64,000 nt of DNA, taken from a virus. The position numbers were made by a program, and so were the translations under genes. This document shows positions 1 through 64,000 of this stretch, one piece after another. The stretch lies in the IMG/VR virus record IMGVR_UViG_3300044691_000371, positions 20,827 to 84,826 of that record; one strand, written 5' to 3'. Positions within the stretch are counted from its first letter, which is position 1, and the number at the start of each line of letters is the position of its first letter. A model generated the notes under the pieces. It saw only the letters and a list, made by a program, of their open reading frames with translations. It had not been told where the DNA came from and ran no database searches.

Positions 1-323
1 AATCCTCCACTTCCAGCAAATTTTGAAGTATCAAAAAAAGTAGTTAATGAATATGAAAATTGATGCATCGTTTCAGAATTAACTGGCTTTAAACTGCTAT
101 CTGATATTGAAATAGTAGGGACATTTAAAAAAAGACTATCAACTTGTGATTTTTGATACCAATAAACAAAACCACGGTTACTACCCATGTCTGTTCTAAA
201 ATTGAATGTATCATTTGATCTTTGCAATGAATTTCCAACATTTTGCCATGATGCAATAACATATGCTCCCCATATAATTCCAGGTAAACATAATAGTATT
301 GGCAATAAATATTTCTTTTTCAT
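1..323 (-). CDS. Partial gene (runs off left edge): signal-peptide-bearing hypothetical protein MKKKYLLPILLCLPGIIWGAYVIASWQ...
   Basis: Manual translation: ATG at 323 overlaps the TGA of the upstream gene (ATGA); frame is open to base 1; basic N-terminus followed by a hydrophobic stretch. Confidence 0.7.
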   Translation of the reverse strand, partial: MKKKYLLPILLCLPGIIWGAYVIASWQNVGNSLQRSNDTFNFRTDMGSNRGFVYWYQKSQVDSLFLNVPTISISDSSLKPVNSETMHQFSYSLTTFFDTSKFAGSGG

Positions 324-1258
324 GTTACCTTAATCAAAATATTTTGTGGATCATTTGAAGCAAAACCATAAAGCCTATTTGGACTAAATGTTTGATCGAA
401 TTGATCTGTGATTGAAACTTGATTTGATGAAGCATAAATAACGACTAATCCAATTGGTAATGTTAAAGGTAGATACCAACTGCCATTACTATCTTGTAGA
501 AGATTAGTTTCATTGAAAGTAAATGTAATAGCCCCCCCGCTACCATTATTTGGCTGTGTAAACATAACTCCATTTGATATAATTGTGGTAAATATAATAT
601 CATCTTCGTTAAATTGCGTTACTTGGTCAAATGCGGTGCTATCGAAACCTATTTTAAACCCCATTATTAAACCGTCCTGATCTAAAGCGTCTGCGGCTGT
701 TATTCCGGTTAATGTAAATTGAAACCCGTAGTTATTGAATATCGTAACCATCGCTTGCGTTAACCACGATGTGCCAACTACGTACCCATTATTTGTTGAA
801 GTAAAATTTATTGCTTCGGCTACGCAAACAAAGAATGTTCCGGCTGTTAGTGGATTGCCGTCATAAACTATCGTTCCGTTTATGACTTGATATATTACCC
901 CAATCTTTAGCGTGTCGCCTGGCATAGCTACGCCTTTCCCTAAAGCACCTAATGAAAAGTGTTGTCGTATTCTATCAATAAAATTCAATAAGTCCGTAGA
1001 AAATCCTGATTGATCGTCACCATATGCGTCTGGCTCCCAATTGTATGAACCAAAATCCCATTTCCAATCGCATCTTGTAAGTCCACCTGGGTACTGCGTT
1101 GTATCTGGTGCAGCATCTAATCCTAAAAGTATAAAGTTTCCGTTATTGTCAGGAGTTTTCTTGGGCAAAAAATTAGTCTTTAATATCACTGTCGCGCCTG
1201 TACTACTTAACAAGGCTTGACATTCTTTTAAAACACTGTCTAAGATTTCTCCGATCAT
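320..1258 (-). CDS. Putative virion structural protein (tail-completion / Mu gp37-like N-terminal half)
   Basis: 312 aa ORF downstream of Mu-like morphogenesis genes; TATATTTG -7 element 4 nt before the ATG; function inferred from position only. Confidence 0.45.
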   Translation of the reverse strand: MIGEILDSVLKECQALLSSTGATVILKTNFLPKKTPDNNGNFILLGLDAAPDTTQYPGGLTRCDWKWDFGSYNWEPDAYGDDQSGFSTDLLNFIDRIRQHFSLGALGKGVAMPGDTLKIGVIYQVINGTIVYDGNPLTAGTFFVCVAEAINFTSTNNGYVVGTSWLTQAMVTIFNNYGFQFTLTGITAADALDQDGLIMGFKIGFDSTAFDQVTQFNEDDIIFTTIISNGVMFTQPNNGSGGAITFTFNETNLLQDSNGSWYLPLTLPIGLVVIYASSNQVSITDQFDQTFSPNRLYGFASNDPQNILIKVT

Positions 1259-1733
1259 TTAACAAATATAGTATTCAAAACTATATTTTTATTTATTTAA
1301 AATCGGCAATCTTTTTTAAGATAGTAATTGCCATATCCTTATCGATTTCTACAATAGGGCTTTTAGGATATAATTCAAATGAAATGCTATTGTTACGGAC
1401 TGTGAAATATAATATTTCTTCTTTTGCGTTTAAAGGCTTTTGCTCTTTGTAAATTGTTTTTACAACAACGCCGAATTTATTTTTATATAATTTTGGTATT
1501 TCAATTTCCATTATAACAAAGTTTTTTTAGGCGAATTACTATTTTCAATCAATGAACTTAACTTCCTTAATGCGTCCCATATCTTGCCTTGTTCATATAG
1601 GCTATTTATCCTGTCTCTATTGAATAAATTTATGAAGTCTGGATACTTACCTGTCTTAATTATTTCAGTTAATTCTTGGGCAGATAATGACTGTTTTAAA
1701 TTAAATGAGTTGTGCTGATTCATATTAGTGTTT

Positions 1734-2078
1734 TTAAGGACATAAACTTATTTCGTAAATTTTAAATTCTTTTATATTGCCGTTTTCATCACGATCAATA
1801 AAACCTCCTGGTTGTGCATTTACTATAAGTCCTTCTTTATGTAAAAGGTTTAAATATTTGCTTTCATCAGTTAGCTTATGAAAAATAGGCTTAAACATTA
1901 GTCCTTTGTGACTTAATTTTACTTCTGTTACTATTCCTATTGATATTTCTTTCCAATTATGATTAAGTAATAAAACTGGATTTAAATTAAACTTTTTAAA
2001 GTTAAAAGCTGATGGAGATATTACATCAGAACTATCCCATTTTATTTTAGGCAATTCTATTTTAATCTTTTTTTTCAT
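1734..2078 (-). CDS. Short HK97/Mu-type prohead protease-like protein
   Basis: NPVLLLNHN...IG and YEISLCP motifs typical of prohead proteases; only 114 aa. Confidence 0.6.
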   Translation of the reverse strand: MKKKIKIELPKIKWDSSDVISPSAFNFKKFNLNPVLLLNHNWKEISIGIVTEVKLSHKGLMFKPIFHKLTDESKYLNLLHKEGLIVNAQPGGFIDRDENGNIKEFKIYEISLCP

Positions 2079-2094
2079 AATTCAAAGTTAAATA

Positions 2095-2715
2095 TTATTT
2101 TGAAAATGCCTTCATTGCTTTTTTTGTTTCGAAATCTAATTTACGCTTAATTGCATTTATCATCTTTGGGTTAGCCCCCTGCGATTTAGTTGGTAAATAT
2201 TGACGTTTCGGCATTGACCATGAATGTTCGGCAATTGTATTTTTTTGCGCGTAATTTGCTTTTTTTGCTGTGCTAAACTTCTTATTTTTGTCGAAATGTA
2301 AAACGGCTGTTCGTTCTTTTTGATGGATAGTACCACCTTCATTATGCACTTGGGCGTAAGGCACAATTCCCAAATCAACCCCTATAAAAACATATCCGCT
2401 CGAAACAATAAATTTAATCGAATTAAAAAGGGCTAATGATTGTCTTAAAAGTGGCTTGCTTGCGCTGTAGACTGAACCTTTATAATTACTATTCCCCCCT
2501 TTTCCCCTATTAGCTGTATATGCTTTGTTTGTGGCGTTTTTTCGTTTAGGCCAAGGTGTAACTCCGTTACCTGAATCATATCCCGAGAGTAGGAAATTTT
2601 GCTTTACAATTTTCACACTTTCTACCCCAATAATATCAGGTGTCTTTTTCATTAAAGCATCCATTGCAGCTCTTGATTTCTGGAAGTCACGAATTAGCGC
2701 GTCTAAACTTTGCAT
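2095..2715 (-). CDS. Phage virion morphogenesis protein (Mu gpG / Phage_tail_S-like)
   Basis: PWPKRK, PYAQVHNEGG and MPKRQYL motifs; ATG at 2715 preceded by TATATTTG. Confidence 0.8.
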   Translation of the reverse strand: MQSLDALIRDFQKSRAAMDALMKKTPDIIGVESVKIVKQNFLLSGYDSGNGVTPWPKRKNATNKAYTANRGKGGNSNYKGSVYSASKPLLRQSLALFNSIKFIVSSGYVFIGVDLGIVPYAQVHNEGGTIHQKERTAVLHFDKNKKFSTAKKANYAQKNTIAEHSWSMPKRQYLPTKSQGANPKMINAIKRKLDFETKKAMKAFSK

Positions 2716-2748
2716 TAACAAATATAATTATTTTACTATATTTGAACT

Positions 2749-2816
2749 GTGTGATTATTACTTAGGTTTTTTATTTGAGCGGCTACTATTAGATAAAACT
2801 AAAGTAGCCGTTTTTT
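2749..2816 (+). ncRNA. Candidate trans-acting small RNA (~68 nt)
   Basis: TATATTTG -7 element at 2737-2744, U/G-rich body GTGTGATTATTACTTAGGTTTTTT, 10-bp terminator stem 2778-2787/2803-2812 and T6; opposite strand to all neighbouring genes. Confidence 0.6.
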
Positions 2817-4122
2817 ATTTCTTCAAACTTTTATAATAGTTAAATCCCCTATTTAAGTAATAAGGAAAATTAATCATAGGATGTATCATTTCGGCTGTAG
2901 CATTTTCAATATGTTTAGTCGTTAATTTTTTAGGTTCAATTACCGATACATTATGATCTATGCAATGAATTTTAACTCTATTGTAATCTTCAATTGCTGT
3001 CATTTTCATTATTCCAAAATGACCTTTAAGTAATCCATGCATACTCATACTTTCATTCAATTAAACTTTCTGGTCTATCAATATCAACGTTAAAATTTGA
3101 GTAGTCGTTTCCCTCTGCGTTTGAAATTCTCATTGGCCTTTTTGCTTTCCTCCAAAAGTCGTCACTCCATTCCTGTAAGATAACTTTTTCTTCATCTGTT
3201 ATTAGTTCATCATTGTAGACCTTTAGAAGTATGTGGTTTTGTTGTGGTGTCATTTTTAATCGTTGCTATCAAAGATATATTTTTCTGCTATCTCTAAAAC
3301 AGTTCTTACTTTTTTAAGGTCAAATTGAAATCTTGTGGTAAAACGCTATCATCTTCGCCGGTTATTGTAACATAATTTATCATTTGTGCTATTTAAAAAG
3401 TGAATTAAATTCTTGAATTGTTTTAACTGTTCCATTCATACGCTTAACAATATCACCAGTTAGGCATATTGTGAGTTTATCGGCATCCTTCTTACTTATT
3501 TCAGCGAACATTGCTTCTTTTATAAAGAGATTTACAATGCTATTATTGCCTAAAACTGTTAAATCTGCGTATGCTTTTTGTAAAATCCAACCTCTGAACT
3601 TTGTTCTTATGTCAGATAGGTAAACTGAAAATTCATGATTTTTACCTATTTTAAATTTGAATGTAGGATTTGGTAAATCTTTTTTAGGGTCAAAATCCAT
3701 TACTGTTACTTTCATCTTTTTATTCTTTTTGTATATAAATATCCATTAAACTCTTTCCAATTCTTAAACAAGCTACTTTTGAAAAAGTAGATGTATTTTT
3801 CACTGAAAATTATACGGTATTTATTCATCTCTTAAACAGCTTGCATAACCTCTATTCGAACACATTGCCTCAATAATATCATCCCTCAACCGTGCTTGAT
3901 ATTTTTCGGCTGTTTCGCCCTCACGTTGCTTTAAATCTTCGTTTCTTTCACTTGAAACAACGTGACTATTGAACAATTGCAAGACGTAATTTGCACCAAT
4001 CATGAAGCAATCGTGATCGCTCAATACTTTTCTTTCGTCGTATTGGTGCTTTTCATAAAAATCTCCTATCTGATTTTCAGCATTTAGATAGGCGTTCTTT
4101 AGGAATTTTTGATTAGTTGTCA

Positions 4123-4410
4123 TTACGCGGCGATTTTAGATTTAATAAAAGTCATTTGATTTTTTGTGAACTTATCGCCGAAAAGAAATTGTGCAAGTCC
4201 GTTTATACCGTGTTCTTTGCAAAACTTAATAGTATCTAAAACCCTACGTGTTACGGTAGCGGCTTCGCCCTCTACATGAAAGGATACGAAGTCAGGGTCA
4301 TTATCAATGATGTCATAAAGTGCTTGTGTATCGAAGTTGTTATCTATGATAACGTTTTCAGTATAGTTTTTGTAAGTGATAACTCCGATTTGTGATACTT
4401 GATTTTTCAT
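4123..4410 (-). CDS. Hypothetical protein (first gene after a conserved phage promoter)
   Basis: ATG at 4410 (MKNQVSQ...) lies downstream of promoter 4447-4477; the longer TTG start in the ORF track runs through the promoter. Confidence 0.6.
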   Translation of the reverse strand: MKNQVSQIGVITYKNYTENVIIDNNFDTQALYDIIDNDPDFVSFHVEGEAATVTRRVLDTIKFCKEHGINGLAQFLFGDKFTKNQMTFIKSKIAA

Positions 4411-4446
4411 TTTTTGATACGTTTTAGCTTGTCTTAATTGACATAT

Positions 4447-4477
4447 CAAATATACACATTGTTTTTGTATTTGCAAA
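4447..4477 (-). promoter_or_regulatory. Bacteroidota sigma-A type promoter, copy of the repeated phage promoter AAAGTTTGCAAATACAAAAAC...TAnnTTTG
   Basis: -33 TTTG (4474-4477), 19-nt spacer, -7 TATATTTG (4447-4454). Confidence 0.75.
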
Positions 4478-4495
4478 CTTTATTTCAAAATAATT

Positions 4496-4861
4496 TCACA
4501 GAACAATAACCCCTACTCTGTACTTTGAAATATTTTCGGTTGCAAAGGCATTAGTTACCTCTCCGTTTAATGTGCTGACTACATAGCCGTCTCTAATATA
4601 GTTCCTGTAAACGTCTGTTTGCTTTTTGGGGTCTTTCCAGTACGACCAACACTCTTGAGGATGCATAATAGTATCCGGTATTTTTTCGAAGTCTTTGAGG
4701 TTGTTTCGTACAGCGTGGAAACTTTTTGAGGTAAATTTTACGTTTGTTAGAAGTTTAGCACATTGAAATATTATCGTGCCTTTTATGTCGCTGTGGTATT
4801 GGTGTTGCCAAATATGGTACTCTTCGATGAAGTGGTGAAGTTTGTTTTTATTTACGCTCAT
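4496..4861 (-). CDS. PBECR2-like (phage barnase/EndoU/colicin/RelE-like) nuclease-fold protein
   Basis: IPDTIMHPQECW...YRNYI motif and position behind MuF, where this domain commonly occurs. Confidence 0.55.
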   Translation of the reverse strand: MSVNKNKLHHFIEEYHIWQHQYHSDIKGTIIFQCAKLLTNVKFTSKSFHAVRNNLKDFEKIPDTIMHPQECWSYWKDPKKQTDVYRNYIRDGYVVSTLNGEVTNAFATENISKYRVGVIVL

Positions 4862-5418
4862 GGTTTAATTATGTTTAATTTAGCAAACTCTTTATATAGT
4901 TTTAAAGCTTCTTTATTATATGCCAATGCAGCCTCTTTTTCGGTTTTGAAATATCCTATATGTTTGCCTAAAATTGATGATTCCCATGTAGGATATTCCT
5001 TAGTTATAACAGTTCCATCTTTTAATATCCATTTTGTTTTTTTCTTATTTAAGTGAACTCCTTTATATTCAGATGTTGTGTTTTTATTTGCATTTCTATT
5101 CCGATTATTTTCGCTCTTTGTTGCTGCTCTTAAATTTTCAATTCGGTCATTTAATGGATTTCTATCAATATGATCTACAAACTCTGGCATGTATCCGTGA
5201 TGATAAAGGAAAATCAATCGAGAAGTTAAATATCTTTTCCCATATATACTAACTCTGTATCTTTTAGCATTGTAATAAACACATATACATCCAAGTCTTT
5301 TGCCTATTTTAACATATGGATTTATTTTTTTCTTCCAATATAAATATCCGTCTTTATATTCAGTATATTTAAGTAATACTTGTTGTGTTAATTGAGGTTT
5401 TTCTTTTAAATTTGTCAT
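4858..5418 (-). CDS. HNH homing endonuclease with C-terminal AP2 domain
   Basis: VDHIDRNPLNDRIENLRAAT (HNH_3) and YKGV...IGYFKTEKEAALAYN (AP2). Confidence 0.9.
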   Translation of the reverse strand: MTNLKEKPQLTQQVLLKYTEYKDGYLYWKKKINPYVKIGKRLGCICVYYNAKRYRVSIYGKRYLTSRLIFLYHHGYMPEFVDHIDRNPLNDRIENLRAATKSENNRNRNANKNTTSEYKGVHLNKKKTKWILKDGTVITKEYPTWESSILGKHIGYFKTEKEAALAYNKEALKLYKEFAKLNIIKP

Positions 5419-5483
5419 ACTTTTTAAATGTTTTGCGACATAAAAGTATGAAAATCCGGCGATTATATCAAAGGATTTTTGTT

Positions 5484-6332
5484 TTAATCTATATTAAAAA
5501 TATCTCCATTCGCTTCATTTGCACTCGATAAAGCCTGAAAATAGCTATGCCCTTGACGTGGTAAAATTCCCTGATTTGCACTATTAAACCTGAATTGAGG
5601 GTCTACATGCTCTAATGATACTTTTGCTTCTTCGTTTGTTAAAACAGATTTCCCATTGTCTTCAAGGTACTGATCGTCCACTTGTTCGCTTCCGCAATCG
5701 CAATTAAATCCATTTTTTGGGTGACAATCGTCCCCTTCTGGATCTCCTATTCGATAGATATTACCAACCAATTCAAGGTGTTCGATTCTCGGATTTGCTG
5801 AATTTGTTTCTAAATATATCCAATAAGGGTATAACTCTTTATTTTCACGATATGATATAAATTGTTGACCTGTTATTGCTAATCCTATAGCCGTATCGTA
5901 TTCTATACGAAGCCATGTTTCTTGAAATATATTTACTACTTCTTTACAATCTCTTTTATATTGGCTAAACCCCTTACGAACGCCGTCTTCATTGAACAAC
6001 AATTCTTTCATCATTTTATTTTCAGCAACGCTCTTACTCGCTGAAAATTGGGTTGAGTTCAATAAATAACGCTCATATAATGAGGTATCACGAAATAAGT
6101 CGAAATCTGATTTGATTTTAGTTTCGTCTTTCAGAATATCGAAAAAGGTATTTGCATATTCTTTGAAAGTAGGCAGGTATATCCCTGTGCCTCCATCAAA
6201 TACGAATTTGGCTTCGTCATCTGATTTTTCTGAAAGCCTGTCAATTGTATGATCTATTTTGGCCTTTTGTTTCTTGGTCGGTTTCCTCGGTTTAGAATCA
6301 AGGTTGACGTATTCACTACCTAAAAAAATCAG
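5484..6332 (-). CDS. Phage Mu F-like minor head (head morphogenesis) protein; frame open ~90 codons upstream of the TTG at 6062 with no ATG/GTG/TTG
   Basis: WLRIEYDTA, PR.EHLEL.G and HPKNGFNCDC MuF motifs; manual translation shows the frame continues to the A-run at the end of the portal gene. Confidence 0.8.
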   Translation of the reverse strand: MIFLGSEYVNLDSKPRKPTKKQKAKIDHTIDRLSEKSDDEAKFVFDGGTGIYLPTFKEYANTFFDILKDETKIKSDFDLFRDTSLYERYLLNSTQFSASKSVAENKMMKELLFNEDGVRKGFSQYKRDCKEVVNIFQETWLRIEYDTAIGLAITGQQFISYRENKELYPYWIYLETNSANPRIEHLELVGNIYRIGDPEGDDCHPKNGFNCDCGSEQVDDQYLEDNGKSVLTNEEAKVSLEHVDPQFRFNSANQGILPRQGHSYFQALSSANEANGDIFNID

Positions 6333-7762
6333 TTTTTTTTTAAAGCCATCTGAAAAGTAGCATCCGGCTTTACCAATTTATCCTGCGTTGGTTGTGGCAT
6401 TGGCTCAAAGAAATCGGGCATCATTCCGTTCTGCTCAAAAAACCCTGGAGTTAACCTGTAACCGTTAGCGTTAAGGGTCGCCCCCATTACTTGAATGTCA
6501 GCTATGGTTAACTGTTTTGGCCTGTAAGCAAACCACCATTTATCTGGATTAGGAATGTTTTTATAGAACTTTGCTATTTTTATTTTAAAGCCTTTTATGT
6601 TGTTTAAAGTCGCTAATATGTAAGGCATTAATTCGGCAACCCTATCATCCAGTGTACGTTCTTCGACCTCTCCTAAAGCTCTATTACCACCTTTACCGCT
6701 TGATTGAGTTAATGAACGACCGAAAACCATTTCCTGAATTTCGCCCTTTTGTTCTTGATTAAACTCTTGATAAATTTTATGTAAACTTCCTGTCGCGCCT
6801 GTCTTTTCAAATTCTAATTCGATTGACTTTTGCATTTGCCCATCATTATCTAAAGTATATGGGTAAACTAATCCCTCTTTTGGATTAAGGTTTGAAGCTA
6901 ATGCAACTGCATCATTTTTGTAATTATTCTTTGGTTGACCGTTTGCATCTAAACTTCCGTCATCTTGTGGGTAACCGATTGTAAGGAATGGGAACGCTGT
7001 TCTCCGGCCTGCTGCAATCCAGTTGTTATTATTTTCGTTCATTTCCACATAGCTATAGGCTATAGCTTGCATCCACCCTAAAAAGTCTTCGTAATTATCA
7101 GATGGTTGAACGAATAAAAGATTGTCGTTTTCTTCAAACAATGCCCCGTCATAAAAACTGAATGTATTGGCTTTTAACATCCTATTTATCGGGTCAATCT
7201 GCTGCATTGGGTATTTGTAGCATTCTTCATTCACTGGGTCAAAGTTCAAACCGCTGAATCCCCAGAAGTACGAATAAAGAATTTCGCGCCTCATTTTTAT
7301 TTGCCACTGCTTGCTGCAAAGTTCTTCTGAAAGGTCTGGTATTTCTTCTCCGTTTTCATCAACAATGTAGAATGGTACCCTGTCCATGGCTGCACCAAGC
7401 TTTAGAAACAACGATCTTACAAATGGTGACTTCTCATATACCCAACTTGTTAAAGTCGCGTATAATTGAGTATAACCCATTTTAACGGCTTGGTCAGATG
7501 CTTCTCTCACGCGGGTTGTATCCCAAGCCACATAATATTGACTTGGGTAGACCCATGACCCTACATTTTGACCGCTTTGTTTTGGAATAAAGAAAGGGTT
7601 TACTATTGGCGAACCGCTTGCTGTTCGTGTTCCAGGCTGTACAGTACCAAAGCCACCCCCACCGGGTGCTTTACCTGTTACACCAACGCCTGTAGTATTT
7701 CCAAATGGCCCGCTGAATGGCCCCTGATTTGCTAATTTTGATGGTCTTCCCCTCTTTGCCAT
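6329..7762 (-). CDS. Portal protein (DUF935 / Mu gp29 family)
   Basis: 477 aa; EILYSYFWGFS, VFGRSLT and RALGEVEE motifs; between gp36 and MuF. Confidence 0.8.
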   Translation of the reverse strand: MAKRGRPSKLANQGPFSGPFGNTTGVGVTGKAPGGGGFGTVQPGTRTASGSPIVNPFFIPKQSGQNVGSWVYPSQYYVAWDTTRVREASDQAVKMGYTQLYATLTSWVYEKSPFVRSLFLKLGAAMDRVPFYIVDENGEEIPDLSEELCSKQWQIKMRREILYSYFWGFSGLNFDPVNEECYKYPMQQIDPINRMLKANTFSFYDGALFEENDNLLFVQPSDNYEDFLGWMQAIAYSYVEMNENNNNWIAAGRRTAFPFLTIGYPQDDGSLDANGQPKNNYKNDAVALASNLNPKEGLVYPYTLDNDGQMQKSIELEFEKTGATGSLHKIYQEFNQEQKGEIQEMVFGRSLTQSSGKGGNRALGEVEERTLDDRVAELMPYILATLNNIKGFKIKIAKFYKNIPNPDKWWFAYRPKQLTIADIQVMGATLNANGYRLTPGFFEQNGMMPDFFEPMPQPTQDKLVKPDATFQMALKKN

Positions 7763-8112
7763 TATGAATTATCCGCCTCGCTTTGCTCTTTGTAATCTTT
7801 TATTAATTCAATTAAAGCATCATTATGGAATATTATTTTAACCCCATCTTTTGTTTCAATTTGAAAATTTGAACCAACTTTTGAAGTCGTTATATCTTCT
7901 TTTCTTATGATGATTATTAAGTCCATTAGTAAATATTATCTCTACGATCTTCCCTTAATTCAATACCACAAAAATAATCACAACAGTCTTCAATCCAATA
8001 AAATGTATTTTTACCTGTAATTATATAAACTGGTATAAATAACGCTACTGATATTAAACATACTGGAATAAAACCTAAAGCTGCTAAAACTCTTAATATT
8101 CGTATTTTCATT

Positions 8113-8553
8113 TTATCCTATCGTTCTAAAATTCATTGGTACTGTAAAAGCACTCGATTCAACTTTGCAGTTTGCCTCGTATAATGGCAGATTGAAAGTC
8201 CCGTTTTGGGTTCTCATTATAATATCATCTGCCCAAATGTAGTTGTCTTTCGTAACCTCACCTATCCCGGCCATATTGCCTAAAATGTCCCTTATTGCCA
8301 GTATTGCGGTTAATTTTACAACTAATTGTTGACGTGGGCCAGAAATCATATTGAACTCTCTTTGCACATCATATTTAGTATAAAAATAGCCTATCATTTC
8401 TGAATAGGCATTATCCGCGCCTTGTTGTATCTTTTGGTTTGATACTTCCCACTGCTTAATTAGTGTTTGATAACTGGCATATTGTGCAAGGTCATACCCC
8501 TGCAAGTATCCCAAATTAAGTGCATCGAATTGAGCGTTAGTTAAAGTTGCCAT
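8113..8553 (-). CDS. Mu gp36 / DUF1320-like head-tail adaptor
   Basis: AYSEMIGY...KYDV..EF pattern, 146 aa, between TerL and portal. Confidence 0.7.
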   Translation of the reverse strand: MATLTNAQFDALNLGYLQGYDLAQYASYQTLIKQWEVSNQKIQQGADNAYSEMIGYFYTKYDVQREFNMISGPRQQLVVKLTAILAIRDILGNMAGIGEVTKDNYIWADDIIMRTQNGTFNLPLYEANCKVESSAFTVPMNFRTIG

Positions 8554-8882
8554 TAGTTCGCTGAAATTACTTTTGAAAATATCTTAAAAATGCCTTTAAT
8601 GTTTCCATCGTACTCAATCCTATAATTGTTAAGTGCAATTCCTTTTATCCTTATCGGTTGATTTGATGGGGTTAATTCTATCATCAATTTGCAATTATAT
8701 TCGATTTATAACAAAAAACTTTTTTATTGAAACAGTAGTTGAAGTCAACAAATGCATGAAACCATGTAAAATTAAATTCATTGATGTTCATACACTTTTC
8801 CGCTCTCAATTCGATCATTTCAATAATACTTTTTTATTGCGCAATAAAAATAGGTAATATTAATTTAATTTTTCATTTAAAT

Positions 8883-8910
8883 AAAAAAGCCTCAATTATT
8901 AGAGGCTTTT
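8883..8910. terminator. Bidirectional intrinsic terminator
   Basis: AAAAAAGCCTC-aattatta-GAGGCTTTT inverted repeat with A/T tails. Confidence 0.75.
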
Positions 8911-8934
8911 AATTTATTAAAATTCTGTTCGGTG

Positions 8935-9555
8935 TTATTTTATTTCTTTTGCTTCTTCAACCGCTAATTTAACAATTTCACGGCTTTCAAATTCATTAAT
9001 ACCCATTAACATTTCATATATAGCAATTTTTATTTTGACATTATATCCTTTCGCTATCTCTAAAAATAATAATAAATGAACAAATGTGCTTTTTTGTCCT
9101 AAAGTATTTGAAATAACTTCACCGTATTTTTTCTTTAACTCATCAATAAAACATAAATTTTCACTTGTGTTTAAAGCTATAGGTATCGATGTTTTAAAAT
9201 TTGAATTGACTTCATTCAAAAGTTTATTTATTGCATTTAACTCTATAAAATAATTTGATTTTATAACTTCAAATGTTTTTCCTAATATTTTAAATTTATA
9301 TGTCAAATTGTTTATTCCTATTGAATAATCAGCTATTAATTTCAAATCATTTTCAGTTAATATAAACCATTCGCCTGCAATATGAGATTTAAAAAAGCAA
9401 TTATGAAGTATAGCTTCGCAATCCTTATCAATAATTAATAAAATTTTACAATCACCTTTAATTTGATCTATTTGTAAAAGTCTTTTATATGGATTTTTTG
9501 AACGCCCAATTTTAATTAATCCAGTTCTGTTGTTTTTAATTATGTATGTTTTCAT
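8935..9555 (-). CDS. T5orf172/MUG113 GIY-YIG-like domain protein with KilA-N-like C-terminus
   Basis: YIIKN...IKIGRSKNPYKRL...EAILH...GEWF; C-terminal TFVHLLLFLEIA. Confidence 0.75.
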   Translation of the reverse strand: MKTYIIKNNRTGLIKIGRSKNPYKRLLQIDQIKGDCKILLIIDKDCEAILHNCFFKSHIAGEWFILTENDLKLIADYSIGINNLTYKFKILGKTFEVIKSNYFIELNAINKLLNEVNSNFKTSIPIALNTSENLCFIDELKKKYGEVISNTLGQKSTFVHLLLFLEIAKGYNVKIKIAIYEMLMGINEFESREIVKLAVEEAKEIK

Positions 9556-9572
9556 TTTACTAAGTTTATTTA

Positions 9573-12014
9573 CTATCCAAGTTTTGGTTTTACTCTTTGG
9601 GTTTTAGTTGTGCCTCCTGCTTGCGGTAATCCACGTCTGCGTTGTAGAAATTGCGTATATTCATCTTTCAATGCTGTTGTGATAAAGTAGCGGCTACAGT
9701 TATGTACTAAAATTCCATTTGCAAAAAATTCGTGTTCATCTTCAATTTCCAAATCGTAAACGTTTTTTACATTCTTTTGAGCATGTTTTTGTTGGGGCGT
9801 ATTTATACACTGTAAATTCATTGTTGCAAATTGCGCATATTCTTTGTGTGTTTTCAAGTCCCAATTTCCGCCTGTATGCTGATTTGCAATTGTTAGAGCA
9901 AAAACGTTGTTCGATTGTTTTTTTTGTAAATTCCTTATTGCATACTTCGCAATTATATTGTCCATATGTAAGATGTCCAAACCCGATATTTTTTGCATGT
10001 TGTTTACACCTTTCCCTCTCTGCTTCACTTCGTTCTCGTTTAGCTGCTGCTGGAATTGCTTTTTCGAGAAGATTTTTAAGCATTTTTGCTTTTTGTTCAT
10101 CAGTCCATTCTTTACTATGGTCTGACATGTGCTGGCTTTTGGTTTTAAGCTCAAAATTGCTTGTTTCGTTATTTTCAGGATTGTGATCAATGTGGTGAAC
10201 AACGTACCCTTTAGGTATTTCCCCGACTTCGCATTCGTATTTATAAACATGTAATCTTGTTTTTCTCCAATTTCCTTTACTGATTTTAACCCATCCTGAA
10301 TAATATGGTTGGTCTCTTTTAGTTCCTGTGTACTTAATAAATCTAAATCCGTTATAGGTGATAATTTCTTTTCGCATACTAAATTATTTTCATCTAAAAT
10401 ACAAAAAGTACCGCAAACAATCAAATATATTTCTATAAAATCTTTTTCCTTAGTGTAAAATTTATGTTCTGGTGTGCATGTTACTTTAACATCACCTATT
10501 TGATATTCTTTAACCTGTCTATATCCATTATTCCAAACATTTAAAACTTTTTTATATCCATTTCTTGTCAAAACATTTTCACCTATTTTAATTTCATCAA
10601 TTCTTTTATTTCCATTATCGGTCATTATAAAAGTTTCCCCGACAAAACAAGATAACATATGTCCGTACTTCTCATAAGTTATACCTGTTTGTTTATCGGT
10701 TACTTTTTTAATAATGATTCCACCGTCTACATCTTCCGGCACCATTAAATAATCTTCAATCGATTTGTAACAAGTTTTATTTATAAAAATCTTCCATCCT
10801 AAATATTGCGTTTCTAAAATTTCGTTTATAAATGCCCCGCTTTGCGTTATACTTGGTGCTGACTTTCCAACTCTATCAACAACTTTAAATCCTGCATTTT
10901 CTAAAACTCCTATGAATTTATCAAAAAATGATCTTCCATTATCATCTGTTGTTGATCTTGCGTTTGCAGATGGATCGCCAAATACATTTATAATATCGTT
11001 ATAATCTTCACGATCTAAATATTTAACTAATTCCATTGCTGCTTTTGCTGCTGTATTGTTTGGTGCAATACATGGTAATTCACCAATTTGTAATAATGCT
11101 TTCCCAACTTTATCAATCATCCAAAGTTGAACTGATACGTATGGGCTAACGTTATTGTCACAACTTACACAATAAGTAAATCCACGCTGTTTTAGCCCCG
11201 GTATTAAGTTAAAATCTATTGTGTGAAGGTTTGTATCAAAACATTTATAAAACGGATTTCCAGGCTTTCTAAACCCCCAATTCCCAAGCGTAAACACATT
11301 GTAGTAATATGCGTTATTTTTTGATGTTCGATAACTCTCATATAATGCAATACGTTCGTCACTACAGTAAGGATTATCTTTATACGTGCCATGGGTTGAT
11401 CTTACCTTAAATTCTATTTTCCCTTTTGGTGTATCAATTTCGCGTACCCATTTAAAGTTTTTTTCTTCTGTATGTGAAAACCAATCCTGCCATAGCCAAA
11501 AATCAGTATAAGTAACGTCACATTCAGGATTAAAACTAAAATATGTTTTTACTTTTCCTTCGTTTGAACGCAAAGAGGTTAATATTACTATAAAATCATC
11601 CGCTGTTATCTGATTTGCTTCTTCTAACCATGCCCATGATGGATTCGCAAATGATTTTATTTTCTGAACGTCATCTAATCCCCTGCCATAAAACGCCCCG
11701 CCATTGATACATTTAATTTCTAATGGTGAAGTTGTGAATTTAAAAAATTGTTGCAATCCCCAATTTTCAACTACAATTTTAATCATCCCAACCATTGATT
11801 CAGAAACTGTATTATAGGTTTTCCTTATTAATAGCCCGCGAAATTTAGGATTAGACATACATTCGATTATGCCCATTTGTGCTATCTGTCTCGTTTTGCC
11901 ATTATCCCTGCCTCCCCAGAGGAAGTCAATATCAAAAACTTCTGGGTCATCGATTAAATGGTGGTAACATGGAAGGAACTTATCGCGACTGACTGTTATG
12001 TTTATTTCTGACAT
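9573..12014 (-). CDS. terL: Terminase large subunit (PBSX-type) interrupted by an intein; ~496 aa after splicing
   Basis: Walker A GGRDNGKT, LLIRKT, RGLDD..KIKS, Walker B WAWLEEA, SFNP, and nuclease motifs (FGDPSA; GHMLS|CSRY). Confidence 0.93.
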   Translation of the reverse strand: MSEINITVSRDKFLPCYHHLIDDPEVFDIDFLWGGRDNGKTRQIAQMGIIECMSNPKFRGLLIRKTYNTVSESMVGMIKIVVENWGLQQFFKFTTSPLEIKCINGGAFYGRGLDDVQKIKSFANPSWAWLEEANQITADDFIVILTSLRSNEGKVKTYFSFNPECDVTYTDFWLWQDWFSHTEEKNFKWVREIDTPKGKIEFKVRSTHGTYKDNPYCSDERIALYESYRTSKNNAYYYNVFTLGNWGFRKPGNPFYKCFDTNLHTIDFNLIPGLKQRGFTYCVSCDNNVSPYVSVQLWMIDKVGKALLQIGELPCIAPNNTAAKAAMELVKYLDREDYNDIINVFGDPSANARSTTDDNGRSFFDKFIGVLENAGFKVVDRVGKSAPSITQSGAFINEILETQYLGWKIFINKTCYKSIEDYLMVPEDVDGGIIIKKVTDKQTGITYEKYGHMLSCFVGETFIMTDNGNKRIDEIKIGENVLTRNGYKKVLNVWNNGYRQVKEYQIGDVKVTCTPEHKFYTKEKDFIEIYLIVCGTFCILDENNLVCEKKLSPITDLDLLSTQELKETNHIIQDGLKSVKEIGEKQDYMFINTNAKSGKYLKGTLFTTLITILKITKQAILSLKPKASTCQTIVKNGLMNKKQKCLKIFSKKQFQQQLNENEVKQRGKGVNNMQKISGLDILHMDNIIAKYAIRNLQKKQSNNVFALTIANQHTGGNWDLKTHKEYAQFATMNLQCINTPQQKHAQKNVKNVYDLEIEDEHEFFANGILVHNCSRYFITTALKDEYTQFLQRRRGLPQAGGTTKTQRVKPKLG
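9699..10649 (-). mobile_element. Intein (317 aa, TerL residues 456-772)
   Basis: Block A CFVGETFIMT, block B TCTPEHKFYT, block F VYDLEIEDEHEFFANG, block G ILVHN followed by Cys+1. Confidence 0.93.
9742..10377 (-). CDS. HNH homing endonuclease with C-terminal zinc ribbons, encoded in the -1 frame entirely inside the intein coding sequence
   Basis: RLHVYKYE..VGEIPKGYVVHHIDHNPENNETSNFEL...H (HNH_3); CxxC...FCSNNC and CxxC...TCSKEC; own ATG with A-rich upstream sequence and A at -3. Confidence 0.88.
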   Translation of the reverse strand: MRKEIITYNGFRFIKYTGTKRDQPYYSGWVKISKGNWRKTRLHVYKYECEVGEIPKGYVVHHIDHNPENNETSNFELKTKSQHMSDHSKEWTDEQKAKMLKNLLEKAIPAAAKRERSEAERERCKQHAKNIGFGHLTYGQYNCEVCNKEFTKKTIEQRFCSNNCKSAYRRKLGLENTQRICAICNNEFTVYKYAPTKTCSKECKKRLRFGN

Positions 12015-12030
12015 AGAAAATCAAAAATAC

Positions 12031-12062
12031 AAAAAAAGGCAATCATTATTATTGACTGCCTT
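12031..12062 (-). terminator. Intrinsic terminator after the TROVE gene
   Basis: - strand AAGGCAGTCA-ataataa-TGATTGCC followed by a T run. Confidence 0.75.
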
Positions 12063-12086
12063 AAAAACTGGTTTTAGTTTGAACGA

Positions 12087-13538
12087 TTAGAACGTTACCG
12101 CCTTTATTTCGTTGATTAACGCTTGTTTGTCGGTCTCTAACATCGCCATGGTTTGGAATATTTTGTCGCTGAAACCGGCTAAACAAAATACTTTACTTTC
12201 AGGAAATTGCATTGTGCCTAATCCAGCAAGATCAAACGAATATATGAATGGATTTGCGCCAAATTTTTTATTGTACTCTGATAATGGCACTTTAGGTGAA
12301 TAGTAACCAATCCATCCTTGCATATCGCTAAAGATTAAAACACGTTCATATTTTTTATTAGCGTTTTTAAATATGGAATGAAAGTTCGTTCCGTGTCCAA
12401 CTTTGTTTTGACGTGTAAAATTAGCTGCGAAATCCATTGAATGTTGCGATAACTGATAATGAATGTAACGTGCAAAGTCTCCAAATTCCATTATATCAGC
12501 ATTAATTGCCTTTGCTAAAACTATCCCAAACAAAGCCCCTAATTCCGATTTTTTCATGTGCTTTGAGTTTGAAACTAAGCTATCCATCGACCCGGAATTG
12601 TCAACTGCAACTAATGTATTGCCGTCAAAGTTCAGCGTTTTAATGTTATTACAGCTTATATCGACCGCCTCACTTAATGCCTGTGTTATTTGACGTGCTT
12701 CTTTAGTGCCCAATGCTGAAAACTGTTTGTAAGCTATCAAATATTGAAACGGAAATATCAGCGACTTTTTAATGAACGATTCGCTTGTCAATGATGCCAA
12801 TGCCTCTGTTAAAACTTCCGGTGCTTGTGTCATGATGTTTGACAGGTTACGAAGCAAAGCCAAATAACCTATTTTCTTTTCACGTACAAGGTTAATCCAA
12901 ACTTCTTTTTTGGCGTTCTCAACATTATCACTTTGCCCCGCTGCTGTTAAACCTGATTCCCACGTATCAACTGATTTCAGCGTACCGTTTACTAATGCCT
13001 TAATTGCTTCGGCGTTTTTTTCAACTGGTGTAGGGTGAACGATATTAACAACGTCAACAAGTTTTATTGCGTTCTTTTCGCCGCGGTATTTTGCCAGCTG
13101 GTATCCATCAAACTTTTCAAACGCCAATGCAAAGCCGCCTTTCATAGCGTTGGTTACTTTCCCGTTGTTGGCTTTGTGGTACGACAAAATTTCTGTCATA
13201 TCATCCGGCCTGTAAATAACTGCATTGTAAAAAGCCTTTGCCCAATCATAGCCGCCGACCTGTATAGCTAATTCAGATGCAGCAACGTGGCTGATCGAAC
13301 GCATACCGTATTTTGTACGTGCGTAAACGGCGGCTTGTGCAACGAATTTAGGATTGCATTGAGTAATTAAAGTTTTCAATCTCGTTAATGTATCGTTTGA
13401 TTTTTCGTAAAATCCATCGCTTACAAATGAAGTAAGCAATATTGATACTAACTCTAATTCGGCAGATTGCTTGTGTGATTGCCCACCTGCTTTGTTTTCT
13501 ACAAGTGCTGTAGATTCTGTTTTTGTGTTAAACTTCAT
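12087..13538 (-). CDS. rsr: Ro60/Rsr ortholog (TROVE domain + vWA domain)
   Basis: NKAGG, FVAQAAVYAR...MRS, YQLAKY, DVVNIVHP, TWE, YLALLRNL, PFQYLIAY; vWA motif VDNSGSM, GTNF and IFSDMQ. Confidence 0.93.
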   Translation of the reverse strand: MKFNTKTESTALVENKAGGQSHKQSAELELVSILLTSFVSDGFYEKSNDTLTRLKTLITQCNPKFVAQAAVYARTKYGMRSISHVAASELAIQVGGYDWAKAFYNAVIYRPDDMTEILSYHKANNGKVTNAMKGGFALAFEKFDGYQLAKYRGEKNAIKLVDVVNIVHPTPVEKNAEAIKALVNGTLKSVDTWESGLTAAGQSDNVENAKKEVWINLVREKKIGYLALLRNLSNIMTQAPEVLTEALASLTSESFIKKSLIFPFQYLIAYKQFSALGTKEARQITQALSEAVDISCNNIKTLNFDGNTLVAVDNSGSMDSLVSNSKHMKKSELGALFGIVLAKAINADIMEFGDFARYIHYQLSQHSMDFAANFTRQNKVGHGTNFHSIFKNANKKYERVLIFSDMQGWIGYYSPKVPLSEYNKKFGANPFIYSFDLAGLGTMQFPESKVFCLAGFSDKIFQTMAMLETDKQALINEIKAVTF

Positions 13539-13567
13539 GATTATTTGATTTTAAAATTTGTTTAAAA

Positions 13568-13603
13568 TAAAAAAGGCAGTCACTTTTTAGATGTACTGCC
13601 TTT
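13568..13603 (-). terminator. Intrinsic terminator between the Y RNA array and rsr
   Basis: - strand AAAGGCAGTAC-atctaaaaa-GTGACTGCCTTTTTT. Confidence 0.75.
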
Positions 13604-13610
13604 AAATGTT

Positions 13611-13694
13611 ATTGACAAAGAAAATTCAAGAGGGTTTACTGGGTTTCCCCACGAGTTAGAAAGTCGATGTAGCCCACTTATAACTATTGTCAAT
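13611..13694 (-). ncRNA. Y RNA-like unit 4 (3'-most)
   Basis: Terminal stem ATTGACAA/TTGTCAAT; TAGTTA...GGCTACATCG...TTTCT motifs shared with the other units. Confidence 0.7.
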
Positions 13695-13698
13695 GTCA

Positions 13699-13771
13699 TT
13701 CAGGAGAAAATTGCGGCACGGTATTTTTTTGCATTTTCGAAGCGAAGTAACCGTATTGCTAACTACCTGAA
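13699..13771 (-). ncRNA. Y RNA-like unit 3
   Basis: Terminal stem TTCAGG/CCTGAA, inner stem ACGGT/ACCGT, TAGTTA, TACTTCG and TTTCT motifs. Confidence 0.75.
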
Positions 13772-13777
13772 ATATTT

Positions 13778-13918
13778 ATTGTTGGAGAAAGGCTAAAAGA
13801 GTATTTTTTCTGTCCTGGGTACTACCACTATACTATACCCGAATTAATCGGATAAGAAGATTCGAACTCCTGTCACAGGTTTGGTATCGAAGTAACTCTA
13901 ATTATAACTACCAACAAT
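13778..13918 (-). ncRNA. yrlA: YrlA-type Y RNA with circularly permuted tRNA-like domain (unit 2)
   Basis: Terminal stem ATTGTTGG/CCAACAAT; inside, in order: T arm AGGAG-TTCGAAT-CTTCT (13855-13871), loop-closed acceptor stem TATCCGA/TCGGGTA, then TA and D arm GTAT-AGTGGTA-GTAC; adjacent to Ro60. Confidence 0.85.
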
Positions 13919-13923
13919 GATTC

Positions 13924-13992
13924 TGTAAGGGAAAGTTTTGATCGCGTGTTTTTTCATTTACATCGAAGTAACGCATTCAATAGCCACTTACA
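13924..13992 (-). ncRNA. Y RNA-like unit 1 (5'-most)
   Basis: Terminal stem TGTAAG/CTTACA, inner stem GCGT/ACGC, TGGCTA, TACTTCG and TTTCC motifs. Confidence 0.75.
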
Positions 13993-14034
13993 AATTTTTA
14001 TATCTTATCAAAGAACTATGCCCTAAATCGTTTT

Positions 14035-14093
14035 CAAATATAAAAACTTTTATCATTACAAAACAAATTTATTTTAAAATATTTTTACTTTTG
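14035..14093. promoter_or_regulatory. Divergent promoters for the Y RNA/rsr operon (-) and the GT2 gene (+)
   Basis: - strand TATATTTG at 14035-14042 with TTTG 21 nt upstream; + strand TACTTTTG at 14086-14093, 4 nt before ATG 14098. Confidence 0.6.
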
Positions 14094-14097
14094 TTTA

Positions 14098-14667
14098 ATG
14101 AATGAGCAAAAGCTATTAATCAATATCTTAATCAGAACAAGTAATAGACCTTTATCCTTTGCAAAATGTTTGCAATCAGTGGTAGATCAGGATTATCCTA
14201 ATATTCGAATAATTATTGGAATAGACAATCAAGGGGCTTTACGTTACATTCCAAAAGGATTAGAAGTTTACCCTGTAAGTGCTGATAAATCGGTAAAATA
14301 TTTTTATGATCTGTATATTCCACAACTATTGCAATATGTAGAAGACGGTTACGTGCTAATTTTAGATGATGATGATCGGCTTAATCCAAATGTGTTATCT
14401 AAATTGCAATTAGAAGGCCCAGGATTAATCGTTCAACTTCAAAGACAAAATACTATCGTTCCAAAAGATTTATTCTTTAAACGCGGTGGAATTGGCTTTC
14501 CTTGCCTTATCTTCCATCATTCATTGAAAAACGAATATCCTATTCATGGTGAAGGTGCAGGAGATTACTATTTTATAAAATCCGCCTTATCAGATTTTCC
14601 GTTTCCATTTTTCCCTATCATTGTTGTTTATAGCCCATCTAAAGGCAATGGTAAATGTAATGGTTAA
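14098..14667 (+). CDS. Glycosyltransferase family 2 (only convincing + strand CDS in the window)
   Basis: ILIRTSNRP..FAKCLQSVVDQDYPNIRIII..DN and ILDDDD (DxD). Confidence 0.85.
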   Translation: MNEQKLLINILIRTSNRPLSFAKCLQSVVDQDYPNIRIIIGIDNQGALRYIPKGLEVYPVSADKSVKYFYDLYIPQLLQYVEDGYVLILDDDDRLNPNVLSKLQLEGPGLIVQLQRQNTIVPKDLFFKRGGIGFPCLIFHHSLKNEYPIHGEGAGDYYFIKSALSDFPFPFFPIIVVYSPSKGNGKCNG

Positions 14668-14839
14668 AATAATTCTTTAATATTTTCCTTCAACCGTTTT
14701 TTATCTTCTAGTTTCAAAGATGTTTCGTCAATTGAGTTTAATAAATTAACTGCTTTTTGAAACTTCTTATTGAATTGTTCAGCCTTATAACTTTTATAAG
14801 ATGGCTGTATTTTATATGAATATCCTTCGTCTAACATCA

Positions 14840-15172
14840 TTAAATCTTTTTCATTATTGATAAATCAAGGTGCCAATCTGAATATATTGAAAGTGTGTAA
14901 GTAATTCGATTGTGAGGTTTTTCTTCTGGGTTCCTAAAATGATGATCTTTCCAAACTGTTTCTCCTATACAATCAGAAATTGCTCTTACTAATTCTAATT
15001 CGGAACAGGCGTTTTCAACCCACGCAACTGCGATTATATCCATGTCGTTTGCCATACTTCCATGCAAGGCTAATGTCCATCCTAAATCTAAAGCTACATT
15101 TCTGAATTTGGGCCAAAGAACTGTGTAAAATACTGCTTTGCCATTATGCGTGACTTCTGATCTTTCTTTCAT
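14840..15172 (-). CDS. Small nucleotidyltransferase-fold-like hypothetical protein
   Basis: LALHGSMANDMDIIAV resembles the GS...DxD motif. Confidence 0.45.
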   Translation of the reverse strand: MKERSEVTHNGKAVFYTVLWPKFRNVALDLGWTLALHGSMANDMDIIAVAWVENACSELELVRAISDCIGETVWKDHHFRNPEEKPHNRITYTLSIYSDWHLDLSIMKKI

Positions 15173-15795
15173 AAAGTCTTTTCAATTTCTAACCATGCTA
15201 ATTTATCCTGTGCGATTATCTCCTGAAAATTCTTTAGTTTTTGGCAAGTCTGTGAGCCATTATGCCAGTGTTGTGCTATTAAATTAGCTTTAACAATTGT
15301 TCTATAACCGGCTTTTCTTATTTTTGTGTATGCCCATAAATCTCCGAACCACACGAGAATACTTTCTGGAATTGGGTAAACTAACTTTGCCATTTCTTTA
15401 TTTAATTGGATGAAGACGCCAGGAGTTCCATTAAAAACTATTTCGTCCTGTTTATGCGTACCGTCACTTGGGATTGCACTTATGTTATCTTCCAAATGTT
15501 TGCTCCATCCTGCCGTCATAATAAGATCGCTATTCATTATAATTAGTTGATCATAGTGGCTTTTCAAAAAGTAATCTATTATTTGATTCCAAGCCGCATT
15601 TACGTAGATGTTACGCTCATTCTGAATTACCTTGACGTTTGGATATTCAAACCACATTTGCTTTATAGCTTGCTTTACATCTATTTCAGAACCGTTGTCA
15701 ATTATTAACAGGTCAGTCTCTTGTATAACTGATTTGAAGGCTTTTAAACAGGTTTCACCGTTATACAAAACCGGAATTCCGCAAAGTATTTTCAT
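15169..15795 (-). CDS. Glycosyltransferase family 2
   Basis: IPVLY, IIDNGS, NIYVNAAWN, IMNSD and WFGD motifs. Confidence 0.85.
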   Translation of the reverse strand: MKILCGIPVLYNGETCLKAFKSVIQETDLLIIDNGSEIDVKQAIKQMWFEYPNVKVIQNERNIYVNAAWNQIIDYFLKSHYDQLIIMNSDLIMTAGWSKHLEDNISAIPSDGTHKQDEIVFNGTPGVFIQLNKEMAKLVYPIPESILVWFGDLWAYTKIRKAGYRTIVKANLIAQHWHNGSQTCQKLKNFQEIIAQDKLAWLEIEKTL

Positions 15796-16155
15796 GATTG
15801 TGATTTAATATTGGGAAACATTGTTGATAATACATGTAATTGGTGCTTTTCACATATCCAAACTAATGTATTACCAAATTGAAATATTTTGCCACCCTTT
15901 CTACATCCTTCATAATCACACATATGTCCTATTGCATAAATTGGTTCTCCGTCTTCATTTTTTACGGGTTCTTTCATTTCATTTACTGACATTCTATTTC
16001 ATCCATTAAAACTTTAACCATTTCACAAGCCCTTTTATGAATATATTCGAGTTCGTTCTTTTCGGCAAAAAACATAAGCCGTACAAACCCCATAAACCGT
16101 TGCTTTAATTCGTGTCGGTCTTTGCTGATATAAATTACATCCGGTGGTTCCATGT

Positions 16156-16500
16156 TTAATAACTTGGTTTATGTGCGTATTCTCTTTCGGCTATTTGTGG
16201 TTCACTTTTTTTAGCTTCATCCCATGCGTATTTTGGCATGTCTGCAATATCTGGTTTTGATTTAACCGAACTCATTTTTAAGTTTGCCGCGTTGTCGGTA
16301 TCGGGTGTTTTGTTGTAGTATTGATCGTAAATATTTTTCAAATCTATTTCCAATTGAGCGATTTGTTTTTCAGTGCTAATCCTGTTTGAAAAGTTATCGC
16401 TTAATCCTTCGATTAGTTTTTATCTTTCGTGGTTAAGCCGTCTTACAAATTCTTTCTTTTCCTGAATTGCGTTTTCGATTACATTGATTAATTCTTGCAT
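16156..16500 (-). pseudogene. Coiled-coil hypothetical gene interrupted by an in-frame TAA
   Basis: ATG 16500 MQELINVIEN...NHER*(16420-16422)KLIEG... continues in frame into ORF 16156-16353. Confidence 0.55.
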
Positions 16501-16512
16501 GGTTGTTTTTGA

Positions 16513-16887
16513 TTAATTATTTTGAATTGTATGTGATGAAAATCCGTCTCCTGCGCTTTCTGCATCTAATGCCTTTTCTAACTTTTCTGTAAAGTCAATT
16601 AGTGGCATTAAAACATATCCGGTCGTTTCTGTTATGCACTGCAATAAGTTCAAACTATCAGTTGTTTTCTTTTGCCATGCTTTTTTGTCGCCGTTATAAT
16701 CAGCTAATTTTGATTTAAACCTAATTTCATCTCCTGTTTGAATTATGCACGAATACGATGGATTAAGCTTATTTAAAAACTCACTATATCCCGGCGTATG
16801 AAGCACAACCATTGCACCTATGTCATGCTTTGCAAGGATAGCTTTTATTTCTTCCATTGCGGTTTTTAATTTTGGGCTGTATTGCAT
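16513..16887 (-). CDS. Conserved phage hypothetical protein
   Basis: 124 aa ORF with ATG, tightly packed in the operon. Confidence 0.6.
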   Translation of the reverse strand: MQYSPKLKTAMEEIKAILAKHDIGAMVVLHTPGYSEFLNKLNPSYSCIIQTGDEIRFKSKLADYNGDKKAWQKKTTDSLNLLQCITETTGYVLMPLIDFTEKLEKALDAESAGDGFSSHTIQNN

Positions 16888-16896
16888 TTTGTGTGA

Positions 16897-17400
16897 TTAA
16901 ATATGTTCATTAATAAATTTATCAATATCAGGACTTAAAAGCAAGTGAACATTTCGCGTTATTCTTTCGTCATCCCAATCCCACCACGCTATCTCTAAAA
17001 GGCTATTTATCTGCTCTGTGTTGAATCTTTTTCTTTTTACAACATTTGCCCCGACTACAATAGAATAAGGCTCTACATCCTTTGAAATAAAGCTCATTGC
17101 CCCTATTACCGCCCCGTGTCCTATGTTTACCCCGGTTGCTATGTAACTTCTCATTCCGATTGTTACATCTGACCCAATTATTATATCACCTCTCATTTGA
17201 TTATACCCTGCATCAATATGTGAAGCACTTGGCCAAAGGTTTTTAAACGGGTATGTAGTAACTAAATAAGGGTCATGTGATTGACCGCCATCAAAAACGT
17301 TCGCTTCGGCTATGCTTGTAAAATTTCCAATGATAACGTTATTTCCGTTACCGTATTGGTGAACCTCTCCATAGGTGTATTTGCCTTTAGTTACTGCCAT
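16897..17400 (-). CDS. Hexapeptide-repeat O-acetyltransferase (CatB/Vat-like)
   Basis: IGNFTSIA, TTYPF, GDIIIGSDVTIG, GVNIGHGAVIGA, KDVEPYSIVVG and LLEIAWWDW. Confidence 0.92.
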   Translation of the reverse strand: MAVTKGKYTYGEVHQYGNGNNVIIGNFTSIAEANVFDGGQSHDPYLVTTYPFKNLWPSASHIDAGYNQMRGDIIIGSDVTIGMRSYIATGVNIGHGAVIGAMSFISKDVEPYSIVVGANVVKRKRFNTEQINSLLEIAWWDWDDERITRNVHLLLSPDIDKFINEHI

Positions 17401-18082
17401 TGTTTTTCAGAATGGTTAACCCGTTATTTTCTTGCGTTTCGTAAAACAATGTCCAGTTCGGATTATCTCTTAAAAAGTTTTCAATTGCAGGATATAATCC
17501 TTCCGGCCCATTCATAAAATCAGCTACACCTGGATACCACGGCTCCGACTTCCATCGATAGGCGTATTCGGCTGTGTCATGCCATAAAATGTATTTATTT
17601 ACTTTATGAGCGTGTAGTTTTAATTCTGCTGTAGCCTGATTAAATGAATGGTAGCTATCAACGAGTAACATATCTGTTTGTTCAATATCGGCCTCTAAAC
17701 AGTTTTGAGTTATAAATTGAAAATTTTGTCCAGCTTCTAAACACAATTGTTCAACCTCGTCAACATCATCCCAACGACCTATATCGTAGCTAACAACTCG
17801 CTTTGGTTTCGCTGCAAGTAATGCGTATGTGCTTGTTGGTCGCCTTACTCCAAATTCAGTGCAATGATCGCAAAGTTGGGCAATCTCAAATATTTTTGGT
17901 AGTAACAAATTTATATCGCTTTCTTCGTTGCATTTTTCGAGATACTTTTTCATTATCTCGCTAATCTCTGGTTTTTGTGGTTGTTCTTTCGGTTGCTCCG
18001 CTTTTTCAGTAGTTGCATTTTTTGCAACAACTGCCTTTTCAATCTTTGTTTCGGTCTGTACTTTCTTTGGTCTACCTGCCAT
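17387..18082 (-). CDS. Class I SAM-dependent methyltransferase (Methyltransf_24-like)
   Basis: EFGVR..ST, DMLLVDSYH, ILWHDT and NNGLTIL motifs. Confidence 0.8.
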   Translation of the reverse strand: MAGRPKKVQTETKIEKAVVAKNATTEKAEQPKEQPQKPEISEIMKKYLEKCNEESDINLLLPKIFEIAQLCDHCTEFGVRRPTSTYALLAAKPKRVVSYDIGRWDDVDEVEQLCLEAGQNFQFITQNCLEADIEQTDMLLVDSYHSFNQATAELKLHAHKVNKYILWHDTAEYAYRWKSEPWYPGVADFMNGPEGLYPAIENFLRDNPNWTLFYETQENNGLTILKNNGSN

Positions 18083-18641
18083 TTTATTTTATTTTTTAGT
18101 GTGTGATTATTATCCTACTTCAAATCCTTTATCCCATGCTTTTGTTAGGGTCAAATCGTTCATTTTATGTGTTTCAATAGGGCTTAAAACTATATCACCA
18201 TCTCCCCGTTCAATGTTAACTGAATTGATTGATAGGTAATCATCTGTTGATTCTGTATAAGCCCACATAAAGACTTCGCTTTCCTTGTTTGGCACTTGAT
18301 TAAGCAACTCTATAAGAGTTTTAACGGTCATTACTCTAAATATTTAATGTTTGTGTATGTAAATTCATAATATGAATCATTATCGCCTTCGCCTTGATAC
18401 CATTCACCTGAAATATCTACTAATATCCAGCTCCCATTATTGACAGCAATAAATTGATCGTAGTTATTATCGAATAAATCTTTTTGAAGTTCTTCAATTA
18501 AGTTTGTGTTTAAAACGCCTTCATAAATATGATGAAATCCATTTAACAAAGGCTGAATCATATCATCTTCGTCTTTTTCAATCCATATTTCAGCTTGAAA
18601 CTTACAATCGAATTTATTCATTTAGCTTCTTATTTGAATTT

Positions 18642-18674
18642 CAAAGGTAAACAAAAAGTTTTTGTATTTGCAAA
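18642..18674 (-). promoter_or_regulatory. Repeated phage promoter copy
   Basis: TTTGCAAATACAAAAAC, 21-nt spacer, TACCTTTG. Confidence 0.65.
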
Positions 18675-18679
18675 TTAAT

Positions 18680-19234
18680 TTAAAGGTATTGCGTTCTGAT
18701 AGCGTTACATTCAGATGGTGTAAGCCAAACATCTATGGCGTGAAACCCTATCGTTTGAAGCTGAAAAACGGCCTCTACGCTGAACTTACTGCAAACTTCT
18801 CGTGGTGCTAAGTTCATTCCAAATTCGTGCATGACATTGCAAATATGATGATCTTCGTTTAACGTTCCGTTCCAGGTTCCTTTGTCAATTATCTGCATCA
18901 TTGCTTTTGGATTACGTATTGATAGTCCTCCGTTTCCTCCGTGTTCCTGCCATGCCCATGGCGCACCGCAATAGTCCCACTCTAAAAAGTCCTCTATCCC
19001 TGTTCTAAGCAATCCTGAATCGTGTTGGAATATAAGTACTCTCTCCGATAAAATATTTCGCCACAGACGCTTAGAAAGCATTAAGCGGTTATAATCACCT
19101 ATTGAATTGATTGGCTCGTTTTTGATGTGATAGATTTCACAGTCTTTCGGCAAATACTTTTCGTGATTTTCGATTATTTGTGTTAATCCTGGTATCTCGC
19201 GATTTTCAATAATTAATGCCGAAAAACTTTGCAT
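18680..19234 (-). CDS. DUF5672-like glycosyltransferase-related protein
   Basis: YNRLML, VLIFQHDS, WDYCGAPW, GNGGLSIR, NED and FSVE motifs. Confidence 0.8.
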   Translation of the reverse strand: MQSFSALIIENREIPGLTQIIENHEKYLPKDCEIYHIKNEPINSIGDYNRLMLSKRLWRNILSERVLIFQHDSGLLRTGIEDFLEWDYCGAPWAWQEHGGNGGLSIRNPKAMMQIIDKGTWNGTLNEDHHICNVMHEFGMNLAPREVCSKFSVEAVFQLQTIGFHAIDVWLTPSECNAIRTQYL

Positions 19235-19236
19235 AG

Positions 19237-19992
19237 TTAAAATATTACATCTTTTGGATAATTGAAATGTTGGCGAAGTATTTCTGGTAGTTGTGTTTTG
19301 TCAAAATCGGTTGCTTGTGGCCATAAATTATGCGAAACGAGGTGAAGACCAAGCGGTATTTCCATGCCAGGTTGCCAGCGTTCATATACGTCTGTTAACC
19401 AATTAGGACGAATTTCTGACTTATGGCCGTGAATTAATAGCTTGTAACGCATTATTTCCATTCTTTGAGCGCATCCAAAATGATAAACAGTTCCATCTAC
19501 AACGTCCCATCCTTCGCAATCCCTATTATGTAAATTATGAAACCTTATAGGAGTAAATGAATCGTAGCAGGCATGATTAAATGATTTCCAAAAATTGATA
19601 TATCTGGAAAACCCTATATTTCTTTTAGTTGATTGCCAACACTGTTCAATCTGTTCGTCAATATCACCGAAAACTTCATCCGCATCGAAAACTAAAATTC
19701 CGTCATATTTACCGTCTTCTGCTATCTTGAATATTTTCCCTCTATGAACACCCTCTTGTCCTGCATCAACATTCACCCACTTTACTTTATTTGATGCGCT
19801 ATAAGCTATATTCATTAAATCGCTTTCGCTTTCTGGGCAACTTATATTCGTTCCATGTCCGTGGCTTGGTTTTGATGTATAAAGCACTATTATTTCTTCG
19901 CAATATCTTGCCGCTGATCTTATCGCACAGTCCAAATATTCCCCACCATAATGTAAAATTAATTCGCCGAGGACACGTTTATTATTTTCCAT
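19237..19992 (-). CDS. Glycosyltransferase family 2-like
   Basis: YLDCAIRS, EIIVL, ILVFDADE (DxD) and YHFG motifs. Confidence 0.75.
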   Translation of the reverse strand: MENNKRVLGELILHYGGEYLDCAIRSAARYCEEIIVLYTSKPSHGHGTNISCPESESDLMNIAYSASNKVKWVNVDAGQEGVHRGKIFKIAEDGKYDGILVFDADEVFGDIDEQIEQCWQSTKRNIGFSRYINFWKSFNHACYDSFTPIRFHNLHNRDCEGWDVVDGTVYHFGCAQRMEIMRYKLLIHGHKSEIRPNWLTDVYERWQPGMEIPLGLHLVSHNLWPQATDFDKTQLPEILRQHFNYPKDVIF

Positions 19993-20307
19993 TACAAATT
20001 ATATTCTAAAAAATCAATTGCTGTTTGTGCTGAAACGCGCCATGCATTAGCTTGTTTTTCGGTTAATTCGTTAGTGAAAAACTGATCTGATTTAGGCAAG
20101 TCTTCACCTTTAAATGATTTACTCCCAACCGCTACACAATAATCATCATACATTTTGCGGGCCAATTGTTCTTTTTTGCTTAATGTGCTTGGCATATTAT
20201 AAAATTTAATATTTGTTTCTTGTGGTTTTATTTCACCGGCGTACAATTCAGTTACATAAGTCCCATTAGTTTCGATGGCTAATTGCTTGAATATGATTGC
20301 TTCTTTT

Positions 20308-21243
20308 TTAGTTTCCATTGTATTTGTTATAAAGATTCAAAATTTCTTCGCCCATTTTTTCAAATGAAAATTTTTCTTGTGCTAATTTATGTCCTAAAAA
20401 TGCAATTTGTTTTCGTTCATTTTCATGTTGTAGGTAATAGTTAATTTTGTTTTTTAAATCATTTAAATCATCAAAAACATCTAAATGAGTCCCTATTTCA
20501 AAATCTTTTTCAATTCCTTTATATCTATGGCTTAAAACCATTATTCCTACTCCAATCATGCGAAATAATCTATCGCTACTGTATCTATCACTATCAAAAT
20601 GACTTAAATTGATTCCTATTTTTGCACCTCTGTAAACTGCTGCTTCGCCTCTTTGATCGCTCATGAATTGTCCTCCGTCTGGTTGACCGCTTCCAAATGC
20701 TTTAAACCTTTCGCTATAGGTTCGCTTTAATTCCTTTACCATTTCACGCCTTAAACCTGACAATGGAAATTGACTAAATGTATTACCGAAAAAAACTATC
20801 TCCGCTAAACTATTTACCGGCCCAATATTGCTATAAATATCTGGACTTATGCCAATTTGAAGAAAATCTGCATCATATCCACATTTCCGCATAATGTCAA
20901 CATCTTCGGTATTGCTAAATGTAGATAAATCAAATCCCCATTTAGCGTAATTAAAATAACATTCCGGTAGGATATTTCTCTTATCTCCGCTCCACCCAAT
21001 TACATATCCACCATTATCTTTTAAAGCTTTAATAGCTTCTGGACTAATCCCTTCTGATTGGATTTGCACCCAAATCAAATCCGGATTATACGTATTAGCA
21101 ACATTAATTATTTGAAAATTCAAATCCAGTGATTGAGATGCTATTTCTCTGTATTCCCAACCTTGTGATTCAAATGCTTTCTTTAATCCTAATCCATGAT
21201 GATCTGGAATGCAACTCATTCCTATATGTAATGCTTTTTTCAT
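20308..21243 (-). CDS. GT-B glycosyltransferase (CgeB/YkvP-like, Glyco_trans_1_2)
   Basis: IVFFGN, AKIGINLSH, SDRLF and DLKNKINYYLQHENERKQIA motifs. Confidence 0.85.
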   Translation of the reverse strand: MKKALHIGMSCIPDHHGLGLKKAFESQGWEYREIASQSLDLNFQIINVANTYNPDLIWVQIQSEGISPEAIKALKDNGGYVIGWSGDKRNILPECYFNYAKWGFDLSTFSNTEDVDIMRKCGYDADFLQIGISPDIYSNIGPVNSLAEIVFFGNTFSQFPLSGLRREMVKELKRTYSERFKAFGSGQPDGGQFMSDQRGEAAVYRGAKIGINLSHFDSDRYSSDRLFRMIGVGIMVLSHRYKGIEKDFEIGTHLDVFDDLNDLKNKINYYLQHENERKQIAFLGHKLAQEKFSFEKMGEEILNLYNKYNGN

Positions 21244-22007
21244 GCGTAAATTAAAGATGTATAATTTTTATTTTGACCTCCTAATTGTGCTCTTAAAGCT
21301 GAATAGGTTATATCTTTTTTAAATGTATAACTTTCATAAGCGTCTTTTAAGCTATCGTAATAAATGCCATTTTCAAGATTAATAATCATCTTTTTTAGAT
21401 GATTTCCTATTTTATGTTTGCACTCTTCTGGCATTATTTTACCAATGTTGCCTTTGCTTATTTTGCTTTTTGTTTCTTGCGAATGCTTTCTGCCTAACAT
21501 ATAAGTATTACCATTATTTCTAATCAATAATGCTTTTCTTGCTTCATCTGAAAAAACATGTCCCCTTTTACCATTGCTTATATTTAATCTCGATTCTTCT
21601 GACATTTTATGTCCAGTTTTTGATTGGCTTATTTTTAAACTTGTTTCTTTAGAAACAATTTTTCCTTTATGAGCTTTGCCTATTTTTTCTCTTGTTTCTT
21701 TTGAAGGGCTTCCATTTGCTCCGCCTTCTTGCAAATTTAATCCATGATCTGTATTGAATGTTTTATAAAATGCTATCCAATAAATCTCACGTTCGTTTAG
21801 TTTTTCTTTACTGCATTCTTCAATGATTTCAAAAATGTGATTATCTGGCCCATATTTTAATAAAGAATTATAAATTCTAGATTGACTTTTGCATCTTAAT
21901 TTAAGATAATCTGAAAATCTTCCAATAATATTAAATGCTTGACCAATATAGATATTCCCGTTTGGACTTGTAATCTTGTAAATGCCACAAATTTTCTTTC
22001 TTGCCAT
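21240..22007 (-). CDS. Free-standing GIY-YIG homing endonuclease with NUMOD3 repeats (I-TevI-like)
   Basis: GIYKITSPNGNIYIGQ, LNEREIYWI, repeated SKETREKIG/HSQETKSKIS; probable ATG at 22007. Confidence 0.9.
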   Translation of the reverse strand: MARKKICGIYKITSPNGNIYIGQAFNIIGRFSDYLKLRCKSQSRIYNSLLKYGPDNHIFEIIEECSKEKLNEREIYWIAFYKTFNTDHGLNLQEGGANGSPSKETREKIGKAHKGKIVSKETSLKISQSKTGHKMSEESRLNISNGKRGHVFSDEARKALLIRNNGNTYMLGRKHSQETKSKISKGNIGKIMPEECKHKIGNHLKKMIINLENGIYYDSLKDAYESYTFKKDITYSALRAQLGGQNKNYTSLIYA

Positions 22008-22830
22008 AACAAAATACCCGATCAATACAAAGGCAGTCCAGTCGCACGAAAGTGCTAAGGCAATGTATCAACCGGGATATTTTTAGTTTTTTCATAACTG
22101 AACTGCGATACTAAATTAAAGTTTTTATATTAAATAGCAAATATTTGTTTTGATACGTTTTTTAATCACTTCAAAACAACTTCTTATTGTTATTGAATTT
22201 ATACCTTCAAAAATTATCGTTCGTTATATCGCTTTAAAATGCGTTAAATAGTGAAAGGCATTTAAACGCTATGTAAATACCTAAAATTATAAATGTTAGT
22301 ACTGAGGCTTTTGATTTTCGTTCGTAAACAACTTCAAATATCCCATCTAAATAAGCAAATGCAAAAAACATTAAAATCAATTTTAATATTTCAATTTCTA
22401 TTCTCATTTTCTTGTCTTTGAGCTATCCCTAATCTGATTAAAAGACCATCAGCGTAATCAACTGCACAATTTATGTCATCTTCCATCGGCCTTTCTGATT
22501 TTCCGTTTGCAATTAACGTATTTAAAAACTGTGTTGACAAATTCAATCTCATTTGCGCGATGTTTGCCTGTAATTGCTGATTGATTTGATCTTGTGTTGG
22601 CTTTGCTTGTGTTGGCCGTCTGTCTGCAAACTGGCTTGCATTAGGTAATTTATTACTCATATTGTTGTTTTATTTGATTTCTTCCCAAATTGTTAAATCA
22701 TCTTCTGATGTTGGCTTTGGATTAGCTATTAACTTAAATTTTGTTTTACACCTCTTACACCAAGCTTTTGTAGGTAATGAAGTTGCATTAAACCTCAAAT
22801 CATGTGTGAATAGTCTACAAATTATATTTT

Positions 22831-23439
22831 TCATAATGCTATCGGTGGTAAAAAATGATATGGCCGTTGTATTCTTACACTCCCATCATAGCTTTTCTCC
22901 CCGGCGTGTAAATGATAACTTTTTATTGTCAATGATGGATTTGATATTTGGTATCCAACATTCATTAATTCCCAATTCTGGCGATTATCACATCCTGGGA
23001 TGCCGAGCCAATGATCTGTGAACTTTGGTATTCTTATTTTTCCTTTGAATAGCCAGCTATCCGTACAATCCTTTCGGCCAACAAATGTAATTGGCCCATT
23101 TTTACTTACATCATATCGCGTTAATGCCCAACATTCATTCTCTTTTGGAAACATTGTCAATTCGTCAAAGTAAATATCTGAATTTGAAACACAATTTATA
23201 TCTGCATCCCCTGTAATGTTATTTATCGCATTAAAGAAAGTTCTGAATGTCGGCCTTACGGTTACAGGCAACAAAACTATATTCGTTAATTCTTTAGGAA
23301 TAAATGTTATGTTTTCCGATTGCTCACCCAAAACAAATATCGTATCAAAAACATTTGAGTTTCTTTTTAAACACTCAACCAGTTCGTTTACTCGCTGAAT
23401 GTTCTTTTCAGGATATAGGGATATGTAAAGATTTATCAT
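22831..23439 (-). CDS. Glycosyltransferase-like hypothetical protein
   Basis: ELVECLKRN, NSDIYF, ALTRYD, GIPGCDNR and SYHLH; GT-A-like pattern. Confidence 0.55.
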   Translation of the reverse strand: MINLYISLYPEKNIQRVNELVECLKRNSNVFDTIFVLGEQSENITFIPKELTNIVLLPVTVRPTFRTFFNAINNITGDADINCVSNSDIYFDELTMFPKENECWALTRYDVSKNGPITFVGRKDCTDSWLFKGKIRIPKFTDHWLGIPGCDNRQNWELMNVGYQISNPSLTIKSYHLHAGEKSYDGSVRIQRPYHFLPPIAL

Positions 23440-23956
23440 TTCAATAATATTTCTCTTTAAATTCCTTTAATTCATCAAATGCTTTTCCGAAATCGTAATT
23501 GGGATTCATTATATTATTTAAAGGCTTTTTTAGCTCTTTAAGTATTTTAATGAGTTGGCGTTCATTTTCTGACATACAAGAAATAACTAAATCATAATTT
23601 GGACTCTCAATAACATCGTCTATTTTTGCCCAATTCAATCCAAACCCCTTTTTACTAAACTTTTTATATTGAGATTTAAATATTTGATCTTTTGTTTTCA
23701 TGAAAGTAGTTCTATTGTATCCCCCAAATCATCTACATTAATAATTTCATCCCCTTCAAAATCGCACACTATTGCGTTTGGGTCGCAATCTTCTAAAATG
23801 TCTATTAACTGTTCAACGGTCATTTTATTTCTTTTAAAATAGGTTCAACAAATCCAGCCCAAACTAATTCAAATTCCTTTTTACATTTATCACATTTGAA
23901 ATCTAAATTCTCCAATTCTATTAAAAACAATTGACAATGTGGGCATACTGGTTTTG

Positions 23957-24277
23957 TCATTCTATTCGAATATTAATTGTTTGTTTCCCTTCAATTTCGA
24001 TATCTTGGCGTGGTGCCCCGTATCTTGAATCCATTAAAACTTTATAAGCTTGTGAATCTGATTCCCTCGCTGCTCTTATTTGGGCTAACGTTATCAAATC
24101 TTCTTGAGATAACATTTCTTCAACTCCGCTTAATGGATTCTTTGCCTTTATTTCAACGTCAAGCCACTTTTTAGCTATCGTTGCCCTGTTCTTTACTCCT
24201 GCTGGTCTTCCATTTTTTTCCGGTTGGTTTTCAGGTGTAAATACTTTTCCTACTTTATTACCCTTTTGAAATGGCAT
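23957..24277 (-). CDS. terS: Terminase small subunit-like protein
   Basis: PFQKGN...NGRPAG, AYKVLMDSRYGAPRQ and C-terminal TINIRIE typical of this TerS type. Confidence 0.7.
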   Translation of the reverse strand: MPFQKGNKVGKVFTPENQPEKNGRPAGVKNRATIAKKWLDVEIKAKNPLSGVEEMLSQEDLITLAQIRAARESDSQAYKVLMDSRYGAPRQDIEIEGKQTINIRIE

Positions 24278-25605
24278 GTCGTTACTGTGTCGTTTTGTGT
24301 AGCTTCAAAGTTAGTATTTAAATATGCAAACTTGCAATTTTATTTTTGTTTTACTTTTATCGTTTCCTTTGTTGAAGGCATTCAATTCTATGAATTTTGT
24401 CTACTTGTTTAATAAATCTGATATAGGTTGATCTAAATAAAATTCTTATTGTACCTATCGGTATATTATGTGAATATGCTGAATGTTTTTGCATTTTAAG
24501 TTGCTATCGCTTTTAATATTTGATTGTGATGGGTTCTGTATCTTGCATTTGCTTTTCTTAATTCTTGATGCTGCCATCTATCTTCGCCTGTAAGTATCTT
24601 TAAAGCTATTGTTACGTTGTATTCTTCAACTGAATACCTGCTTCTACAATACCTCCATTCAGGCCCATAAACTATATTTGTTTTGGTGTCTATCATCTCT
24701 GAATAGCCGTGAACGTTTGTGAATTTAAAACGCTTTCTGAATTTTTTAAGCAATTTAGTTTTCATTTGTTTAATTAGTTAGTCTTCCCACGCATATAATT
24801 CGTCAAACTCTTTTTCATCCATTTTTGTGTACTCAATCCCTGTAACCTCTTTTCGCGGTATTTCAAGTGATTTCAATATCCCTTTTATTTCGCCCTCTTG
24901 TTTATACTGTTCGGGCGTTAATATCAATGTATTATAATTTAAAAAGGTTATTTTGATTACATCTATTTGATTCATAAGCTATTAAATATATATTTCGCCT
25001 TTTAGCTTTTTTAAAGTTTAACCCTTTTGTTAGTTGGCATCCATGTTCTTGTGCTATGGTTTTTAAGGAACTTATTAAATTCGTTTTCCTTTGCCTGTAA
25101 TTCTTTATCGTAATCCCAATTTTCGCTTAATTTGTCTTGAAAAAGTTCTGAAATATTTATTTCGCCGAAGCTCGTTTCTTCACATAAAACTAATCTTAAT
25201 TGATCGATAGTTATCCAATTATTAGAATTTTCAATATCGCTATTTAAATCTTCTAAATAATCTTCAATTTCGTCTTGGCTAAAAAAGTATTTATCATCGC
25301 TATCGTATAGATGAAGGCAAGCTTTACCGTCCCATTCAACTAATTTAAGCTTTTCGAAATTTTCAGCGTCTTTCTTATTTTGGCAATCGAAACAATATTT
25401 TTGATATGTATAATCTTTCTCAAATTCAATTCCGCAATCAATACAGTCTGCGTGTGTAGCTAATTGATCTTTACTTATCCTATCAGCCCAATATGTTATC
25501 CCATTAGCTGTAAACGTGTTTTGTTCGCGTTTTTCTTTACCTTCAATAATATCTTTTAGATTTACTTTAGGATTTGGTTCTTTCAATTGTGAATTTTTCA
25601 TCTTC

Positions 25606-26157
25606 TTATTCTTTCGGTTTCTTTTTTCCTAACCAACAATTAAACCCCTCTTTTTTAAGTCTTTCGTATAAAACTTCTTGGCTTGCAAGGCTATCAAATT
25701 CAACTGTTAACAAAATATGTTTCGGATTTGTGGCCTCAAAATTTACGCTTGTTGTTGCCTTTTCTGGTTCAGTTTCCCATAATCCAAATAACGATATATC
25801 GCCCCAATTTTCATTGAGTTGCGTCCAATCCCAATCACCACTATTAACATTATCGCGGATGGAGTACTCTTTTAGCTTCTCTACTGTCGTTTCGGGTGGC
25901 AATACAAAGCATAACACCTCTTTATATTTTAAGTCCTTATACAGCCCCAGACGTTGGTTACCAGCTATCACAACATAGTTATCTTCAAAAGGATAAACTA
26001 ATAAGCATTTCCATTCGGCTATCTCCGGGCTTTCTACAATTGATTTTCGTAATGCATCTTTTGCGCCGCTCGTTATCTTGCGTGGGTTTTTAGGCAATCC
26101 AGATATCTGCCCATTATTACCCTTTAGCTTAGATATTTTTATTAATTGTTGCTGCAT
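25606..26157 (-). CDS. ParB/Srx-like N-terminal domain protein
   Basis: PKNPRKI, LRKSI, VIAGNQRL and DNVNSGDWD motifs. Confidence 0.8.
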   Translation of the reverse strand: MQQQLIKISKLKGNNGQISGLPKNPRKITSGAKDALRKSIVESPEIAEWKCLLVYPFEDNYVVIAGNQRLGLYKDLKYKEVLCFVLPPETTVEKLKEYSIRDNVNSGDWDWTQLNENWGDISLFGLWETEPEKATTSVNFEATNPKHILLTVEFDSLASQEVLYERLKKEGFNCWLGKKKPKE

Positions 26158-27730
26158 CTTAATTATAATTTTCAATTTTGTTTAAAGGCTTAATTAAAAG
26201 CTTATGACGCTCTTTTTTGCCTTGTTTCATGAACTGATATTCGATTGAACCAACACAATAGGCAACCGAAGCAAATAAGGTTGTAATTACAAATAACTCT
26301 CCTAAATCGGCCTGTTTTCCTATCGCTAAAACTGTAAACATTATCAGCAATGTTTTGCCAATGTACTTTATCGTAAAAATTATTTTCATTGCTTCAATAG
26401 TTTAATTGTTAGTTTTTACTTGCTGTTTTTGCTTTGGCCGGTTTAGCCTTTAATTTATTTTCAAAAATGATAGCTGATTGTTGGTAAATGCTGTCTAATT
26501 TATCGCGAAGTATTCCGTCAATATGCAGTTGGTGAAGATTTTGTTGGATAATCAATGAGTTTCGGTAAATGGTTTTTACCTCATTGGAATCAAATTTAAT
26601 TGAATCGCGCTTAACCTGGGCTGTTACTGTGAATGTTAAAAGCAGGATAGTAAGTAATAGGATTGTTTTTTTCATATTAATAATCGTTTATTTTTATTGT
26701 TTTACCTTCTTTTATTAATATACAGGGTTGCACTTCTTTGCCATTTATGGTATAAAATCCATCGATCAAGCTGAATGAACCCCACGACGACTGCCAATAC
26801 GGCGGCGTCATTTTAATAATATCTTTCTTTACTATTGTGATTTTCTTTCGCCAATCCCAATTTGAAGCCTCAATATAAGTTCTCTTTAAACCCTTGCATA
26901 GGTGTTTTTTATGACTGCCGATTTCAATCCATACAGAACAATTACATGTTTCTGTAACTATTTTATAAGATGTACTGTCTTTGCCATCAAGTGAATAATA
27001 CTTGGTAGTTGTATCTCGCCATTTTTCATACCCGCAGTATCTCCAATGTTGTTTTTGCCCAAAACAGCATATTGCCAATATCAGTAAAATGGTTGTTAAT
27101 ATGATTTTTTTCATGTTTAAAAGATTAAGTAAATCAATAAATAAAGGCAAATAGTTAATAAGCTACCAACTATAATAGTTGAGGCCGCACATGTGTAGGG
27201 ATGTTCCATATCGTTAATAATTATGCGTTATCTGCTTATAAATCGCAATTACTACCAGGGTTATAGCCGCCAGTATTAAAAAGTATTTTGGCTTCATTAT
27301 TTTAATAGATCAATTCCAAAAATCATTTTATCTGGTACATGAAACATTTCTTTCCAGCTTAAAACAACGTCCTTTTTGTCAGTTTTCTCCTCAATTATCC
27401 AGGCAGGTATCCAACTTTTAAAATAAAGCTTTGCGCTTATTCCTGTTGATGTTACCTTGATAACGATCTTTTGCTGTGGTGTTTTCACTTTTAATATTTA
27501 TCAAAGTGGATAACTCCGAAATGAGCCATAGTAATTAGTGTAATAATAATTATTATCATGCCAATGATAAATACCCTTATTTGGGTCTTGTTGTCTGCGT
27601 TTTGTAATTTGTTAATTGTTTTCATGATGTAATATTTTAAAATTGTTGTTTGCTTTTAGAAATAGTACGCTGCACTTGCTTTTTATTGCCGGACTTCCGC
27701 GTACTATCTTTTATTCTTTGTTTTACGAAT

Positions 27731-27761
27731 CAAATGTATAAATAGTTTTCGTAATTGCAAA
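27731..27761 (-). promoter_or_regulatory. Repeated phage promoter copy
   Basis: AAAGTTTGCAATTACGAAAAC, 19-nt spacer, TACATTTG. Confidence 0.65.
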
Positions 27762-28828
27762 CTTTATTTTAAAATATTATGATTTTTTATTTCCAGATGG
27801 AATAATGTTTCGTTTTCACTGAAATTTTGAAGTTTTTTATTTTCACCTGAAAATAGAAAATGATAGGTATTACTGAATTTAAAGGGGTCTTCCCAATCAA
27901 GTTTTAACTTGCTATCAATATATTCGTTGCTCAAAATCCTAACTCCTTTTCATCGATAAATTCAGTGATGATATATCCTTTGTCTGAATCGTTAGCTATA
28001 ATTAAGTTATTAGAATAGCCTTTTTTTTCGATATTTATTAAGTCTTGCTCCTGAATATCTTCAACGTTTAATTTAGGTTCTTCCATAATTAATTAAATAT
28101 AAAAACTTCTTTATTCTGCTGCTTAAACTCTCTTTCGCGTATTCCTGATGCTAATTTTAAATAAACCTGCTTATTATCTATTGTCGATGTAAAATATATT
28201 TCCTAGGCAATATCTTCAATCTCAAAACATTTTTCAATTGGCTTAGTAGGTTTGTGTTTAATCCTTTTGCCGTCTTGATATTGGATTAGTCTATTTCTGT
28301 GATCTTTCATAGCTTATTTGTGTGCTTCAATAAATTGGTCAAGTTTAAACTTTTTAGGATTCCAAAGTACGTTTTTATAAATGTACATGCAATCATTTAA
28401 TGCAGTTGTCATGCAATATGATAAGTCTAAAACCGGCTTTTGTCTCTTTACGCTTTCTTCCCAATTTAGACATGCTACAAGTTTTTCACCTTTGTATTCT
28501 ACCCAATTCATTGAAGGGCAATCATCTGGTAACCAATGTGGCGGTTTCCAATTTTCAAAGTTAAGATCAAAATTTTCTATCTCTTTATTTGTCATCTTGA
28601 GGGTGTTTATTTAAACCTGCTGCTTCCATTGCTCTATAAAGTTCAATTATTGCTTTTCTAACACGTTCATGTTTATTTGTATTTCCTCCGCTCATAGCAA
28701 ATCTACAGGCAAGTTTTTTAAACTTTGGTTGACTTTCCATAAGGATAATATACGGATCGCTATTACCGCCCCATTCCATCCAAAAATGACAATCAGTTAT
28801 ATCGCAATCATCTGTTAGTAATGCCATT

Positions 28829-29425
28829 TTATTTCCAAGTTAAGTTTAAATATGAATATGCTTTAATTAATTCCTTATCGGTTAAAAACTCTTTTATCTT
28901 CTCAAAGCGATTTAAAGCGATTTGATACACTTTCATTTTTGACCGTGTATTTGCATCTGAATCATATTTATCATGGCACTGGCAGCCTCCTAAGAATCCT
29001 GCACCCATAAATAAGATATTATCTTCATTCATTGCTATCGATTTGAAATTGCATTTTTCAAGAATATGGGCGCAGCAGCTTCTCTTCGCAAACTTATTAA
29101 ATGCTTGTAATGGTTGTCCGCAGTTTTCGCAATTATAAGGCATTCTTAAAGCTATTCGGCTATAAAATTCATCCAGTTTTTGCTTATCAGTCTTTTCTTT
29201 TTCGGTTAAAACTTTAGGCTTACTTGTGATAGTTGAACGTCCCTTATTTACCTGTTTTAAAGCTTCACGTTCAATCCAAACAAATTCGTCACCTTTAGTT
29301 ACATCTCTTGTTTTTTGATAGCATACAAACACACAATCGCCGTTCTGATCGAGTTCTACCCAGACAGGTATTCCATTTGCTGAAAGCTCTGTTCCACGTT
29401 TATATTTGGTTACTTGTGTTATCAC
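28829..29425 (-). CDS. HNH/NinG-like zinc-binding nuclease
   Basis: CENCG...AHILEK...NILF...CQCHDKYD. Confidence 0.6.
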   Translation of the reverse strand: MITQVTKYKRGTELSANGIPVWVELDQNGDCVFVCYQKTRDVTKGDEFVWIEREALKQVNKGRSTITSKPKVLTEKEKTDKQKLDEFYSRIALRMPYNCENCGQPLQAFNKFAKRSCCAHILEKCNFKSIAMNEDNILFMGAGFLGGCQCHDKYDSDANTRSKMKVYQIALNRFEKIKEFLTDKELIKAYSYLNLTWK

Positions 29426-30067
29426 CTTGTTAACTTTTTTATAAAATCCTTAATTAAATCGCCGTTAATGAATGATTTGCTACCTCCTGCATAATCTTCA
29501 TCAAAAATCTCATTTGCGTGAAGTTTATCTTTATAATTTTTTATATCTTTTTCAAGCATCAATAAAGCATCTTCATATCTTACTCTTTGGTTTTTCATAC
29601 CTTGTAAACTATTCCTTTCTGGTCAAGTATCCAGCTTTCTATTTCCGCTTGCTTTGTGGCTGGATTGTACCCAAAAAATGTAGTTTCAGGCACATAAAAA
29701 GTTCCTTGATCTTTAATGTGTAAAACCCTTGAATTACCGTACTTTACAGGCTTTTCAAGTAATGTTATCTTAGCTTTATTGCTCATCAATATCTCCCTTT
29801 ATAATTAACTGAATCGCCGTATTTAGCTACTAAAATCCCTCTGTTAGCATTCTGGTCGATGCAAACCGGCGTTCCAAACTTTGCCCAGGCTTCCCAATAT
29901 TTTGCTTTCTTTTTTGGGTGAAGTTGCTTAAAGGCTATCTTCTCTGTCTGATTGTATGTTTTCATCGTTCATCCAGTTTGGCTCGCTGTTATCAAAATAT
30001 GATTTATTAAAACCTTTGCGAATCTGATTCACAAAAAGTATAAGTAAAATGAGTAAGGCTAAATTTA

Positions 30068-30925
30068 TCATGGTTTTTTATGTTTTTCGTTAATTATCAT
30101 TGGGGTTGTGTTTACCCATTTTATTGAATGATGTATTCGAGGATGATTGCTGTTCATCATTGATACCTTTACCCCGGACGGATGCATCATAACAGTTGTA
30201 AACGCTTTACAGTATGTTCCAAATCTTAAATACATATCCGTAATGCCTGATTTGTTTGATTGTGTTGCGGTTTGATTTAAGGCAACAAAGCAGATATTTA
30301 AAAACATATCGCCCCGGCTACCTAATGTTATATAAGTGTTCACATCTTCGTTCATTGCACCGATAAAATTAAACGGCCTTTCAGTTGAGCAAAAAAATGA
30401 GTTCATACACTTTCTTTTCGGAAATCTGTATAGTTGTTTCCCGTTATCAAATCCGCCTATGAAGTCTCCGTTTTGAGCAAATGCAATAGATAAAAAGTTG
30501 TTTTGTTTGTAATAATCTAACAGTAACTTAAACATTTTATCTAAGTTTTTTATGATAAAAAGGCTATTATTTGTTTCGACTAATTTATATCTAAAGTCGG
30601 TATAGTCGTCGTCTAATTGAACAAAATAAGTAATTCCTAATTCTTTAGCTATTTCAAAACATGCATTTCGTGCGTGTGTTATAGTTCGGAGTTCATCGAA
30701 ATTATTTCCTTCGTCAACTTTATCAGCATGATATTTTTTATCGAAAATCTTTACATTTTCAATCCCAAAACTTTTTATGTATTCATCGACTTTTTTATCT
30801 TCATTGTCAACTATGAAAAATATTCTGCCTGTATAACCGCATTTTTTTAAAGTAGGTAAGGTCTTAATATTATGTGGCCTCCCGTGTGTTAAAATGAAAA
30901 CTGCAAAGTCGTTATTCTGCTCCAT
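30068..30925 (-). CDS. TET-associated/GREB1-like DNA glycosyltransferase (TAGT family)
   Basis: FILTHGRP, HARNACF, QLDDDY, KCMNSFFC and NEDVNTY motifs. Confidence 0.7.
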   Translation of the reverse strand: MEQNNDFAVFILTHGRPHNIKTLPTLKKCGYTGRIFFIVDNEDKKVDEYIKSFGIENVKIFDKKYHADKVDEGNNFDELRTITHARNACFEIAKELGITYFVQLDDDYTDFRYKLVETNNSLFIIKNLDKMFKLLLDYYKQNNFLSIAFAQNGDFIGGFDNGKQLYRFPKRKCMNSFFCSTERPFNFIGAMNEDVNTYITLGSRGDMFLNICFVALNQTATQSNKSGITDMYLRFGTYCKAFTTVMMHPSGVKVSMMNSNHPRIHHSIKWVNTTPMIINEKHKKP

Positions 30926-31313
30926 ATTCTTCCATGTATTGCGACTTAATATCATCACACAATCTTATATATCCGTATTCGATTGCCTTATTAAAATCAA
31001 TTATTACAAGTGCTGAACGTTCCATTAAGTGTTGCATTTCTTTACTTGAATGAGCGTAATAATCAGCAATCTTTTCGTAGTGAAAAACGTTATGCCTTTT
31101 TGCCGCTTCTATCAAAAATGTTTTTTCATCTTCGCTAACATTTGAAGTCTGAATTTCCCTGATTATACGCTTTGTTTTGCTATCTTCTAAAAGTTCTAAA
31201 AGATGTGGCTTTACGTTTTTAGGTTCGTAAATCGGTGCTTCAATCTTTGATGAATACTTTTTATCTTCTTCTTTTTCAAGATGATCGTTACCGAATAAAT
31301 TAACTTGCTTCAT
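30912..31313 (-). CDS. Conserved partner protein of the phage DNA glycosyltransferase
   Basis: FLIEAAKRH.VF.YEKIADYYAH...MQ.LME.SALVIIDF.KAI..GY motif; overlaps the GT start. Confidence 0.6.
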   Translation of the reverse strand: MKQVNLFGNDHLEKEEDKKYSSKIEAPIYEPKNVKPHLLELLEDSKTKRIIREIQTSNVSEDEKTFLIEAAKRHNVFHYEKIADYYAHSSKEMQHLMERSALVIIDFNKAIEYGYIRLCDDIKSQYMEEYGAE

Positions 31314-31611
31314 ATTTTTATTTAACATATATCGTACTGAACGGCCACGATTCTGTTTTGCCATCTCTTTCAACTATCACAGAACTTGCTGAATATTTCC
31401 CTATGCCAGTTATATCCATTTTAACCTCACCTATTGTCCATGATTTTAAAGTTGCTTCGATCAAAGGTGTGCGGTAATTTCTTTCGCAATAAACTTGCAT
31501 CCCATCAAATAGTTCACCGCCATTATGATGAAATATAGCTAATGATTTGAGGTTTTTTCTATCTGGAAAGGTTACTTCTTGGTATTCCATTTTCTTTAAT
31601 TTTTAGTTCTG

Positions 31612-31643
31612 TAAATGTATAGTTTAGTTTTTGTATTTACAAA
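31612..31643 (-). promoter_or_regulatory. Repeated phage promoter copy (variant)
   Basis: GTTTGTAAATACAAAAAC, 20-nt spacer, TACATTTA. Confidence 0.55.
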
Positions 31644-32014
31644 CTATTTAATATAATTATTTATGCAACTTGTAGGTTTTTTTCTTTTTTAAGTTTGTTG
31701 ATTAGTCCTAAAACTCTTTTTTGATCTGTTTCGTCAAGTTGCAAAACGGCATGTATTATTTCTTCGAGCTTATCAACTTCGTCGTCTGGCGTTTTTAAAT
31801 CAACTCCTATTCGTTTCAAATCTACTGCTATGAAATTAATATATTTTGTGACAATGTTACAAGCTTCTGTAGTTTTTGTCTGTTTGCTTTTTTCTCCTTT
31901 TATTCCTAACTCAAATAATTCACTTAACCCAAATGCGTACTCTGAAAATATCTTTCCTGATATATAGGCTCCAGCACAGTAATGAAACCTTTCCATAAGT
32001 TTTTCGTAGTCCAT

Positions 32015-32848
32015 TTATTTCTTTTTGAATAAGTCTAACTGCTTTATAATTCCAGGTTTATCAGGATATAATTGTTTTTCAGGTTTGATATTTAAGCCAC
32101 ACATTTCTTGGCATGTTGAACATTTTCCAAAATATGTTTTAGGATTAAATTTACTCATTAAAGTGTTTTTACCTAAAAACTTTGACTTTTTTACGTTAAT
32201 TATTCCGTTTGTAACAAGTTCATTATGTGGATTAACTCTTAAAACCGTGTCTAACGTAGCTTCGTTTTTAAACAGTTCTGATTGAACTTTAGCTAACTTA
32301 TGGCCTATTTCATTATCCATATTAAAATCAGCTGATACAACCCTTAAAACTGACTTACAATAGCTTTTAATCCTATTATATTGCTCAATGCTATTTTTCA
32401 ATAATTCCGGCTTATCAAGTGCTGAAACACTTGTGTTGATACAAACGTTTATTGTACTTAAAAACTGTAAATGTTCATCAGTTAAGTTGGTCCAGTGCTT
32501 TGTTATTATTACAATTTCCTTGTTTGCGTGACAAATTATTTTACAAATATTAATCGTATGCTCCCAGTTTTCTGATGGGTCGCCACTACATCCTATCCTA
32601 ACAAAATCAAGTTTTATTTTACTTATTTGCTGTATAACCTGTCTTTCGTGCCTTTTATTGTCGAAATATCTTAATACTGTTTTGCTGAAATCGTACCCGT
32701 ATAATTTAGCTGATTTTGCTGCGTAACAGTCATTATAACAGCCACCTTTTTCATTTGACATTCCACTTTCACAACCAATTGTAGTGTCTAAGCAGTAAAC
32801 GCCACGGTCATTTTTAGATAAGGCTATTCGACTTGAATAAAGTTTCAT
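32015..32848 (-). CDS. Radical-SAM-like Fe-S protein
   Basis: GC-x9-CYNDCYA cysteine cluster, RIGCSGDP, IITKH, NTSVSALD and C-terminal CSTCQEMCG. Confidence 0.6.
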   Translation of the reverse strand: MKLYSSRIALSKNDRGVYCLDTTIGCESGMSNEKGGCYNDCYAAKSAKLYGYDFSKTVLRYFDNKRHERQVIQQISKIKLDFVRIGCSGDPSENWEHTINICKIICHANKEIVIITKHWTNLTDEHLQFLSTINVCINTSVSALDKPELLKNSIEQYNRIKSYCKSVLRVVSADFNMDNEIGHKLAKVQSELFKNEATLDTVLRVNPHNELVTNGIINVKKSKFLGKNTLMSKFNPKTYFGKCSTCQEMCGLNIKPEKQLYPDKPGIIKQLDLFKKK

Positions 32849-34287
32849 AACCTGCCTATTGATGGGTACGACTCTTTAATTTTAGTCATATCACCTTTAT
32901 AGGCAACGATTATTTTTTGTTCCTGCTTTGGAAATTTGCGATAATGAAGTGTTTTTTTAGCGTGTGATAATCTGGTAAATGCCCCCTCAACGTAAACAAT
33001 TTTATTGTAAACAAATAGCCCGTTGTTTTTAAAAAACAATTCGTGTTCTGATTCGCAACAATAATAAGCCCCATCTTTATCGCGGCTATCTCCTGTCATT
33101 ATAACAAAAAAACAATTATCGTTTAATACCTCAATTGCTTTTTTATAACCGGCAAATAAAGTATCTCTAAACTCTTCGTAAGTAGGGATTGAATTTAATT
33201 CCCCTATGGGCGGTTTGCCGTCATAGTCTAAATATTCCTCAACTTTATAGTAAGGGGGGCATGAAAAAACAAGATCGTATTTTTTGTCTGGTTTAAAGGT
33301 TGAGCTATCCGATTTAAACCATTTTACATTTTCAAAATCCTGGCATAACGCATTGTTAGCATCGCATTGGTTTTGCCTTATTTCTGATGAAAGATATTCA
33401 TATCCGTTTGCTCCGGTAACGAAACCCATTTGAACACCACCGCCAAATGGATTATAAACACTTGTGCCGTTAGTTGGCATAAAGAAGCGTAATATAACCT
33501 CACAGGCAACTGGGTCAAGTACGGAGGCGTTGCCGTTAAACGATTTGCCTTTGTTGTGCTGTACGTTGCCATCTTCATCAATTGTATGATTGGCTAAAAC
33601 AACGTTTGACATACCATTTTTACCCTGCCAACATCCATCCCGTGAAGCAAACTTTGGATTTTCAATATTATATTTTGCCCCGGCTGCTTCTATTTTTTCG
33701 TTCCATTCTTTTTTCATTTTCAACCAATCGCCTTTAGTCGAGTTCCATACATTTGTCATTGTTGCATGGGCTAACCTTTTCATTCTTACTTGTTCTAATT
33801 GGCCGTAAACCATGTAAGAATAACCGCTTAAATTGAGATACTCTTTAAACCCGATGGCAGCAAATACTTTTGGATTTTCGAGGTCATGTTTTTGACTTAC
33901 GGTCATAATCATAGGATAGCCAAAGGTATTTTGCTTTATGATTTCGCCGACCATATCGCTATAAATCGCTTTGTATTTTTTGTTTAAATCCATAGCCGAT
34001 TGAAGCAAGCAAAACTCTTTTGCTTCGTGGTTGATCTGATATGTGAAAAACCCTGAAAAAGCATCATTCAACTTAAAAATAATAGCTGAATGTATCTGCA
34101 TGTTTTTACGAGCAGCCCGGTAAGCAACCCCGTCCTCAACTGCTAATTTAGCAACCTGTTCTTCATACCCTGAACCTATGACAGATTCTACATTTATAAA
34201 TTCAATTTTATCGGCGAACATTATCGTTTGCTTTTTATTTATAGGCTCAATAATTATTTCGTCTTCGAAAATTAGTTGTTGTTTCAT
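32845..34287 (-). CDS. Amino-(N4-C/N6-A) DNA methyltransferase-like protein with a GNAT-like N-terminal domain
   Basis: Motif I YNPFGGG and motif IV SCPPYY; N-terminal FSGFFTY...FCLLQSA...VFAAIGFKEY resembles a GNAT fold. Confidence 0.75.
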   Translation of the reverse strand: MKQQLIFEDEIIIEPINKKQTIMFADKIEFINVESVIGSGYEEQVAKLAVEDGVAYRAARKNMQIHSAIIFKLNDAFSGFFTYQINHEAKEFCLLQSAMDLNKKYKAIYSDMVGEIIKQNTFGYPMIMTVSQKHDLENPKVFAAIGFKEYLNLSGYSYMVYGQLEQVRMKRLAHATMTNVWNSTKGDWLKMKKEWNEKIEAAGAKYNIENPKFASRDGCWQGKNGMSNVVLANHTIDEDGNVQHNKGKSFNGNASVLDPVACEVILRFFMPTNGTSVYNPFGGGVQMGFVTGANGYEYLSSEIRQNQCDANNALCQDFENVKWFKSDSSTFKPDKKYDLVFSCPPYYKVEEYLDYDGKPPIGELNSIPTYEEFRDTLFAGYKKAIEVLNDNCFFVIMTGDSRDKDGAYYCCESEHELFFKNNGLFVYNKIVYVEGAFTRLSHAKKTLHYRKFPKQEQKIIVAYKGDMTKIKESYPSIGRL

Positions 34288-34330
34288 TTATTATGATTTG
34301 TTTTTTATTTTATGTTTGGTAAAATGTGTC

Positions 34331-34984
34331 TTAACTTTTGAGCAGTTTATTTTGTTCATGAAGTCCCTCTAATCCCAAAACATTTATCTTGTGTTGGATA
34401 GCGTTTTCGATTTCGCTTTTTGCTTCGTTAACTACTATATCCATTGTTTCTTGAAAACATTTAGCGAAAAAAGGAATGTTACTTGCTACTTCCTGGGTTA
34501 ACCATTCAACTGTGAAATTAAGTTCTTGTTGATCGGCTTTTGAAAGTGTTTTTTTAGCTGATAAATCTTTTACACGCGCTTGCTTTACTTTTAAAGTTTT
34601 AGCAAATTCACGCATTCTGTCATCAAATTTACGGTGTATAAATTCCTTTCTGCTTTCTTGCTCTGGCAAATGTTCAACCATTTTTCTATCAAAAGCCTCA
34701 ATAGTGCATGGAATGCCATCGCCCCTATTCATTGAGGTTATCATTTCAGCGAATTGATTCGAACTCATTCTTATTTGAATAATCGGAGTATGATTTGAAG
34801 CAAAATACCTATCACAAGATAAATCTCTCTGTATTTCAGATTGATAAACTTTCATTTGGATATAATTATCCTGTTTCAGTTCACTGCCGTAAAAGTTTGT
34901 TCCTGTAGAATTTATACGGCTAAATCCAATTTGCCCAAAAGATGGGTGTTTATGCCTTTCATCTTCGTTCTGATCTAAACTCAT
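34331..34984 (-). CDS. Conserved phage hypothetical protein
   Basis: HPSFGQIGFSR...MSSNQFAEMITSMN.GDGIPCTI motif recognised from phage proteins. Confidence 0.6.
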   Translation of the reverse strand: MSLDQNEDERHKHPSFGQIGFSRINSTGTNFYGSELKQDNYIQMKVYQSEIQRDLSCDRYFASNHTPIIQIRMSSNQFAEMITSMNRGDGIPCTIEAFDRKMVEHLPEQESRKEFIHRKFDDRMREFAKTLKVKQARVKDLSAKKTLSKADQQELNFTVEWLTQEVASNIPFFAKCFQETMDIVVNEAKSEIENAIQHKINVLGLEGLHEQNKLLKS

Positions 34985-35253
34985 TTTGTGTGTATTTAAA
35001 GGTAATTTACTTTTTTTATTTTACAAGTTAACTAACAAAAACTTGATTAGTAGCTTCTTTTGTTTTTCGTCAAGAAATATTTCATCGGTCAAGTCATCGA
35101 CTTTAACCTTGATATGCAATCCATCGTAAATAGAGTTCTTAATGGTTATTGTGCTATTTTCTTCGCACACTATATTAAATTCGTCGTGTATGTTCATGAT
35201 TTTGCTTTTTGTATTTGATATAACGCTTGCTGAATTTAAATAGCTTATTTTTT

Positions 35254-35320
35254 TGTGGACGTAACCGGTAACGATCCGGCGATCTCCATCTGGACTGGGA
35301 TCAGCAGCCTCTTTACGCCC
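35254..35320 (-). ncRNA. D-armless tRNA-like / tmRNA tRNA-like-domain mimic
   Basis: Acceptor GGGCGTA/TACGTCC with G3.U70 and discriminator A; T arm GCCGG-ATCGTTA-CCGGT; central stem GATCCCA/TGGAGATC with 7-nt loop GTCCAGA. Confidence 0.6.
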
Positions 35321-35328
35321 TTTAAAAT

Positions 35329-35505
35329 AAGCATCCGTTCTGATCGCCGTCCCGGATGCTCAACCTAAACCTATCACAATGACCGAATAGAACTTCGATC
35401 TACTGCTAAAAGCCAAATCCTTTTGAGAGTTTGGCTTGCGTAGACGGGTTTACGCATTTTTTCCGGTATTAGCAGACCGTGAACTATCTCACGGAACACG
35501 GTGGG
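35329..35505 (-). ncRNA. GC-rich multi-hairpin non-coding RNA region
   Basis: Stems CCGTG/CACGG; CTGCTAA/TTAGCAG enclosing TGCGTA/TACGCA and AGCCAAA/TTTGGCT; AGCATCCG/CGGATGCT. Confidence 0.5.
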
Positions 35506-35764
35506 TTAATTTACTACCGTAGCATCTTCAAAATGAAGTATGCCAGCAATCCAAATTTTAGCGGGTGTTTTAAGAATGTCGGAATTATCAGCAAAAATAA
35601 CTTTATAGCCTTTTTCGTAGCCTAATTCATCGGTTTTAATTACCTGTATGTTTTGACCTATATAAAGGTTAGACCAGGCATGAACATTTTTGCTTCTTTT
35701 GATTGTTACTGTTAGAGTGTTCATTTTGAGATAGTTTAAAATTACTTTGTCGATATTGACAGAA

Positions 35765-35795
35765 CAAATATAACTATTGTTTTTGTATTTGCAAA
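35765..35795 (-). promoter_or_regulatory. Repeated phage promoter copy
   Basis: AAAGTTTGCAAATACAAAAAC, 19-nt spacer, TATATTTG. Confidence 0.75.
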
Positions 35796-35830
35796 CTTTA
35801 TTTTACTTTTTTGAAATTATTTTTTAAAAT

Positions 35831-35861
35831 AAAAATGCCTTACATTTCTATAAGGCATTTT
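35831..35861. terminator. Bidirectional intrinsic terminator
   Basis: AAAATGCCTTA...TAAGGCATTTT. Confidence 0.7.
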
Positions 35862-37137
35862 CGAGGTGAGTAATCGTTCCGTGCTTCGTCTTTTTTGCGT
35901 CTATCGTAGAGGGTTGTTTTTATCAAGCTGCAATAAGCTTTTTATAGCTATTTTTTAAAGTTTCTAAATGACCTATGCGGGTATCTATCTTTTTACAGGC
36001 GTAGTTAACAAGTTCTTTAAATACATAATCCCTATTTACATGCTTATTACAAAGTGCAAAAAATACTTTTCCATCATCGTAAATAACTAATTTTTTTCTG
36101 TAAGGTGTATTTAAATAGTAGGACTTATTAAGGGTGATAATTTCATTCGAAAGTTCGATTTTGATTTGGTTTTTATCCTCAAAAGGAAATCTGTTCCCAA
36201 TCTCGTACGAAATTTCAGGTAAACCGGTTTTGCCCGTTTTTAAACTGTATGAAATGTTTTTCCCGATCACAATTAATTAAATTCATTGTACAAATATACT
36301 AAGTATTTTTAAAATCAAAAACTATACCAATTTTATTAGATTAATTGAGCGTGGATAATAATAGCTGGCAAAATAGGTGTAACGTCAATAATTACTTTCA
36401 TAACCGTAGCCTTTAAACCTTTGTGGTAAATCGTGGTGTTTAATTCAGGTGTGAAGCTCAACTTAGTGTTTATTGGATTAGCCTGGTTGGTTATTTGACC
36501 TTCTTTGTTTTGGATGAATATGATTGTTGGATGCATTATTAAAAAGGATTTATTCTTTTAAAATATTTGTAATCATTGGTTATTTCGAAATCATAATGAT
36601 TCTGATTGATATATTCTTTACAAATGTCTGTAAATAATTGAGGGTCACGTTTTCCAGTTAATTCAATTTCAATCGCGTTACCAGGTTTCATTCGTGCGAA
36701 ACATTCAAACCAATAATCTAATTGTTCCTGAAAGTTTTTAAAAGTTGTTTGCATCTGATATATTTTTAAGTTGTTTTTTAAAATCTGAATTTTCAACTCT
36801 TAATAATTGTATTATAGTGACTAATTCCCTATTGAATAGCTTTAAGGATTGGTTATAATACATTATTTGGTTTAATTGGGTATTTATACCTAAAAGTGTG
36901 ATAAGTCGTTGCTTAGAGGCTGTAACTCTTGCAGATGGCTTGCTTTTTTCAAATTTTATTATCTGTTCTAACATTTCTAACAAATAATGATTTTGTTCAT
37001 TTAAAAGCTTTGTCGGTTTTAATGTATCTTGAATTTCGCTTTCAAGTAATCCTAATTCAAGGTTTTTAATATCAAAACCGTCTTCTAATTTTTCAATTTT
37101 TTCCTGTAATTCTTTAAAATACTCTTTTGCCATAACT

Positions 37138-38085
37138 TTAAAATAAATCTGTTTCTAAAACTTTAAATCCTTTTTCATGCTCAAATGCATAATAGTCAAA
37201 TGGTGCATCAACTTCGTAATATCTGTTTTTTTTCCAATCAAAAAATAGTGTACACATACCTTTATTTGCAACTCCTTTTGGCTTTGCCTTATCTATAAAA
37301 ATTTGTACTTCATGTGATTGATATTGTGAACCGCTTTCGCCTACTAAATTAGCCGGTGGTCTCCAAAGTGTTATCCATGTCATTGCCTTTCTAAATAAAG
37401 CCTGCCCACCTGCTGCCTGACGTGGTAATGGTTTTGGGTAATAAGTAATATTATCTTTTGTAACAGGTATTGAACTTGCTGGATGTATTGATAAGAAAAA
37501 ATGTTTATTTTCTTTTTTACAGCTACGGCGCAAATAACTCATTAAGTTTTCAATATATAAATCCTGGCGTGAACCGAATTTTGACATATCGTGTTCTAAT
37601 TCATTATATGGCTCACCTACAATAATATTAATTTTCTTTTTATTTTCTTTTTCCCATTTTTTAGAATAGTCAAAAAGATTTTCTATTGAATACGCTCTAT
37701 CATCTGTATCAACAAAAACAAAGTATTCAGTAAGCCATGCAATCACATCGTAAAATTCTTTATCGGCTAAGGCAAAGTTTGAATTTTTTAACATTTGTTT
37801 CCCGCTGTATTTATGCACTAATTCAGAAACTACCTCTTCAGCCGATCCTGTTTCAGGTGAACAAATTAAACTTCTTTGTCCATATTTTTTTGCCTGATTC
37901 AAAACCATTTCAAAAATAAATTCTGATTTTCCATGGGTTGGCTCTGAATAAACAATTGTGAATGTGCCTAACTTGATTGAATATAAGCTATCAAGGTTTT
38001 TAAAGCCTGTATTTTGGCCCCTTATTATCCCTTCATTTCGCAATTTTTCAATTGCTGGCATCATATCAAGTATAGTTTTTATCAT
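37138..38085 (-). CDS. DnaB/Twinkle-like SF4 helicase domain protein
   Basis: TGFKNLD, Walker A-like EPTHGKSEF, SPE, EPYNELEH and LSIHP motifs. Confidence 0.75.
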   Translation of the reverse strand: MIKTILDMMPAIEKLRNEGIIRGQNTGFKNLDSLYSIKLGTFTIVYSEPTHGKSEFIFEMVLNQAKKYGQRSLICSPETGSAEEVVSELVHKYSGKQMLKNSNFALADKEFYDVIAWLTEYFVFVDTDDRAYSIENLFDYSKKWEKENKKKINIIVGEPYNELEHDMSKFGSRQDLYIENLMSYLRRSCKKENKHFFLSIHPASSIPVTKDNITYYPKPLPRQAAGGQALFRKAMTWITLWRPPANLVGESGSQYQSHEVQIFIDKAKPKGVANKGMCTLFFDWKKNRYYEVDAPFDYYAFEHEKGFKVLETDLF

Positions 38086-38786
38086 TAGTTACTAACGTTT
38101 GAAAAATCCAACTTATAATTATTTTGCTGCTTAAAATCTGTTTTCTTATCCCCTTTATTCCAATTAGATAATCTTAATGATAAATCCCATGTTTTTTCAA
38201 ATTCAAATCTCATTTTAGTTTTTGATTGATTAGGCTCAGTCCAATATTTGAAAAAATCATTGAGTAAATCTTTATTATATTTTGAAAGAAAAGGAGAAAG
38301 GGCATTTTTAAATGCCTCTCTACGATCTTTAATATCTATTTTATTTACTTTATTATTCTTTATAGTATTGCGTTCGCTTTCTTTTGGTAATGCGAACGCA
38401 TTTTTATCGTGTGCGTTCGCATTTTTATTTTGTTCATTCGCATGTTTTTCCCATCTAAATATAGCCGATTCTTTAGCCTTTATTGATTTTGCATTACGTT
38501 TATTTAATCTATCATTTATACTATCAGACCAGAAATATTTCCCATCATTTTTAAATAAATCAAAATCATTTATCAATGATAAAATACAACCTTCTGTTGT
38601 TCGTAATGCAAATGCATAATTATCACATTCTGAAAGTAAAAGCTTGCCACCCTGTTCATAAATTATTTCTATTAAATCCCAAAAAACACTTTTACCTTCA
38701 TGCCCTAATTTCATTAGGACTTTTTGCAATTTAGGATCATTCCTTGCACCAAAATCATGGCTGAAATAAAAAGATTCTTTAGCCAT
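38085..38786 (-). CDS. DUF4373 (Lin1244/1753-like) replication initiator
   Basis: YFSHDFGARNDPK...VFWDLIE; C-terminal FFKYWTEPN..KMRFE..KTWD...RL..W. Confidence 0.8.
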   Translation of the reverse strand: MAKESFYFSHDFGARNDPKLQKVLMKLGHEGKSVFWDLIEIIYEQGGKLLLSECDNYAFALRTTEGCILSLINDFDLFKNDGKYFWSDSINDRLNKRNAKSIKAKESAIFRWEKHANEQNKNANAHDKNAFALPKESERNTIKNNKVNKIDIKDRREAFKNALSPFLSKYNKDLLNDFFKYWTEPNQSKTKMRFEFEKTWDLSLRLSNWNKGDKKTDFKQQNNYKLDFSNVSN

Positions 38787-39451
38787 TATGCAGATATGGG
38801 GAATAATGTAAAAGGCTTTTCTAATAATTGATGTTCATTATTAATAAGCAATTCAAATTCTTTTATTATAAGTTCACTTTTTTTAAACCATTCTCCATTA
38901 ATCCTTAATGAATTAAATTTAACATGTAAATCCTTTTCTAAAGTACCGAAAGGGTCTTTTATTTTATAAATGATTTTACATTTATATGGATTGTGAGTTT
39001 GAATACTTTTAAGCCTCGATGATGGATTATTACTAAATCCTATTTTATAAATATCACCGGCTTCTATCAGATAAATATAAGTTTGTTTTAATATTTTATT
39101 TTTTGTTTTTTTATTTGTTTTATCTGTAAATAATTTAAAATCTTCAATATTTTCTAATCTATAAAATGATTTTGTTAATGTTTTATCTTTAAAACATTTA
39201 TTAGTTTTTACTATTATTTTAGGTAATCTGAAAAAATCTGAATCATTATTATTTTCTATTAAAATTTCAGTTATTAAATAAGGATAATGCTTTTTTTCAG
39301 ATAAAATATTATCTCCATCTTTGTATTTAAAGATATAATCTCCTACCTTAAAACCGAGTTTAATTAAATGATTTTGATATAATAATATCAAATCTTCGTA
39401 TAGGCAATTTATTTTATCTATACAAATTGAATCAATTTCTTTGATTGTCAT
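38786..39451 (-). CDS. T5orf172/MUG113 GIY-YIG-domain protein
   Basis: YIYLI...YKIGFSNNPSSRL..IQT.NP...EKDLH..F...RINGEWF. Confidence 0.8.
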   Translation of the reverse strand: MTIKEIDSICIDKINCLYEDLILLYQNHLIKLGFKVGDYIFKYKDGDNILSEKKHYPYLITEILIENNNDSDFFRLPKIIVKTNKCFKDKTLTKSFYRLENIEDFKLFTDKTNKKTKNKILKQTYIYLIEAGDIYKIGFSNNPSSRLKSIQTHNPYKCKIIYKIKDPFGTLEKDLHVKFNSLRINGEWFKKSELIIKEFELLINNEHQLLEKPFTLFPISA

Positions 39452-39502
39452 AGTGTGATTAATTTGGTCAATGTAACAATATATAAAGCCGACAAAACCG
39501 GG

Positions 39503-39673
39503 TTAGTCTAATAAAATTAAAACGCCGCCCATTATTTCAACTGTATTTACTTTTTTTGATTTAACAAGATCGTTTACACGTTGTCGAATTAAATTATTTC
39601 TACGGGCATATTCAGCCTGAGTAATAAGTTTTGTTCTATCGACTTTTAAAGGAGGTAATTGTGAATTTTCCAT
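39503..39673 (-). CDS. Small HTH (Xis/MerR-like) DNA-binding protein, 56 aa, below the ORF-track cutoff
   Basis: Manual translation MENSQLPPLKVDRTKLITQAEYARRNNLIRQRVNDLVKSKKVNTVEIMGGVLILLD; TATATTTG 5 nt upstream. Confidence 0.65.
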   Translation of the reverse strand: MENSQLPPLKVDRTKLITQAEYARRNNLIRQRVNDLVKSKKVNTVEIMGGVLILLD

Positions 39674-39824
39674 TGCTTCAAATATATGTTACATTGTCCG
39701 AATAAACAATATTTTATTTCATAAAATTTCGATTATTCTTTTTAATTCTTTTCACAACTGGTTTCGAGCAGTCAATTTTTATTATTTGGAATGTTGTTTG
39801 GTTGCAGTAACTCATTTTTTTTGT

Positions 39825-40469
39825 TTAATCTAAATGAAGTGTTTTAATGAACTGATTTAATATTCTATTTCCGCTTTCATCTAAATGCGGATGCAATGCT
39901 CTACTTAATTCAAATATTCTGTTTTGTAAATTTGTAGTTTTGAAATAGTATTTACTAAGCAATGTTGAGGTTTTATCGTTTTTTAATTTATGTAAAAAAG
40001 GTGCTTTTTTTGTTTCAATTACTTCGTTCCCATCAATATAAAGTAAACCGGCGTAAAATGGCATTTCATCTATTTTTAATAGATCTTTGGGGCAAGCGTA
40101 GTAAAATTTATTGGGTAAACATTTGCAAATATTCTTAAAATAAATAGACGAACTATCCCCTAATCCAAAATTATATGTTTCAGGATTGTAAATCCCACCA
40201 TTGCGAATATAGGGCCTAAATGGATATTTTTCTAAAATGTATTCTTTTTTGTGATTTGTAAATAAATGATGTTTATCTGTTTTTTTAAAATCAGCTAAAA
40301 AATCAGAACGACTTATTTTAACCTCAACTTCTACAGCATAATTACTCGTGGAAACGGCAAAAAAATCACATTCCCAATTATACATGTAAGCATTAAATAA
40401 CTTATAGTCGTAATTATGAAAGTGCCGCCTTACTGCCTTTAATATGTCAATACTTTTAATTTCTGACAT
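39825..40469 (-). CDS. PD-(D/E)XK (MmcB-like) nuclease-fold protein
   Basis: ECDFFAV...EVEVKISRSDFLADFKK and NKFYYACP motifs. Confidence 0.7.
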   Translation of the reverse strand: MSEIKSIDILKAVRRHFHNYDYKLFNAYMYNWECDFFAVSTSNYAVEVEVKISRSDFLADFKKTDKHHLFTNHKKEYILEKYPFRPYIRNGGIYNPETYNFGLGDSSSIYFKNICKCLPNKFYYACPKDLLKIDEMPFYAGLLYIDGNEVIETKKAPFLHKLKNDKTSTLLSKYYFKTTNLQNRIFELSRALHPHLDESGNRILNQFIKTLHLD

Positions 40470-41394
40470 ATTATTGAGTTACTTTTTGCTTGCTGTAAAG
40501 TTTAGTTAATAGTTCGTCTGCCCATTGAAGTGCTAAATCAGTTCCTTCGCTGCTGTTGTGTAGATTACCTGTAGGTGCGTTCTGAATTAATCCTTGCATT
40601 GCTAACCCGGCTAAATAAAGCCTGTCTTTGTGCCTTTGATCTTCTTTTTCAAAAAGGTTTGTTTCTTTCAAAGGCATTTTAAACCCATTAGGCGAACGAT
40701 CTTGTTTGACAGCCTTCAGGTATTCAAGTATTTCGTTCTGCTGTTCTAAAGCCTTAGTGAAGCCATCTAAAGGTAAGTTTGGTTGCACTGTCTTTTTGCT
40801 TCGCTCTAAGATGTAATTCAACACTGTCAATATTAAGTTTTTATCGACCTGGAATGAAAGCCAATGCCACTTTTTATCTGTTTCAAGGTCAATTATTTTT
40901 AGATCGATTAATGCTTTTTTGATATACTTATTGATCTGAAATTCTTTTATCAGTTCATCGATTGTTAGTTCGCATCCGTCCGAATTTGTAATAAGTGACT
41001 TTAAAAAGTCCTCGTATTTGTCAAGTACTTTCAGCAAAGGTTTTTTCTCGCGTGTCATGTGTGTGATTATTTTAAATTATTTTATTCGCTTTAATGGCCT
41101 TATAGTTTCCTTTATTTGACCTGCTTTTTTCAATATCAAATAATCACTGCAAACTATCATTCCATTTATCTTGTAGATATTATTTGATCTGCAAATTAGG
41201 CAAACTTCTTTTAGTTGAGTAAATAAATGATTGGTCATCGATTCCATTATTCAGCCTCTCTTTTACAATAATGACATATTTGATATTCAAAATCTATTTC
41301 ATCGTATTCTCTACCACAATGAGGGCAAAATTGGTATCCTTCTTCGTCAAAGTCATCAAAGGATGGGTCTTCTGGTTGATTATTTTTCATAATT

Positions 41395-41871
41395 TTAAAA
41401 TGCTAATGCTCGTGGTTTAATAAAAGGCTTTATCTGCCATAGGAACGATTCCTTATCCTTAAATGCAAATGATATACCGCCTGCTGCTTTAATGTCCTTA
41501 ATGCGTTTTATTTGTTCATCTGATAGTTCATCTTTCCCGCTTTTTACCTCAAGTTCGGTATGAATCCCGTCATTTCTAAAACCACTTATATCAAGAATAG
41601 TATTTTTTATATTATTCTTTTTATAATTGATATTAACTTCTTCATATTTTATAACTAATGGCTTTCCGGTCGCGTCAAATGCATTAATTACTATTGGCTT
41701 TCGTGTAATCCTTTGAGATGGAAAATTGTTGCTCCTATGGCATATAAATCCGTTTGCATTTAAATAATCAATGCATTCAGAAGTCAAATCGGCTGTAACT
41801 TTTTTGCTCTTTCTAAGCTTTTCGTTTCGGCTTAATTGCTTTGGTGTTTTAAATAGAGTTGACTGTTCCAT
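41395..41871 (-). CDS. VRR-NUC-like nuclease / resolvase
   Basis: DISG...ELEVKSGKDELSDEQ...IKAAGG. Confidence 0.75.
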   Translation of the reverse strand: MEQSTLFKTPKQLSRNEKLRKSKKVTADLTSECIDYLNANGFICHRSNNFPSQRITRKPIVINAFDATGKPLVIKYEEVNINYKKNNIKNTILDISGFRNDGIHTELEVKSGKDELSDEQIKRIKDIKAAGGISFAFKDKESFLWQIKPFIKPRALAF

Positions 41872-43414
41872 TCATTTTAATTGCTTTAAAAGTTCTTCTA
41901 TTCCTCTACCTGCTTTAATAGATTTCCCATTGAAATATCCTGTAAACGGATAGATAGTATTTTTTTTGCCTTTGAAATTGAAAACTATCTTTTTATCAGT
42001 CGTTTCTAAAATATCAACGTCCGTCAAGGTTGTTAATCGTTCATGGGCATAAGCCATTCTTTTTGGCTCTAATTCTTTCTGCCTTTCAATATTTAATCGC
42101 ATGTTAATTTACTTTTAAAAATCTATTTGTCATGTTATCAATAGTCGCAAAAAGCTTGATTTCTTCTGATTGTAAATATTCGTTATAATCAGCTTCTAAA
42201 TCATTTTGATAATCTCTTTGCATTTGTTCATAATGCTTTTTTTCTTCTTCTCTATGGAAATTATCAATAGCATCGTAAACATTCATTTGATAGGTTATTT
42301 CAGCACATTCAATAGGATTGAAACAATCGCGTCCTATTATTCCTCCGCATGATGGGCATGTTCTCATTATCCGTAAATCTCCTTTATACGTTTTATGATT
42401 ACTTCTAAATGATGCTTACTTCCTGGTCCTCGTCCGTTTTTAGCCATATCATTAAAGCATTTGTATTCTAAAAACATTGATTGTAATTCTGCAAGATCAG
42501 GCGGTATAACTTTTTCACGTTCTTTCTGAATAGCCCCTTCAACATACCTGTTTGTTATCATTAAGAAGTTATCGCAAAGCTTTTCATTAAGAACGTCTTT
42601 TAATCCTTCGCAAGCGCCTGAAAACTTTTCGTAATCTGAAAGTTCTTCATAGTCTTTAGTTTTTTTCATTTGAAAAGGTCATTAAAAATATTAAATCCGT
42701 TACCTCTAAAATATTTACAAACTGAACTTAATAGCCTGTCTTTAGGTTCTCCATTTCCACATTTCCAACGGCTATATTCGTCGTAAGTGTCCATTATGAT
42801 TGTGCCTTTAAACCTTACATCAAAAAGAACTGAATACATATAGTCTTTCCCAAAATAGATAGGAAACGTTTTAAAGGTCATTTTTGCGTACGTTTCGCTA
42901 TCGATCAAAATATTTTCATCGCTTTCCATGTCCCGGTAGATTTCCAGTACAAACAAATTTGCTTCCGTATCTTTTTCGCCGATCATTTGAATAAGCCAAT
43001 TTTTAGCTAATTCATTGTCTTCTAAACTTTCGGAATAGTAAAGTTCTTTTATCTTTTTGAAACTATTAGCTTTCGCTTGGTCGGTTGTCTTTTCGGCTAA
43101 TTCCATAAAGTTTAACTGTTAAATAAGTGCATAAAATCAGGATGCGGTATTGGCCTGTGTTTCGGGTAAACAATCATTTTATATGCCGCAACTCTTTCAG
43201 ATAAATATAATGGCTTATAACACGGTTCAGCGGGTTTAATAGTTACTACCGCGTCTTCATACGGTGTAGCATTAGGCCAATAAACATGCGGTTCAATATC
43301 TTCCGTTTCAAATCCTAACATACATCTCATATTCCCGTTGCCGTTAAATTGTAGAAATTGACAACGTGAACACGATTTAGGCCTTTTCCATTTTAATTCT
43401 ACTTCCCTATGCAT

Positions 43415-43528
43415 AAAAATAAAAAAGCCTTGTTAAGCTTTTCGGAGGTTGCGCCAATCCGAATAAGCCACAAGGCTAAAAATGTTTTTTACAAAAGTAC
43501 TATTACTTGGGCGCAAACCTAATAGCAA
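43415..43528 (-). promoter_or_regulatory. Structured cis-regulatory RNA (attenuator-like, loop-loop complementary)
   Basis: Long hairpin AGCCTTGT...ACAAGGCT plus U tract; its loop TTGGCGCAACCT is complementary to upstream AGGTTTGCGCCCAA. Confidence 0.55.
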
Positions 43529-44118
43529 TTTGTTATGTAAATTTACATAGCTAAACGAAGCTGCGGGTTGTCACTCTTATATTTTAGCCATTCATCAGCT
43601 TCGAGCAAAAGAGTATCTAAATGCTCATCTGCCAGGTTTAACAAAGCATAATTAAAACCGCCATCAATAGTTAAGAAATTTATTACAGGACATTTCCAAC
43701 GCGAAATTTTATCATCTGCATTAGTTAATTCGCCTATTATTTGAAATCCTGTCTGATCATCTTTCGTCGTGATTATAACACCTATTACATTAACGTCCAT
43801 AAATGCCGGATGTGTCTCATACAGATGGTTATCAAACCAATCTTTATCAATCAATTTACCAGTTATATCATCTGGCTTAACAAATGCAAAAGATTGTAAA
43901 ATAAAGTGAGTTTTAAATTTATCACGCGCTCTTTCAAAGTCAGCGTGACGGCCTAAATCTGACTTGAAGATGGGTTGCTCCTTTACTACTTCATTTTGGC
44001 CTTGTGGCTGAAATGTTTGTGAAAAGTGAATTATTGTTCTTTCGCCTTTAAAATAAATGGCTGAAATTGTTTTTTTGATTTTGCTCGAATCCATGATGGC
44101 TTTTTATTTTTTGTAAAC

Positions 44119-44562
44119 TTAAATAACTTTTTTTAGAAATTTTAATTGAAGTTCTTTTAGATTATATTTTGGATTGGTAGTATAGACGATTGTGTTTTTA
44201 TTGTCCATTAAATTAACTGCAATCTTTTCTTTTAATCCTAAATCCCTATTTTTAAAAACTCGCTTTTTCGGGTCACTTGCGTTTTTATTATTATCAGCCT
44301 TTCTTTCTTTTTTGGCTGATTTAACTTTTTCAGGCTTTATTTTCACTTCTTTTTTGGGTGTAGTAACTATAACAAATGTTTCTTTGGTTTTTACTTTTGC
44401 TTTAGCCTTTTTAGCCCTTGATAGTTCAACCCTTGTTTTAGCGTTTATTTTATCTTGAGGGTTTAAATGGTATCGCACAGTTAATCGTGAACACCCTAAT
44501 GCGTTGGCTATCTGATTGTAGTTTAAGCCCTGATTATGTAAGGCTAATATTTGTTCGCCCAT
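44119..44562 (-). CDS. HTH-domain basic protein
   Basis: GLNYNQIANALGCSRLTVRYHL helix-turn-helix. Confidence 0.65.
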   Translation of the reverse strand: MGEQILALHNQGLNYNQIANALGCSRLTVRYHLNPQDKINAKTRVELSRAKKAKAKVKTKETFVIVTTPKKEVKIKPEKVKSAKKERKADNNKNASDPKKRVFKNRDLGLKEKIAVNLMDNKNTIVYTTNPKYNLKELQLKFLKKVI

Positions 44563-44564
44563 GC

Positions 44565-45848
44565 TTACTTTGTTTCGTCAATAAGTTCGTAACGTAAATC
44601 TCCACAATCCCAGTCAACGCGTTCTATTAAGAGCTGAATTGGCTCTCCAAAACGTTTAGTTCCTTCATCTATAGCCCACTTTTCTACTTCTGCCAAAGAG
44701 TTACGATCTAACATTGAGCAATCGAAGTACAAAGTCTTAACCTCTCCCAAATTAATTGCTGCCAATTTTAAAGCCGCTATGTAAATGCTCGAAGATGATA
44801 ACTGCTCTTTTGTGATAGGCAGCCCGTTAAATAAAATCTGATCGTCTCCAAACTCAAATCCTTCCGGCAAATTCGATTTTTTAATCATTTCAACTTTTTC
44901 AAGTTCAATCGCCTTTACTTTTTTGTCTGCCTCTTTTGCTTTTATGTCAAGCTGTAAAAGGTCTTCTTTAGCCTTGATTGCCTCGTTGTTTTTCTTGATC
45001 TTTTCGTTTTTGTCTTTCGCGTCCTGTAGCTTTTTATTTAGCAATTCGGCAACCTCTTTATCCTTTGGCTTGTTTGCGGCTGTTGATAGCCATTCTTCGC
45101 CCTGTAGAACGCGTTTCTCTAATGTTTTAAGGCTTTCCTTAGCTGTTTTTAAAAGTGTCTCTAATCGCTTTATTTCGGTCTCCTGGGCGGTGACTTGTTT
45201 TTTAAGTTCGGTTACCCCTTTATCAGATGTTTCGTACTTGTGGTTATGTAATTCGATACCCGAAATTTCCATTTGGATAGGTTCAATGTCAATTTCTTTT
45301 ACTGGCAATGATGGATCAATAGGTTTCGGATTAGCCTTTGCATCTTTTAGTTTGCTATTGGCTAATGTCCGGTCTTCGTAAACTATTTTATAACGGTCGT
45401 TAATTTCCGAAAAGTCAAGGCCGGTAACATCTTCCAGTATCTTTTTTTGCTTTTTTGGTTGAGCGTGTAGGAACTCGTCAATGTCAAAACTTGGAGGGAA
45501 AAATCGTCTTGCTATTTCATCAGTAAGCGACATTTTTAATTCTTTGCCTCCCTGGTCTTTGGTTACAAAGATTAATCGTTCGCCTTTCGCCGTTTTGTTA
45601 TTGAACTCCCAAATTAGCTGTTCGCCAGTTGTTAGAGTTAATTCCTGCATTCCTTCTGCTGTTCCTGTTTTCAGGATAACATCAGGCTTAACATTGTTTA
45701 ATCTGTCTATAAGGCTTCGTAAAAAACTTGATTTGCCGGAGTTGTTCGCACCGGTGATTATGCAAGTTTGGCCTGTGGTTCCAAAGTCTGCTTCGAACTC
45801 CGATAAAGCCTTCAAATTAACAACTCGGTTTTTCTGGATTTTTGACAT
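44565..45848 (-). CDS. SMC/Rad50-like AAA ATPase with coiled coil
   Basis: Walker A GANNSGKSS, long coiled coil, LSSS signature and LYFD Walker B-like motif. Confidence 0.8.
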   Translation of the reverse strand: MSKIQKNRVVNLKALSEFEADFGTTGQTCIITGANNSGKSSFLRSLIDRLNNVKPDVILKTGTAEGMQELTLTTGEQLIWEFNNKTAKGERLIFVTKDQGGKELKMSLTDEIARRFFPPSFDIDEFLHAQPKKQKKILEDVTGLDFSEINDRYKIVYEDRTLANSKLKDAKANPKPIDPSLPVKEIDIEPIQMEISGIELHNHKYETSDKGVTELKKQVTAQETEIKRLETLLKTAKESLKTLEKRVLQGEEWLSTAANKPKDKEVAELLNKKLQDAKDKNEKIKKNNEAIKAKEDLLQLDIKAKEADKKVKAIELEKVEMIKKSNLPEGFEFGDDQILFNGLPITKEQLSSSSIYIAALKLAAINLGEVKTLYFDCSMLDRNSLAEVEKWAIDEGTKRFGEPIQLLIERVDWDCGDLRYELIDETK

Positions 45849-45879
45849 TGTGTTTTATTGTTTTAAATAATGTGTGATT

Positions 45880-46551
45880 TTAATTATTTGCATTAGCTTC
45901 AATTTCAGCACAACGTTTTATGTCTTCTAACGCTATTTCATTTGTTTCATAAAACCTTGTTGGGCTAACTCTGATATTCTGATTGGATGCGTGATAAATT
46001 TGCATTGCGGCAAATACAGATGAAGTTTTTCTTTCTAAATCGTATCCAACTTCACCTGCTAAATGAACAACCCATCCAGCCCTACAATGGGTTGTGTCGC
46101 ATGTGTGCCAATCAGTCATATCAAAAGCATTTGGCGTTGATGTAACGGCTTCTAAAATTCGTGAATGAATATTTTCTATAACAGGAACTATAAATCCAGC
46201 TTCGCTGATTGTTTCTAATCTTTCATTATTAATGTCTCTTTTGAAATAACAGCCGGAACAGCCGGAACAGCCGGAACAGCCGGAACAGTCGGAACAGTCG
46301 GAACAGCGGGAACAGCCGGAACAGCGGGAACAGTCGGAACAGCCGGAACAGTCGGAACAGTCGGAACAGTCGGAACAGCGGGAACAGCCGGAACAGTCGG
46401 AACAGCCGGAACAGTTCCAACATGCTTTGTTTTTCAAATTCTGTTCTTCGTAATCCGCATATAACTCGGCAAATTCAGGTGCTACCCCGTTGATTTCTTT
46501 ATCTATTCTTGATAAAAATTCGCTATAGGTTTTAAATATTTCAGTTTCCAT
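45880..46551 (-). CDS. Cys-Ser-x repeat protein
   Basis: 18 tandem CS[G/D/R] units; C-terminal WH.CDTTHCRAGW domain. Confidence 0.75.
   Translation of the reverse strand: METEIFKTYSEFLSRIDKEINGVAPEFAELYADYEEQNLKNKACWNCSGCSDCSGCSRCSDCSDCSDCSGCSDCSRCSGCSRCSDCSDCSGCSGCSGCSGCYFKRDINNERLETISEAGFIVPVIENIHSRILEAVTSTPNAFDMTDWHTCDTTHCRAGWVVHLAGEVGYDLERKTSSVFAAMQIYHASNQNIRVSPTRFYETNEIALEDIKRCAEIEANANN
46252..46413. repeat. 18 x 9-bp tandem repeat (TGTTCC[GG/GA/CG]C on the - strand)
   Basis: Units gccggaaca / gtcggaaca / gcgggaaca read directly. Confidence 0.95.
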
Positions 46552-47421
46552 TATTTTATTTGGTTTTTAAAGTGTGATTTTATTTTTTATAAATCCCGGC
46601 TTACTTCATGTCGCCTTTGCTGTAACTCGTTGATTTGGTCGCGTATGTCCTCTATCCGATCTTCTAACATGAAGATTTGGTTTTCGATTTGCTCAATTTC
46701 CATTTCAGCATTCCGGCGTAAGGTTTCCCTTTCCTGTTCGGCGTAGGTTTGTTCTCTATCCCATTCCGAACGCATGTAATCATCATAGCTTTGTTTCATG
46801 GCTTTTATTTTTTATAAATAGTGAGCATTCATTCCTATAGTTGTACTTCCTACGTTATGGTCTGGTTACATCCGTGCTCCGGAGTCGCATTCCAATATAT
46901 ACGCTCACTATTTTAATCTTTGTTGTATTTATCGTGGTCTTGAATTTTACCTACAATTTCATTATAAAGTGCTTCAGTCTGTTGCCTATTTAAAGGATTA
47001 TGAATTGAACCGTCACCGTAGATTAAATGAAATGGCATTATCTGACCTTGTTTTTTAAAAATAGCGTTTATGTATTCGGCTGAATATTCTAAAGCAGCGT
47101 CCATTTCTGTTTTACTTAATGAAATTGGCCGTTGCCTTATTCCTGTCGGATATATCGAAGCATTTAATTCACGCAATACCTTTTTGTCTTGTCTGCTAAA
47201 TAATTTTAGTCGTGCCATTTTTAATTCTTTAAATAAGTTTCCATTTCTTCAATCAATTCAGTTGGTAAAGTATAATTTGACGTAGTGTGAAATTGATCGC
47301 AAAATATAAATGCCTCTGTAATTCCGTACTCTTTGATTTGTTTTGAGAACTTATGTATTAACCTAGTGTCTATTTGCTTTTTCATCTTGATACGTTTTTA
47401 AGTTTGTCTTAATTGACAATT

Positions 47422-47452
47422 CAAAGATAACTATTGTTTTCGTATTTGCAAA
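47422..47452 (-). promoter_or_regulatory. Repeated phage promoter copy (part of an ~80-bp repeat shared with 4414-4490)
   Basis: AAAGTTTGCAAATACGAAAAC, 19-nt spacer, TATCTTTG, then leader TGTCAATTAAGACAA. Confidence 0.75.
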
Positions 47453-48035
47453 CTTTATTTGAAATTATTCATCAAACCAATCATAATTATGCTTTACATA
47501 CTCTTTTATTTCGCTTTCGCGTTTGCTATCAAAAAAGGTATCAAGAGTGATTAATTCGGCTATATCTGTGTTAGTAAAGAAAAGTTCAGGGTAATTATCC
47601 TTTAAAAAATCAAGTGTGCTTTCGGCTCCAAACTCGCCTATAAATCTTCCTATACCTATTGCTTGAAAGTTTTCACTTGATAATAGGTCTTTTTCTTCAA
47701 CCCCTGAAAGATAAACGTTAATGTAACCGCTGCTTCGTGTTGTTGAAATTTGCGCGTCTTGTGCGTCTATGTTTAAATCCATTGTTTGAGTTATTTAATT
47801 CGTTCACAATTTTCTGGTATCCCCACATATTCAAGTTCAAAAAGTAAATCTTTGGGGTCTTCAATTAAATCAGGTCTATCGGTTGCCCATAATCCTAAAG
47901 TCCATGATAGGTTGTACTGCATTGTTTTGTAATGCTTTTGAATATCGGTCATCGAGGCTAATTCGGTTTCTTCACCGTCTTTATAGTATAGCTTTCCGTC
48001 TTCGCCTTGGATTAGCATTGTGTTGTGGTCTATCT

Positions 48036-48734
48036 TCATGATGCTTTTTTAATTGAGTTGAACAATTCAATATTTTTGTTAATCATATATTCAAATCGCT
48101 CTGTTAAAACTTCGGTTGCAAGTTCAACCCTTTGATCTATTTCTTTTATCATTGCTTCATCCCGGTAAATTCTTATAATTTTCATTTGCAATAATTCAAT
48201 TTTTGGACGTGGATTAAAACTTACAAAATCACACCATTCTTTTTGAGTTACAAAAAGGTTTGATTGAATTTGAGTATAATATTTTTTGTAAAACTTTTTG
48301 AATTGATCGGCACTTTCTAAATCCATTAAAGCCATGTGGTTTGAACCAACATAAGGACATTTTATTTCAATTATGCCATCCGCATTTACTTTCCCATCTG
48401 GACTGCCTCCGAATGATTCACTATAGGTTTCAAAGCCGCAAAGATCAACCTTATATCCTTTTATTATTTGATATAAACCTATTGCCTCTGGTTCATTGGC
48501 TAAACCCCAATCCGTGGCGTCATTACCTTTAAATCCATTTTCTTCAATTATACCTGTTGCCCATTCATCTAACTTTTCATAGATATACGTCCAGGCTCCA
48601 TCTCCGAATGGCTCTCCGGCTGTTTTTGATGTAACTAACAGACAATTAACTTTTGATGATGTGAACTTTCTAAATCGTTCTGCATGCCATTCTGCACTTC
48701 CTTGCGGATGAAATGATCTATCTATATTTTCCAT
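48036..48734 (-). CDS. YqaJ / lambda-exonuclease family recombination nuclease
   Basis: QGSAEWHAER...TSS, WG..NEPEA, GSPDG, EIKCP, YYTQIQ and WCDFVSF motifs. Confidence 0.9.
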   Translation of the reverse strand: MENIDRSFHPQGSAEWHAERFRKFTSSKVNCLLVTSKTAGEPFGDGAWTYIYEKLDEWATGIIEENGFKGNDATDWGLANEPEAIGLYQIIKGYKVDLCGFETYSESFGGSPDGKVNADGIIEIKCPYVGSNHMALMDLESADQFKKFYKKYYTQIQSNLFVTQKEWCDFVSFNPRPKIELLQMKIIRIYRDEAMIKEIDQRVELATEVLTERFEYMINKNIELFNSIKKAS

Positions 48735-49339
48735 TATTTTTTTGATAAATAGTCATTCATTATTTCTGTTGTGATTTTCCCAGCTGCAATCAAGGTCAAT
48801 AAGTCACGTTTTGTATATTTTTTTTCTTCATCAAAAATAAATGCCTCTTTTTCATCGTAGGTACTTTTATGTTTTCCATTTGGTGTTTTTTCAAGATCAC
48901 GGTTTAGATTGCTTCCAAAGGCAACCCCGATTCTTTGCGCGCCTTTTAAAATTGCTTTACTATAGCAAATTGCATCTGCCATACTTTCATCTTTTGCTTT
49001 GACTACTGTATGGGTATCGGCATATTTTCCTTGCGTAATTGTTTCAAGGCAAACGGCTGCACTCCCATCATAATGAAACCATTCTTTTTTCACTGGATGC
49101 CAAACTTTTATCCGTATGTCTTTTTGAAGTGAAGACGCTAATAATTGCGTTCTTAAAATTTCAAACTGTACATACCCCTCATAAAAGTTTCTTAAATTAT
49201 CTTCGACAAAGGCAATCGGTAAGCTTTGATAACCGTCTTCATTTGTGTAAATTATTGATGGGTCTGGTTCCTGGTTTAAAAGAATATTAAATTCTTCATT
49301 TGTCATTTCTGACGGCTTTTTAGTTAGATTTTCTATCAT
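48734..49339 (-). CDS. Sak/Rad52-like single-strand annealing protein
   Basis: Adjacent to the exonuclease; LPIAFVE..L, DG.AA and AILK.A..IG..FG..LNR pattern. Confidence 0.65.
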   Translation of the reverse strand: MIENLTKKPSEMTNEEFNILLNQEPDPSIIYTNEDGYQSLPIAFVEDNLRNFYEGYVQFEILRTQLLASSLQKDIRIKVWHPVKKEWFHYDGSAAVCLETITQGKYADTHTVVKAKDESMADAICYSKAILKGAQRIGVAFGSNLNRDLEKTPNGKHKSTYDEKEAFIFDEEKKYTKRDLLTLIAAGKITTEIMNDYLSKK

Positions 49340-49838
49340 GATTTATTTTTTATAATATTCAAATTTGCAAATTCTTTAAAATGTTTTTTAGCTACTTTAT
49401 TATAAGCTAATGAGTGCGTTTCATGTGGTTATCCTTTTTATTTTCGCGTATATTTTCGCTTAACTTTTACTTCTTTCTCTTTGGCTGGTCTACCTGCTTT
49501 GCCTTTTGACGGTGCAACTTGCAAATTTTCAACCTTATTTTTACTACCTTTTTCTTTGATGACAGTTGAACCATTTACAGAAGTCATTTTTAATTTTATC
49601 TGCTTTGGTTTTTCGTCTATCTCAAAAGGTAGTTTTTCAACTATGGGCTTTTTAATCGGTTCTGCTGAACTTTCTTTGCCTAAAGGTAGTATTTCATCAA
49701 AACTGAATCTCCACGTCCCTGAATCCTTTGAAATAGCTGTGACGCGCTTATGTTCCGTATCGATGCTTAAAATGTCACCTATGAATCCGTTTAGATTTCC
49801 TGGTTTAATACTTTTTATTGAATCTCCAATTTTCATGT

Positions 49839-50462
49839 TTAATCAAATTTATAGAATGCAAAAATACCTTCATCGGTCGGGTCTTGTTCAGCTATCTTTT
49901 TAGCTAATGTCATTAATGTACCATTGCAAGCCTTGAAACCTTTGTCAATGTATTTTGTAAGGCGTTTTAAACTATCAACTGGATGTGGCAATTCATTAAT
50001 AACTAATTTCATTTTTAATAAATCCATTGGTGCTGATACGTGATAATAAAACTTTTCAAAGTTGACAGCAAAGCAACAAACGGTAAAATCAAATTTTTCT
50101 ATGCAGTCTATAGGATTTTGAAATGGCTTTTTAACAATGTCAATATCAAATTTTTTATCATTTATTGTAATATAGCCTTTAATTGCATTCTTAGTAATTA
50201 GATAATGTTTGTATGAACGATTATTTCTAAGCCACCTTACTAAGTCTGCCATTGCTTTTCTATCTTCACAAAAAAAATCAATATCTGTGCGTTTAGATGC
50301 GTGAAACCAATCCCTAACTGAACCACCTGCAATCCATATTTTACGGTTTAAATCTTCATTCATGTGATTGAAATAATATGAACGAAAATGAGATATAACG
50401 TTTGTTGCTTGTGGCATTAAGGTTTGTCCCTCTTCTAATGAAATAACTTCAAATTTGTTCAT
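49839..50462 (-). CDS. Poly(A) polymerase / CCA-adding-enzyme head-domain nucleotidyltransferase
   Basis: WIAGGSVRD, TDIDFF, FDFTVCCFA and RLTKY..KGF motifs. Confidence 0.75.
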   Translation of the reverse strand: MNKFEVISLEEGQTLMPQATNVISHFRSYYFNHMNEDLNRKIWIAGGSVRDWFHASKRTDIDFFCEDRKAMADLVRWLRNNRSYKHYLITKNAIKGYITINDKKFDIDIVKKPFQNPIDCIEKFDFTVCCFAVNFEKFYYHVSAPMDLLKMKLVINELPHPVDSLKRLTKYIDKGFKACNGTLMTLAKKIAEQDPTDEGIFAFYKFD

Positions 50463-50757
50463 AAACTTTTTTTCTAAGATAACAAACTGGTATGCTTTCA
50501 ATAAAGCCTGATTTTTCATATCGGTGCGCTGGTGTGATTGCTTCTGCCTTTAAAAGCGTTTCGTACATTCCTTCGTTTTCGCTCCAATCTTTAATTGCAA
50601 TTTCTTCTTTTAAAAGTCCTGGCAAATTAACTGATGCTTTGGCAACTAAATTATCATATATCGGCAGGTCGGTTCCTATCAATTTTAATGCTACGTTCCC
50701 ATCTTGATACATTCCAGTTTCAAGCGAACAATTCCATTGTTTAAATTTTACTTCCAT
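50449..50757 (-). CDS. DUF4313-like hypothetical protein
   Basis: Y.DG.VAL.L...ASVNL...IKDWSEN...SGF pattern. Confidence 0.5.
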   Translation of the reverse strand: MEVKFKQWNCSLETGMYQDGNVALKLIGTDLPIYDNLVAKASVNLPGLLKEEIAIKDWSENEGMYETLLKAEAITPAHRYEKSGFIESIPVCYLRKKVYEQI

Positions 50758-52139
50758 TTTAAGCTCTATCTAAAATTGATTTTAAATCTGCAAATTCACA
50801 GTTAATAATACAGTTTCTCATTTCCACTAATTCAGCGTGTTTTGTTTCCCATACAGAATTTATCCATTGACGTGAAATATCGCCGTTAGGTAATTCGCGT
50901 TTTGTTTTGCCTTCGATCAAAACTTTGTCAATTGCTTTGTTTAAGGCTATTATTCCGGTATGACCCTCATAGTCTTCGTAACGTTGTTGTAGTTGGTTTA
51001 AGTTTAGTGTGGTTTCCATTTTTTATTTGTGTGTGATTAGTTATAAGCCTAAAAGTTGTTTGATGTGATTGTTTACTTCAATTATAAATTCTAAATAAAG
51101 ATCATAATTATCACAATCTTTTTTTAAATAATTCTCAATAGCTAAATTCTTTTCTTTTATTAATCTATCAAGTTGCCTCTGTGTTGAATTTAAATAGGCA
51201 TCATAAATAAGTGCTTCGTCATTGCCAACTTTGATAGAAATATCTTTATATGTTTGTTGATTTCGCATAATCCAATTATGCAAATCATATTTAGTATTAT
51301 CTATTGTAGCTCCCATTTTTATTTATTGATTGGTTCTAATTCAATTGATTTCAAAGCTTTTTATTTTCCTGCTTTCCATAAAGCAAGCAATCGTTTTTTA
51401 AAAGGAGATATTTGCGGTTTTCTATCAGTTGCGTCCTCAAAATATGGAGGTGTTAAATGATCTAATTTTTGAACTTTCCCAGTGAGTTGTGTCATTGTTA
51501 AATGATCTATTTCAAACTTTGTTGGCTCGCTCTTTTGCTTTTTAACGTACTTCCTTTTTTGTACTGGTTCTTCTTTAAAGATAGTAAGCTGTGCTTTTGC
51601 TATTTGCATGTTAAAATTTAATTATGTTAACTTTTTTCAATCTTTTCATGGTTTTGCCTATTTCATCCATATATTCTGATGCTTGAAAACCTCTGCAAAG
51701 ATTCATATTTACGCCTGCACGATTGTAACTTTCAACCGATGCTTGTATTTGGCGTTTAAGTAATTCGCGTACTTCTTTACGTGTAAATGTTTCTTGTGGC
51801 ATGATTAAAAAATGATAGTTTGTTCCACAAGTCTTTTAACCATATTTAAAGTAACTGCCTGACTGTTGATTCGGTCAAAGAAGTATTCGGAAGTATTTTC
51901 AAATGACATCCAATAGGTAGCTAAGGTATCGCCATCGACTTCTAAAAGGAATTGTTTGTAGTCTTTAAAAGTTAAAGAGTTATGATTCATAACCTGACGT
52001 GTTACAGATTCTATGATCTGCATATCGGTTTCTACTGGCAAGTTTTCCATTAAGTTGAAAACTAATTCAGCGAATTGGTCAACTGTGATTTGCTTTTTTG
52101 AAGTTGAAGTTTCCATTGTGTGTTTATTATTTGATAATT

Positions 52140-52170
52140 CAAATCTACACAATGTTTTTGTATTTGCAAA
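52140..52170 (-). promoter_or_regulatory. Repeated phage promoter copy
   Basis: AAAGTTTGCAAATACAAAAAC, 19-nt spacer, TAGATTTG. Confidence 0.75.
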
Positions 52171-52439
52171 CTTTTTATTAAATAATTTTTATTCAGTAGT
52201 TTCTTGTTCTGTTAATTGCCAGTTAGCGTCCTTAACTTTTATAGCTCCACAATTAGTTAAAACAGCTTCCATTTTATCTAAAGAGAGTGTATTTTCCCGC
52301 ACGTACATTTTCCAACATGATACTGCACTTTTCCCGTACCCGTACTTCTTAGCGAAGCCTTTTTGATTAATAAGCGTTAAAAATGCCTCTTTCGTTCCCT
52401 CTATTGATTGTAGTTCCATAAATGTTTTTAATTTTTATT

Positions 52440-52471
52440 CAAAGTTATAGTTTTGTTTTTATAATTGCAAA
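52440..52471 (-). promoter_or_regulatory. Repeated phage promoter copy (start of the early region)
   Basis: GTTTGCAATTATAAAAAC, 20-nt spacer, TAACTTTG; terminator AAAAAAGCCCT...AGGGCTTTTT just upstream (52478-52508). Confidence 0.65.
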
Positions 52472-52658
52472 CTAAATAAAAAAGCCCTTCATTTCTGTAG
52501 GGCTTTTTACGAATCCTATAGGCGATCTGACATATTATAATTGCAAAATATAATACAACCTATTTAAGAACTATTGTTGCGCTGTAAATGTAAAGCTATT
52601 AAATAAAAAAACGAGTAGATAATTAAACCTACTCGCTCAAAAAACTTAAAAAATATTC

Positions 52659-53189
52659 TTAAATCTTTTTAATAATTCCGGTAACCGCCCCGCCAGAAAA
52701 AAAAGCGTATACCTTAACCACCAAAAAAACTACTATAAGAAATATAGCTCCGATTGCAGTCCACATCCATAAATTACGCCCGTGTTCGGTATCGCTTAAT
52801 TTTTGTTGAGCCTTTAAATTATCGCTATTGGCTTGTTGTGCTGAAAGTGTACAAGCTGATAAAGCCCGGTTATCTGGGATTGTATCCCTAATTGTAACCG
52901 TATTTGTGATCGTATGTCCAGGTAATGTAATTGTTTTTGTTATAAAGACAGTATCGTGCCTTAAAACGGTATTTGTAATAGTATTACCGGCTATTATCGA
53001 TGTGTCATGCTTGATTAGCGTGTCAGAGCGAAGTTTTCCGGTAAAGCAAGGGTATATCTCATTTGATAGTCTTGAAGCCTCTGTTGGGTTTTGTATAAAC
53101 AAAGCATCCAACCTTTTAATTGGATTGCAACTAAACAAAATAAGCCCGATTATTATCAGGCTTAAATTTATTTTAAAATTATTTTTCAT
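52659..53189 (-). CDS. Unimolecular-spanin-like lipoprotein
   Basis: Lipobox ILFSC after a hydrophobic segment, Thr/beta-rich middle, C-terminal TM helix; last gene of the lysis cassette. Confidence 0.65.
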   Translation of the reverse strand: MKNNFKINLSLIIIGLILFSCNPIKRLDALFIQNPTEASRLSNEIYPCFTGKLRSDTLIKHDTSIIAGNTITNTVLRHDTVFITKTITLPGHTITNTVTIRDTIPDNRALSACTLSAQQANSDNLKAQQKLSDTEHGRNLWMWTAIGAIFLIVVFLVVKVYAFFSGGAVTGIIKKI

Positions 53190-53425
53190 ACGCCCTTATC
53201 TGTCTTCGCGGATGTTGTAACAACCGAAGCATCATTTTTACTGTTAAGCACTGTGCCCCCTGTGGTGTTATAATCTTTTGCGAAATATCCTAAAGCTGCG
53301 ACTATAACCGCACCAATTAGATTTTTCCAATCAGTTGAAAAATTAAAAGTACCGTTTGAAATGATCGGCTGTATAGCTAACCATAAGGCACCTATAATGC
53401 CGATAATTGTTGTTTTGTTGTTCAT
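53186..53425 (-). CDS. Holin-like small membrane protein
   Basis: Two hydrophobic segments, KTTIIG...LGYFAKD; within the lysis cassette. Confidence 0.6.
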   Translation of the reverse strand: MNNKTTIIGIIGALWLAIQPIISNGTFNFSTDWKNLIGAVIVAALGYFAKDYNTTGGTVLNSKNDASVVTTSAKTDKGV

Positions 53426-53437
53426 CTTTTATGTTTT

Positions 53438-54100
53438 TTAATTAATGTTTGCTAATTTTTGTAAGGCGGTAATATCACCATTAAAGTAATTTATATCAAG
53501 TTCGCCGCCTGTAAGTGATCCGTCTTGTTTTCCCCGCTCTGAACATTGCCAAAACAGCCAATTATTAAATCCTTGTGGCAGTTTAGGTACATGATCCTGA
53601 TAACCAGCAATCCATAGATCATAAATCCCGAAAGGTTTTGAATCGCCTAAATATTCCTGTAAGAAGTTAGGTGAACAATAAACAATTGGCTTGCGGCCTG
53701 TTCTCGTTTGTGTAAGTTCCAAAAGCTTTAAAGCATTATCGCGACATTTTGATTTATTCATCAAAATATATGTATCAAGTTTTCTACTTTCTTGTGGTGT
53801 TTTTCCGACCTGATTCTCAACATCAATGACAGGAGGCAATACACCGCGTGCAGACCAATCAACATTTCTGTTAAGAAAATTATCGGCTTGTTTAATAGGA
53901 TCAGATTGCGCTACCCAAAAATCATAGGTTCCTGTCAATAACCCTTTTTCAGTTGCCGCTTTCCAATTAGTCTGAAAAGCGGGATCGTGGAAAGTTTCAC
54001 CCTGTGCACCCTTTAGGAAACAGTATTTAAAAATAGCTGCTAATAATTTCCAATTAATATTAACTGAATGATTTATGTCGAATCCTAATGGATTATTCAT
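53438..54100 (-). CDS. GH25 muramidase (endolysin)
   Basis: GFDINH, FLKGAQG...DP.F, PPVIDVE, LWIAGY, FWQCS and ELDIN motifs. Confidence 0.9.
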   Translation of the reverse strand: MNNPLGFDINHSVNINWKLLAAIFKYCFLKGAQGETFHDPAFQTNWKAATEKGLLTGTYDFWVAQSDPIKQADNFLNRNVDWSARGVLPPVIDVENQVGKTPQESRKLDTYILMNKSKCRDNALKLLELTQTRTGRKPIVYCSPNFLQEYLGDSKPFGIYDLWIAGYQDHVPKLPQGFNNWLFWQCSERGKQDGSLTGGELDINYFNGDITALQKLANIN

Positions 54101-54101
54101 T

Positions 54102-54866
54102 TTAATTTGCTTTAATAACCTGTGTAGGATCGAAACCCAAATTTTTAATCAATTGCTGAAGTGTAACCATTCTTTTTGTCAGCATAGATTGATTTTCACT
54201 TTTATTATTTGGCATCCAATAGCATGTCATTGTACCGCCATATTGAAGTATTTTGTAATAAAATGTCGGTTCGGTGTCAGTTATTTTGCCATCTGTAAAA
54301 GTCGCTTCACTTCCAAATGTTCCTACCCATTCGTTAACATCCATTTTTTGTAAAAGTGTACGCGTAATATTTTCAGTTGCAATTTCAGTCCCTACGTTTT
54401 GGCCTTGTGATTCCATTGCGGCATTGAAAGTATAGGTATCCGAAAATATTGCTGCATCTTGACACCATGCGTTTACTATCCAGCAATTGTTATGTCCTTT
54501 TGCTATCTCATCACCTTTTGGTTTTACTATCTTATTTGCCGCTACATATACCTTATCTTCGTTTGGTTGCCCCACAACTGAACTCCATGCTGCAAATACT
54601 CCCGTACGTGGTAATTTTAAGGTTTTAACTTTAGCATAATTAGCTGCTGTTAATTTTTCAAATGTTACTAATGGCATATGTCTTTCTGTATCCGCAATAG
54701 AAGTGTAAAATGGATTAACCCAAATTTTACATGCTTTACAAAAATTGCTTTTTTTAGTTGGATATTTAGCGTATAAAGCTTTTACATAAGCTGCATTATA
54801 TGTTTGAGCGACTGAAATTTGCCACAAACTTGAAATAGCAATCAATAAAATCAAACTTATTTTCAT
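54102..54866 (-). CDS. Secreted DNA/RNA non-specific endonuclease (NucA/Serratia family-like)
   Basis: Signal peptide; AKGHN (DRGH-like), DTYTFNAAMESQGQN, PTFYYKIL and YWMPN motifs. Confidence 0.7.
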   Translation of the reverse strand: MKISLILLIAISSLWQISVAQTYNAAYVKALYAKYPTKKSNFCKACKIWVNPFYTSIADTERHMPLVTFEKLTAANYAKVKTLKLPRTGVFAAWSSVVGQPNEDKVYVAANKIVKPKGDEIAKGHNNCWIVNAWCQDAAIFSDTYTFNAAMESQGQNVGTEIATENITRTLLQKMDVNEWVGTFGSEATFTDGKITDTEPTFYYKILQYGGTMTCYWMPNNKSENQSMLTKRMVTLQQLIKNLGFDPTQVIKAN

Positions 54867-54933
54867 AACTTTTTTTGTTAAAATTACGCTAAAAGTTTTT
54901 ATAATTAAAAATAAAATTTTTATTGAAAAAAAA

Positions 54934-55482
54934 TTACGATTTATAAGGTTTCAATCTCGATAGCCAACTATTTAAAAATTGTGCCTGATGTGGGTGAGTT
55001 GCAAGCTTTCTATAAAATTCCTCTCGCAATGAATTATATCTATTATACAAATCAGGCTGTTTTGAGGTGTTTATAGCAACGATCGTTTTTTGACCTATTA
55101 TACTATCACTTATTACATTTGATGCTTCCTGAATCATTTTAGCTGCCTTTATAGTACCTGAATTTACACCAAAATCATAACAGCTATCTGCAAGTTGTTG
55201 GTCGTTTAACTGATCGAGTTTATTTACATCCCAAAAATTAGTTTTGTAGAACGAATAAACTAATGATTGCAAAATTAAATCTTGTTTAGCCCATTGGTTT
55301 ATTGTACCATCATCCGTTCCGTGAATATTTTTGATTGAATCTATATGATACCATCCTTGCCAATTAGGCCAGTTATTTCTTGAAATTCCTGCATAAGTCT
55401 CCCCTCCATGATCTGATTGGTTATTTGAATAGCCACCCTCATTAATTCCTGTTAAATGTTCTGCTTCATTAAAATTTGCCAT
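54934..55482 (-). CDS. GH108 lysozyme with peptidoglycan-binding domain (endolysin)
   Basis: EGGYSNNQSDHGGETYAGIS, FYKTNFWD, DFGVNSG, IIGQKT and FLNSWLSR motifs. Confidence 0.92.
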   Translation of the reverse strand: MANFNEAEHLTGINEGGYSNNQSDHGGETYAGISRNNWPNWQGWYHIDSIKNIHGTDDGTINQWAKQDLILQSLVYSFYKTNFWDVNKLDQLNDQQLADSCYDFGVNSGTIKAAKMIQEASNVISDSIIGQKTIVAINTSKQPDLYNRYNSLREEFYRKLATHPHQAQFLNSWLSRLKPYKS

Positions 55483-55483
55483 A

Positions 55484-55567
55484 TCATATTAAATTACTAA
55501 ATAAGGCTAAAATAAATAATATTGCCCAACCCCAAGTATAAGACTGCGAAAGTATTTTTGTTATCAT
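55484..55567 (-). CDS. 27-aa membrane peptide (MITKILSQSYTWGWAILFILALFSNLI)
   Basis: Manual translation; TATATTTG 3 nt before the ATG; stop 1 nt before the GH108 ATG. Confidence 0.45.
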   Translation of the reverse strand: MITKILSQSYTWGWAILFILALFSNLI

Positions 55568-55591
55568 AATCAAATATAAACATTTTCAAAT

Positions 55592-55659
55592 AAAAAAGCA
55601 GATTTAGGCACTCGCTGCCTCTGTCTGCTTTGTCCTACTTATGAAAACTATTGATTTGA
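55592..55659 (-). ncRNA. Candidate small RNA in the lysis cassette
   Basis: TATATTTG at 55664-55671, ~30-nt body, terminator AAGCAGA..AGGCA/TGCCT..TCTGCTT plus T run. Confidence 0.45.
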
Positions 55660-55672
55660 TTATCAAATATAG

Positions 55673-55954
55673 TTATTTCATTTTTAAAATAGCCTCGTTT
55701 TTTGCTTCTATACTTTTTTTGAGTTCCTTAATTTCATCTTTAAGATCATCCATTTCCTTTTCATACCGTAATTCAATCCTTACCCTTTCCGATTTTATAC
55801 CCTCTATTTCCTTGTCCCGATCTTTAATTATATTAATATTTATACTGCTATTAACAAGGTAATTGAATACGCCTATTAATCCAGCCCCGCCAAAACATAC
55901 GCCTAATGTTGCCACTATAATTGACCACCAATCTAACATCATAATTATAGCCAT
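55673..55954 (-). CDS. Single-TM coiled-coil protein (holin/antiholin-like)
   Basis: N-terminal TM segment, C-terminal coiled coil, upstream of endolysins. Confidence 0.55.
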   Translation of the reverse strand: MAIIMMLDWWSIIVATLGVCFGGAGLIGVFNYLVNSSININIIKDRDKEIEGIKSERVRIELRYEKEMDDLKDEIKELKKSIEAKNEAILKMK

Positions 55955-55966
55955 GTCTTAAAGTTA

Positions 55967-56494
55967 TCATTTTTGTGGAAGGTTAGAAAGTGCATTTGCT
56001 TTAAAAAGTATTTTTTGATTTACACGGTCGAGTGCGCTTTTCATGTCTGCCTGCCAATCTGTATCGTTTTTATCAACGACATCAAAAACGCCAGTTCGTA
56101 AAAAGTCTTTCATGTTTTTAATATCCAAATAGCCCGAAACTATGATTATATAAATACCTGGGAAAAATTTATGTAAATAGGTAATCATTTCAATAATGTT
56201 ATAATCCATAAACCCAGGCAAGCTAATATCGAGCATCACTAATTTTACTTCGTTTGTAATAGCCCTCTTAAATTCATTAGGATTATTAAAACTTTGCACA
56301 TTGTACATATTTTCAATATTAAAAAATTTATTGAAAAATTCTTCAACTGTTGGATCATCGTCCAATATTAAAGTTATTATTTGCTGTTGTTTTAAGACCA
56401 CAAATTTGCCCTCCAATGCTTTGTTTATTTCCGAAAGCCTATCTTGTGCATCAAGCTTAATTATCCATTCTGATGCTAGTTTAATACCTTCCAT
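55967..56494 (-). CDS. Orphan response-regulator receiver (CheY-like) protein
   Basis: ILDDD, VMLDISLPG (phospho-acceptor Asp), IIIVSG and GVFDVVDK motifs; no output domain. Confidence 0.85.
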   Translation of the reverse strand: MEGIKLASEWIIKLDAQDRLSEINKALEGKFVVLKQQQIITLILDDDPTVEEFFNKFFNIENMYNVQSFNNPNEFKRAITNEVKLVMLDISLPGFMDYNIIEMITYLHKFFPGIYIIIVSGYLDIKNMKDFLRTGVFDVVDKNDTDWQADMKSALDRVNQKILFKANALSNLPQK

Positions 56495-56762
56495 TACTTT
56501 AATTTAATATGATATTTTTTCTCTATAAATGGCTTTAAACTGTCTGCCTGTCGCCTACAGGCATCTGTATCGCTTTTTCTTTGAATATATTGCCATTTAT
56601 CGTAATAGTAGGCAGCCTTTTTATCGTTAAACATAAGGCTGTAATAGCTATAAATAGTGCTGTATTTTTGAATACTATCACAATAATTATATTTATTTTG
56701 TGCGTTTAATTGTACCGAAAACGGTATAATTAAAACAATTATAATTAGTATTTTTTTCATTT

Positions 56763-59714
56763 TTATTGATAAGCTATTTTAAGTTCGTTAATACCCAATT
56801 GCACACCATATGATGAGCTGCCCCAATCAAAGGACATACGTATATATTTAGGGTAATTTAAATTAGCAGTGCCATCAAAAATAGGCTGTACGCTTGTTAA
56901 TTGTGTTCCATATAAATCTATATTAATATACACACTTGTTGAGTTATACTTTGCAATTACAAATTTATTATATCCGTAACCAGTTGAGCCAACGAAGTTA
57001 GAATGATTGTAAGGCCCGTTGCTTACACCATTAAAGCCTAAAGTAAAGTTTCTGAATGGCTTTAAAGTAGCTATTATTTTATTATTGTTGTCAAGTATGT
57101 CGATATGGTACTGATCGTTAGATGTGCCGACAACCGAATTAAATGCCAGCCTAGATAAATCAATTAAACCGCTTACCTGCCACTGTGAACACGCCGTTAT
57201 TAATGGAGTTGACACCTGTACATAATAATGTGAACCTGCTCCGGCATGCGATCCTAACATAATAACGTCAGGACTTCTGCCAAGTTCGCAGCATACTGCG
57301 CTTCCTACGGTTGATTTAAATTGATCTCCGCTGTTTGTGAAATATTCAGCAGGTGAAACAGTCCATCCCGGTTTACCTTGTGGGGACTGCCCGGCCACCA
57401 ATGCAGATAAAAGATCAATCTGATTAGGTATAATTGGCAAAACCCTGTTCGTAAGCTTAACATTTGTTGTTTGCTCATTTACTGAACTTAAGTTGTCAAG
57501 TGTCCAGCGGTGAAAGCCTCCGTGTGCACTTTCTTCGTTAGTGTAAATTTCTATCTTACTTGCAACTTGAACCGGTCGAAGTGTTTGTGAGTTATTGGCA
57601 TAGCCGTAAGGCGCATCCATATTAGTTACCTGCGGCCCTAGAAATCCAAATTGCGTTAACACCAGTCCTTCATCGTTTGTTACGGTAATGATGCTGGTTT
57701 GGCTATTTTTCCAAAATTCTCCGTGATATCCGAATATGTACCAGTTTTGTATCGAATTAACATCGTTGCCAGGCTGTTGTACACTATTACCAATATCAAA
57801 AAATTGCGGCTTTGGAAATAGGCCTTTATACGCTATAAATGTTTCGTACAGGGTTTTAAACTTAAACCTGCTGTTGGCTATGTCATATCCTGAAATATGA
57901 AATAATTTACTTGGGCCGGTAGCATTTGAACTTCCGTACAGGCCTAAAATTCCCGAATTTGAAATGGCCCAATTCGAATTACCGCTTGCAACATCAGTAC
58001 CTAATACCATACTTGCCGCTGTTGTTGCAGATGCAAAGGTTGGATTATTACTACCGTCAAAACCGGTTAATCTTAGTTTGTTATAGTTAAGAACCCGGGT
58101 AGGATAACTGCCTGTTGCAGTCCTGTAATATACGCTACCCGTACTATCAATCTGTGAGCCTGACGGTAGTACTGAATTTATCAATCTAAAGCCTGTTGAT
58201 GTTAATTCAACATAGTATGGATGGTTGCTATCCTGCTGTACAAGGGCATATCGTTTACCATTTGATGCCAATAAAATTCTTGTTACTGGTTGTGTTCCAC
58301 CCCATCCTGCTGGAAACGCATACCCGTAATTATTTGTTAATGCCCAGCCCGAAGCAAGTGGTTGTGAATAATCAATAGTGTATTCCGCAAGGTTTTGAAA
58401 TACCTGTGTGGGTTGGTTCATTACTGTATTAACATTGTACAGCCTGGGCTGCGTCATAATGTTATTGATATACGACCCGGTCTTATCAAAGTGCTGATAG
58501 CGCCAGTTGCCGACATCACCTATCCATAACGAGCTATCCGATTGGTGCGTTATAAAAACAGGTAAATAACCGCGGGTATCGTTGAAATAAAATTTGGTAT
58601 TGGTAACTGTTGGCGAGGTTGAATAATCAACCCCTACTGTGCCAATAGTGCTTATTGATGCAAGTGTAGTGGTATTGTATTGCTTTACAACTTGTTGATC
58701 TAAGACAGATAGCTTACCCGCGTAAACATCGGCGCCCATAATATGAGTAAAGCCACTAATAATGCTACCTGTGGCAGTGAGAGTGCCATCTGAATTTACA
58801 GTATACTTATTTTCTGTTGTGCCGTTGGAGACCCAAAGCGTGTTATCGTTCTCTAAGTTTAAATTATCCGGAGAGGTTATAGCATCCGTTCTGATTAAAG
58901 CCCCTGTAGCGCCGTTTAAAACATCGATCTTATTTTGTAAAGCGTGAGCAACCAAAAGGTATTTACTTCCTCCTTGCTGTACGGCCATGCCTGTAATACG
59001 TCCTGTTGCACCTAATGTATTAGCATCAATTGCGTGATTAAAAATACGCATCGGGGAAATATTAACTACTGTCCCGGCTGAAAAAGCTACTTCAGCATCA
59101 TTAGAAACTGCGGTAGCCCAAATGAAGTTTGTTCCTTGATTATAATCGCGGCCACCGTAATAAACATTGGTCGAGTTTGCGCAAATAAAATAGCCGCTCA
59201 TTCCTGTATTTATACCCGGTACTACGTTTATTTTTACATTTGGCGCAGATTTTAAAACTTTAAATAACCCCTGATGATCCCTTTCGCTAAAAGTGGCCAG
59301 GCCGTACATGTAATTGCCAACTTCAACCATACCGCTTATAGTGCCGTAGTAATAATGAACAGTAGCACCTGTATCTGAAAGTGAGGTGTTACCTATAATT
59401 CCATCCCATGTATTGGTAATATTATTTTCTAAAATCTTAACTTGGTATGTGGTGCCGATTGTTAACAGATTACCTTTATCGTCCAATCCATCCCATTGTA
59501 ATGTATGTGGGCCAGCTTCAAAATGTTCTTGAGCGAATAATGTTCTAACTAAAATACCGTTACTGTATACTCCTGCTGACACATTACCACTTGCGCTGAA
59601 ATTTAATGTATAAGTATTGGGTAGAGTTTTGTTAACCGGTAAAGTTGATTGCGCATTTGCTATAAAATTTGCATATATGCAAAAAAACAAGCATATGTAG
59701 AGTAATTTTTTCAT
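56763..59714 (-). CDS. Large secreted-type protein: signal peptide, FlgD Ig-like domain, beta-propeller-like repeats
   Basis: MKKLLYICLFF..ANAQ; VSAGVY..G.LVRTL...AGPHTLQWDGLDDKG (FlgD_ig). Confidence 0.75.
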   Translation of the reverse strand: MKKLLYICLFFCIYANFIANAQSTLPVNKTLPNTYTLNFSASGNVSAGVYSNGILVRTLFAQEHFEAGPHTLQWDGLDDKGNLLTIGTTYQVKILENNITNTWDGIIGNTSLSDTGATVHYYYGTISGMVEVGNYMYGLATFSERDHQGLFKVLKSAPNVKINVVPGINTGMSGYFICANSTNVYYGGRDYNQGTNFIWATAVSNDAEVAFSAGTVVNISPMRIFNHAIDANTLGATGRITGMAVQQGGSKYLLVAHALQNKIDVLNGATGALIRTDAITSPDNLNLENDNTLWVSNGTTENKYTVNSDGTLTATGSIISGFTHIMGADVYAGKLSVLDQQVVKQYNTTTLASISTIGTVGVDYSTSPTVTNTKFYFNDTRGYLPVFITHQSDSSLWIGDVGNWRYQHFDKTGSYINNIMTQPRLYNVNTVMNQPTQVFQNLAEYTIDYSQPLASGWALTNNYGYAFPAGWGGTQPVTRILLASNGKRYALVQQDSNHPYYVELTSTGFRLINSVLPSGSQIDSTGSVYYRTATGSYPTRVLNYNKLRLTGFDGSNNPTFASATTAASMVLGTDVASGNSNWAISNSGILGLYGSSNATGPSKLFHISGYDIANSRFKFKTLYETFIAYKGLFPKPQFFDIGNSVQQPGNDVNSIQNWYIFGYHGEFWKNSQTSIITVTNDEGLVLTQFGFLGPQVTNMDAPYGYANNSQTLRPVQVASKIEIYTNEESAHGGFHRWTLDNLSSVNEQTTNVKLTNRVLPIIPNQIDLLSALVAGQSPQGKPGWTVSPAEYFTNSGDQFKSTVGSAVCCELGRSPDVIMLGSHAGAGSHYYVQVSTPLITACSQWQVSGLIDLSRLAFNSVVGTSNDQYHIDILDNNNKIIATLKPFRNFTLGFNGVSNGPYNHSNFVGSTGYGYNKFVIAKYNSTSVYINIDLYGTQLTSVQPIFDGTANLNYPKYIRMSFDWGSSSYGVQLGINELKIAYQ

Positions 59715-59716
59715 GA

Positions 59717-60100
59717 TTAATTCCAACTATAAACGCCAGCTGAATTACTGATCGTTCGTAAATAAGATCCTGCCGTTGCCGGTATTGCGTTATTAACTTG
59801 CCCGTTTAATTGCACCGTCCAGCTACCTGTTAACACAAAAATAACACTTCCGCCGCTTCCTAAAGGTATGTTATTTTCACTAAAACTTAAATTGGCGGTT
59901 ACTGTTACTGTTTTATTTGGCGTTATAGGCTTATAAGGCTCATTCATTATAGGCTTAAAGGTTAATACCTCTGGTGTTATATCAATAGTTACTCCACTGC
60001 TTGACGTTCCGTTTACTACTATTTTAGCAAATGATTTTACAGCTATACCTTGTGAGTAAGATATTAATGGTATAAATAATATGATTAATAGCCATTTCAT
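59717..60100 (-). CDS. Signal-peptide-bearing hypothetical protein
   Basis: MKWLLIILFIPLISYSQ. Confidence 0.65.
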   Translation of the reverse strand: MKWLLIILFIPLISYSQGIAVKSFAKIVVNGTSSSGVTIDITPEVLTFKPIMNEPYKPITPNKTVTVTANLSFSENNIPLGSGGSVIFVLTGSWTVQLNGQVNNAIPATAGSYLRTISNSAGVYSWN

Positions 60101-60121
60101 TTTTAATATTTATAAAAGATT

Positions 60122-60478
60122 TTACTGTAGTACAATCCTCTTTTTATTTATAAAGACATCTAATTTAGTTATTAGCTGTGTCCACTTATTAAAATTTCCG
60201 TCCGGGTATATTTGGTAAGTTGAGTTTAAATATCCTCCGTTACGGTCATAAAACATTATTTCCAAAGGCGAATTAGTCGTTGTATCGCGCATAACCGTTA
60301 ATCGATACACAATAGATCGTGCAGTATCATTCCCTCCTGAAACAATCATTGGTACACATTGCCTGGCACCTGGTTGTATCCAAATAAAATCGCCCTGTAC
60401 ACTTTGTATACGCGTTGCTTGTGAAAATGCTGCGATAGCTACTATCAGCAGTGCAATTGTTATGATAAGTTTTTTCAT
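60122..60478 (-). CDS. Signal-peptide-bearing hypothetical protein
   Basis: MKKLIITIALLIVAIAAFSQ. Confidence 0.65.
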   Translation of the reverse strand: MKKLIITIALLIVAIAAFSQATRIQSVQGDFIWIQPGARQCVPMIVSGGNDTARSIVYRLTVMRDTTTNSPLEIMFYDRNGGYLNSTYQIYPDGNFNKWTQLITKLDVFINKKRIVLQ

Positions 60479-63400
60479 GGTGTAATATTATAATCAAAAT
60501 TTATGCTTCCTGTTAATGCAGTTACAAAAGTAACATCGAATGTTGTTGTTGTTTGAGCAGATATATAGTAATTAACCGCGGTTAATAAATCACGTGGCGT
60601 TATGGTAACATTGTAACTATTATTGGCCAGTGTGCTACCTATTGTAACCGTGACAACCGTTGTCGCAGTTCCAGTCGTAGTTGAATTTCCGTGAATTGGA
60701 GGATTTCCTTGCCTTACTATTATACCGGCTGTGGCTGATGTAAATATAATCCTAAATTGTCCAACTAATCCAGCTGTAGTAGATAACGATCCTAATGATG
60801 TAAAACCGCTGCCCAATGCAAGTGTTACCGTATTGGCTCCTGCGCTATTATCTATATAGAAATCAAAAACATATCCCTGCCCTGCTGAATTTAACTGCGT
60901 AGCCATGGCGGTAGCTGTAGGCATTGTAATCGTTGTTGCGGCGGCTGAGGTTGATGTTATATATCTTGTTCCTATTTGAGCAGCTGTAGCTGTGGCCGTA
61001 GAATTAATAGCAGTAAGTGTATTTGAATATGATACTGGAGCGCTTGCAAAGAAATTTGTCGTATTCCACTGCCATAAAACTTTTACGAATGTTTGACTAA
61101 CACCTGCCGCATTATATCCACCTCCCCATAGATCACCGCTTGACAGATTTCCGATACCACCATAATTACTCCCGTTCATGGCGTACGACATCGCCGAATG
61201 AGGTGTACTGTATATACCAAGTCCTAAAATACTACCATTCTGAACGCTGAGGTTTCCATTAGTGATACCAACAGCGGTACCAGCCGCTGAAAAAGTATTA
61301 GTCTGTGTCCATGTATTTGGAGTGGTTAACCCTGCTGTATTTTCACCAGCTATATAAAAGCTCCATGATGTCGCGCTAGTGCCAGACGTTAAAATACATG
61401 TTAAAATACATATCTGCCCTTGTGTTAATGTAGCAATAGCATTAAGCCCTGATGATTGTATAACAATATTTATACCAGTGCCGTTATTGGCAATAATGAA
61501 AGTTTGGTATTGCGCCAATGTGCTTACAACAGGCAGCACGTAAGTTTGTCCGCCTAATGTGGAGCCTATTAATGATTGATATTGCGATGACGCTGCCGTT
61601 AAGGTCGTTGTTCCGCCTGCGGATGTTGTTGTCGTGCCGTTTGATATAAATGAATTTCCACTAATATTTGCATTTGCATCTCTGATTGGTATATAAGATG
61701 CGGTTGGCGCGGTAGATGCCGTTGCTAAATCTGAATTAGTAACCAAAGATGAACTTACTACGCCGGACGCGTTTGCATGCAACAATCCCGCCCCATATTT
61801 TGAAAATGTTACAGTGCCATCGTTGGCGATGGTAAACCATGACGTAGTTGTGCTTGCGTTATTTGCTTTCGTATAAAAATCAAGTTGACCACCTAAATCT
61901 GTAGCTGTTGAGCCAACGGCCGAGACAGACATTCCGGCCATGTAGGTATATGCTGGCGTAGGCCTCGTATACGCCCATCCGCTAAAACCACCTATTAAAT
62001 CACCGGTATTATTTATAGATGGCGATCCAGGAGTTCCCCGCGATGTTGAAACCGTATATCCTGGGGTAACAGTTCCGTTTGTAACACTTCCCATAGCTGA
62101 ATTAAGCTGAAAAGCATCGTATTGCCCGTAAACATTTACCGCATTAGTGGCTGTAATATCTCCGTTATTATTTATATATAAACGATGGTTAGTGCCATCG
62201 AAATAAAAATTACTATTATCCTGGGTAATTGTAGTGCCATTTGAAAAAAGTATGGAATGGTTTGTTAATGATGGCAATGTAAATTTATTATTCCATGTGG
62301 TAGATGAAGATATAGATGCGTCAGGTATTAACCTACTTTCAAGTGCATATGTACCGGCACTATCAGGAACAAGTTGTATCCTGTTTGCAGTTAGCAAAGA
62401 CTTACTTACAGTCCAATCAAATCCATTTGAACCTTTTACTGAAAATCTACCGCTGGCGTCTGCAAAAATATAGTTATGCCCACTTGGCGGAGTTGTTGGG
62501 TCTGTTGATTGTGTTGCTAAGTCGATAAAACCAGTTCCAGCTGTTCCATTAATTGCGATACTATTTGGTATTAATTGTCCTGAAAATGAGTTTCCAGCAG
62601 TTGCCACGGTTTGCAATGTAGGCGTACTTCCATTCGCCGAATAATTCACATCCCAACTCGCGGCTGTTGTTCCAGATGTGCCGTTAAAACGAAATGTTGC
62701 CGACGTACCTGCTGCCATAGCTTGCACAGTATTACCGCCGCTTGATTGAACCGTAACAACCCCAGTCGAATAATTACTTCTTTGAAATGTATACCCTGTT
62801 ATAAGAGTTAAAACAACAGGCAATACTAGTGTTTGTGTAGTTGTTCCTGTAAAAGAACCGTTTTTAGCGGATGATACTAAAAGTGTAGTTGTTGAACCTG
62901 ATGTTACTATCGATTGGTAATTCTCAATTAAATTATTTATAAATGAATTTGCATTGCCGTCCCTAACCATTACATTAAATGCAGTTGCGGTTGTTTCAAA
63001 GCCTGGCCCTGCGGTATTTAATACATATGGATCAGGAATGGTACCAGTACCAGTAAATGTTCCAGTAAGGAAATTAGCCGCATTACTCGTATAAACTAGA
63101 GCTGTTGTCCCGATAGTAATAGTAGATGTAGTGGTTTGTGTAAATGTTACGCCTATATATAAAGTACCCAATTGTACATAAACCTTCGATCCGGCTGCAA
63201 GATTGGCGGCTGTGTTTGAATTTGGGTCACGTGTTAAAATGTATGGGTGTGAAGCATCTCCGACTTGAGTTGCATCATATACACCATCGTTTGCTTGTGT
63301 TGCTTCATTCCAAACTAAAATCTTATCATTAACCGATGGCGTTGCACCATCAACAGATATAGCCCCGTTGCTATTACCTGTTAATGTAGCCCCGATACCT

Positions 63401-64000
63401 GATGAACCGTTATTATAAGTATTTGATAATAGCGCCGCTGTGGTAGCGTATTTAGCCACCGTGTAAGAACCACCATTTGAAAATGGCAAAATACCTGTAA
63501 ATGTTATATTTGGCGTCGTACCACCGCTGGATGCTATATTTCCTGAACCAGTAACTGAAGAAACACCACCTCCCCCTCCCAATCTTCTTGTTACCCATTC
63601 ATTAGTAACATAAGCTTTTGGCGTGGCTGTAATCTGTGCGGTATCAACGGAGACATCCGCCTTTAAACCTATATGAGTATTTTCGTCTGTGATAGTTACC
63701 GGTAAGGCATCATTAAATGTTATTTCCGTATTATGATTTGTATTGACATTTAGAGCTTGAATAGTTATTCCACCATTTGAATTTCCGTTTGCGCTTACTC
63801 CATAAAAATGATTATAACCTGCATCGGTAGCATCCATTATTACATCTGCTAGTCCATTTACACTATTAAAGTAAAAACCATTACTATTAGGATCTTGTAC
63901 TTGAAATGTTGTTGGTGAACTACTTCCTAATAAATTAAAAGTAGTAGTAGTTCCCGCGGTTATGTTTACAATCCTGCTTGTGTTTACAGTTCCATTAATA
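60475..64000 (-). CDS. Tail-fibre-like Thr/Gly/Ser-rich protein, 5'-partial
   Basis: Frame is open from 63999 through the ATG at 63837; ATTAAL...DG...ILVWNE...NDGVY...LTRD tail-fibre module and repeated LPVV.TL modules. Confidence 0.75.
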   Translation of the reverse strand, partial: INGTVNTSRIVNITAGTTTTFNLLGSSSPTTFQVQDPNSNGFYFNSVNGLADVIMDATDAGYNHFYGVSANGNSNGGITIQALNVNTNHNTEITFNDALPVTITDENTHIGLKADVSVDTAQITATPKAYVTNEWVTRRLGGGGGVSSVTGSGNIASSGGTTPNITFTGILPFSNGGSYTVAKYATTAALLSNTYNNGSSGIGATLTGNSNGAISVDGATPSVNDKILVWNEATQANDGVYDATQVGDASHPYILTRDPNSNTAANLAAGSKVYVQLGTLYIGVTFTQTTTSTITIGTTALVYTSNAANFLTGTFTGTGTIPDPYVLNTAGPGFETTATAFNVMVRDGNANSFINNLIENYQSIVTSGSTTTLLVSSAKNGSFTGTTTQTLVLPVVLTLITGYTFQRSNYSTGVVTVQSSGGNTVQAMAAGTSATFRFNGTSGTTAASWDVNYSANGSTPTLQTVATAGNSFSGQLIPNSIAINGTAGTGFIDLATQSTDPTTPPSGHNYIFADASGRFSVKGSNGFDWTVSKSLLTANRIQLVPDSAGTYALESRLIPDASISSSTTWNNKFTLPSLTNHSILFSNGTTITQDNSNFYFDGTNHRLYINNNGDITATNAVNVYGQYDAFQLNSAMGSVTNGTVTPGYTVSTSRGTPGSPSINNTGDLIGGFSGWAYTRPTPAYTYMAGMSVSAVGSTATDLGGQLDFYTKANNASTTTSWFTIANDGTVTFSKYGAGLLHANASGVVSSSLVTNSDLATASTAPTASYIPIRDANANISGNSFISNGTTTTSAGGTTTLTAASSQYQSLIGSTLGGQTYVLPVVSTLAQYQTFIIANNGTGINIVIQSSGLNAIATLTQGQICILTCILTSGTSATSWSFYIAGENTAGLTTPNTWTQTNTFSAAGTAVGITNGNLSVQNGSILGLGIYSTPHSAMSYAMNGSNYGGIGNLSSGDLWGGGYNAAGVSQTFVKVLWQWNTTNFFASAPVSYSNTLTAINSTATATAAQIGTRYITSTSAAATTITMPTATAMATQLNSAGQGYVFDFYIDNSAGANTVTLALGSGFTSLGSLSTTAGLVGQFRIIFTSATAGIIVRQGNPPIHGNSTTTGTATTVVTVTIGSTLANNSYNVTITPRDLLTAVNYYISAQTTTTFDVTFVTALTGSINFDYNITP

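Follow-up and report, generated by a model that had tools for sequence, protein, structure and literature searches.

Upstream of a neck/tail-completion gene of an uncultured phage, a short + strand unit carries the reverse complement of an octamer that recurs directly before many of the phage's own start codons. This arrangement raises the question whether the unit encodes a small RNA (sRNA) that acts in trans on the marked starts, as an earlier note on this DNA had proposed, or whether the octamer is read in some other way. The analysed window consisted of 64,000 nt, corresponding to bases 20827-84826 of an 84,826-bp IMG/VR virus record; coordinates given below are those of the window unless indicated otherwise. 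The record is approximately 90% complete, has a G+C content of 33.6%, and carries nearly all of its genes on the - strand. Marker genes encode an 813-aa large terminase, a Ro60-like RNA-binding protein, a primase/helicase, a methyltransferase, and a neck/tail-completion protein.

Megablast and tblastn searches of cultured phages yielded no relative closer than 33%. With the neck protein as query, the best match was at most 33% in IMG/VR and at most 40% in JGI metagenomes, and no close relative was found among GTDB genomes. Two homologues of the neck protein, P0002 (Logan, encoded on 17 kb) and P0003 (NCBI, 11.9 kb), matched at 89 and 76%, respectively. Comparisons were made with an 18.8-kb contig (L044), which shows 78% identity in the terminase, 88% in the Ro60-like protein, and synteny from 17923 to 4496, and with a complete 94-kb relative (G002) that has 43 ORFs in common with the phage under study. 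The terminase of L044 (9102-10568) is without residues ~458-771 of the protein encoded in the window (9573-12014, - strand). A prophage region of Pedobacter nyackensis encodes a 49%-identical homologue of ORF 44565-45848, which suggests that the phage probably infects a member of the Sphingobacteriia or Flavobacteriia from soil or fresh water.

The octamer AATCACAC, hereafter referred to as the tag, is a real, sense-strand-specific, and start-associated element. Twelve exact copies were present in the window, ten of them on the - strand, while 100 dinucleotide shuffles contained 2.03 copies on average (sd 1.29, maximum 5) and in no case 12 or more. The whole 84.8-kb record holds ten sense and three antisense copies. 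Nine of the ten sense copies are located at most 40 nt upstream of a called ATG (spacings of 1, 2, 3, 11, 12, 18, 20, 23, and 33 nt), in eligible positions that represent 6.3% of the genome, where less than one exact copy was expected. As a control, 280 8-mers of equal composition gave a mean of 0.17 upstream matches and a maximum of 2, the overlapping ATCACACA excepted. One of the three + strand copies is found just outside the window, inside a + strand ORF of 70 aa (genome 18964-19176, window -1862) and 11 nt beyond its ATG, in a small cluster of opposite-strand genes. Since this copy stands in the sense orientation of its own ORF, the tag follows gene orientation and not DNA strand.

Variants with one mismatch were not enriched (4 of 48 upstream of starts, versus approximately three expected), and the need for an exact 8-mer therefore fits a base-pairing seed better than a degenerate protein site. 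Two variants nevertheless looked genuine, namely AAACACAC-a-ATG at 52118 and AATCACAA-tc-ATG at 15798. The extended consensus is WWT-AATCACAC-A, with no conservation in the flanks beyond it, and conservation ends at +8 (A in six of nine copies), which matches U2748 as the last possible pairing base. Rfam covariance models gave no match at gathering score anywhere in the window, and a literature search with the motif string returned unrelated primers only. Compared with a late-promoter box of the T4 TATAAATA type, the tag showed no constant distance to a transcription start site (TSS) with a leader: three sites have only 1-3 nt between tag and ATG, and the near-tag at 52118 stands downstream of a -7 box.

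Two classes of sense promoters provide the transcriptional context of the tagged genes. Class I promoters, of which there are approximately eleven, combine an extended, conserved -33 region (AAAGTTTGCAAATAC...) with a TAnnTTTG box 19 nt further on, and are located 11-40 nt before the ATG. Early and middle operons were observed to be headed by approximately eleven near-identical strong promoters of the form AAAGTTTGCAAATACAAAAAC-N-TAnnTTTG (- strand; 52447, 52147, 47429, 35772, 24313, 18649, and 4454). Class II is represented by a bare -7 box (TAnnTTTG, no -33 element) that precedes the start codons of structural genes by 3-7 nt. Such boxes occur on the - strand at 2713-2726 (neck), 2079-2090, 1259-1270, 12015-12029 (terminase), and 39674-39686. 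The complete relative G002 has eight of them, seven with a 3-nt gap and with the neck and terminase genes included (89938, 76235, 75094, 72813, 55519, 41863, and 40163, often directly after a terminator). In Flavobacterium johnsoniae, the -7 box TAHHTTTG is positioned at -12 to -5 and transcription starts 4-5 nt after its G (PMC6847099). Applied to gaps of 3-7 nt, this rule suggests that class II promoters probably give leaderless or near-leaderless mRNAs, which are probably late transcripts from activator-dependent promoters.

The tagged genes are dispersed over the window, and all of their tags are on the - strand. Three copies nearly abut the start codon: 16891-16898 is 3 nt before ATG 16887 of a 124-aa ORF with no assigned function, 39453-39460 is 1 nt before ATG 39451 of a gene for a T5orf172/MUG113-domain protein, and 41061-41068 is 2 nt before ATG 41058 of a 195-aa ORF. 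At greater distances are the copies at 18101-18108 (18 nt before ATG 18082; 231 aa, no assigned function), 45872-45879 (23 nt before ATG 45848 of a 427-aa AAA/SbcC-like ATPase), 46572-46579 (20 nt before ATG 46551; 223 aa), 50532-50539 (12 nt before ATG 50519; 226 aa), and 51031-51038 (11 nt before ATG 51019; 86 aa). The start of the 226-aa ORF is uncertain because of an in-frame ATG 19 codons downstream. The copy at 13473, approximately 58 nt inside rsr, is not start-associated. Functions of the tagged genes are mostly unassigned, the T5orf172 protein, the AAA/SbcC-like ATPase, and a weak nucleotidyltransferase-like ORF being among them. Just downstream of a tagged gene, ORF 44119-44562 (- strand, 147 aa) showed a weak Sigma70_r4_2-like helix-turn-helix (HTH) match with an E-value of 0.0025, below the cut-off.

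Eight of the nine start-associated tags are inside operons begun by class I or similar host-type -7 boxes, at approximately two per operon; the approximately nine tagged cistrons fall in five operons with host-type promoters. The near-tag at 52118-52125 (- strand, 1 nt before its ATG) follows a class I -7 box at a distance of 14 nt and is therefore within a 5' UTR, which argues for action at the mRNA level. The second near-tag, at 15798-15805, stands 2 nt before an ATG on the - strand. Both had been claimed as near matches in the earlier note and were recovered as such. The positions that it named for exact copies likewise all proved correct (2749, 13473, 16891, 18101, 39453, 41061, 45872, 46572, and 51031), the motif was enriched when compared with shuffled sequence, and the match lengths in the note (9/12/9/11/8/8/9) were reproduced, given an RNA start at 2749. 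The site list was incomplete in that the copy at 50532-50539 had been overlooked.

Comparison with the two relatives indicated a tag confined to the lineage of this phage. No sense-strand copy of AATCACAC is present in L044, which at two orthologous spacers has "...TTTAA-AAATG" and "...GATTAATAAAAC-ATG" in place of the tag; the tag at 16891 is absent from the orthologous spacer, and the orthologue of the gene at 18082 is untagged. In G002, none of five copies is upstream of a start codon. Its counterparts with placeable starts have plain A-rich leaders, as in the orthologue of the AAA/SbcC-like ATPase gene, and its neck gene is preceded by a terminator and a -7 box. The G002 leader of the gene at 41058, for which homology begins at residue 3, is untagged, and the start orthologous to 18082 could not be placed in this genome. 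The + strand unit was found in neither relative. Analogous private 8-mers were detected neither in these two genomes nor in L051/L053 or a more distant 51-kb phage. By sequence comparison, the tags appear to have been gained since the split from the relative with the 78%-identical terminase.

The tag is also scarce in a potential host background. In a 6.1-Mb Pedobacter genome, AATCACAC-N0-35-ATG occurred 84 times, as compared with 45 times for a reversed control, which corresponds to approximately one per 87 kb and is ten-fold rarer than in the phage; an equal frequency before starts, which the earlier note had named as grounds for giving up its proposal, was therefore not observed in this member of the Bacteroidota. 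A separate observation concerns the P. nyackensis chromosome, in which six copies of AATCACAC are clustered within 45 kb (L101-L103, G004:C15:809-853 kb). Several of these precede the starts of secreted-protein-like genes, twice as AATCACACTAAAT, in a region with no phage homology.

The remaining start-associated copy, at 2749-2756, is the one that coincides with the + strand unit (2737-2820). On the - strand it reads AATCACAC and stands 33 nt before the ATG of the neck gene (2095-2715, - strand; 206 aa; phrog_26, E-value 6.7e-9), the homologues of which keep M1. The start region of this gene (2713-2726) consists of a class II box TATATTTG at 2726-2719, a 3-nt gap, and the ATG at 2715-2713, and its mRNA is probably leaderless; the same layout is found at the neck gene of G002. 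Relative to the neck promoter the tag spans -41 to -34; a leaderless neck mRNA would therefore lack it, and only read-through transcripts would contain it.

On the + strand, the unit opens with a second TATATTTG box at 2737-2744, which fits the F. johnsoniae consensus TAHHTTTG (PMC6847099) and is separated by AACT from the anti-tag GTGTGATT at 2749-2756. No TTTG is found 19 nt upstream of this box as a -33 element, the nearest being 25 nt away. The 4-5-nt rule places the TSS at 2749/2750 and the 3-nt gap typical of the phage group places it at 2748, and the predicted 5' end of the RNA therefore falls on the anti-tag. A U-rich 5' body follows (2749-2776), of which nt 1-28 were unpaired in RNAfold predictions, the seed being unpaired in both the minimum-free-energy and the centroid fold. 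The unit is closed by a predicted terminator (2777-2820) with a 12-bp stem, a 1-nt bulge, and a 6-nt loop, followed by TTTTTTATTT. Its hairpin (2777-2813; core arms 2780-2787/2803-2810) has a folding energy of -18.3 kcal/mol and a z-score of -3.1, and was missed by a simple terminator scan because of the bulge in the stem. The other terminators of the phage have their T-runs on the - strand, whereas 2777-2820 is oriented for the + strand only, the stem being followed by CTCAAATAAAAAAC on the - strand. The stop codon (2815-2817) of the 77-aa - strand ORF upstream overlaps with this terminator tail.

Other sense-strand occurrences of GTGTGATT are in coding DNA or opposite a + strand ORF. Only the copy at 2749 lies in non-coding DNA between a promoter and a terminator, and 2737-2820 is therefore the only candidate in the genome for a dedicated anti-tag RNA. 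The pattern TATATTTG-N4-GTGTGATT occurred at 37 loci in IMG/VR; blastn and tblastn showed no relationship for any of them, and all are therefore chance matches. No match to the hairpin pattern was found in the same database. No RNA run was listed for window 1-10000, and of four DNA runs examined as contigs, the three not from the source gave no readable coverage of 2700-2820. A possible look-alike at 35329-35378 was rejected, as its local alignment score of 19 did not differ significantly from a shuffle mean of 17.9.

An 11-nt direct repeat, GTTTTTTATTT, of which the 84.8-kb genome contains four copies, flanks the hairpin on the + strand (2766-2776 and 2810-2820). The second copy of the repeat takes in the stop codon of the upstream ORF. 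The segment 2766-2820, made up of this repeat around a 33-nt hairpin, has the appearance of a 44-nt insert that duplicated its target; the stem occurs only once in the genome and was not found in IMG/VR. If the 44-nt insert is taken away, the 2749 tag would stand 14 nt after a stop codon, as elsewhere. The + orientation of the terminator could stem from such a hairpin insertion, because its T-run is within the direct repeat and the A-rich 3' end of the upstream ORF.

How readily such a unit arises by chance was estimated from the frequency of its parts. Genome-wide, the + strand contains 70 TAnnTTTG and 6 TATATTTG sequences, and sense intergenic DNA has 12 antisense boxes in 7.7 kb. When the local 22-33-nt segment was shuffled, a + strand TAHHTTTG appeared in 1.5-2.3% and TATATTTG in 0.3-0.5% of trials. 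A + strand box within 50 nt was present at one of the nine other tag sites, without a terminator. As spacers are A-rich, hairpins in sense spacers tend to resemble opposite-strand terminators. For the joint occurrence of a box and an antisense terminator at any one of ten sites, the rough estimate is 1-3%, which is low but post hoc.

The reading considered most probable, at approximately 0.4 and hence tentatively, is that the unit encodes a ~70-nt sRNA that masks the tagged initiation regions in trans. In this mechanism, a host sigma-A-type -7 box would start + strand transcription at 2748/2749. The predicted RNA would begin with the anti-tag GUGUGAUU(AUU) and continue with ~28 unpaired, U-rich nucleotides and an intrinsic terminator. 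Its 5' seed would pair with tags that are all within approximately 35 nt of a start codon, inside or beside the 30S landing zone, and this pairing would block initiation or trigger decay of the tagged cistrons. The unit is back-to-back with the -33-less neck promoter, with 10 bp between the two -7 boxes. It would probably fire with or against late transcription, and accessory genes of the early and middle phases would thereby be switched off late. A base-pairing reader is favoured by the exact 8-mer, by its rapid, lineage-specific gain, and by the end of tag conservation at the RNA 5' end. The more specific proposal of a phage-private tag/anti-tag translation switch, in which the onset of structural-gene expression would silence approximately nine early/middle cistrons by means of a recently installed tag, is slightly more speculative again.

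Several results did not single out this sRNA. The strong promoters of the phage all have a -33 element at 19 nt, which the + strand box lacks. This box is also the right arm (2737-2744) of an inverted repeat, CAAATATA-N10-TATATTTG, of which the left arm (2719-2726) is the class II box of the neck gene itself. In - strand RNA, the repeat folds as a 10-bp AU hairpin 3 nt before the neck AUG; possible roles for it are those of an operator, an mRNA structure, or a pair of mutually exclusive, back-to-back promoters. Complementarity between seed and tags is automatic, because the seed is the reverse complement of another tag copy, and any antisense transcript at 2749 would match the regulon, since this copy is itself in a gene-upstream spacer. 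In a test for a hub, the 2749 copy showed a mean contiguous identity of 9.8 nt with the other copies, versus 10.0 nt for those at 41068 and 18108. The latter two match each other over 13 nt, and the 18101-18108 copy is identical to the 2749 copy over 12-13 nt. RNAduplex was used to pair nt 2749-2778 with all 130 initiation regions. Tagged starts ranked 1, 2, 5, 9, 14, and 17, untagged starts (which reached -17.6 kcal/mol) and G002 starts attained the same energies, and energies of -12 kcal/mol or lower were found for 37 of the 130 starts of the phage under study and for 38 of 163 G002 starts. Pairing between U-rich and A-rich sequence dominates these duplexes, which are therefore not discriminating. 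The ranking against initiation regions suggested in the earlier note thus failed to set the tagged starts apart. Of its sRNA interpretation, the tag, the fit to the promoter rule, and the predicted elements of the + strand unit (-7 box at 2737-2744, 28-nt unpaired stretch, and 12-bp hairpin with T6 tail) stood up to analysis, whereas hub status and duplex energies did not.

The main rival explanation, considered somewhat less likely, is that the tag is a cis element for a different reader that tunes translation or processing of the tagged cistrons. This reader might be a host RNA, an endoribonuclease, or an RNA-binding protein of phage or host that escaped recognition; the 2749 copy would then be no more than the tag of the neck-gene spacer, and the appearance of the + strand fortuitous or irrelevant. 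It would account for a 2749 copy that sits in a gene-upstream spacer like the rest and is not a hub, for duplex energies that do not favour the tagged starts, and for the near-tag at 52118, which in its 5' UTR would work at the mRNA level without the 2749 unit; the start-associated tags of cluster K mycobacteriophages are likewise without a known reader (PMC3203893). However, profile searches for RRM_1, RegA, S21, and Sigma70_r2 found none of these in the phage and only the weak HTH match, an exact 8-mer with no tolerated mismatches is unusual for protein sites, and a different reader accounts for neither the + oriented terminator nor the -7 box, the joint chance of which was roughly put at 1-3% over all sites.

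Alternatively, the + strand RNA may be real and act in cis only, in the manner of OOP RNA, on read-through - strand transcripts that cross from the 77-aa ORF into the neck gene, or its promoter may interfere with that of the neck gene, the match to the tag being incidental. This reading, which is held to be improbable, draws on the structure of the locus. The RNA would pair without mismatch along the entire 2749-2820 spacer, with the stop codon of the ORF upstream included. As the opposite-strand -7 boxes are 10 bp apart, the footprints of RNA polymerase must overlap. The unremarkable duplex energies of the trans targets are also compatible with action in cis, but it would leave unexplained why this lineage alone acquired the identical 8-mer at no fewer than eight further starts.

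A neutral origin, by which the copies are remnants of a leader copied together with gene cassettes or of microhomology at mosaic joints, appears a little less probable still. Exact copies without degenerate variants suggest recent copying, and the relatives are untagged. Furthermore, contigs from two freshwater metagenomes match ORF 16513-16887, which is missing from L044, and diverge exactly at its ATG (16887/16888), where the phage under study has the tag; by sequence comparison, this boundary is a mosaic joint at the edge of the gene. Against neutrality, the proteins downstream of the tags are unrelated by annotation, their flanks have nothing in common outside 11-13 nt, and a tag was gained before an orthologous gene that L044 keeps untagged. 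Moreover, the placement of nine of ten copies next to starts in the right orientation is hard to explain without selection.

The least probable interpretation, that the tag is a DNA-level signal such as an internal middle/late promoter or an activator site, agrees with its strand-specific, intergenic occurrence, with the position of the 2749 tag at the place of a -33 element or class II activator site, and with structural-gene promoters that have no -33 boxes and may need a factor, but is contradicted by ATG distances of 1-35 nt (1-3 nt at three sites, two of which have a start supported by the onset of similarity), by the lack of a -7 box after the tag at the other eight sites, by upstream conservation that ends at 3 nt, and by profile searches that found no sigma factor.

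Trans-acting masking of initiation regions by the candidate sRNA would have features in common with several known systems. To our knowledge, Bacteroidota make no use of Shine-Dalgarno pairing. Phage T4 RegA is a protein repressor with degenerate, AU-rich sites, and the proposed sRNA resembles it as one phage factor that acts on the initiation regions of many phage mRNAs; no homologue of RegA (PF01818) was found in the phage. The OOP RNA of phage lambda and the Sar RNA of P22 are cis-antisense phage RNAs that act on one overlapping transcript. The candidate likewise is a phage RNA of ~70 nt with its own promoter and terminator that runs against the main direction and overlaps a gene end, but differs from them in that its interest lies in possible trans action on dispersed tags. 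In enterobacteria, a G/U-rich single-stranded region of GcvB reportedly pairs with C/A-rich sequences at or upstream of many ribosome-binding sites, and the G/U seed of the candidate faces C/A-rich leaders in the same way. GcvB is Hfq-dependent and host-encoded and has varied targets, whereas here the tag is an exact 8-mer and the RNA a candidate only.

GibS of Bacteroides thetaiotaomicron represses initiation regions through a single-stranded 5' seed in a species of Bacteroidota that lacks Hfq (PMC7366714). The candidate RNA shares the design of an unstructured 5' seed and a Bacteroidota setting without Hfq or ProQ. However, GibS is chromosomal and conserved in its genus, and has an extended seed of 30-50 nt and two validated initiation-region targets (PMC7366714), whereas the candidate is phage-encoded, is approximately 70 nt in length, has a seed of 8-12 nt at its extreme 5' end that would address approximately nine phage cistrons, and shows no sequence similarity to GibS.

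The closest parallel to the tag itself is provided by the start-associated sequences (SAS) of cluster K mycobacteriophages, for which Pope et al. (2011, PMC3203893) left open whether they are read by RNA or by protein. The tag is likewise a short, asymmetric repeat that occurs in one orientation beside start codons, mostly those of non-structural genes, and is rare in the host. SAS are 13 bp long, contain a Shine-Dalgarno core, stand 3-7 bp from the start, and are conserved across the cluster (PMC3203893), whereas the tag has 8-12 nt, is C/A-rich with no Shine-Dalgarno sequence (no AGGAG), has spacings of 1-35 nt, and is absent from L044 and G002.

If the proposed sRNA exists, regulation by a short private tag on many starts, with a single phage RNA as its reader, would be simple and open to rewiring, and would offer a testable model for the start-associated sequences of mycobacteriophages. 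Even without a real RNA, the tag is statistically well supported as a cis element and marks a set of co-regulated genes in this uncultured phage.

Follow-up and report, generated by a model that had tools for sequence, protein, structure and literature searches.

The question raised by this locus is how one stretch of DNA can serve both as the middle of an intein and as a complete homing endonuclease gene. In canonical inteins the LAGLIDADG or HNH domain is in frame. In the window, by which we mean the whole 64,000-nucleotide stretch of viral DNA that was analysed, the sequence-only reading had described a complete HNH_3 gene with two zinc ribbons, overprinted in the -1 frame within an intein of the large terminase subunit (TerL) gene, starting from its own ATG and stopping inside intein block F. 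All these elements were found as described (Table 1), and the out-of-frame HNH layout in the terL intein is confirmed. The interpretation that we favour, at a probability of roughly 85 per cent, is that a contiguous class-1 intein occupies the GHMLS/CSRY site of a soil-phage TerL and that the homing endonuclease of this intein is encoded by a gene of its own in the -1 frame.

Table 1. Features of the terL locus, in window coordinates
Feature	Position	Strand	Basis
terL ORF (precursor of N-extein, intein and C-extein, 813 aa)	9573-12014	-	ORF list; Terminase_3 E 4e-39; Intein_splicing/Hint matches
N-extein, aa 1-455, ending ...EKYGHMLS	10650-12014	-	alignment to intein-less alleles P0004-P0009 and L087
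Class-1 intein, 317 aa, Cys1...His-Asn, then Cys+1	9699-10649	-	AF2 HINT lobes; Foldseek gp41-1 match
Single-coding N-terminal splicing lobe of the intein (block A, and block B with T59/H62 of TxxH)	10378-10649	-	motifs; AF2
HNH-frame stops upstream of the ATG: TAA 10384-10386, TGA 10390-10392	10384-10392	-	translation (TAA); by eye (TGA)
HNH_3 homing-endonuclease gene, 211 aa + TGA, dual-coding, -1 frame of terL	9742-10377	-	ORF list; Pfam; PHROG; AF2 pLDDT 94; I-HmuI 1u3e Z 8.1
HNH start ATG, across terL codons GTA TGC (GT-ATG-C)	10375-10377	-	translation; ATG at homologous position in 45/52 nested relatives
HNH catalytic core, residues 42-87, LH...HHIDHNPENN...N...H...H	10117-10254	-	invariant residues; HNH_3 match at residues 42-84
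Zinc ribbon 1: C143, C146, C160, C164	9886-9951	-	invariant in 67 sequences; translation
Zinc ribbon 2: C181, C184, C199, C203	9769-9837	-	at least 90% conserved; translation
Intein blocks F and G, VYDLEIEDEHEFFANGILVHN	9699-9761	-	motifs; AF2; translation
HNH stop TGA, from terL codons ATT-GAA (Ile-Glu) of block F	9742-9744	-	sequence
C-extein, 41 aa, CSRYFITT..., and terL stop	9573-9698	-	alignment; translation

The terL gene of the window is a single ORF with zero stops, and is thus not a fractured gene. A protein homologue search returned at least 120 homologues, blastn of the window terL against a phage collection gave no match, and scanning the window for Rfam families and tRNAs returned nothing. 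The intein comprises residues 456-772 of the ORF. Its N-terminus is CFVGE and its block B reads TPEH at residues 59-62, which supplies the class-1 nucleophile and the TxxH motif; its C-terminus ends in EHEFFANGILVHN, followed by C, which supplies the His-Asn pair and the +1 residue. Among 42 aligned inteins C1, H62 and N317 were invariant and T59 was at least 90% conserved. The claim that the splicing blocks are intact was therefore borne out, blocks A, B, F and G as well as Cys1, His-Asn and Cys+1 all being present. Deletion of the intein leaves a protein of 496 aa, the length of intein-less homologues. Seven of these (P0004-P0009 and L087, 495-496 aa) carry an uninterrupted GH(M/L)LSC(S/L)R(Y/F)F, as expected of an in-frame insertion, and the empty alleles of close relatives, 496 aa long, read GHMLSCSRYF. 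The proposed insertion into a conserved motif of the TerL nuclease domain was verified in this way. In the terL frame AF2 gave pLDDT values of 91-98 for intein residues 1-85 and 291-317 (the HINT lobes) and values mostly below 50 for the middle. The best Foldseek match of the intein model was the gp41-1 intein (6qaz, E 1e-5, rmsd 1.9 Å), besides many further inteins, so that both methods assign the HINT fold to the splicing lobes. Because the splicing blocks are intact and TerL is essential, we infer that the intein splices.

The HNH ORF begins 1637 nt past the terL start, an offset of +2, i.e. the -1 frame. It matched Pfam HNH_3 with 47.8 bits (gathering cutoff 24.8, E 1e-12) and phrog_15471 (HNH endonuclease) with E 2e-29. 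Residues H43, H61, H62, D64, N70, N74 and H83, invariant in an alignment of 67 sequences, are all kept in the window protein, and both zinc ribbons (C143-C164 and C181-C203) are of the CxxC...CxxxC type. The AF2 model of the HNH frame had a mean pLDDT of 94. The sole PDB profile match was the homing endonuclease I-HmuI (E 5e-4). Foldseek with the whole model gave a weak match to the same enzyme (E 0.01); a clearer result came from VIA-align with the catalytic half, residues 7-90 superimposing on I-HmuI (1u3e) with Z 8.1 and an rmsd of 2.9 Å over 78 residues at 17% identity, and the next match being I-PpoI (Z 4.6).

Relatives were collected by an alignment-based scan of viral contigs; a scan with a single protein had given two loci only. 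The HNH family comprised 86 related loci. In 51 of them the gene was nested in a terL intein, in every case at -1 to the host ORF; none of these 51 had it in the other out-of-frame phase or in frame. The host ORFs matched terminase large-subunit families, with an Intein_splicing match in 48 of 52, and the HNH stop fell inside block F in the 5 other loci that were checked as well. Of the 35 relatives in which the gene is not nested, about 25-30 showed a split-intein layout in terL, in the order TerL-N with intein-N, HNH, intein-C with TerL-C, the 3' end of the HNH gene overlapping the C-half. Other layouts of the family were a free-standing gene beside terL and, once, an in-frame HNH (P0121, beyond the census), and P0105 represents a mini-intein allele. 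The sequence-only reading would have been contradicted by homologues with the HNH always in frame. The nested census copies are never in frame, but P0121 is; an in-frame HNH is therefore rare, not impossible, and the out-of-frame position is not obligatory. The contigs of the family ranged from 27 to 66% GC, and its carriers included phages of Acinetobacter, Clostridium and Tetrasphaera that are in culture. Nested copies occurred in Acinetobacter phage Highwayman, Tetrasphaera phage TJE1 and Clostridium phage phiCDHM19. Where the HNH gene is nested, the records inspected do not list it, terL alone being annotated over it in three cultured phages. Nested-looking matches, seen without a check of the frame, also occurred in Vibrio and Rhodobacteraceae phages.

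These counts bear on whether two compensating indels, introduced by assembly or sequencing, could have displaced an HNH domain from the intein frame. The window was assembled from a metagenome, and the identical 40.6-kb contig found in run X1 (a soil metagenome) is probably the source itself, which leaves some room for such an error; run X2 contained fragments and diverged relatives only, no RNA run was among those listed as containing the stretch, and base calls were compared at the level of assembled contigs of X1 and X2. One contig joint in X2 skipped 776 nt (9768 to 10545), its shorter side having 26 letters at 80% likeness. An indel pair would nevertheless have to account for the same frame relation in 51 other loci, those of Highwayman, TJE1 and phiCDHM19 among them, for a stop-free host frame restricted to nested copies, for a TAA closing the HNH frame directly before the ATG and for a terL of 813 aa in the relative P0002 also. 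Because the layout recurs in 51 loci with the same relative frame, an artefact of this kind is ruled out for practical purposes, and the pair of indels that the sequence-only reading had named as a refuting outcome does not explain the layout.

The separate-gene reading implies that two frames are kept open over the same bases. The chance of a stop per random codon was p = 0.0769, which reproduces the earlier estimate of about one stop in 13 codons, and a random stretch of 212 codons would be open with a probability of 4e-8. When the HNH protein was re-encoded by synonymous resampling with the codon usage of the window, the terL frame was open in none of 20,000 sequences (mean 9.6 stops), and permutation of the codons of the gene itself left it open in 0.03% (mean 4.6 stops). 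The host frame was stop-free in all 52 nested copies, and the other 35 copies had on average 5.7 stops in the corresponding frame, and never fewer than 1. Differences at host codon positions 1/2/3, counted in five independent close pairs of relatives, were 225/181/690 upstream of the overlap, 44/180/77 inside it and 60/37/119 downstream; the substitution peak thus moves from terL codon position 3 in the flanks to HNH codon position 3 within the overlap. For the overlap, NG86 dN/dS ratios of 0.08-0.30 were obtained with the HNH frame and of 0.8-2.5 with the host frame in the 8 pairs examined. Since overlapping genes bias standard dN/dS estimates, the codon-position test is the sounder result. 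The two-frame comparison, which had been suggested together with its expected outcome, thus gave purifying selection in the HNH frame and mere stop avoidance in the intein frame. Taken together, these data support the view that selection acts on the protein sequence in the HNH frame and only on openness in the terL frame. Both data sets come from pairs of relatives other than the window's own lineage (P0002 and P0003). The P0002 protein, with 813 aa like the window TerL, is 86% identical to it, and P0003, likewise intein-bearing, is 54% identical. Between the window and P0002 exteins and intein lobes are 93-94% identical, whereas the terL-frame protein in the overlap is 67% identical, which indirectly suggests that the window's own HNH frame is under selection.

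Several features support a separate translation of the HNH gene. Upstream of the ATG the HNH frame is closed by a TAA at 9 nt and a TGA at 15 nt. The nested relatives conserve the start codon, and an SD-like motif precedes it in 20 of 50 of them (background 11.8%, P < 1e-5). The window HNH has no SD motif upstream but an A/T-rich leader instead, which might fit a Bacteroidota-like host; a Bacteroidota-type promoter was looked for by eye upstream of the ATG, and the spacing does not fit. The host is probably a soil bacterium of the Sphingobacteriia type. The constant -1 position of the HNH relative to its host, together with one T_TTA_AAT heptamer in the intein N-lobe, might point to a -1 ribosomal frameshift rather than internal initiation, by which the nuclease would be made as a fusion to TerL-N and the intein N-lobe. 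Because the TAA and TGA close the HNH frame in the window, a shift at the heptamer, approximately 170 nt upstream, would end before the HNH is reached, and the relatives retain their own ATG and SD-like sites. The frameshift route was rejected on account of these stops, and we regard it as exceedingly improbable.

A full-length gene that starts at its own ATG could still be a relic, i.e. the intein would be real and the HNH ORF of the window phage non-expressed or recently inactivated, what remains being a long mini-intein whose precise loss is rare. The missing SD motif would agree with this, and the mini-intein derivative P0105 demonstrates that nuclease decay does occur. Against it, the ORF is full-length and keeps its start codon and all catalytic and zinc-binding residues invariant in the 67-sequence alignment; the model is of high confidence (pLDDT 94), and the drop of terL-frame identity to 67% in the overlap (seen between P0001 and P0002) is what is expected with the other frame under constraint. 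We consider decay unlikely, and retain the reading in which the HNH is a functional separate gene.

The distribution of the element argues, if indirectly, that the nuclease may cleave intein-less alleles and that the element homes into them. Inteins of the family that were 53-59% identical resided in TerLs of only 31-34% identity, and the four pairs with the clearest signal had an intein lobe about 2-4 times less diverged at third positions than the extein. Occurrence of the element is sporadic, and one intein-less terL (L087) has a different HNH in its flank. Certain HNH proteins are known to assist terminases at cos sites, and the classic position of such packaging genes is directly upstream of terS. 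The HNH might accordingly be not a homing enzyme but a phage factor domesticated for packaging or another purpose, whose gene happens to reside in the terL intein: in every layout of the family it lies inside or beside terL, and the copy in Acinetobacter phage BP10 is located immediately upstream of terS, in the classic place. Close relatives, however, have TerLs that lack both intein and HNH (P0004-P0008 and L087), from which it follows that the element is dispensable. Moreover, intein and HNH are younger than the exteins in several pairs and common to very divergent TerLs, a pattern that marks selfish mobile elements, and the nearest solved structure is that of a homing endonuclease, I-HmuI. 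A packaging role is on these grounds very unlikely, and homing by the separately encoded nuclease is the function that we prefer.

Out-of-frame endonucleases in inteins were published in 2025-2026, so that the idea is less new than first thought, and the window element is a further case of a published layout with a different nuclease family. Gosselin et al. 2025 described inteins in terL with an out-of-frame, same-strand endonuclease of the endonuclease VII-like type (IPR004211). The window locus shares with that class the host gene, a complete endonuclease ORF on the same strand between the splicing blocks, in another frame at the same offset and opposite an open host frame, an in-frame middle predicted to be unstructured, and selection in the endonuclease frame (here in relatives); the proposed origin, a free-standing homing endonuclease gene invading an intein, is also the same. 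It differs in the nuclease, which is HNH_3/I-HmuI-like with two zinc ribbons, Pfam giving HNH_3 and not Endonuclease_7. Among the matches listed by tblastn with two family members there were no SEA-PHAGES-type actinophages (Mycobacterium, Gordonia, Microbacterium) and none of the actinophages named by Gosselin et al. 2025; Tetrasphaera TJE1, itself one of the queries, was the only actinobacterial phage listed.

A cyanobacterial DnaX intein (Phillips, DeSimone, Gogarten, bioRxiv 10.64898/2026.09.14.751524), which according to that preprint Gorbalenya 1998 was the first to note, is likewise dual-coding, its LAGLIDADG endonuclease being an out-of-frame +2 ORF. There, too, dN/dS is low when computed for the endonuclease and inflated when computed for the host protein, and mini-intein alleles coexist with empty ones; the host, however, is a cellular dnaX and the nuclease LAGLIDADG, here they are a phage terL and an HNH. 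The 'hidden HNH' insertion ShiLan of phage DNA methylases (Arsenault et al. 2025, PMC11855218) also has an HNH gene out of frame within an open host frame and raises the same question of translation. ShiLan has no splicing domains, so that the host protein retains the translated insert, whereas here a complete intein would remove it. In fractured genes a free-standing endonuclease gene lies between split-intein halves (Dassa et al. 2009, PMC2677866), the nucleases described being GIY-YIG and Vsr-like, not HNH; the split-intein relatives in terL have this layout, in contrast to the continuous terL of the window. I-HmuI of Bacillus phage SPO1 (PDB 1U3E), although the best structural match of the catalytic half, is encoded in a group I intron, has other C-terminal DNA-binding modules and lacks the zinc-ribbon pair.

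According to the separate-gene reading, the terL mRNA would be read in frame 0 across the whole element, and the approximately 205 residues opposite the HNH gene would form a low-complexity, probably disordered tether joining the HINT lobes (taken here as intein residues 1-88 and 291-317). The lobes would fold and splice, releasing the 496-aa TerL, and ribosomes starting independently at the internal ATG would produce the 211-aa I-HmuI-like nuclease with its two zinc ribbons. In a mixed infection the nuclease would cut or nick an intein-less terL near the empty site, and repair would copy in intein and HNH together. The most likely origin of the family is entry of a free-standing, terL-associated HNH gene into a mini-intein. 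A single indel would be enough to destroy terL, which leaves the frame relation all but frozen. As a tentative view, to which we give slightly less than even odds, the -1 overprint may be an old, stable and probably single-origin architecture, frozen against indels, in phages of several bacterial phyla, existing beside other states of the family (free-standing, split-intein and, rarely, in-frame).

The locus offers a clean case of approximately 630 nt of dual coding in which protein sequence is selected in one frame and openness in the other, and its HNH_3 family takes out-of-frame intein endonucleases beyond actinophages and cyanobacteria. Since the family has free-standing, split-intein, nested and in-frame members, it is a good system for studying endonuclease gain by inteins and the origin of split inteins. 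It is worth examining every frame of terL genes whose products have 750-850 aa, and the splicing lobes, being tethered by nature, may be of interest for intein engineering. If the tentative view of the family holds, its layouts would form a natural series leading from a free-standing homing endonuclease gene to an intein domain, and a disordered out-of-frame tether would be a workable, perhaps even favoured, way to join splicing with independently regulated expression of the nuclease.

The source virus record (84.8 kb, about 90 per cent complete) comes from a soil metagenome, and the GC content of the window is 33.6%. The product of its terL ORF matches Terminase_3 (E 4e-39); the neighbours are a TROVE/Ro60-like gene on one side and a T5orf172/GIY-YIG-like gene on the other, and farther downstream lies a Mu-type portal gene. 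The intein has Cys1, TPEH in block B, blocks F/G (VYDLEIEDEHEFFANGILVHN) and Cys at +1, and the boundaries and splicing blocks proposed in the sequence-only reading proved exact. The out-of-frame nuclease ORF was also found as described there: its reading frame is offset from that of terL by +2, i.e. -1; its product, which matches HNH_3 (E 1e-12) and phrog_15471 (E 2e-29), has two Cys4 zinc ribbons; and the ORF ends in a TGA built from Ile-Glu codons of intein block F. Coordinates are collected in the table.

Features of the window and of related loci
Feature	Coordinates or loci	Strand	Description
terL ORF	9573-12014	minus	813 aa
Intein	9699-10649	minus	TerL residues 456-772, 317 aa
Nested HNH ORF (overlap)	9742-10377	minus (same as terL)	211 aa, wholly within intein
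TROVE/Ro60-like gene	12087-13538	minus	vWA domain; directly upstream of terL
T5orf172/MUG113 (GIY-YIG-like) ORF	8935-9555	minus	206 aa; 17 nt downstream of terL
Second HNH_3 gene	4858-5418	minus	186 aa, E 4e-15; adjoins Mu-F-like head gene
L087, TROVE/Ro60-like gene	1349-2803
L087, terL 3' flank	5027-5599		HNH-type gene
L013, mini-intein terL	1153-2928		592 aa in total, no HNH
L013, free-standing HNH	2980-3627		directly follows mini-intein terL
Fractured terL loci	L014, L018-L020, L024, L029-L033, L044, L046, L048, L049, L054, L057, L060-L065, L069, L070, L075, L085
Free-standing HNH upstream of terS	L004
Free-standing HNH downstream of intein-less terL	L037, L047, L059

The TROVE/Ro60-like gene is kept in L087, a syntenic locus with an intein-less terL (78% identity); Rfam and tRNA scans of the whole window found neither a tRNA nor any Rfam family, Y-RNA-like ones included. 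The T5orf172/MUG113 ORF is probably a free-standing homing endonuclease. In L087 this slot is taken by an HNH-type gene unrelated to it, so the region 3' of terL appears to be an endonuclease-gene hot spot. The second HNH_3 gene of the window resembles the nested one at motif level only (BLASTP E 9e-5 over 31 residues).

The estimate of about one stop per 13 codons agreed with the value computed from local base composition (1 in 13.0), with which a random stretch of 212 codons would be open with a probability of 4e-8. In a fairer test the HNH protein was held fixed, synonymous codons were resampled and stops in the terL frame were counted. With the codon usage of the window the terL frame acquired 9.6 stops on average and was open in none of 20,000 trials; permuting the HNH gene's own codons gave a mean of 4.6 stops and an open frame in 0.03% of trials. 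As synonymous resampling almost never leaves it open, the terL frame across the HNH gene is maintained by selection.

A tblastn search of cultured phages with the HNH sequence detected homologues beneath annotated terL genes in Acinetobacter phage Highwayman, Tetrasphaera phage TJE1 and Clostridium phage phiCDHM19, all at the +2 offset seen in the window. Vibrio phages and a Rhodobacteraceae phage may hold further nested cases, as matches there lie under terL or Hint annotations. A further 80 loci of the family came from an alignment-based scan of IMG/VR contigs. In the resulting census (GC 27% to 66%) the HNH gene was nested within a long ORF of the same strand in 51 of 86 loci, and in all 51 the host frame was the HNH frame plus 1, with no case in the other frame or in frame. 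Two compensating indel errors could also have produced the arrangement, but such a sequencing artefact is ruled out by the recurrence of one layout across the 51 loci, cultured phages included; this is a large family with a single arrangement. Pfam Intein_splicing was matched by 48 of 52 host ORFs (window included), the exteins match Terminase_3, Terminase_6N or T7-type terminase families, and all full-length inteins recovered start with Cys and end with Asn.

The public records of three cultured phages (L001, OZ038341.1; L002, HQ225832.1; L003, LK985322.1) annotate only the long terL CDS over the match, leaving the nested HNH gene unannotated. Among the host ORFs of these loci, L005, L006 and the window, the insertion codon varies slightly within the TerL nuclease motif (H-x5-RY): it lies directly after the His in L005, three residues later in the window and four residues later in L001. 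The pattern suggests that related inteins drifted in site or homed ectopically within one conserved motif.

The terL frame was free of stops in 52/52 nested copies, whereas the same frame in 35 non-nested homologues had 1-15 stops (mean 5.7); the third frame contained about 20 in both groups. Differences between five independent close pairs (80-98% nucleotide identity) were then sorted by host codon position. The counts at positions 1/2/3 were 225/181/690 upstream of the overlap, 44/180/77 inside it and 60/37/119 downstream, i.e. the wobble phase switches to the HNH frame exactly inside the overlap. In eight pairs, Nei-Gojobori dN/dS values for the overlap were 0.08-0.30 in the HNH frame and 0.8-2.5 in the host frame, as had been predicted for purifying selection on the nuclease; upstream, the host frame gave 0.05-0.12. 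P0002, the TerL of the closest intein-bearing relative, is 93% identical to the window's protein in the N-extein and 94% in the intein N-lobe, and only 67% in the terL-frame reading of the overlap, so the window's own lineage appears to fit the selection pattern of its relatives. Census, stop counts, codon phase and dN/dS thus support the interpretation that a separate nuclease gene is overprinted in the terL intein.

Predicted structures were obtained for both readings. The HNH-frame product had a mean pLDDT of 94; the terL-frame product reached 91-98 at intein residues 1-85 and 291-317 and was mostly below 50 at 89-290. Many HINT structures, the gp41-1 intein among them, match the predicted intein lobes. 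Residues 7-90 of the HNH model match I-HmuI, a homing endonuclease (Z 8.1, rmsd 2.9 Å), which was also the sole match of the HNH family profile in the PDB.

In the window, production of the nuclease as a frameshift fusion from terL is not possible, because the HNH frame is closed by TAA and TGA 9 and 15 nt upstream of its ATG; the sole slippery heptamer lies about 170 nt upstream. Instead, the HNH protein would be translated separately, by internal initiation at its own start codon. An ATG is kept at the homologous N-terminus in 45 of 52 nested relatives, and an SD-like motif occurs at -18 to -5 in 20/50 nested copies, compared with 11.8% at random positions of the same ORFs (P < 1e-5). In the copy from the Clostridium phage, AAAGGAG precedes a GTG by 8 nt. 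Instead of the SD-like motif, A-rich leaders are found in the window and the low-GC clade to which it belongs; these would suit a Bacteroidota-type host, and one TerL relative sits in a Sphingobacteriaceae genome. For the window's element, splicing of the protein, initiation at the internal ATG and cutting of the empty allele are all predictions.

Close TerL relatives (76-82% identity; 495-496 aa, one 483) are without the intein, and their sequence at the insertion site is GHMLSCSRYF; P0105, another TerL homologue, represents a mini-intein allele. The inteins are 53-59% identical between TerLs that share only 31-34% identity, and in the four clearest pairs third-position divergence was about 2-4 times lower in the intein N-lobe than in the N-extein. 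Empty, mini-intein and intein-bearing alleles, together with the lower intein divergence, would be the states expected of a homing cycle.

Of the 35 non-nested copies, about 25-30 are flanked upstream by an ORF ending in an intein N-lobe and downstream by one opening with blocks F/G; these are fractured terL genes with a split intein. TerL-N with the N-lobe runs to a stop, HNH follows as its own ORF, and the ORF for blocks F/G and TerL-C usually begins before the end of HNH, in the +1 frame. The layout is that of the fractured genes of Dassa et al. 2009 (PMC2677866), where a split intein with HNH was predicted but not observed. Five copies, adjoining terL or terS, are genuinely free-standing. 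The arrangement in L013 could be collaborative homing or the nuclease gene's escape from the intein. Nested and non-nested copies group by state on the HNH tree (9 changes versus 26.5 with shuffled labels), at least four changes being well supported.

Gosselin, Arsenault and Gogarten (bioRxiv 2025) described inteins with endonuclease genes out of frame or in antisense; among their cases are actinophage inteins, many within terL, with an endonuclease VII-like gene in 'frame 3'. Phillips et al. (bioRxiv 10.64898/2026.09.14.751524), crediting Gorbalenya 1998, reported a cyanobacterial DnaX intein with an out-of-frame endonuclease, and Arsenault et al. 2025 (PMC11855218) a hidden HNH without an intein. 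The architecture is therefore already known. In contrast to the endonuclease VII-like nuclease, that of the window is of HNH_3 type, I-HmuI-like and with two zinc ribbons; the tblastn matches listed for the HNH family include no actinophage that the Gosselin preprint names, and our literature search found no description of this particular HNH_3 terL-intein family.

In one relative found by a search for longer proteins, P0121 (TerL, 675 aa), a member of this HNH family lies in frame within the intein (phrog_15471 E 3e-25; 29% identity to the window's HNH). Compensating indels may have turned the overprinted form into this rare canonical one, or may have worked the other way round. The possibility that homologues always carry the HNH in frame did not hold, none of the 51 nested copies being so arranged, but P0121 shows that out-of-frame coding, although the rule in this family, is not an absolute requirement. 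We read the frame relation as almost locked, since terL would not survive any single indel. In our reading, a full gene that brings its own stop codon could enter an intein only out of frame, and far fewer stops have to be removed on entry with the host in the +1 frame (about 6) than in the other (about 20).

What the first reader, a model, noticed from the sequence alone, without database searches (positions are those of the whole stretch)
12087..14042. Phage-encoded Ro60 with a tandem array of four Y RNAs
Seen: between a promoter (14035) and the rsr ATG lie four back-to-back hairpins (13924-13992, 13778-13918, 13699-13771, 13611-13694). Their terminal stems differ in sequence but all pair, and they share TRGYTA-N5/6-stem-TACWTCG ... 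AAAY-stem-TTTCY. The covariation indicates a conserved RNA fold, not a DNA repeat. Established: bacterial Ro60 genes are flanked by Y RNAs, usually one or two, and a few phages carry them. Inference: a four-member array with a common Ro-binding module and different distal modules could give four distinct RNPs. The shared motif differs from the metazoan GGUCCGA bulged helix and may define a Bacteroidota-type Y RNA family. The module sits directly upstream of terL, and no rtcB is evident in the window.
Basis: partly seen in the sequence, partly recalled or inferred. Interest (0 to 1): 0.85.

Follow-up and report, generated by a model that had tools for sequence, protein, structure and literature searches.

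The report
Phage Ro60 with four Y RNAs
An uncultured soil phage of a Bacteroidota-type host carries a gene for the ring-shaped RNA-binding protein Ro60. Just upstream lie four back-to-back small RNA genes that share one conserved "handle" but carry different tips, one of them a rearranged tRNA look-alike. This is a real but divergent, multi-RNA version of the known Ro60/Y-RNA particle.

Summary
ORF 12087-13538(-) is a Ro60/Rsr protein: it has a TROVE domain, its closest solved relative is Thermus phage phiLo Ro60, and its predicted fold matches all solved Ro60 rings.

Four co-oriented hairpin units lie upstream (13992-13611). They share one module:
- a terminal stem with a bulged U;
- a 2-bp RG:CY step;
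- an asymmetric loop (YNA / RNYUUU);
- two inner helices;
- an invariant UAC-UUC(G).

Covariance models built from these units hit 35 sites in the window and 13 viral loci, and 156 sites in 80 genome loci. Every one of these sites is on the Ro60 strand, and all but three lie upstream of the gene. 93% of the pair positions checked form a standard base pair, and all 15 pairs show compensatory changes. The phage genome holds only these four units.

Unit 2 carries a circularly permuted tRNA body of the YrlA type. Units 1 and 3 are short and YrlB-like. Unit 4 carries a GNRA-capped hairpin.

Rfam YrlA misses the window and scores relatives below its threshold (28-46 bits against 69).

Arrays of 3-6 units are common in this clade, and the family also occurs in cellular Bacteroidota and in crAss-like phages. 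I found no transcript or binding data. This scan has met Ro60-plus-RNA-array loci on other DNA many times. Verdict: a new variant of a known kind.

The parts
14035..14042 (-). Candidate promoter -7 box TATATTTG (Bacteroidota TAnnTTTG type). TTTG words lie 16 and 21 nt upstream, at 14062-14059 and 14067-14064.
   Evidence: Read directly. TAnnTTTG occurs within 260 nt upstream of the first unit in 21 of 65 related loci, against a background of 0.15 per 260 nt. The sigma-70 scan found no good site here. Promoter function is inferred, and the consensus is recalled from the literature.
13924..13992 (-). Y RNA unit 1: the handle plus a short apical loop (UACUUCG-N8-GAAAAAAC). Short, YrlB-like class.
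   Evidence: Fold. R1 and R2 hits (60.6 bits). The ortholog in L001 is 2421-2490. UUC...GAA is enriched in short units, 54 of 77 against 24.7 +/- 4.1 in shuffles.
13778..13918 (-). Y RNA unit 2: the handle plus a tRNA-like cargo. YrlA-like class.
   Evidence: R1 and R2 hits (63.6 bits). Rfam YrlA gives no hit here but scores 28-46 bits on the tRNA-like units of relatives.
13814..13879 (-). Circularly permuted tRNA body inside unit 2. Order: CCUG, a 4-nt variable loop, T arm (AGGAG-UUCGAAU-CUUCU), a 7-bp acceptor stem closed by UUAAU, U8-A9, D arm (GUAU-AGUGGUA-GUAC), C, CAGG. It has no anticodon loop and no CCA.
   Evidence: When the two halves are put back in tRNA order with any of four 7-nt loops, ARAGORN calls a tRNA. 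It calls none in the native order and none in 200 shuffles.
13699..13771 (-). Y RNA unit 3: the handle plus a short A-rich apical loop. Short class.
   Evidence: Fold. R1 and R2 hits (61.8 bits). Compared with its L001 ortholog, P1 changed CAGG/CCUG to CAAG/CUUG and P3 changed UACGG/CCGUG to UUCGG/CCGAG, both compensatory.
13611..13694 (-). Y RNA unit 4: the handle (UACAUCG variant) plus a distal hairpin capped by a GAAA tetraloop at 13651-13640.
   Evidence: Fold. R1 and R2 hits (51.3 bits). The L001 ortholog keeps the GAAA-capped hairpin on a different stem, and two G-C pairs in P2/P3 are A-U there.
13564..13603 (-). Intrinsic-terminator-like hairpin plus U run between the array and rsr.
   Evidence: Fold -13.3 kcal/mol, z -3.7. 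The stem covaries with L001. A comparable hairpin plus T run lies between the array and rsr in 29 of 72 loci, mostly the closer relatives. The consensus scan did not list it because its loop is too long for that rule.
12087..13538 (-). rsr: Ro60 ortholog, 483 aa. HEAT-repeat TROVE ring plus a vWA domain with the MIDAS motif D-x-S-G-S.
   Evidence: Pfam TROVE 1e-16; vWA_Ro60 21.8 bits, below its cut-off. phiLo Ro60 (9KOP/9L5Y) matches at E 2e-25 over residues 17-476. AlphaFold model pLDDT 79, TM 0.62-0.72 to phiLo, Xenopus, human and Deinococcus Ro60. D313, S315, G316 and S317 are invariant in 11 homologs.
12026..12062 (-). Terminator after rsr, before the terL ATG at 12014.
   Evidence: The terminator scan reports 10 pairs followed by a T run.

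Best explanation
This is a self-contained phage Ro60 (Rsr)/Y-RNA cassette.

**Transcription (inferred).** A host-type (Bacteroidota) promoter near 14040 probably drives a polycistronic transcript of about 460 nt. It holds four back-to-back small RNA genes separated by 4-7 nt (8-10 nt between the 5-bp model cores) and ends at a terminator-like hairpin (13603-13564). Read-through of that hairpin would supply the rsr mRNA, because the remaining 25 nt before the ATG hold no promoter-like word. The precursor would then be cut into four RNAs of about 69, 141, 73 and 84 nt. Mycobacterium YrlA/YrlB and Deinococcus Yrn1/Yrn2 are processed this way.

**The shared handle (shown).** Each RNA closes its 5' and 3' ends into the same structure:
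- helix P1;
- a bulged U;
- a 2-bp RG:CY step;
- an asymmetric internal loop (5' YNA, 3' RNYUUU);
- helices P2 and P3;
- an invariant UAC-UUC(G).

**Binding (inferred).** By homology of position and architecture with YrlA, YrlB, Yrn and Yrl RNAs, the handle is the docking site for the phage Ro60 ring.

**The tips (shown).** They differ: two short A-rich loops, one permuted tRNA body and one GNRA-capped hairpin. One protein would therefore form four different particles.

**Function (least certain).** The most likely function is the published one for Ro60/Y RNA. The RNA gates the Ro60 cavity and tethers the ring to a host enzyme, with PNPase as the best precedent (Deinococcus, Salmonella, phage phiLo). 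This would redirect host RNA decay or tRNA-handling enzymes during infection. The phage encodes no PNPase, RtcB or RNA ligase of its own.
For: **The protein is Ro60.** TROVE domain at 1e-16. Full-length match to phiLo Ro60, E 2e-25. The predicted fold matches every solved Ro60, TM 0.62-0.72.

**The RNA fold is real.**
- 35 units: 90% of the pair positions checked form a standard pair, against about 50% when partners are slid.
- 150 units: 93% paired, and all 15 pairs carry compensatory changes. No shuffle out of 500 reaches the observed covariation score.
- An alignment not fitted to my model gives the same helices, with 13 of 15 pairs compensated.
- Compensatory changes are seen between orthologous units of the window and L001.

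**The RNAs are tied to Ro60.**
- All 35 plus 156 hits lie on the Ro60 strand. All but three lie upstream of the gene, most within about 1 kb.
- Arrays sit downstream of the gene in L011, L037 and crAss001.
- Only four units exist in the phage genome.

**Kinship to known Y RNAs.**
- Rfam YrlA scores 28-46 bits (E 1e-7 to 3e-2) on the tRNA-like units of relatives, and aligns its CUAC to our UUAC.
- Unit 2 is a permuted tRNA by ARAGORN.
- Actinophage BRock units carry GUUACUUC and UUUUUCU.

**Published precedents.**
- Polycistronic, multi-Y-RNA loci and tRNA mimicry (PMC4201824).
- Phage phiLo Ro60 binds two upstream Y-like RNAs and joins host PNPase (PMC12135203).
- The crAss001 TROVE gene is an early gene (PMC8375218).

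**No own effector enzymes.** The phage has no RtcB, PNPase or RNA ligase.
Against: - There is no transcript evidence. No RNA run holds the locus.
- There are no binding data for this protein or these RNAs.
- The window's handle lacks the G of the CGA / GNCGAA motif (UUA in three units, CUA in one).
- Rfam YrlA does not detect unit 2 even at E <= 10.
- My model gives only weak matches in the phiLo locus (E 0.03-0.25), all outside the upstream region where the experimentally bound Yrl1 and Yrl2 lie.
- Single-sequence folding z-scores are modest.
- The promoter, the read-through, the processing and the partner enzyme are all inferred.
Confidence: 0.85

Rival explanations
1. The four hairpins are a cis-acting leader of the rsr mRNA. 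Ro60 would bind its own leader and set the amount of read-through at the terminator at 13603-13564 (autoregulation). They would not be stable trans-acting Y RNAs.
For: The array, the terminator-like hairpin and rsr lie in one transcription direction, with no promoter-like word between hairpin and ATG. The hairpin is kept in 29 of 72 loci.
Against: Arrays lie downstream of rsr in L011, L037 and crAss001. Units are interleaved with tRNA genes or sit 0.7-1.3 kb from rsr in several loci. 43 of 72 loci have no such hairpin. The known homologs are stable trans-acting RNAs (PMC4201824). The two readings are not exclusive.
Confidence: 0.08
2. The particle is an anti-defence device. The handle-tagged RNAs, above all the tRNA mimic, would act as decoys or sensors for host tRNA-targeting nucleases or tRNA-modifying enzymes. 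Ro60 would serve as their chaperone, with no role for PNPase.
For: Unit 2 is a complete tRNA body. In phage csAssE-Sib, whole annotated tRNAs sit inside the same handle. In several loci the arrays merge with phage tRNA clusters. The phage has no RNA-repair genes.
Against: Unit 2 has no anticodon loop, which is the usual target of anticodon nucleases. Three of the four units have no tRNA part. The same arrays occur in cellular chromosomes, for example Neolewinella persica beside katG, so the system is not anti-defence by origin. No experimental link exists.
Confidence: 0.15
3. The units are DNA-level repeats, such as protein-binding sites, recombination sites or decayed tRNA genes, with no RNA function.
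For: No transcript data exist. Thermodynamic z-scores are modest.
Against: Sequence differs while pairing is kept: all 15 pairs are compensated. G-U pairs work only on the rsr strand. There are strictly conserved single-stranded words and strict co-orientation with rsr in 191 of 191 hits. No DNA-repeat signature explains the covariation.
Confidence: 0.02

Closest known systems
Bacterial Rsr with YrlA/YrlB (Salmonella Typhimurium, Mycobacterium smegmatis; Rfam RF02553; Chen et al. 2014, PMC4201824)
   Same: Small RNAs are encoded beside rsr on its strand. At least two occur per species and are processed from one precursor. One carries a T-arm / closed acceptor / D-arm tRNA mimic and another is a simple hairpin. 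A terminal stem carries the Ro site, and a YUAY word precedes the tRNA-like part. Unit 2 has a 7-bp acceptor stem, the feature that makes M. smegmatis YrlA an RNase P substrate.
   Different: The units score below the Rfam threshold: no hit in the window and 28-46 bits in relatives, against 69. The handle has its own invariant words (UAC-UUC, UUUUCU), a bulged U and extra nucleotides between UUAC and the tRNA body. The window lacks GNCGAA. There are four units here and up to six elsewhere. There is no rtcBA or RtcR context.
Thermus phage phiLo Ro60 with Yrl1/Yrl2 (PDB 9KOP, 9L5Y; PMC12135203)
   Same: It is the closest solved protein (E 2e-25, full length; TM 0.67-0.70). It is phage-encoded, its Y-like RNAs lie directly upstream of the gene, the phage has no PNPase, and the stem / internal loop / stem layout is the same.
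   Different: phiLo has two RNAs and no reported tRNA mimic. Its 'CGAA' motif is absent from the window's units. My model does not recognise the phiLo upstream region. The proteins are only 26% identical.
Deinococcus radiodurans Rsr with Yrn1, Yrn2 and RNAs a, b and d (PMC4201824)
   Same: Several small RNAs lie upstream of rsr and are made as a polycistronic precursor, there together with a tRNA. Yrn1 tethers Rsr to PNPase.
   Different: The Deinococcus RNAs do not share one uniform handle, and some bind Rsr weakly. The locus is stress-induced and cellular.
Metazoan Y RNAs (Rfam RF00019) with Ro60
   Same: The 5' and 3' ends form a helix with a single bulged pyrimidine on the 5' strand. Beyond the bulge, in the CGA and UGA forms common in relatives, a GA could pair with UU. 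The distal modules vary, and there are four paralogs in humans.
   Different: Metazoan Y RNAs are separate Pol III genes with a GGUCCGA sequence, a U-tail that binds La, and no tRNA mimic. The resemblance of the bulged helix is read by eye and recalled, not tested.

Membership tests
Ro60 / Rsr protein (TROVE ring + vWA) | TROVE (HEAT-repeat) domain | tested here: met
   PF05731, 61.6 bits against a cut-off of 23, E 1e-16.
Ro60 / Rsr protein (TROVE ring + vWA) | C-terminal vWA domain with a MIDAS motif (DxSxS) | tested here: met
   The motif D-N-S-G-S-M aligns with D-V-S-G-S-M of phiLo Ro60. D313, S315, G316 and S317 are invariant in 11 homologs. The model shows a beta-alpha vWA fold from residue 308. 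The Pfam vWA_Ro60 hit is below its cut-off (21.8 against 27.7 bits).
Ro60 / Rsr protein (TROVE ring + vWA) | Full-length fold like the solved Ro60 rings | tested here: met
   Foldseek: 9KOP TM 0.67/0.70, 9NEP 0.72, 1YVR 0.68, 2NVO 0.62, all with probability 1.00.
Y RNA (Ro60-bound small RNA) | Encoded beside the Ro60 gene on the same strand (the bacterial and phage rule) | tested here: met
   All 35 hits and all 156 hits are on the Ro60 strand; all but three lie upstream of the gene, most within about 1 kb.
Y RNA (Ro60-bound small RNA) | The 5' and 3' ends pair into a conserved stem with a bulge, followed by an internal loop and a variable distal part | tested here: met
   Covariation. The bulged pyrimidine is present in 149 of 150 units (column 6).
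Y RNA (Ro60-bound small RNA) | Conserved Ro-binding sequence (GGUCCGA in animals; GNCGAAN0-1G / CGAA in bacteria and phiLo) | tested here: not met
   The window has UAGUUA in three units and UGGCUA in one. Across the family the triplet is UGA (98), CGA (43) or another form (44) out of 185 units. Only the CGA form resembles the published motif.
Y RNA (Ro60-bound small RNA) | Physically bound and stabilised by Ro60; a discrete small transcript | not testable with these tools
   No RNA run holds the locus. EMSA, CLIP or northern blots are needed.
YrlA (Rfam RF02553) | Score at or above the Rfam gathering threshold (69 bits) | tested here: not met
   No hit in the window at the gathering threshold, at E <= 10 or in the whole genome. 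Relatives score 28-46 bits.
YrlA (Rfam RF02553) | tRNA-like domain in the order T arm, closed acceptor stem, D arm | tested here: met
   Unit 2, 13879-13814. ARAGORN calls a tRNA after re-permutation, and none in 200 shuffles.
YrlA (Rfam RF02553) | YUAY word between the Ro-binding stem and the tRNA-like domain | tested here: met
   UUAC or CUAC is present in all four units. The Rfam consensus CUAc aligns to UUAC in L036. U, A and C are near-invariant in 150 units.
rsr-yrlBA-rtcBA RNA-repair operon | RtcB/RtcA ligase and cyclase genes in the same operon | tested here: not met
   No RtcB (PF01139) and no RNA_ligase (PF09414) in the 84.8-kb record.
RYPER (Ro60-Y RNA-PNPase) complex | The Y RNA tethers Ro60 to PNPase | not testable with these tools
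   The phage has no RNase_PH/PNPase domain, so a host enzyme would be needed. Precedent: phiLo with Thermus PNPase (PMC12135203).

The most novel reading that the evidence does not exclude
The constant handle could be an address tag that lets one Ro60 ring display interchangeable RNA cargos. The cargos seen are short loops, GNRA hairpins, permuted tRNA bodies, whole tRNAs (csAssE-Sib) and an unknown 170-230-nt domain (L006, L012, L013, L100). Arrays of 3-6 such RNAs would form a programmable, multi-partner RNP platform. Bacteroidota and their phages, including crAss-like phages where the protein is an early gene, would use it to re-route several host RNA enzymes at once. This goes beyond the single Ro60-Y-PNPase machine described so far.
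Probability: 0.3. Interest if true: 0.8.

Novelty: new variant of a known kind. Interest (0 to 1): 0.55.

Why it matters
Ro60/Y-RNA particles are conserved from bacteria to humans, where Ro60 is a major lupus and Sjogren autoantigen. What the different Y RNAs do is still poorly understood.

This locus, with about 190 related units, defines a Y-RNA branch that current Rfam models miss. It has a sharply conserved handle and cargo modules that appear to be exchanged freely. That gives testable handle nucleotides (bulged U, UAC-UUC, UUUUCU) and a natural series of cargo variants.

The same family occurs in the cultivable Bacteroides phage crAss001, so the role of a phage Ro60 particle could be studied in a real infection system.

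Tried and rejected
- **Rfam.** There is no family at the gathering threshold in the window or in 20 related loci apart from true tRNAs. YrlA does not detect window unit 2 even at E <= 10 or in the whole genome.
- **Expression.** No RNA holder is listed for the locus.
- **phiLo link.** My model gives only E 0.03-0.25 matches in the phiLo locus, none upstream of the gene where Yrl1 and Yrl2 lie. A UUACUUCG word upstream of phiLo Ro60 appears to lie in a short reading frame (my reading, not searched) and was dismissed as chance.
- **Handle/protein co-evolution.** I considered whether the window's U-for-G change in the YGA triplet marks a protein-matched specificity switch. I dropped the idea because non-G forms are scattered and mixed within arrays in about 23 other loci.
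- **A universal UUC/GAA closing helix.** It is supported only for short units (54 of 77 against 24.7 expected), not for long ones (23 of 108 against 22.4).
- **Large cargo as an RNase P-like RNA.** This was an impression from a GAAAAAGUCC word. There is no Rfam support at E <= 1, so I left it unexplained.
- **terL adjacency as functional.** Only L001 shares the terL and GT2 neighbours.
- **Per-unit terminators or La-like U tails.** The 3' flanks are U-rich across the family but not in the window.
- **Literature.** The Chen 2014 supplementary tables and two Wolin reviews are not held. I therefore could not check whether any Bacteroidota Y RNAs were listed there.
Full report
**Source and context.** The window is bases 20827-84826 of an 84.8-kb IMG/VR viral record estimated to be about 90% complete. 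The only DNA run holding the whole stretch is a soil metagenome, which may be its source. Nearly all genes run on the - strand. The finding lies between a divergently oriented glycosyltransferase gene (14098-14667, +) and the large terminase gene (9573-12014, -).

**The protein.** ORF 12087-13538(-) encodes 483 aa.
- Pfam gives TROVE at 1e-16 and a sub-threshold vWA_Ro60 match.
- Among solved structures the best sequence match is Thermus phage phiLo Ro60 (9KOP/9L5Y). The match is E 2e-25 over residues 17-476, and the MIDAS motif D-x-S-G-S aligns.
- An AlphaFold model built on 11 homologs (pLDDT 79, pTM 0.79) matches phiLo, Xenopus, human and Deinococcus Ro60 over its full length, with TM 0.62-0.72.

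It is a Ro60/Rsr ortholog.

**The four units.** Aligned with 5-bp terminal stems, they share the following elements:

| Element | Form in the window |
|---|---|
| P1 | terminal stem |
| Bulge | a single U |
| 2-bp step | AG:CU in three units, GG:CC in one |
| Internal loop, 5' side | UUA or CUA |
| Internal loop, 3' side | six nucleotides ending in UUU |
| P2 | 2-4 bp |
| P3 | 3-6 bp |
| After P3 | UACUUCG or UACAUCG |
| Before the 3' strand of P3 | an A-rich stretch |

The stems differ in sequence between units but all pair. Single-sequence folding energies are only modestly better than shuffles (z -0.6 to -2.1), so I relied on comparison with other loci.

**Comparative test.** I collected 18 viral contigs whose Ro60 is 44-88% identical. 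By eye, their upstream regions carry the same module in arrays.
- Model R1, built from the four units alone, found 35 sites at E <= 1 in the window plus 13 viral loci (156 kb, both strands). All are adjacent to Ro60 and on its strand, and none lies elsewhere in the 64-kb window.
- Model R2, rebuilt from these 35, found 156 sites in 80 genome-collection loci that encode Ro60 relatives (435 kb). Every one is on the Ro60 strand.
- R2 finds only the four known units in the whole phage record.

Pair counts:
- 35 units: 90% of the pair positions checked form a standard pair, against 39-54% when partners are slid.
- 150 units: 93% paired, and all 15 pairs have compensatory changes. No shuffle out of 500 reaches the covariation score.
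- Those alignments were fitted to the model. I therefore also ran MAFFT plus RNAalifold on 23 short units. This recovered the same P1 / bulge / 2-bp step / P2-P3 layout, with 13 of 15 pairs compensated.
- Orthologous units of the window and its closest relative L001 show textbook compensations in P1, P2/P3, the unit-4 distal hairpin and the terminator.

It is passed decisively.

**Family consensus.** Across 150 units the 5' side reads NNNRG, Y (bulge), AG, Y-G-A (the A is invariant), then P2 and P3, then U-A-C, U-U-C, G. The 3' side reads A-C-N-C-N, P2', R-N-U-U-U-U, C-U, P1'.
- The middle base of the Y-G-A triplet is G in 141 of 185 units. The window has U in all four units, and L001 has U or A in all five.
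- The CGA form resembles the bacterial GNCGAA and the 'CGAA' motif used to find the phiLo Yrl RNAs (PMC4201824, PMC12135203). The window's own form does not.

**Relation to YrlA.**
- Rfam's YrlA model does not reach its 69-bit threshold anywhere. It does give significant sub-threshold matches (28-46 bits, E 1e-7 to 3e-2) to the tRNA-like units of L036, L001, L004, L024 and L023, and it aligns its CUAC to our UUAC.
- Unit 2 of the window is too divergent for that model. Its cargo (13879-13814) reads as anticodon-stem strand, variable loop, 5-bp T stem with UUCGAAU, 7-bp acceptor stem closed by UUAAU, U8-A9, 4-bp D stem with AGUGGUA, then the other anticodon-stem strand.
- Put back into tRNA order with any of four 7-nt loops, ARAGORN calls it a tRNA. 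It calls none in the native order and none in 200 shuffles.
- Unit 2 therefore has YrlA architecture. Units 1 and 3 belong to a short class in which UUC is followed after 6-11 nt by GAA(AA) (54 of 77 units against 24.7 +/- 4.1 expected), comparable to YrlB-type hairpins. Unit 4 carries a GAAA-capped hairpin that is kept on a different stem in L001.

**Array size and spread.**
- Detected units per locus were 1 (21 loci), 2 (16), 3 (24), 4 (7), 5 (4) and 6 (2). Unit lengths are bimodal, near 65 and 130 nt. Some contigs are truncated, so these counts are lower bounds.
- The modal spacer between 5-bp-core units is 8-13 nt, and the window's 8-10 nt is typical.
- Hosts of the genome loci are mostly Saprospiraceae and other Bacteroidota. 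Verrucomicrobiota, Chloroflexota, a Sericytochromatia bin and a few probably mis-binned contigs also appear.
- In the isolate Neolewinella persica the locus is flanked by a catalase-peroxidase-type gene and a Laminin_G_3 protein, which is a cellular context.
- R2 also hits three units upstream of Ro60 in phage csAssE-Sib, two units downstream of the TROVE gene of Bacteroides phage crAss001, and two units in a 635-kb uncultured phage. It hits the Streptomyces phage BRock weakly, and those units nonetheless carry GUUACUUC and UUUUUCU.
- The phiLo locus gives only weak matches, none in the upstream region where its Yrl RNAs lie.

**Transcription signals.**
- A TAnnTTTG word (TATATTTG, 14042-14035) with TTTG words 16 and 21 nt upstream fits the Bacteroidota promoter consensus as I recall it. 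The word occurs within 260 nt upstream of the arrays in 21 of 65 loci, against 0.15 expected per 260 nt.
- After unit 4 comes a hairpin plus U run (13603-13564; -13.3 kcal/mol, z -3.7). It covaries with L001 and has counterparts in 29 of 72 loci.
- rsr starts 25 nt later and is followed by its own terminator.
- I infer one promoter, a polycistronic Y-RNA precursor, partial read-through into rsr, and processing into four RNAs. Mycobacterium and Deinococcus show the same pattern (PMC4201824). None of this is shown for this locus, because no RNA run holds it.

**Function.** The phage has no RtcB, PNPase-type or RNA-ligase domain, so any effector must come from the host.
- Published precedents favour tethering of Ro60 to PNPase by the Y RNA (PMC4201824). 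This includes phage phiLo Ro60 working with Thermus PNPase (PMC12135203).
- The crAss001 TROVE gene is transcribed within 10 minutes of infection (PMC8375218), which suggests an early, host-directed role.
- Which partner each of the four tips recruits is unknown.
- Only L001 shares the terL and glycosyltransferase neighbours. The position next to terL is therefore incidental, and the cassette behaves as a portable module.

**Novelty.** These are already published: Ro60 with Y RNAs in bacteria and phages, polycistronic loci holding several Y RNAs, and tRNA mimicry. Full-text searches and Rfam did not turn up the following:
- this handle subfamily;
- its arrays of up to six units with exchangeable cargo;
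- its presence in Bacteroidota and in crAss-like phages.

I could not read the 2014 supplementary tables or two reviews, so some overlap with earlier lists cannot be excluded. Earlier notes of this scan describe Ro60-like proteins with handle-tagged RNA arrays on many other genomes. They are unchecked leads and did not enter the evidence here.

Noticed in passing
L006:2678-2928, L007:2680-2928, L012:2647-2916, L013:2666-2891, L100:2121-2401: In five phage contigs the second array unit has the same handle but a 170-230-nt cargo. The cargo has invariant blocks GUGAAAAAGYCC and AGUUUCGGGAGAAUUCU and a covarying closing stem. There is no Rfam match at the gathering threshold or at E <= 1. It is an unknown structured RNA domain.
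   Followed up: partly
L103 (phage csAssE-Sib, OR575929) 1992-2407: The annotated tRNA-Tyr (2160-2232) and tRNA-Lys (2305-2378) upstream of the 'Ro sixty-related protein' gene lie inside handle units (2134-2260 and 2280-2407; E 1e-8 and 4e-8). They are tRNAs in normal order with anticodon arms, wrapped in the Y-RNA handle.
   Followed up: partly
L102 (Bacteroides phage crAss001, MH675552) 3997-4164: Two handle units (E 2e-5 and 9e-3) lie in the unannotated gap downstream of TROVE gene gp96. This phage is cultivable and its TROVE gene is an early gene, so it is a ready test system.
   Followed up: partly
L004:2399-2557 (also L002, L005, L015, L024); window 14017-14008: In several relatives a 52-aa ORF that looks like a ribbon-helix-helix protein lies between the promoter and unit 1. 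Its TAG stop is the UAG of the first handle. Pfam finds nothing. The window lacks the ORF but keeps the word AGTTCTTTGA from its 3' end.
   Followed up: partly
L093, L095, L096, L072: In these loci the Y-RNA arrays are contiguous with clusters of 5-13 true tRNA genes on the same strand, upstream of Ro60.
   Followed up: no
L109 (Streptomyces phage BRock) 1839-2293: Unannotated Y-like units lie between the tRNA cluster and the Ro60 gene. There are partial Rfam YrlA matches (32 bits) and a weak match to my model, with GUUACUUC and UUUUUCU present. The handle words are therefore shared well beyond Bacteroidota.
   Followed up: partly
window 9573-12014 versus L001:5147-6613: The terL of the closest relative aligns as residues 1-457 followed directly by 772-806. 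It therefore lacks the Hint/intein insert present in the window's terL, so the insert appears to be a recent gain or loss.
   Followed up: no
L011:4462-4793, L037:1695-1761: In these loci the handle units lie downstream of the Ro60 gene, not upstream.
   Followed up: no
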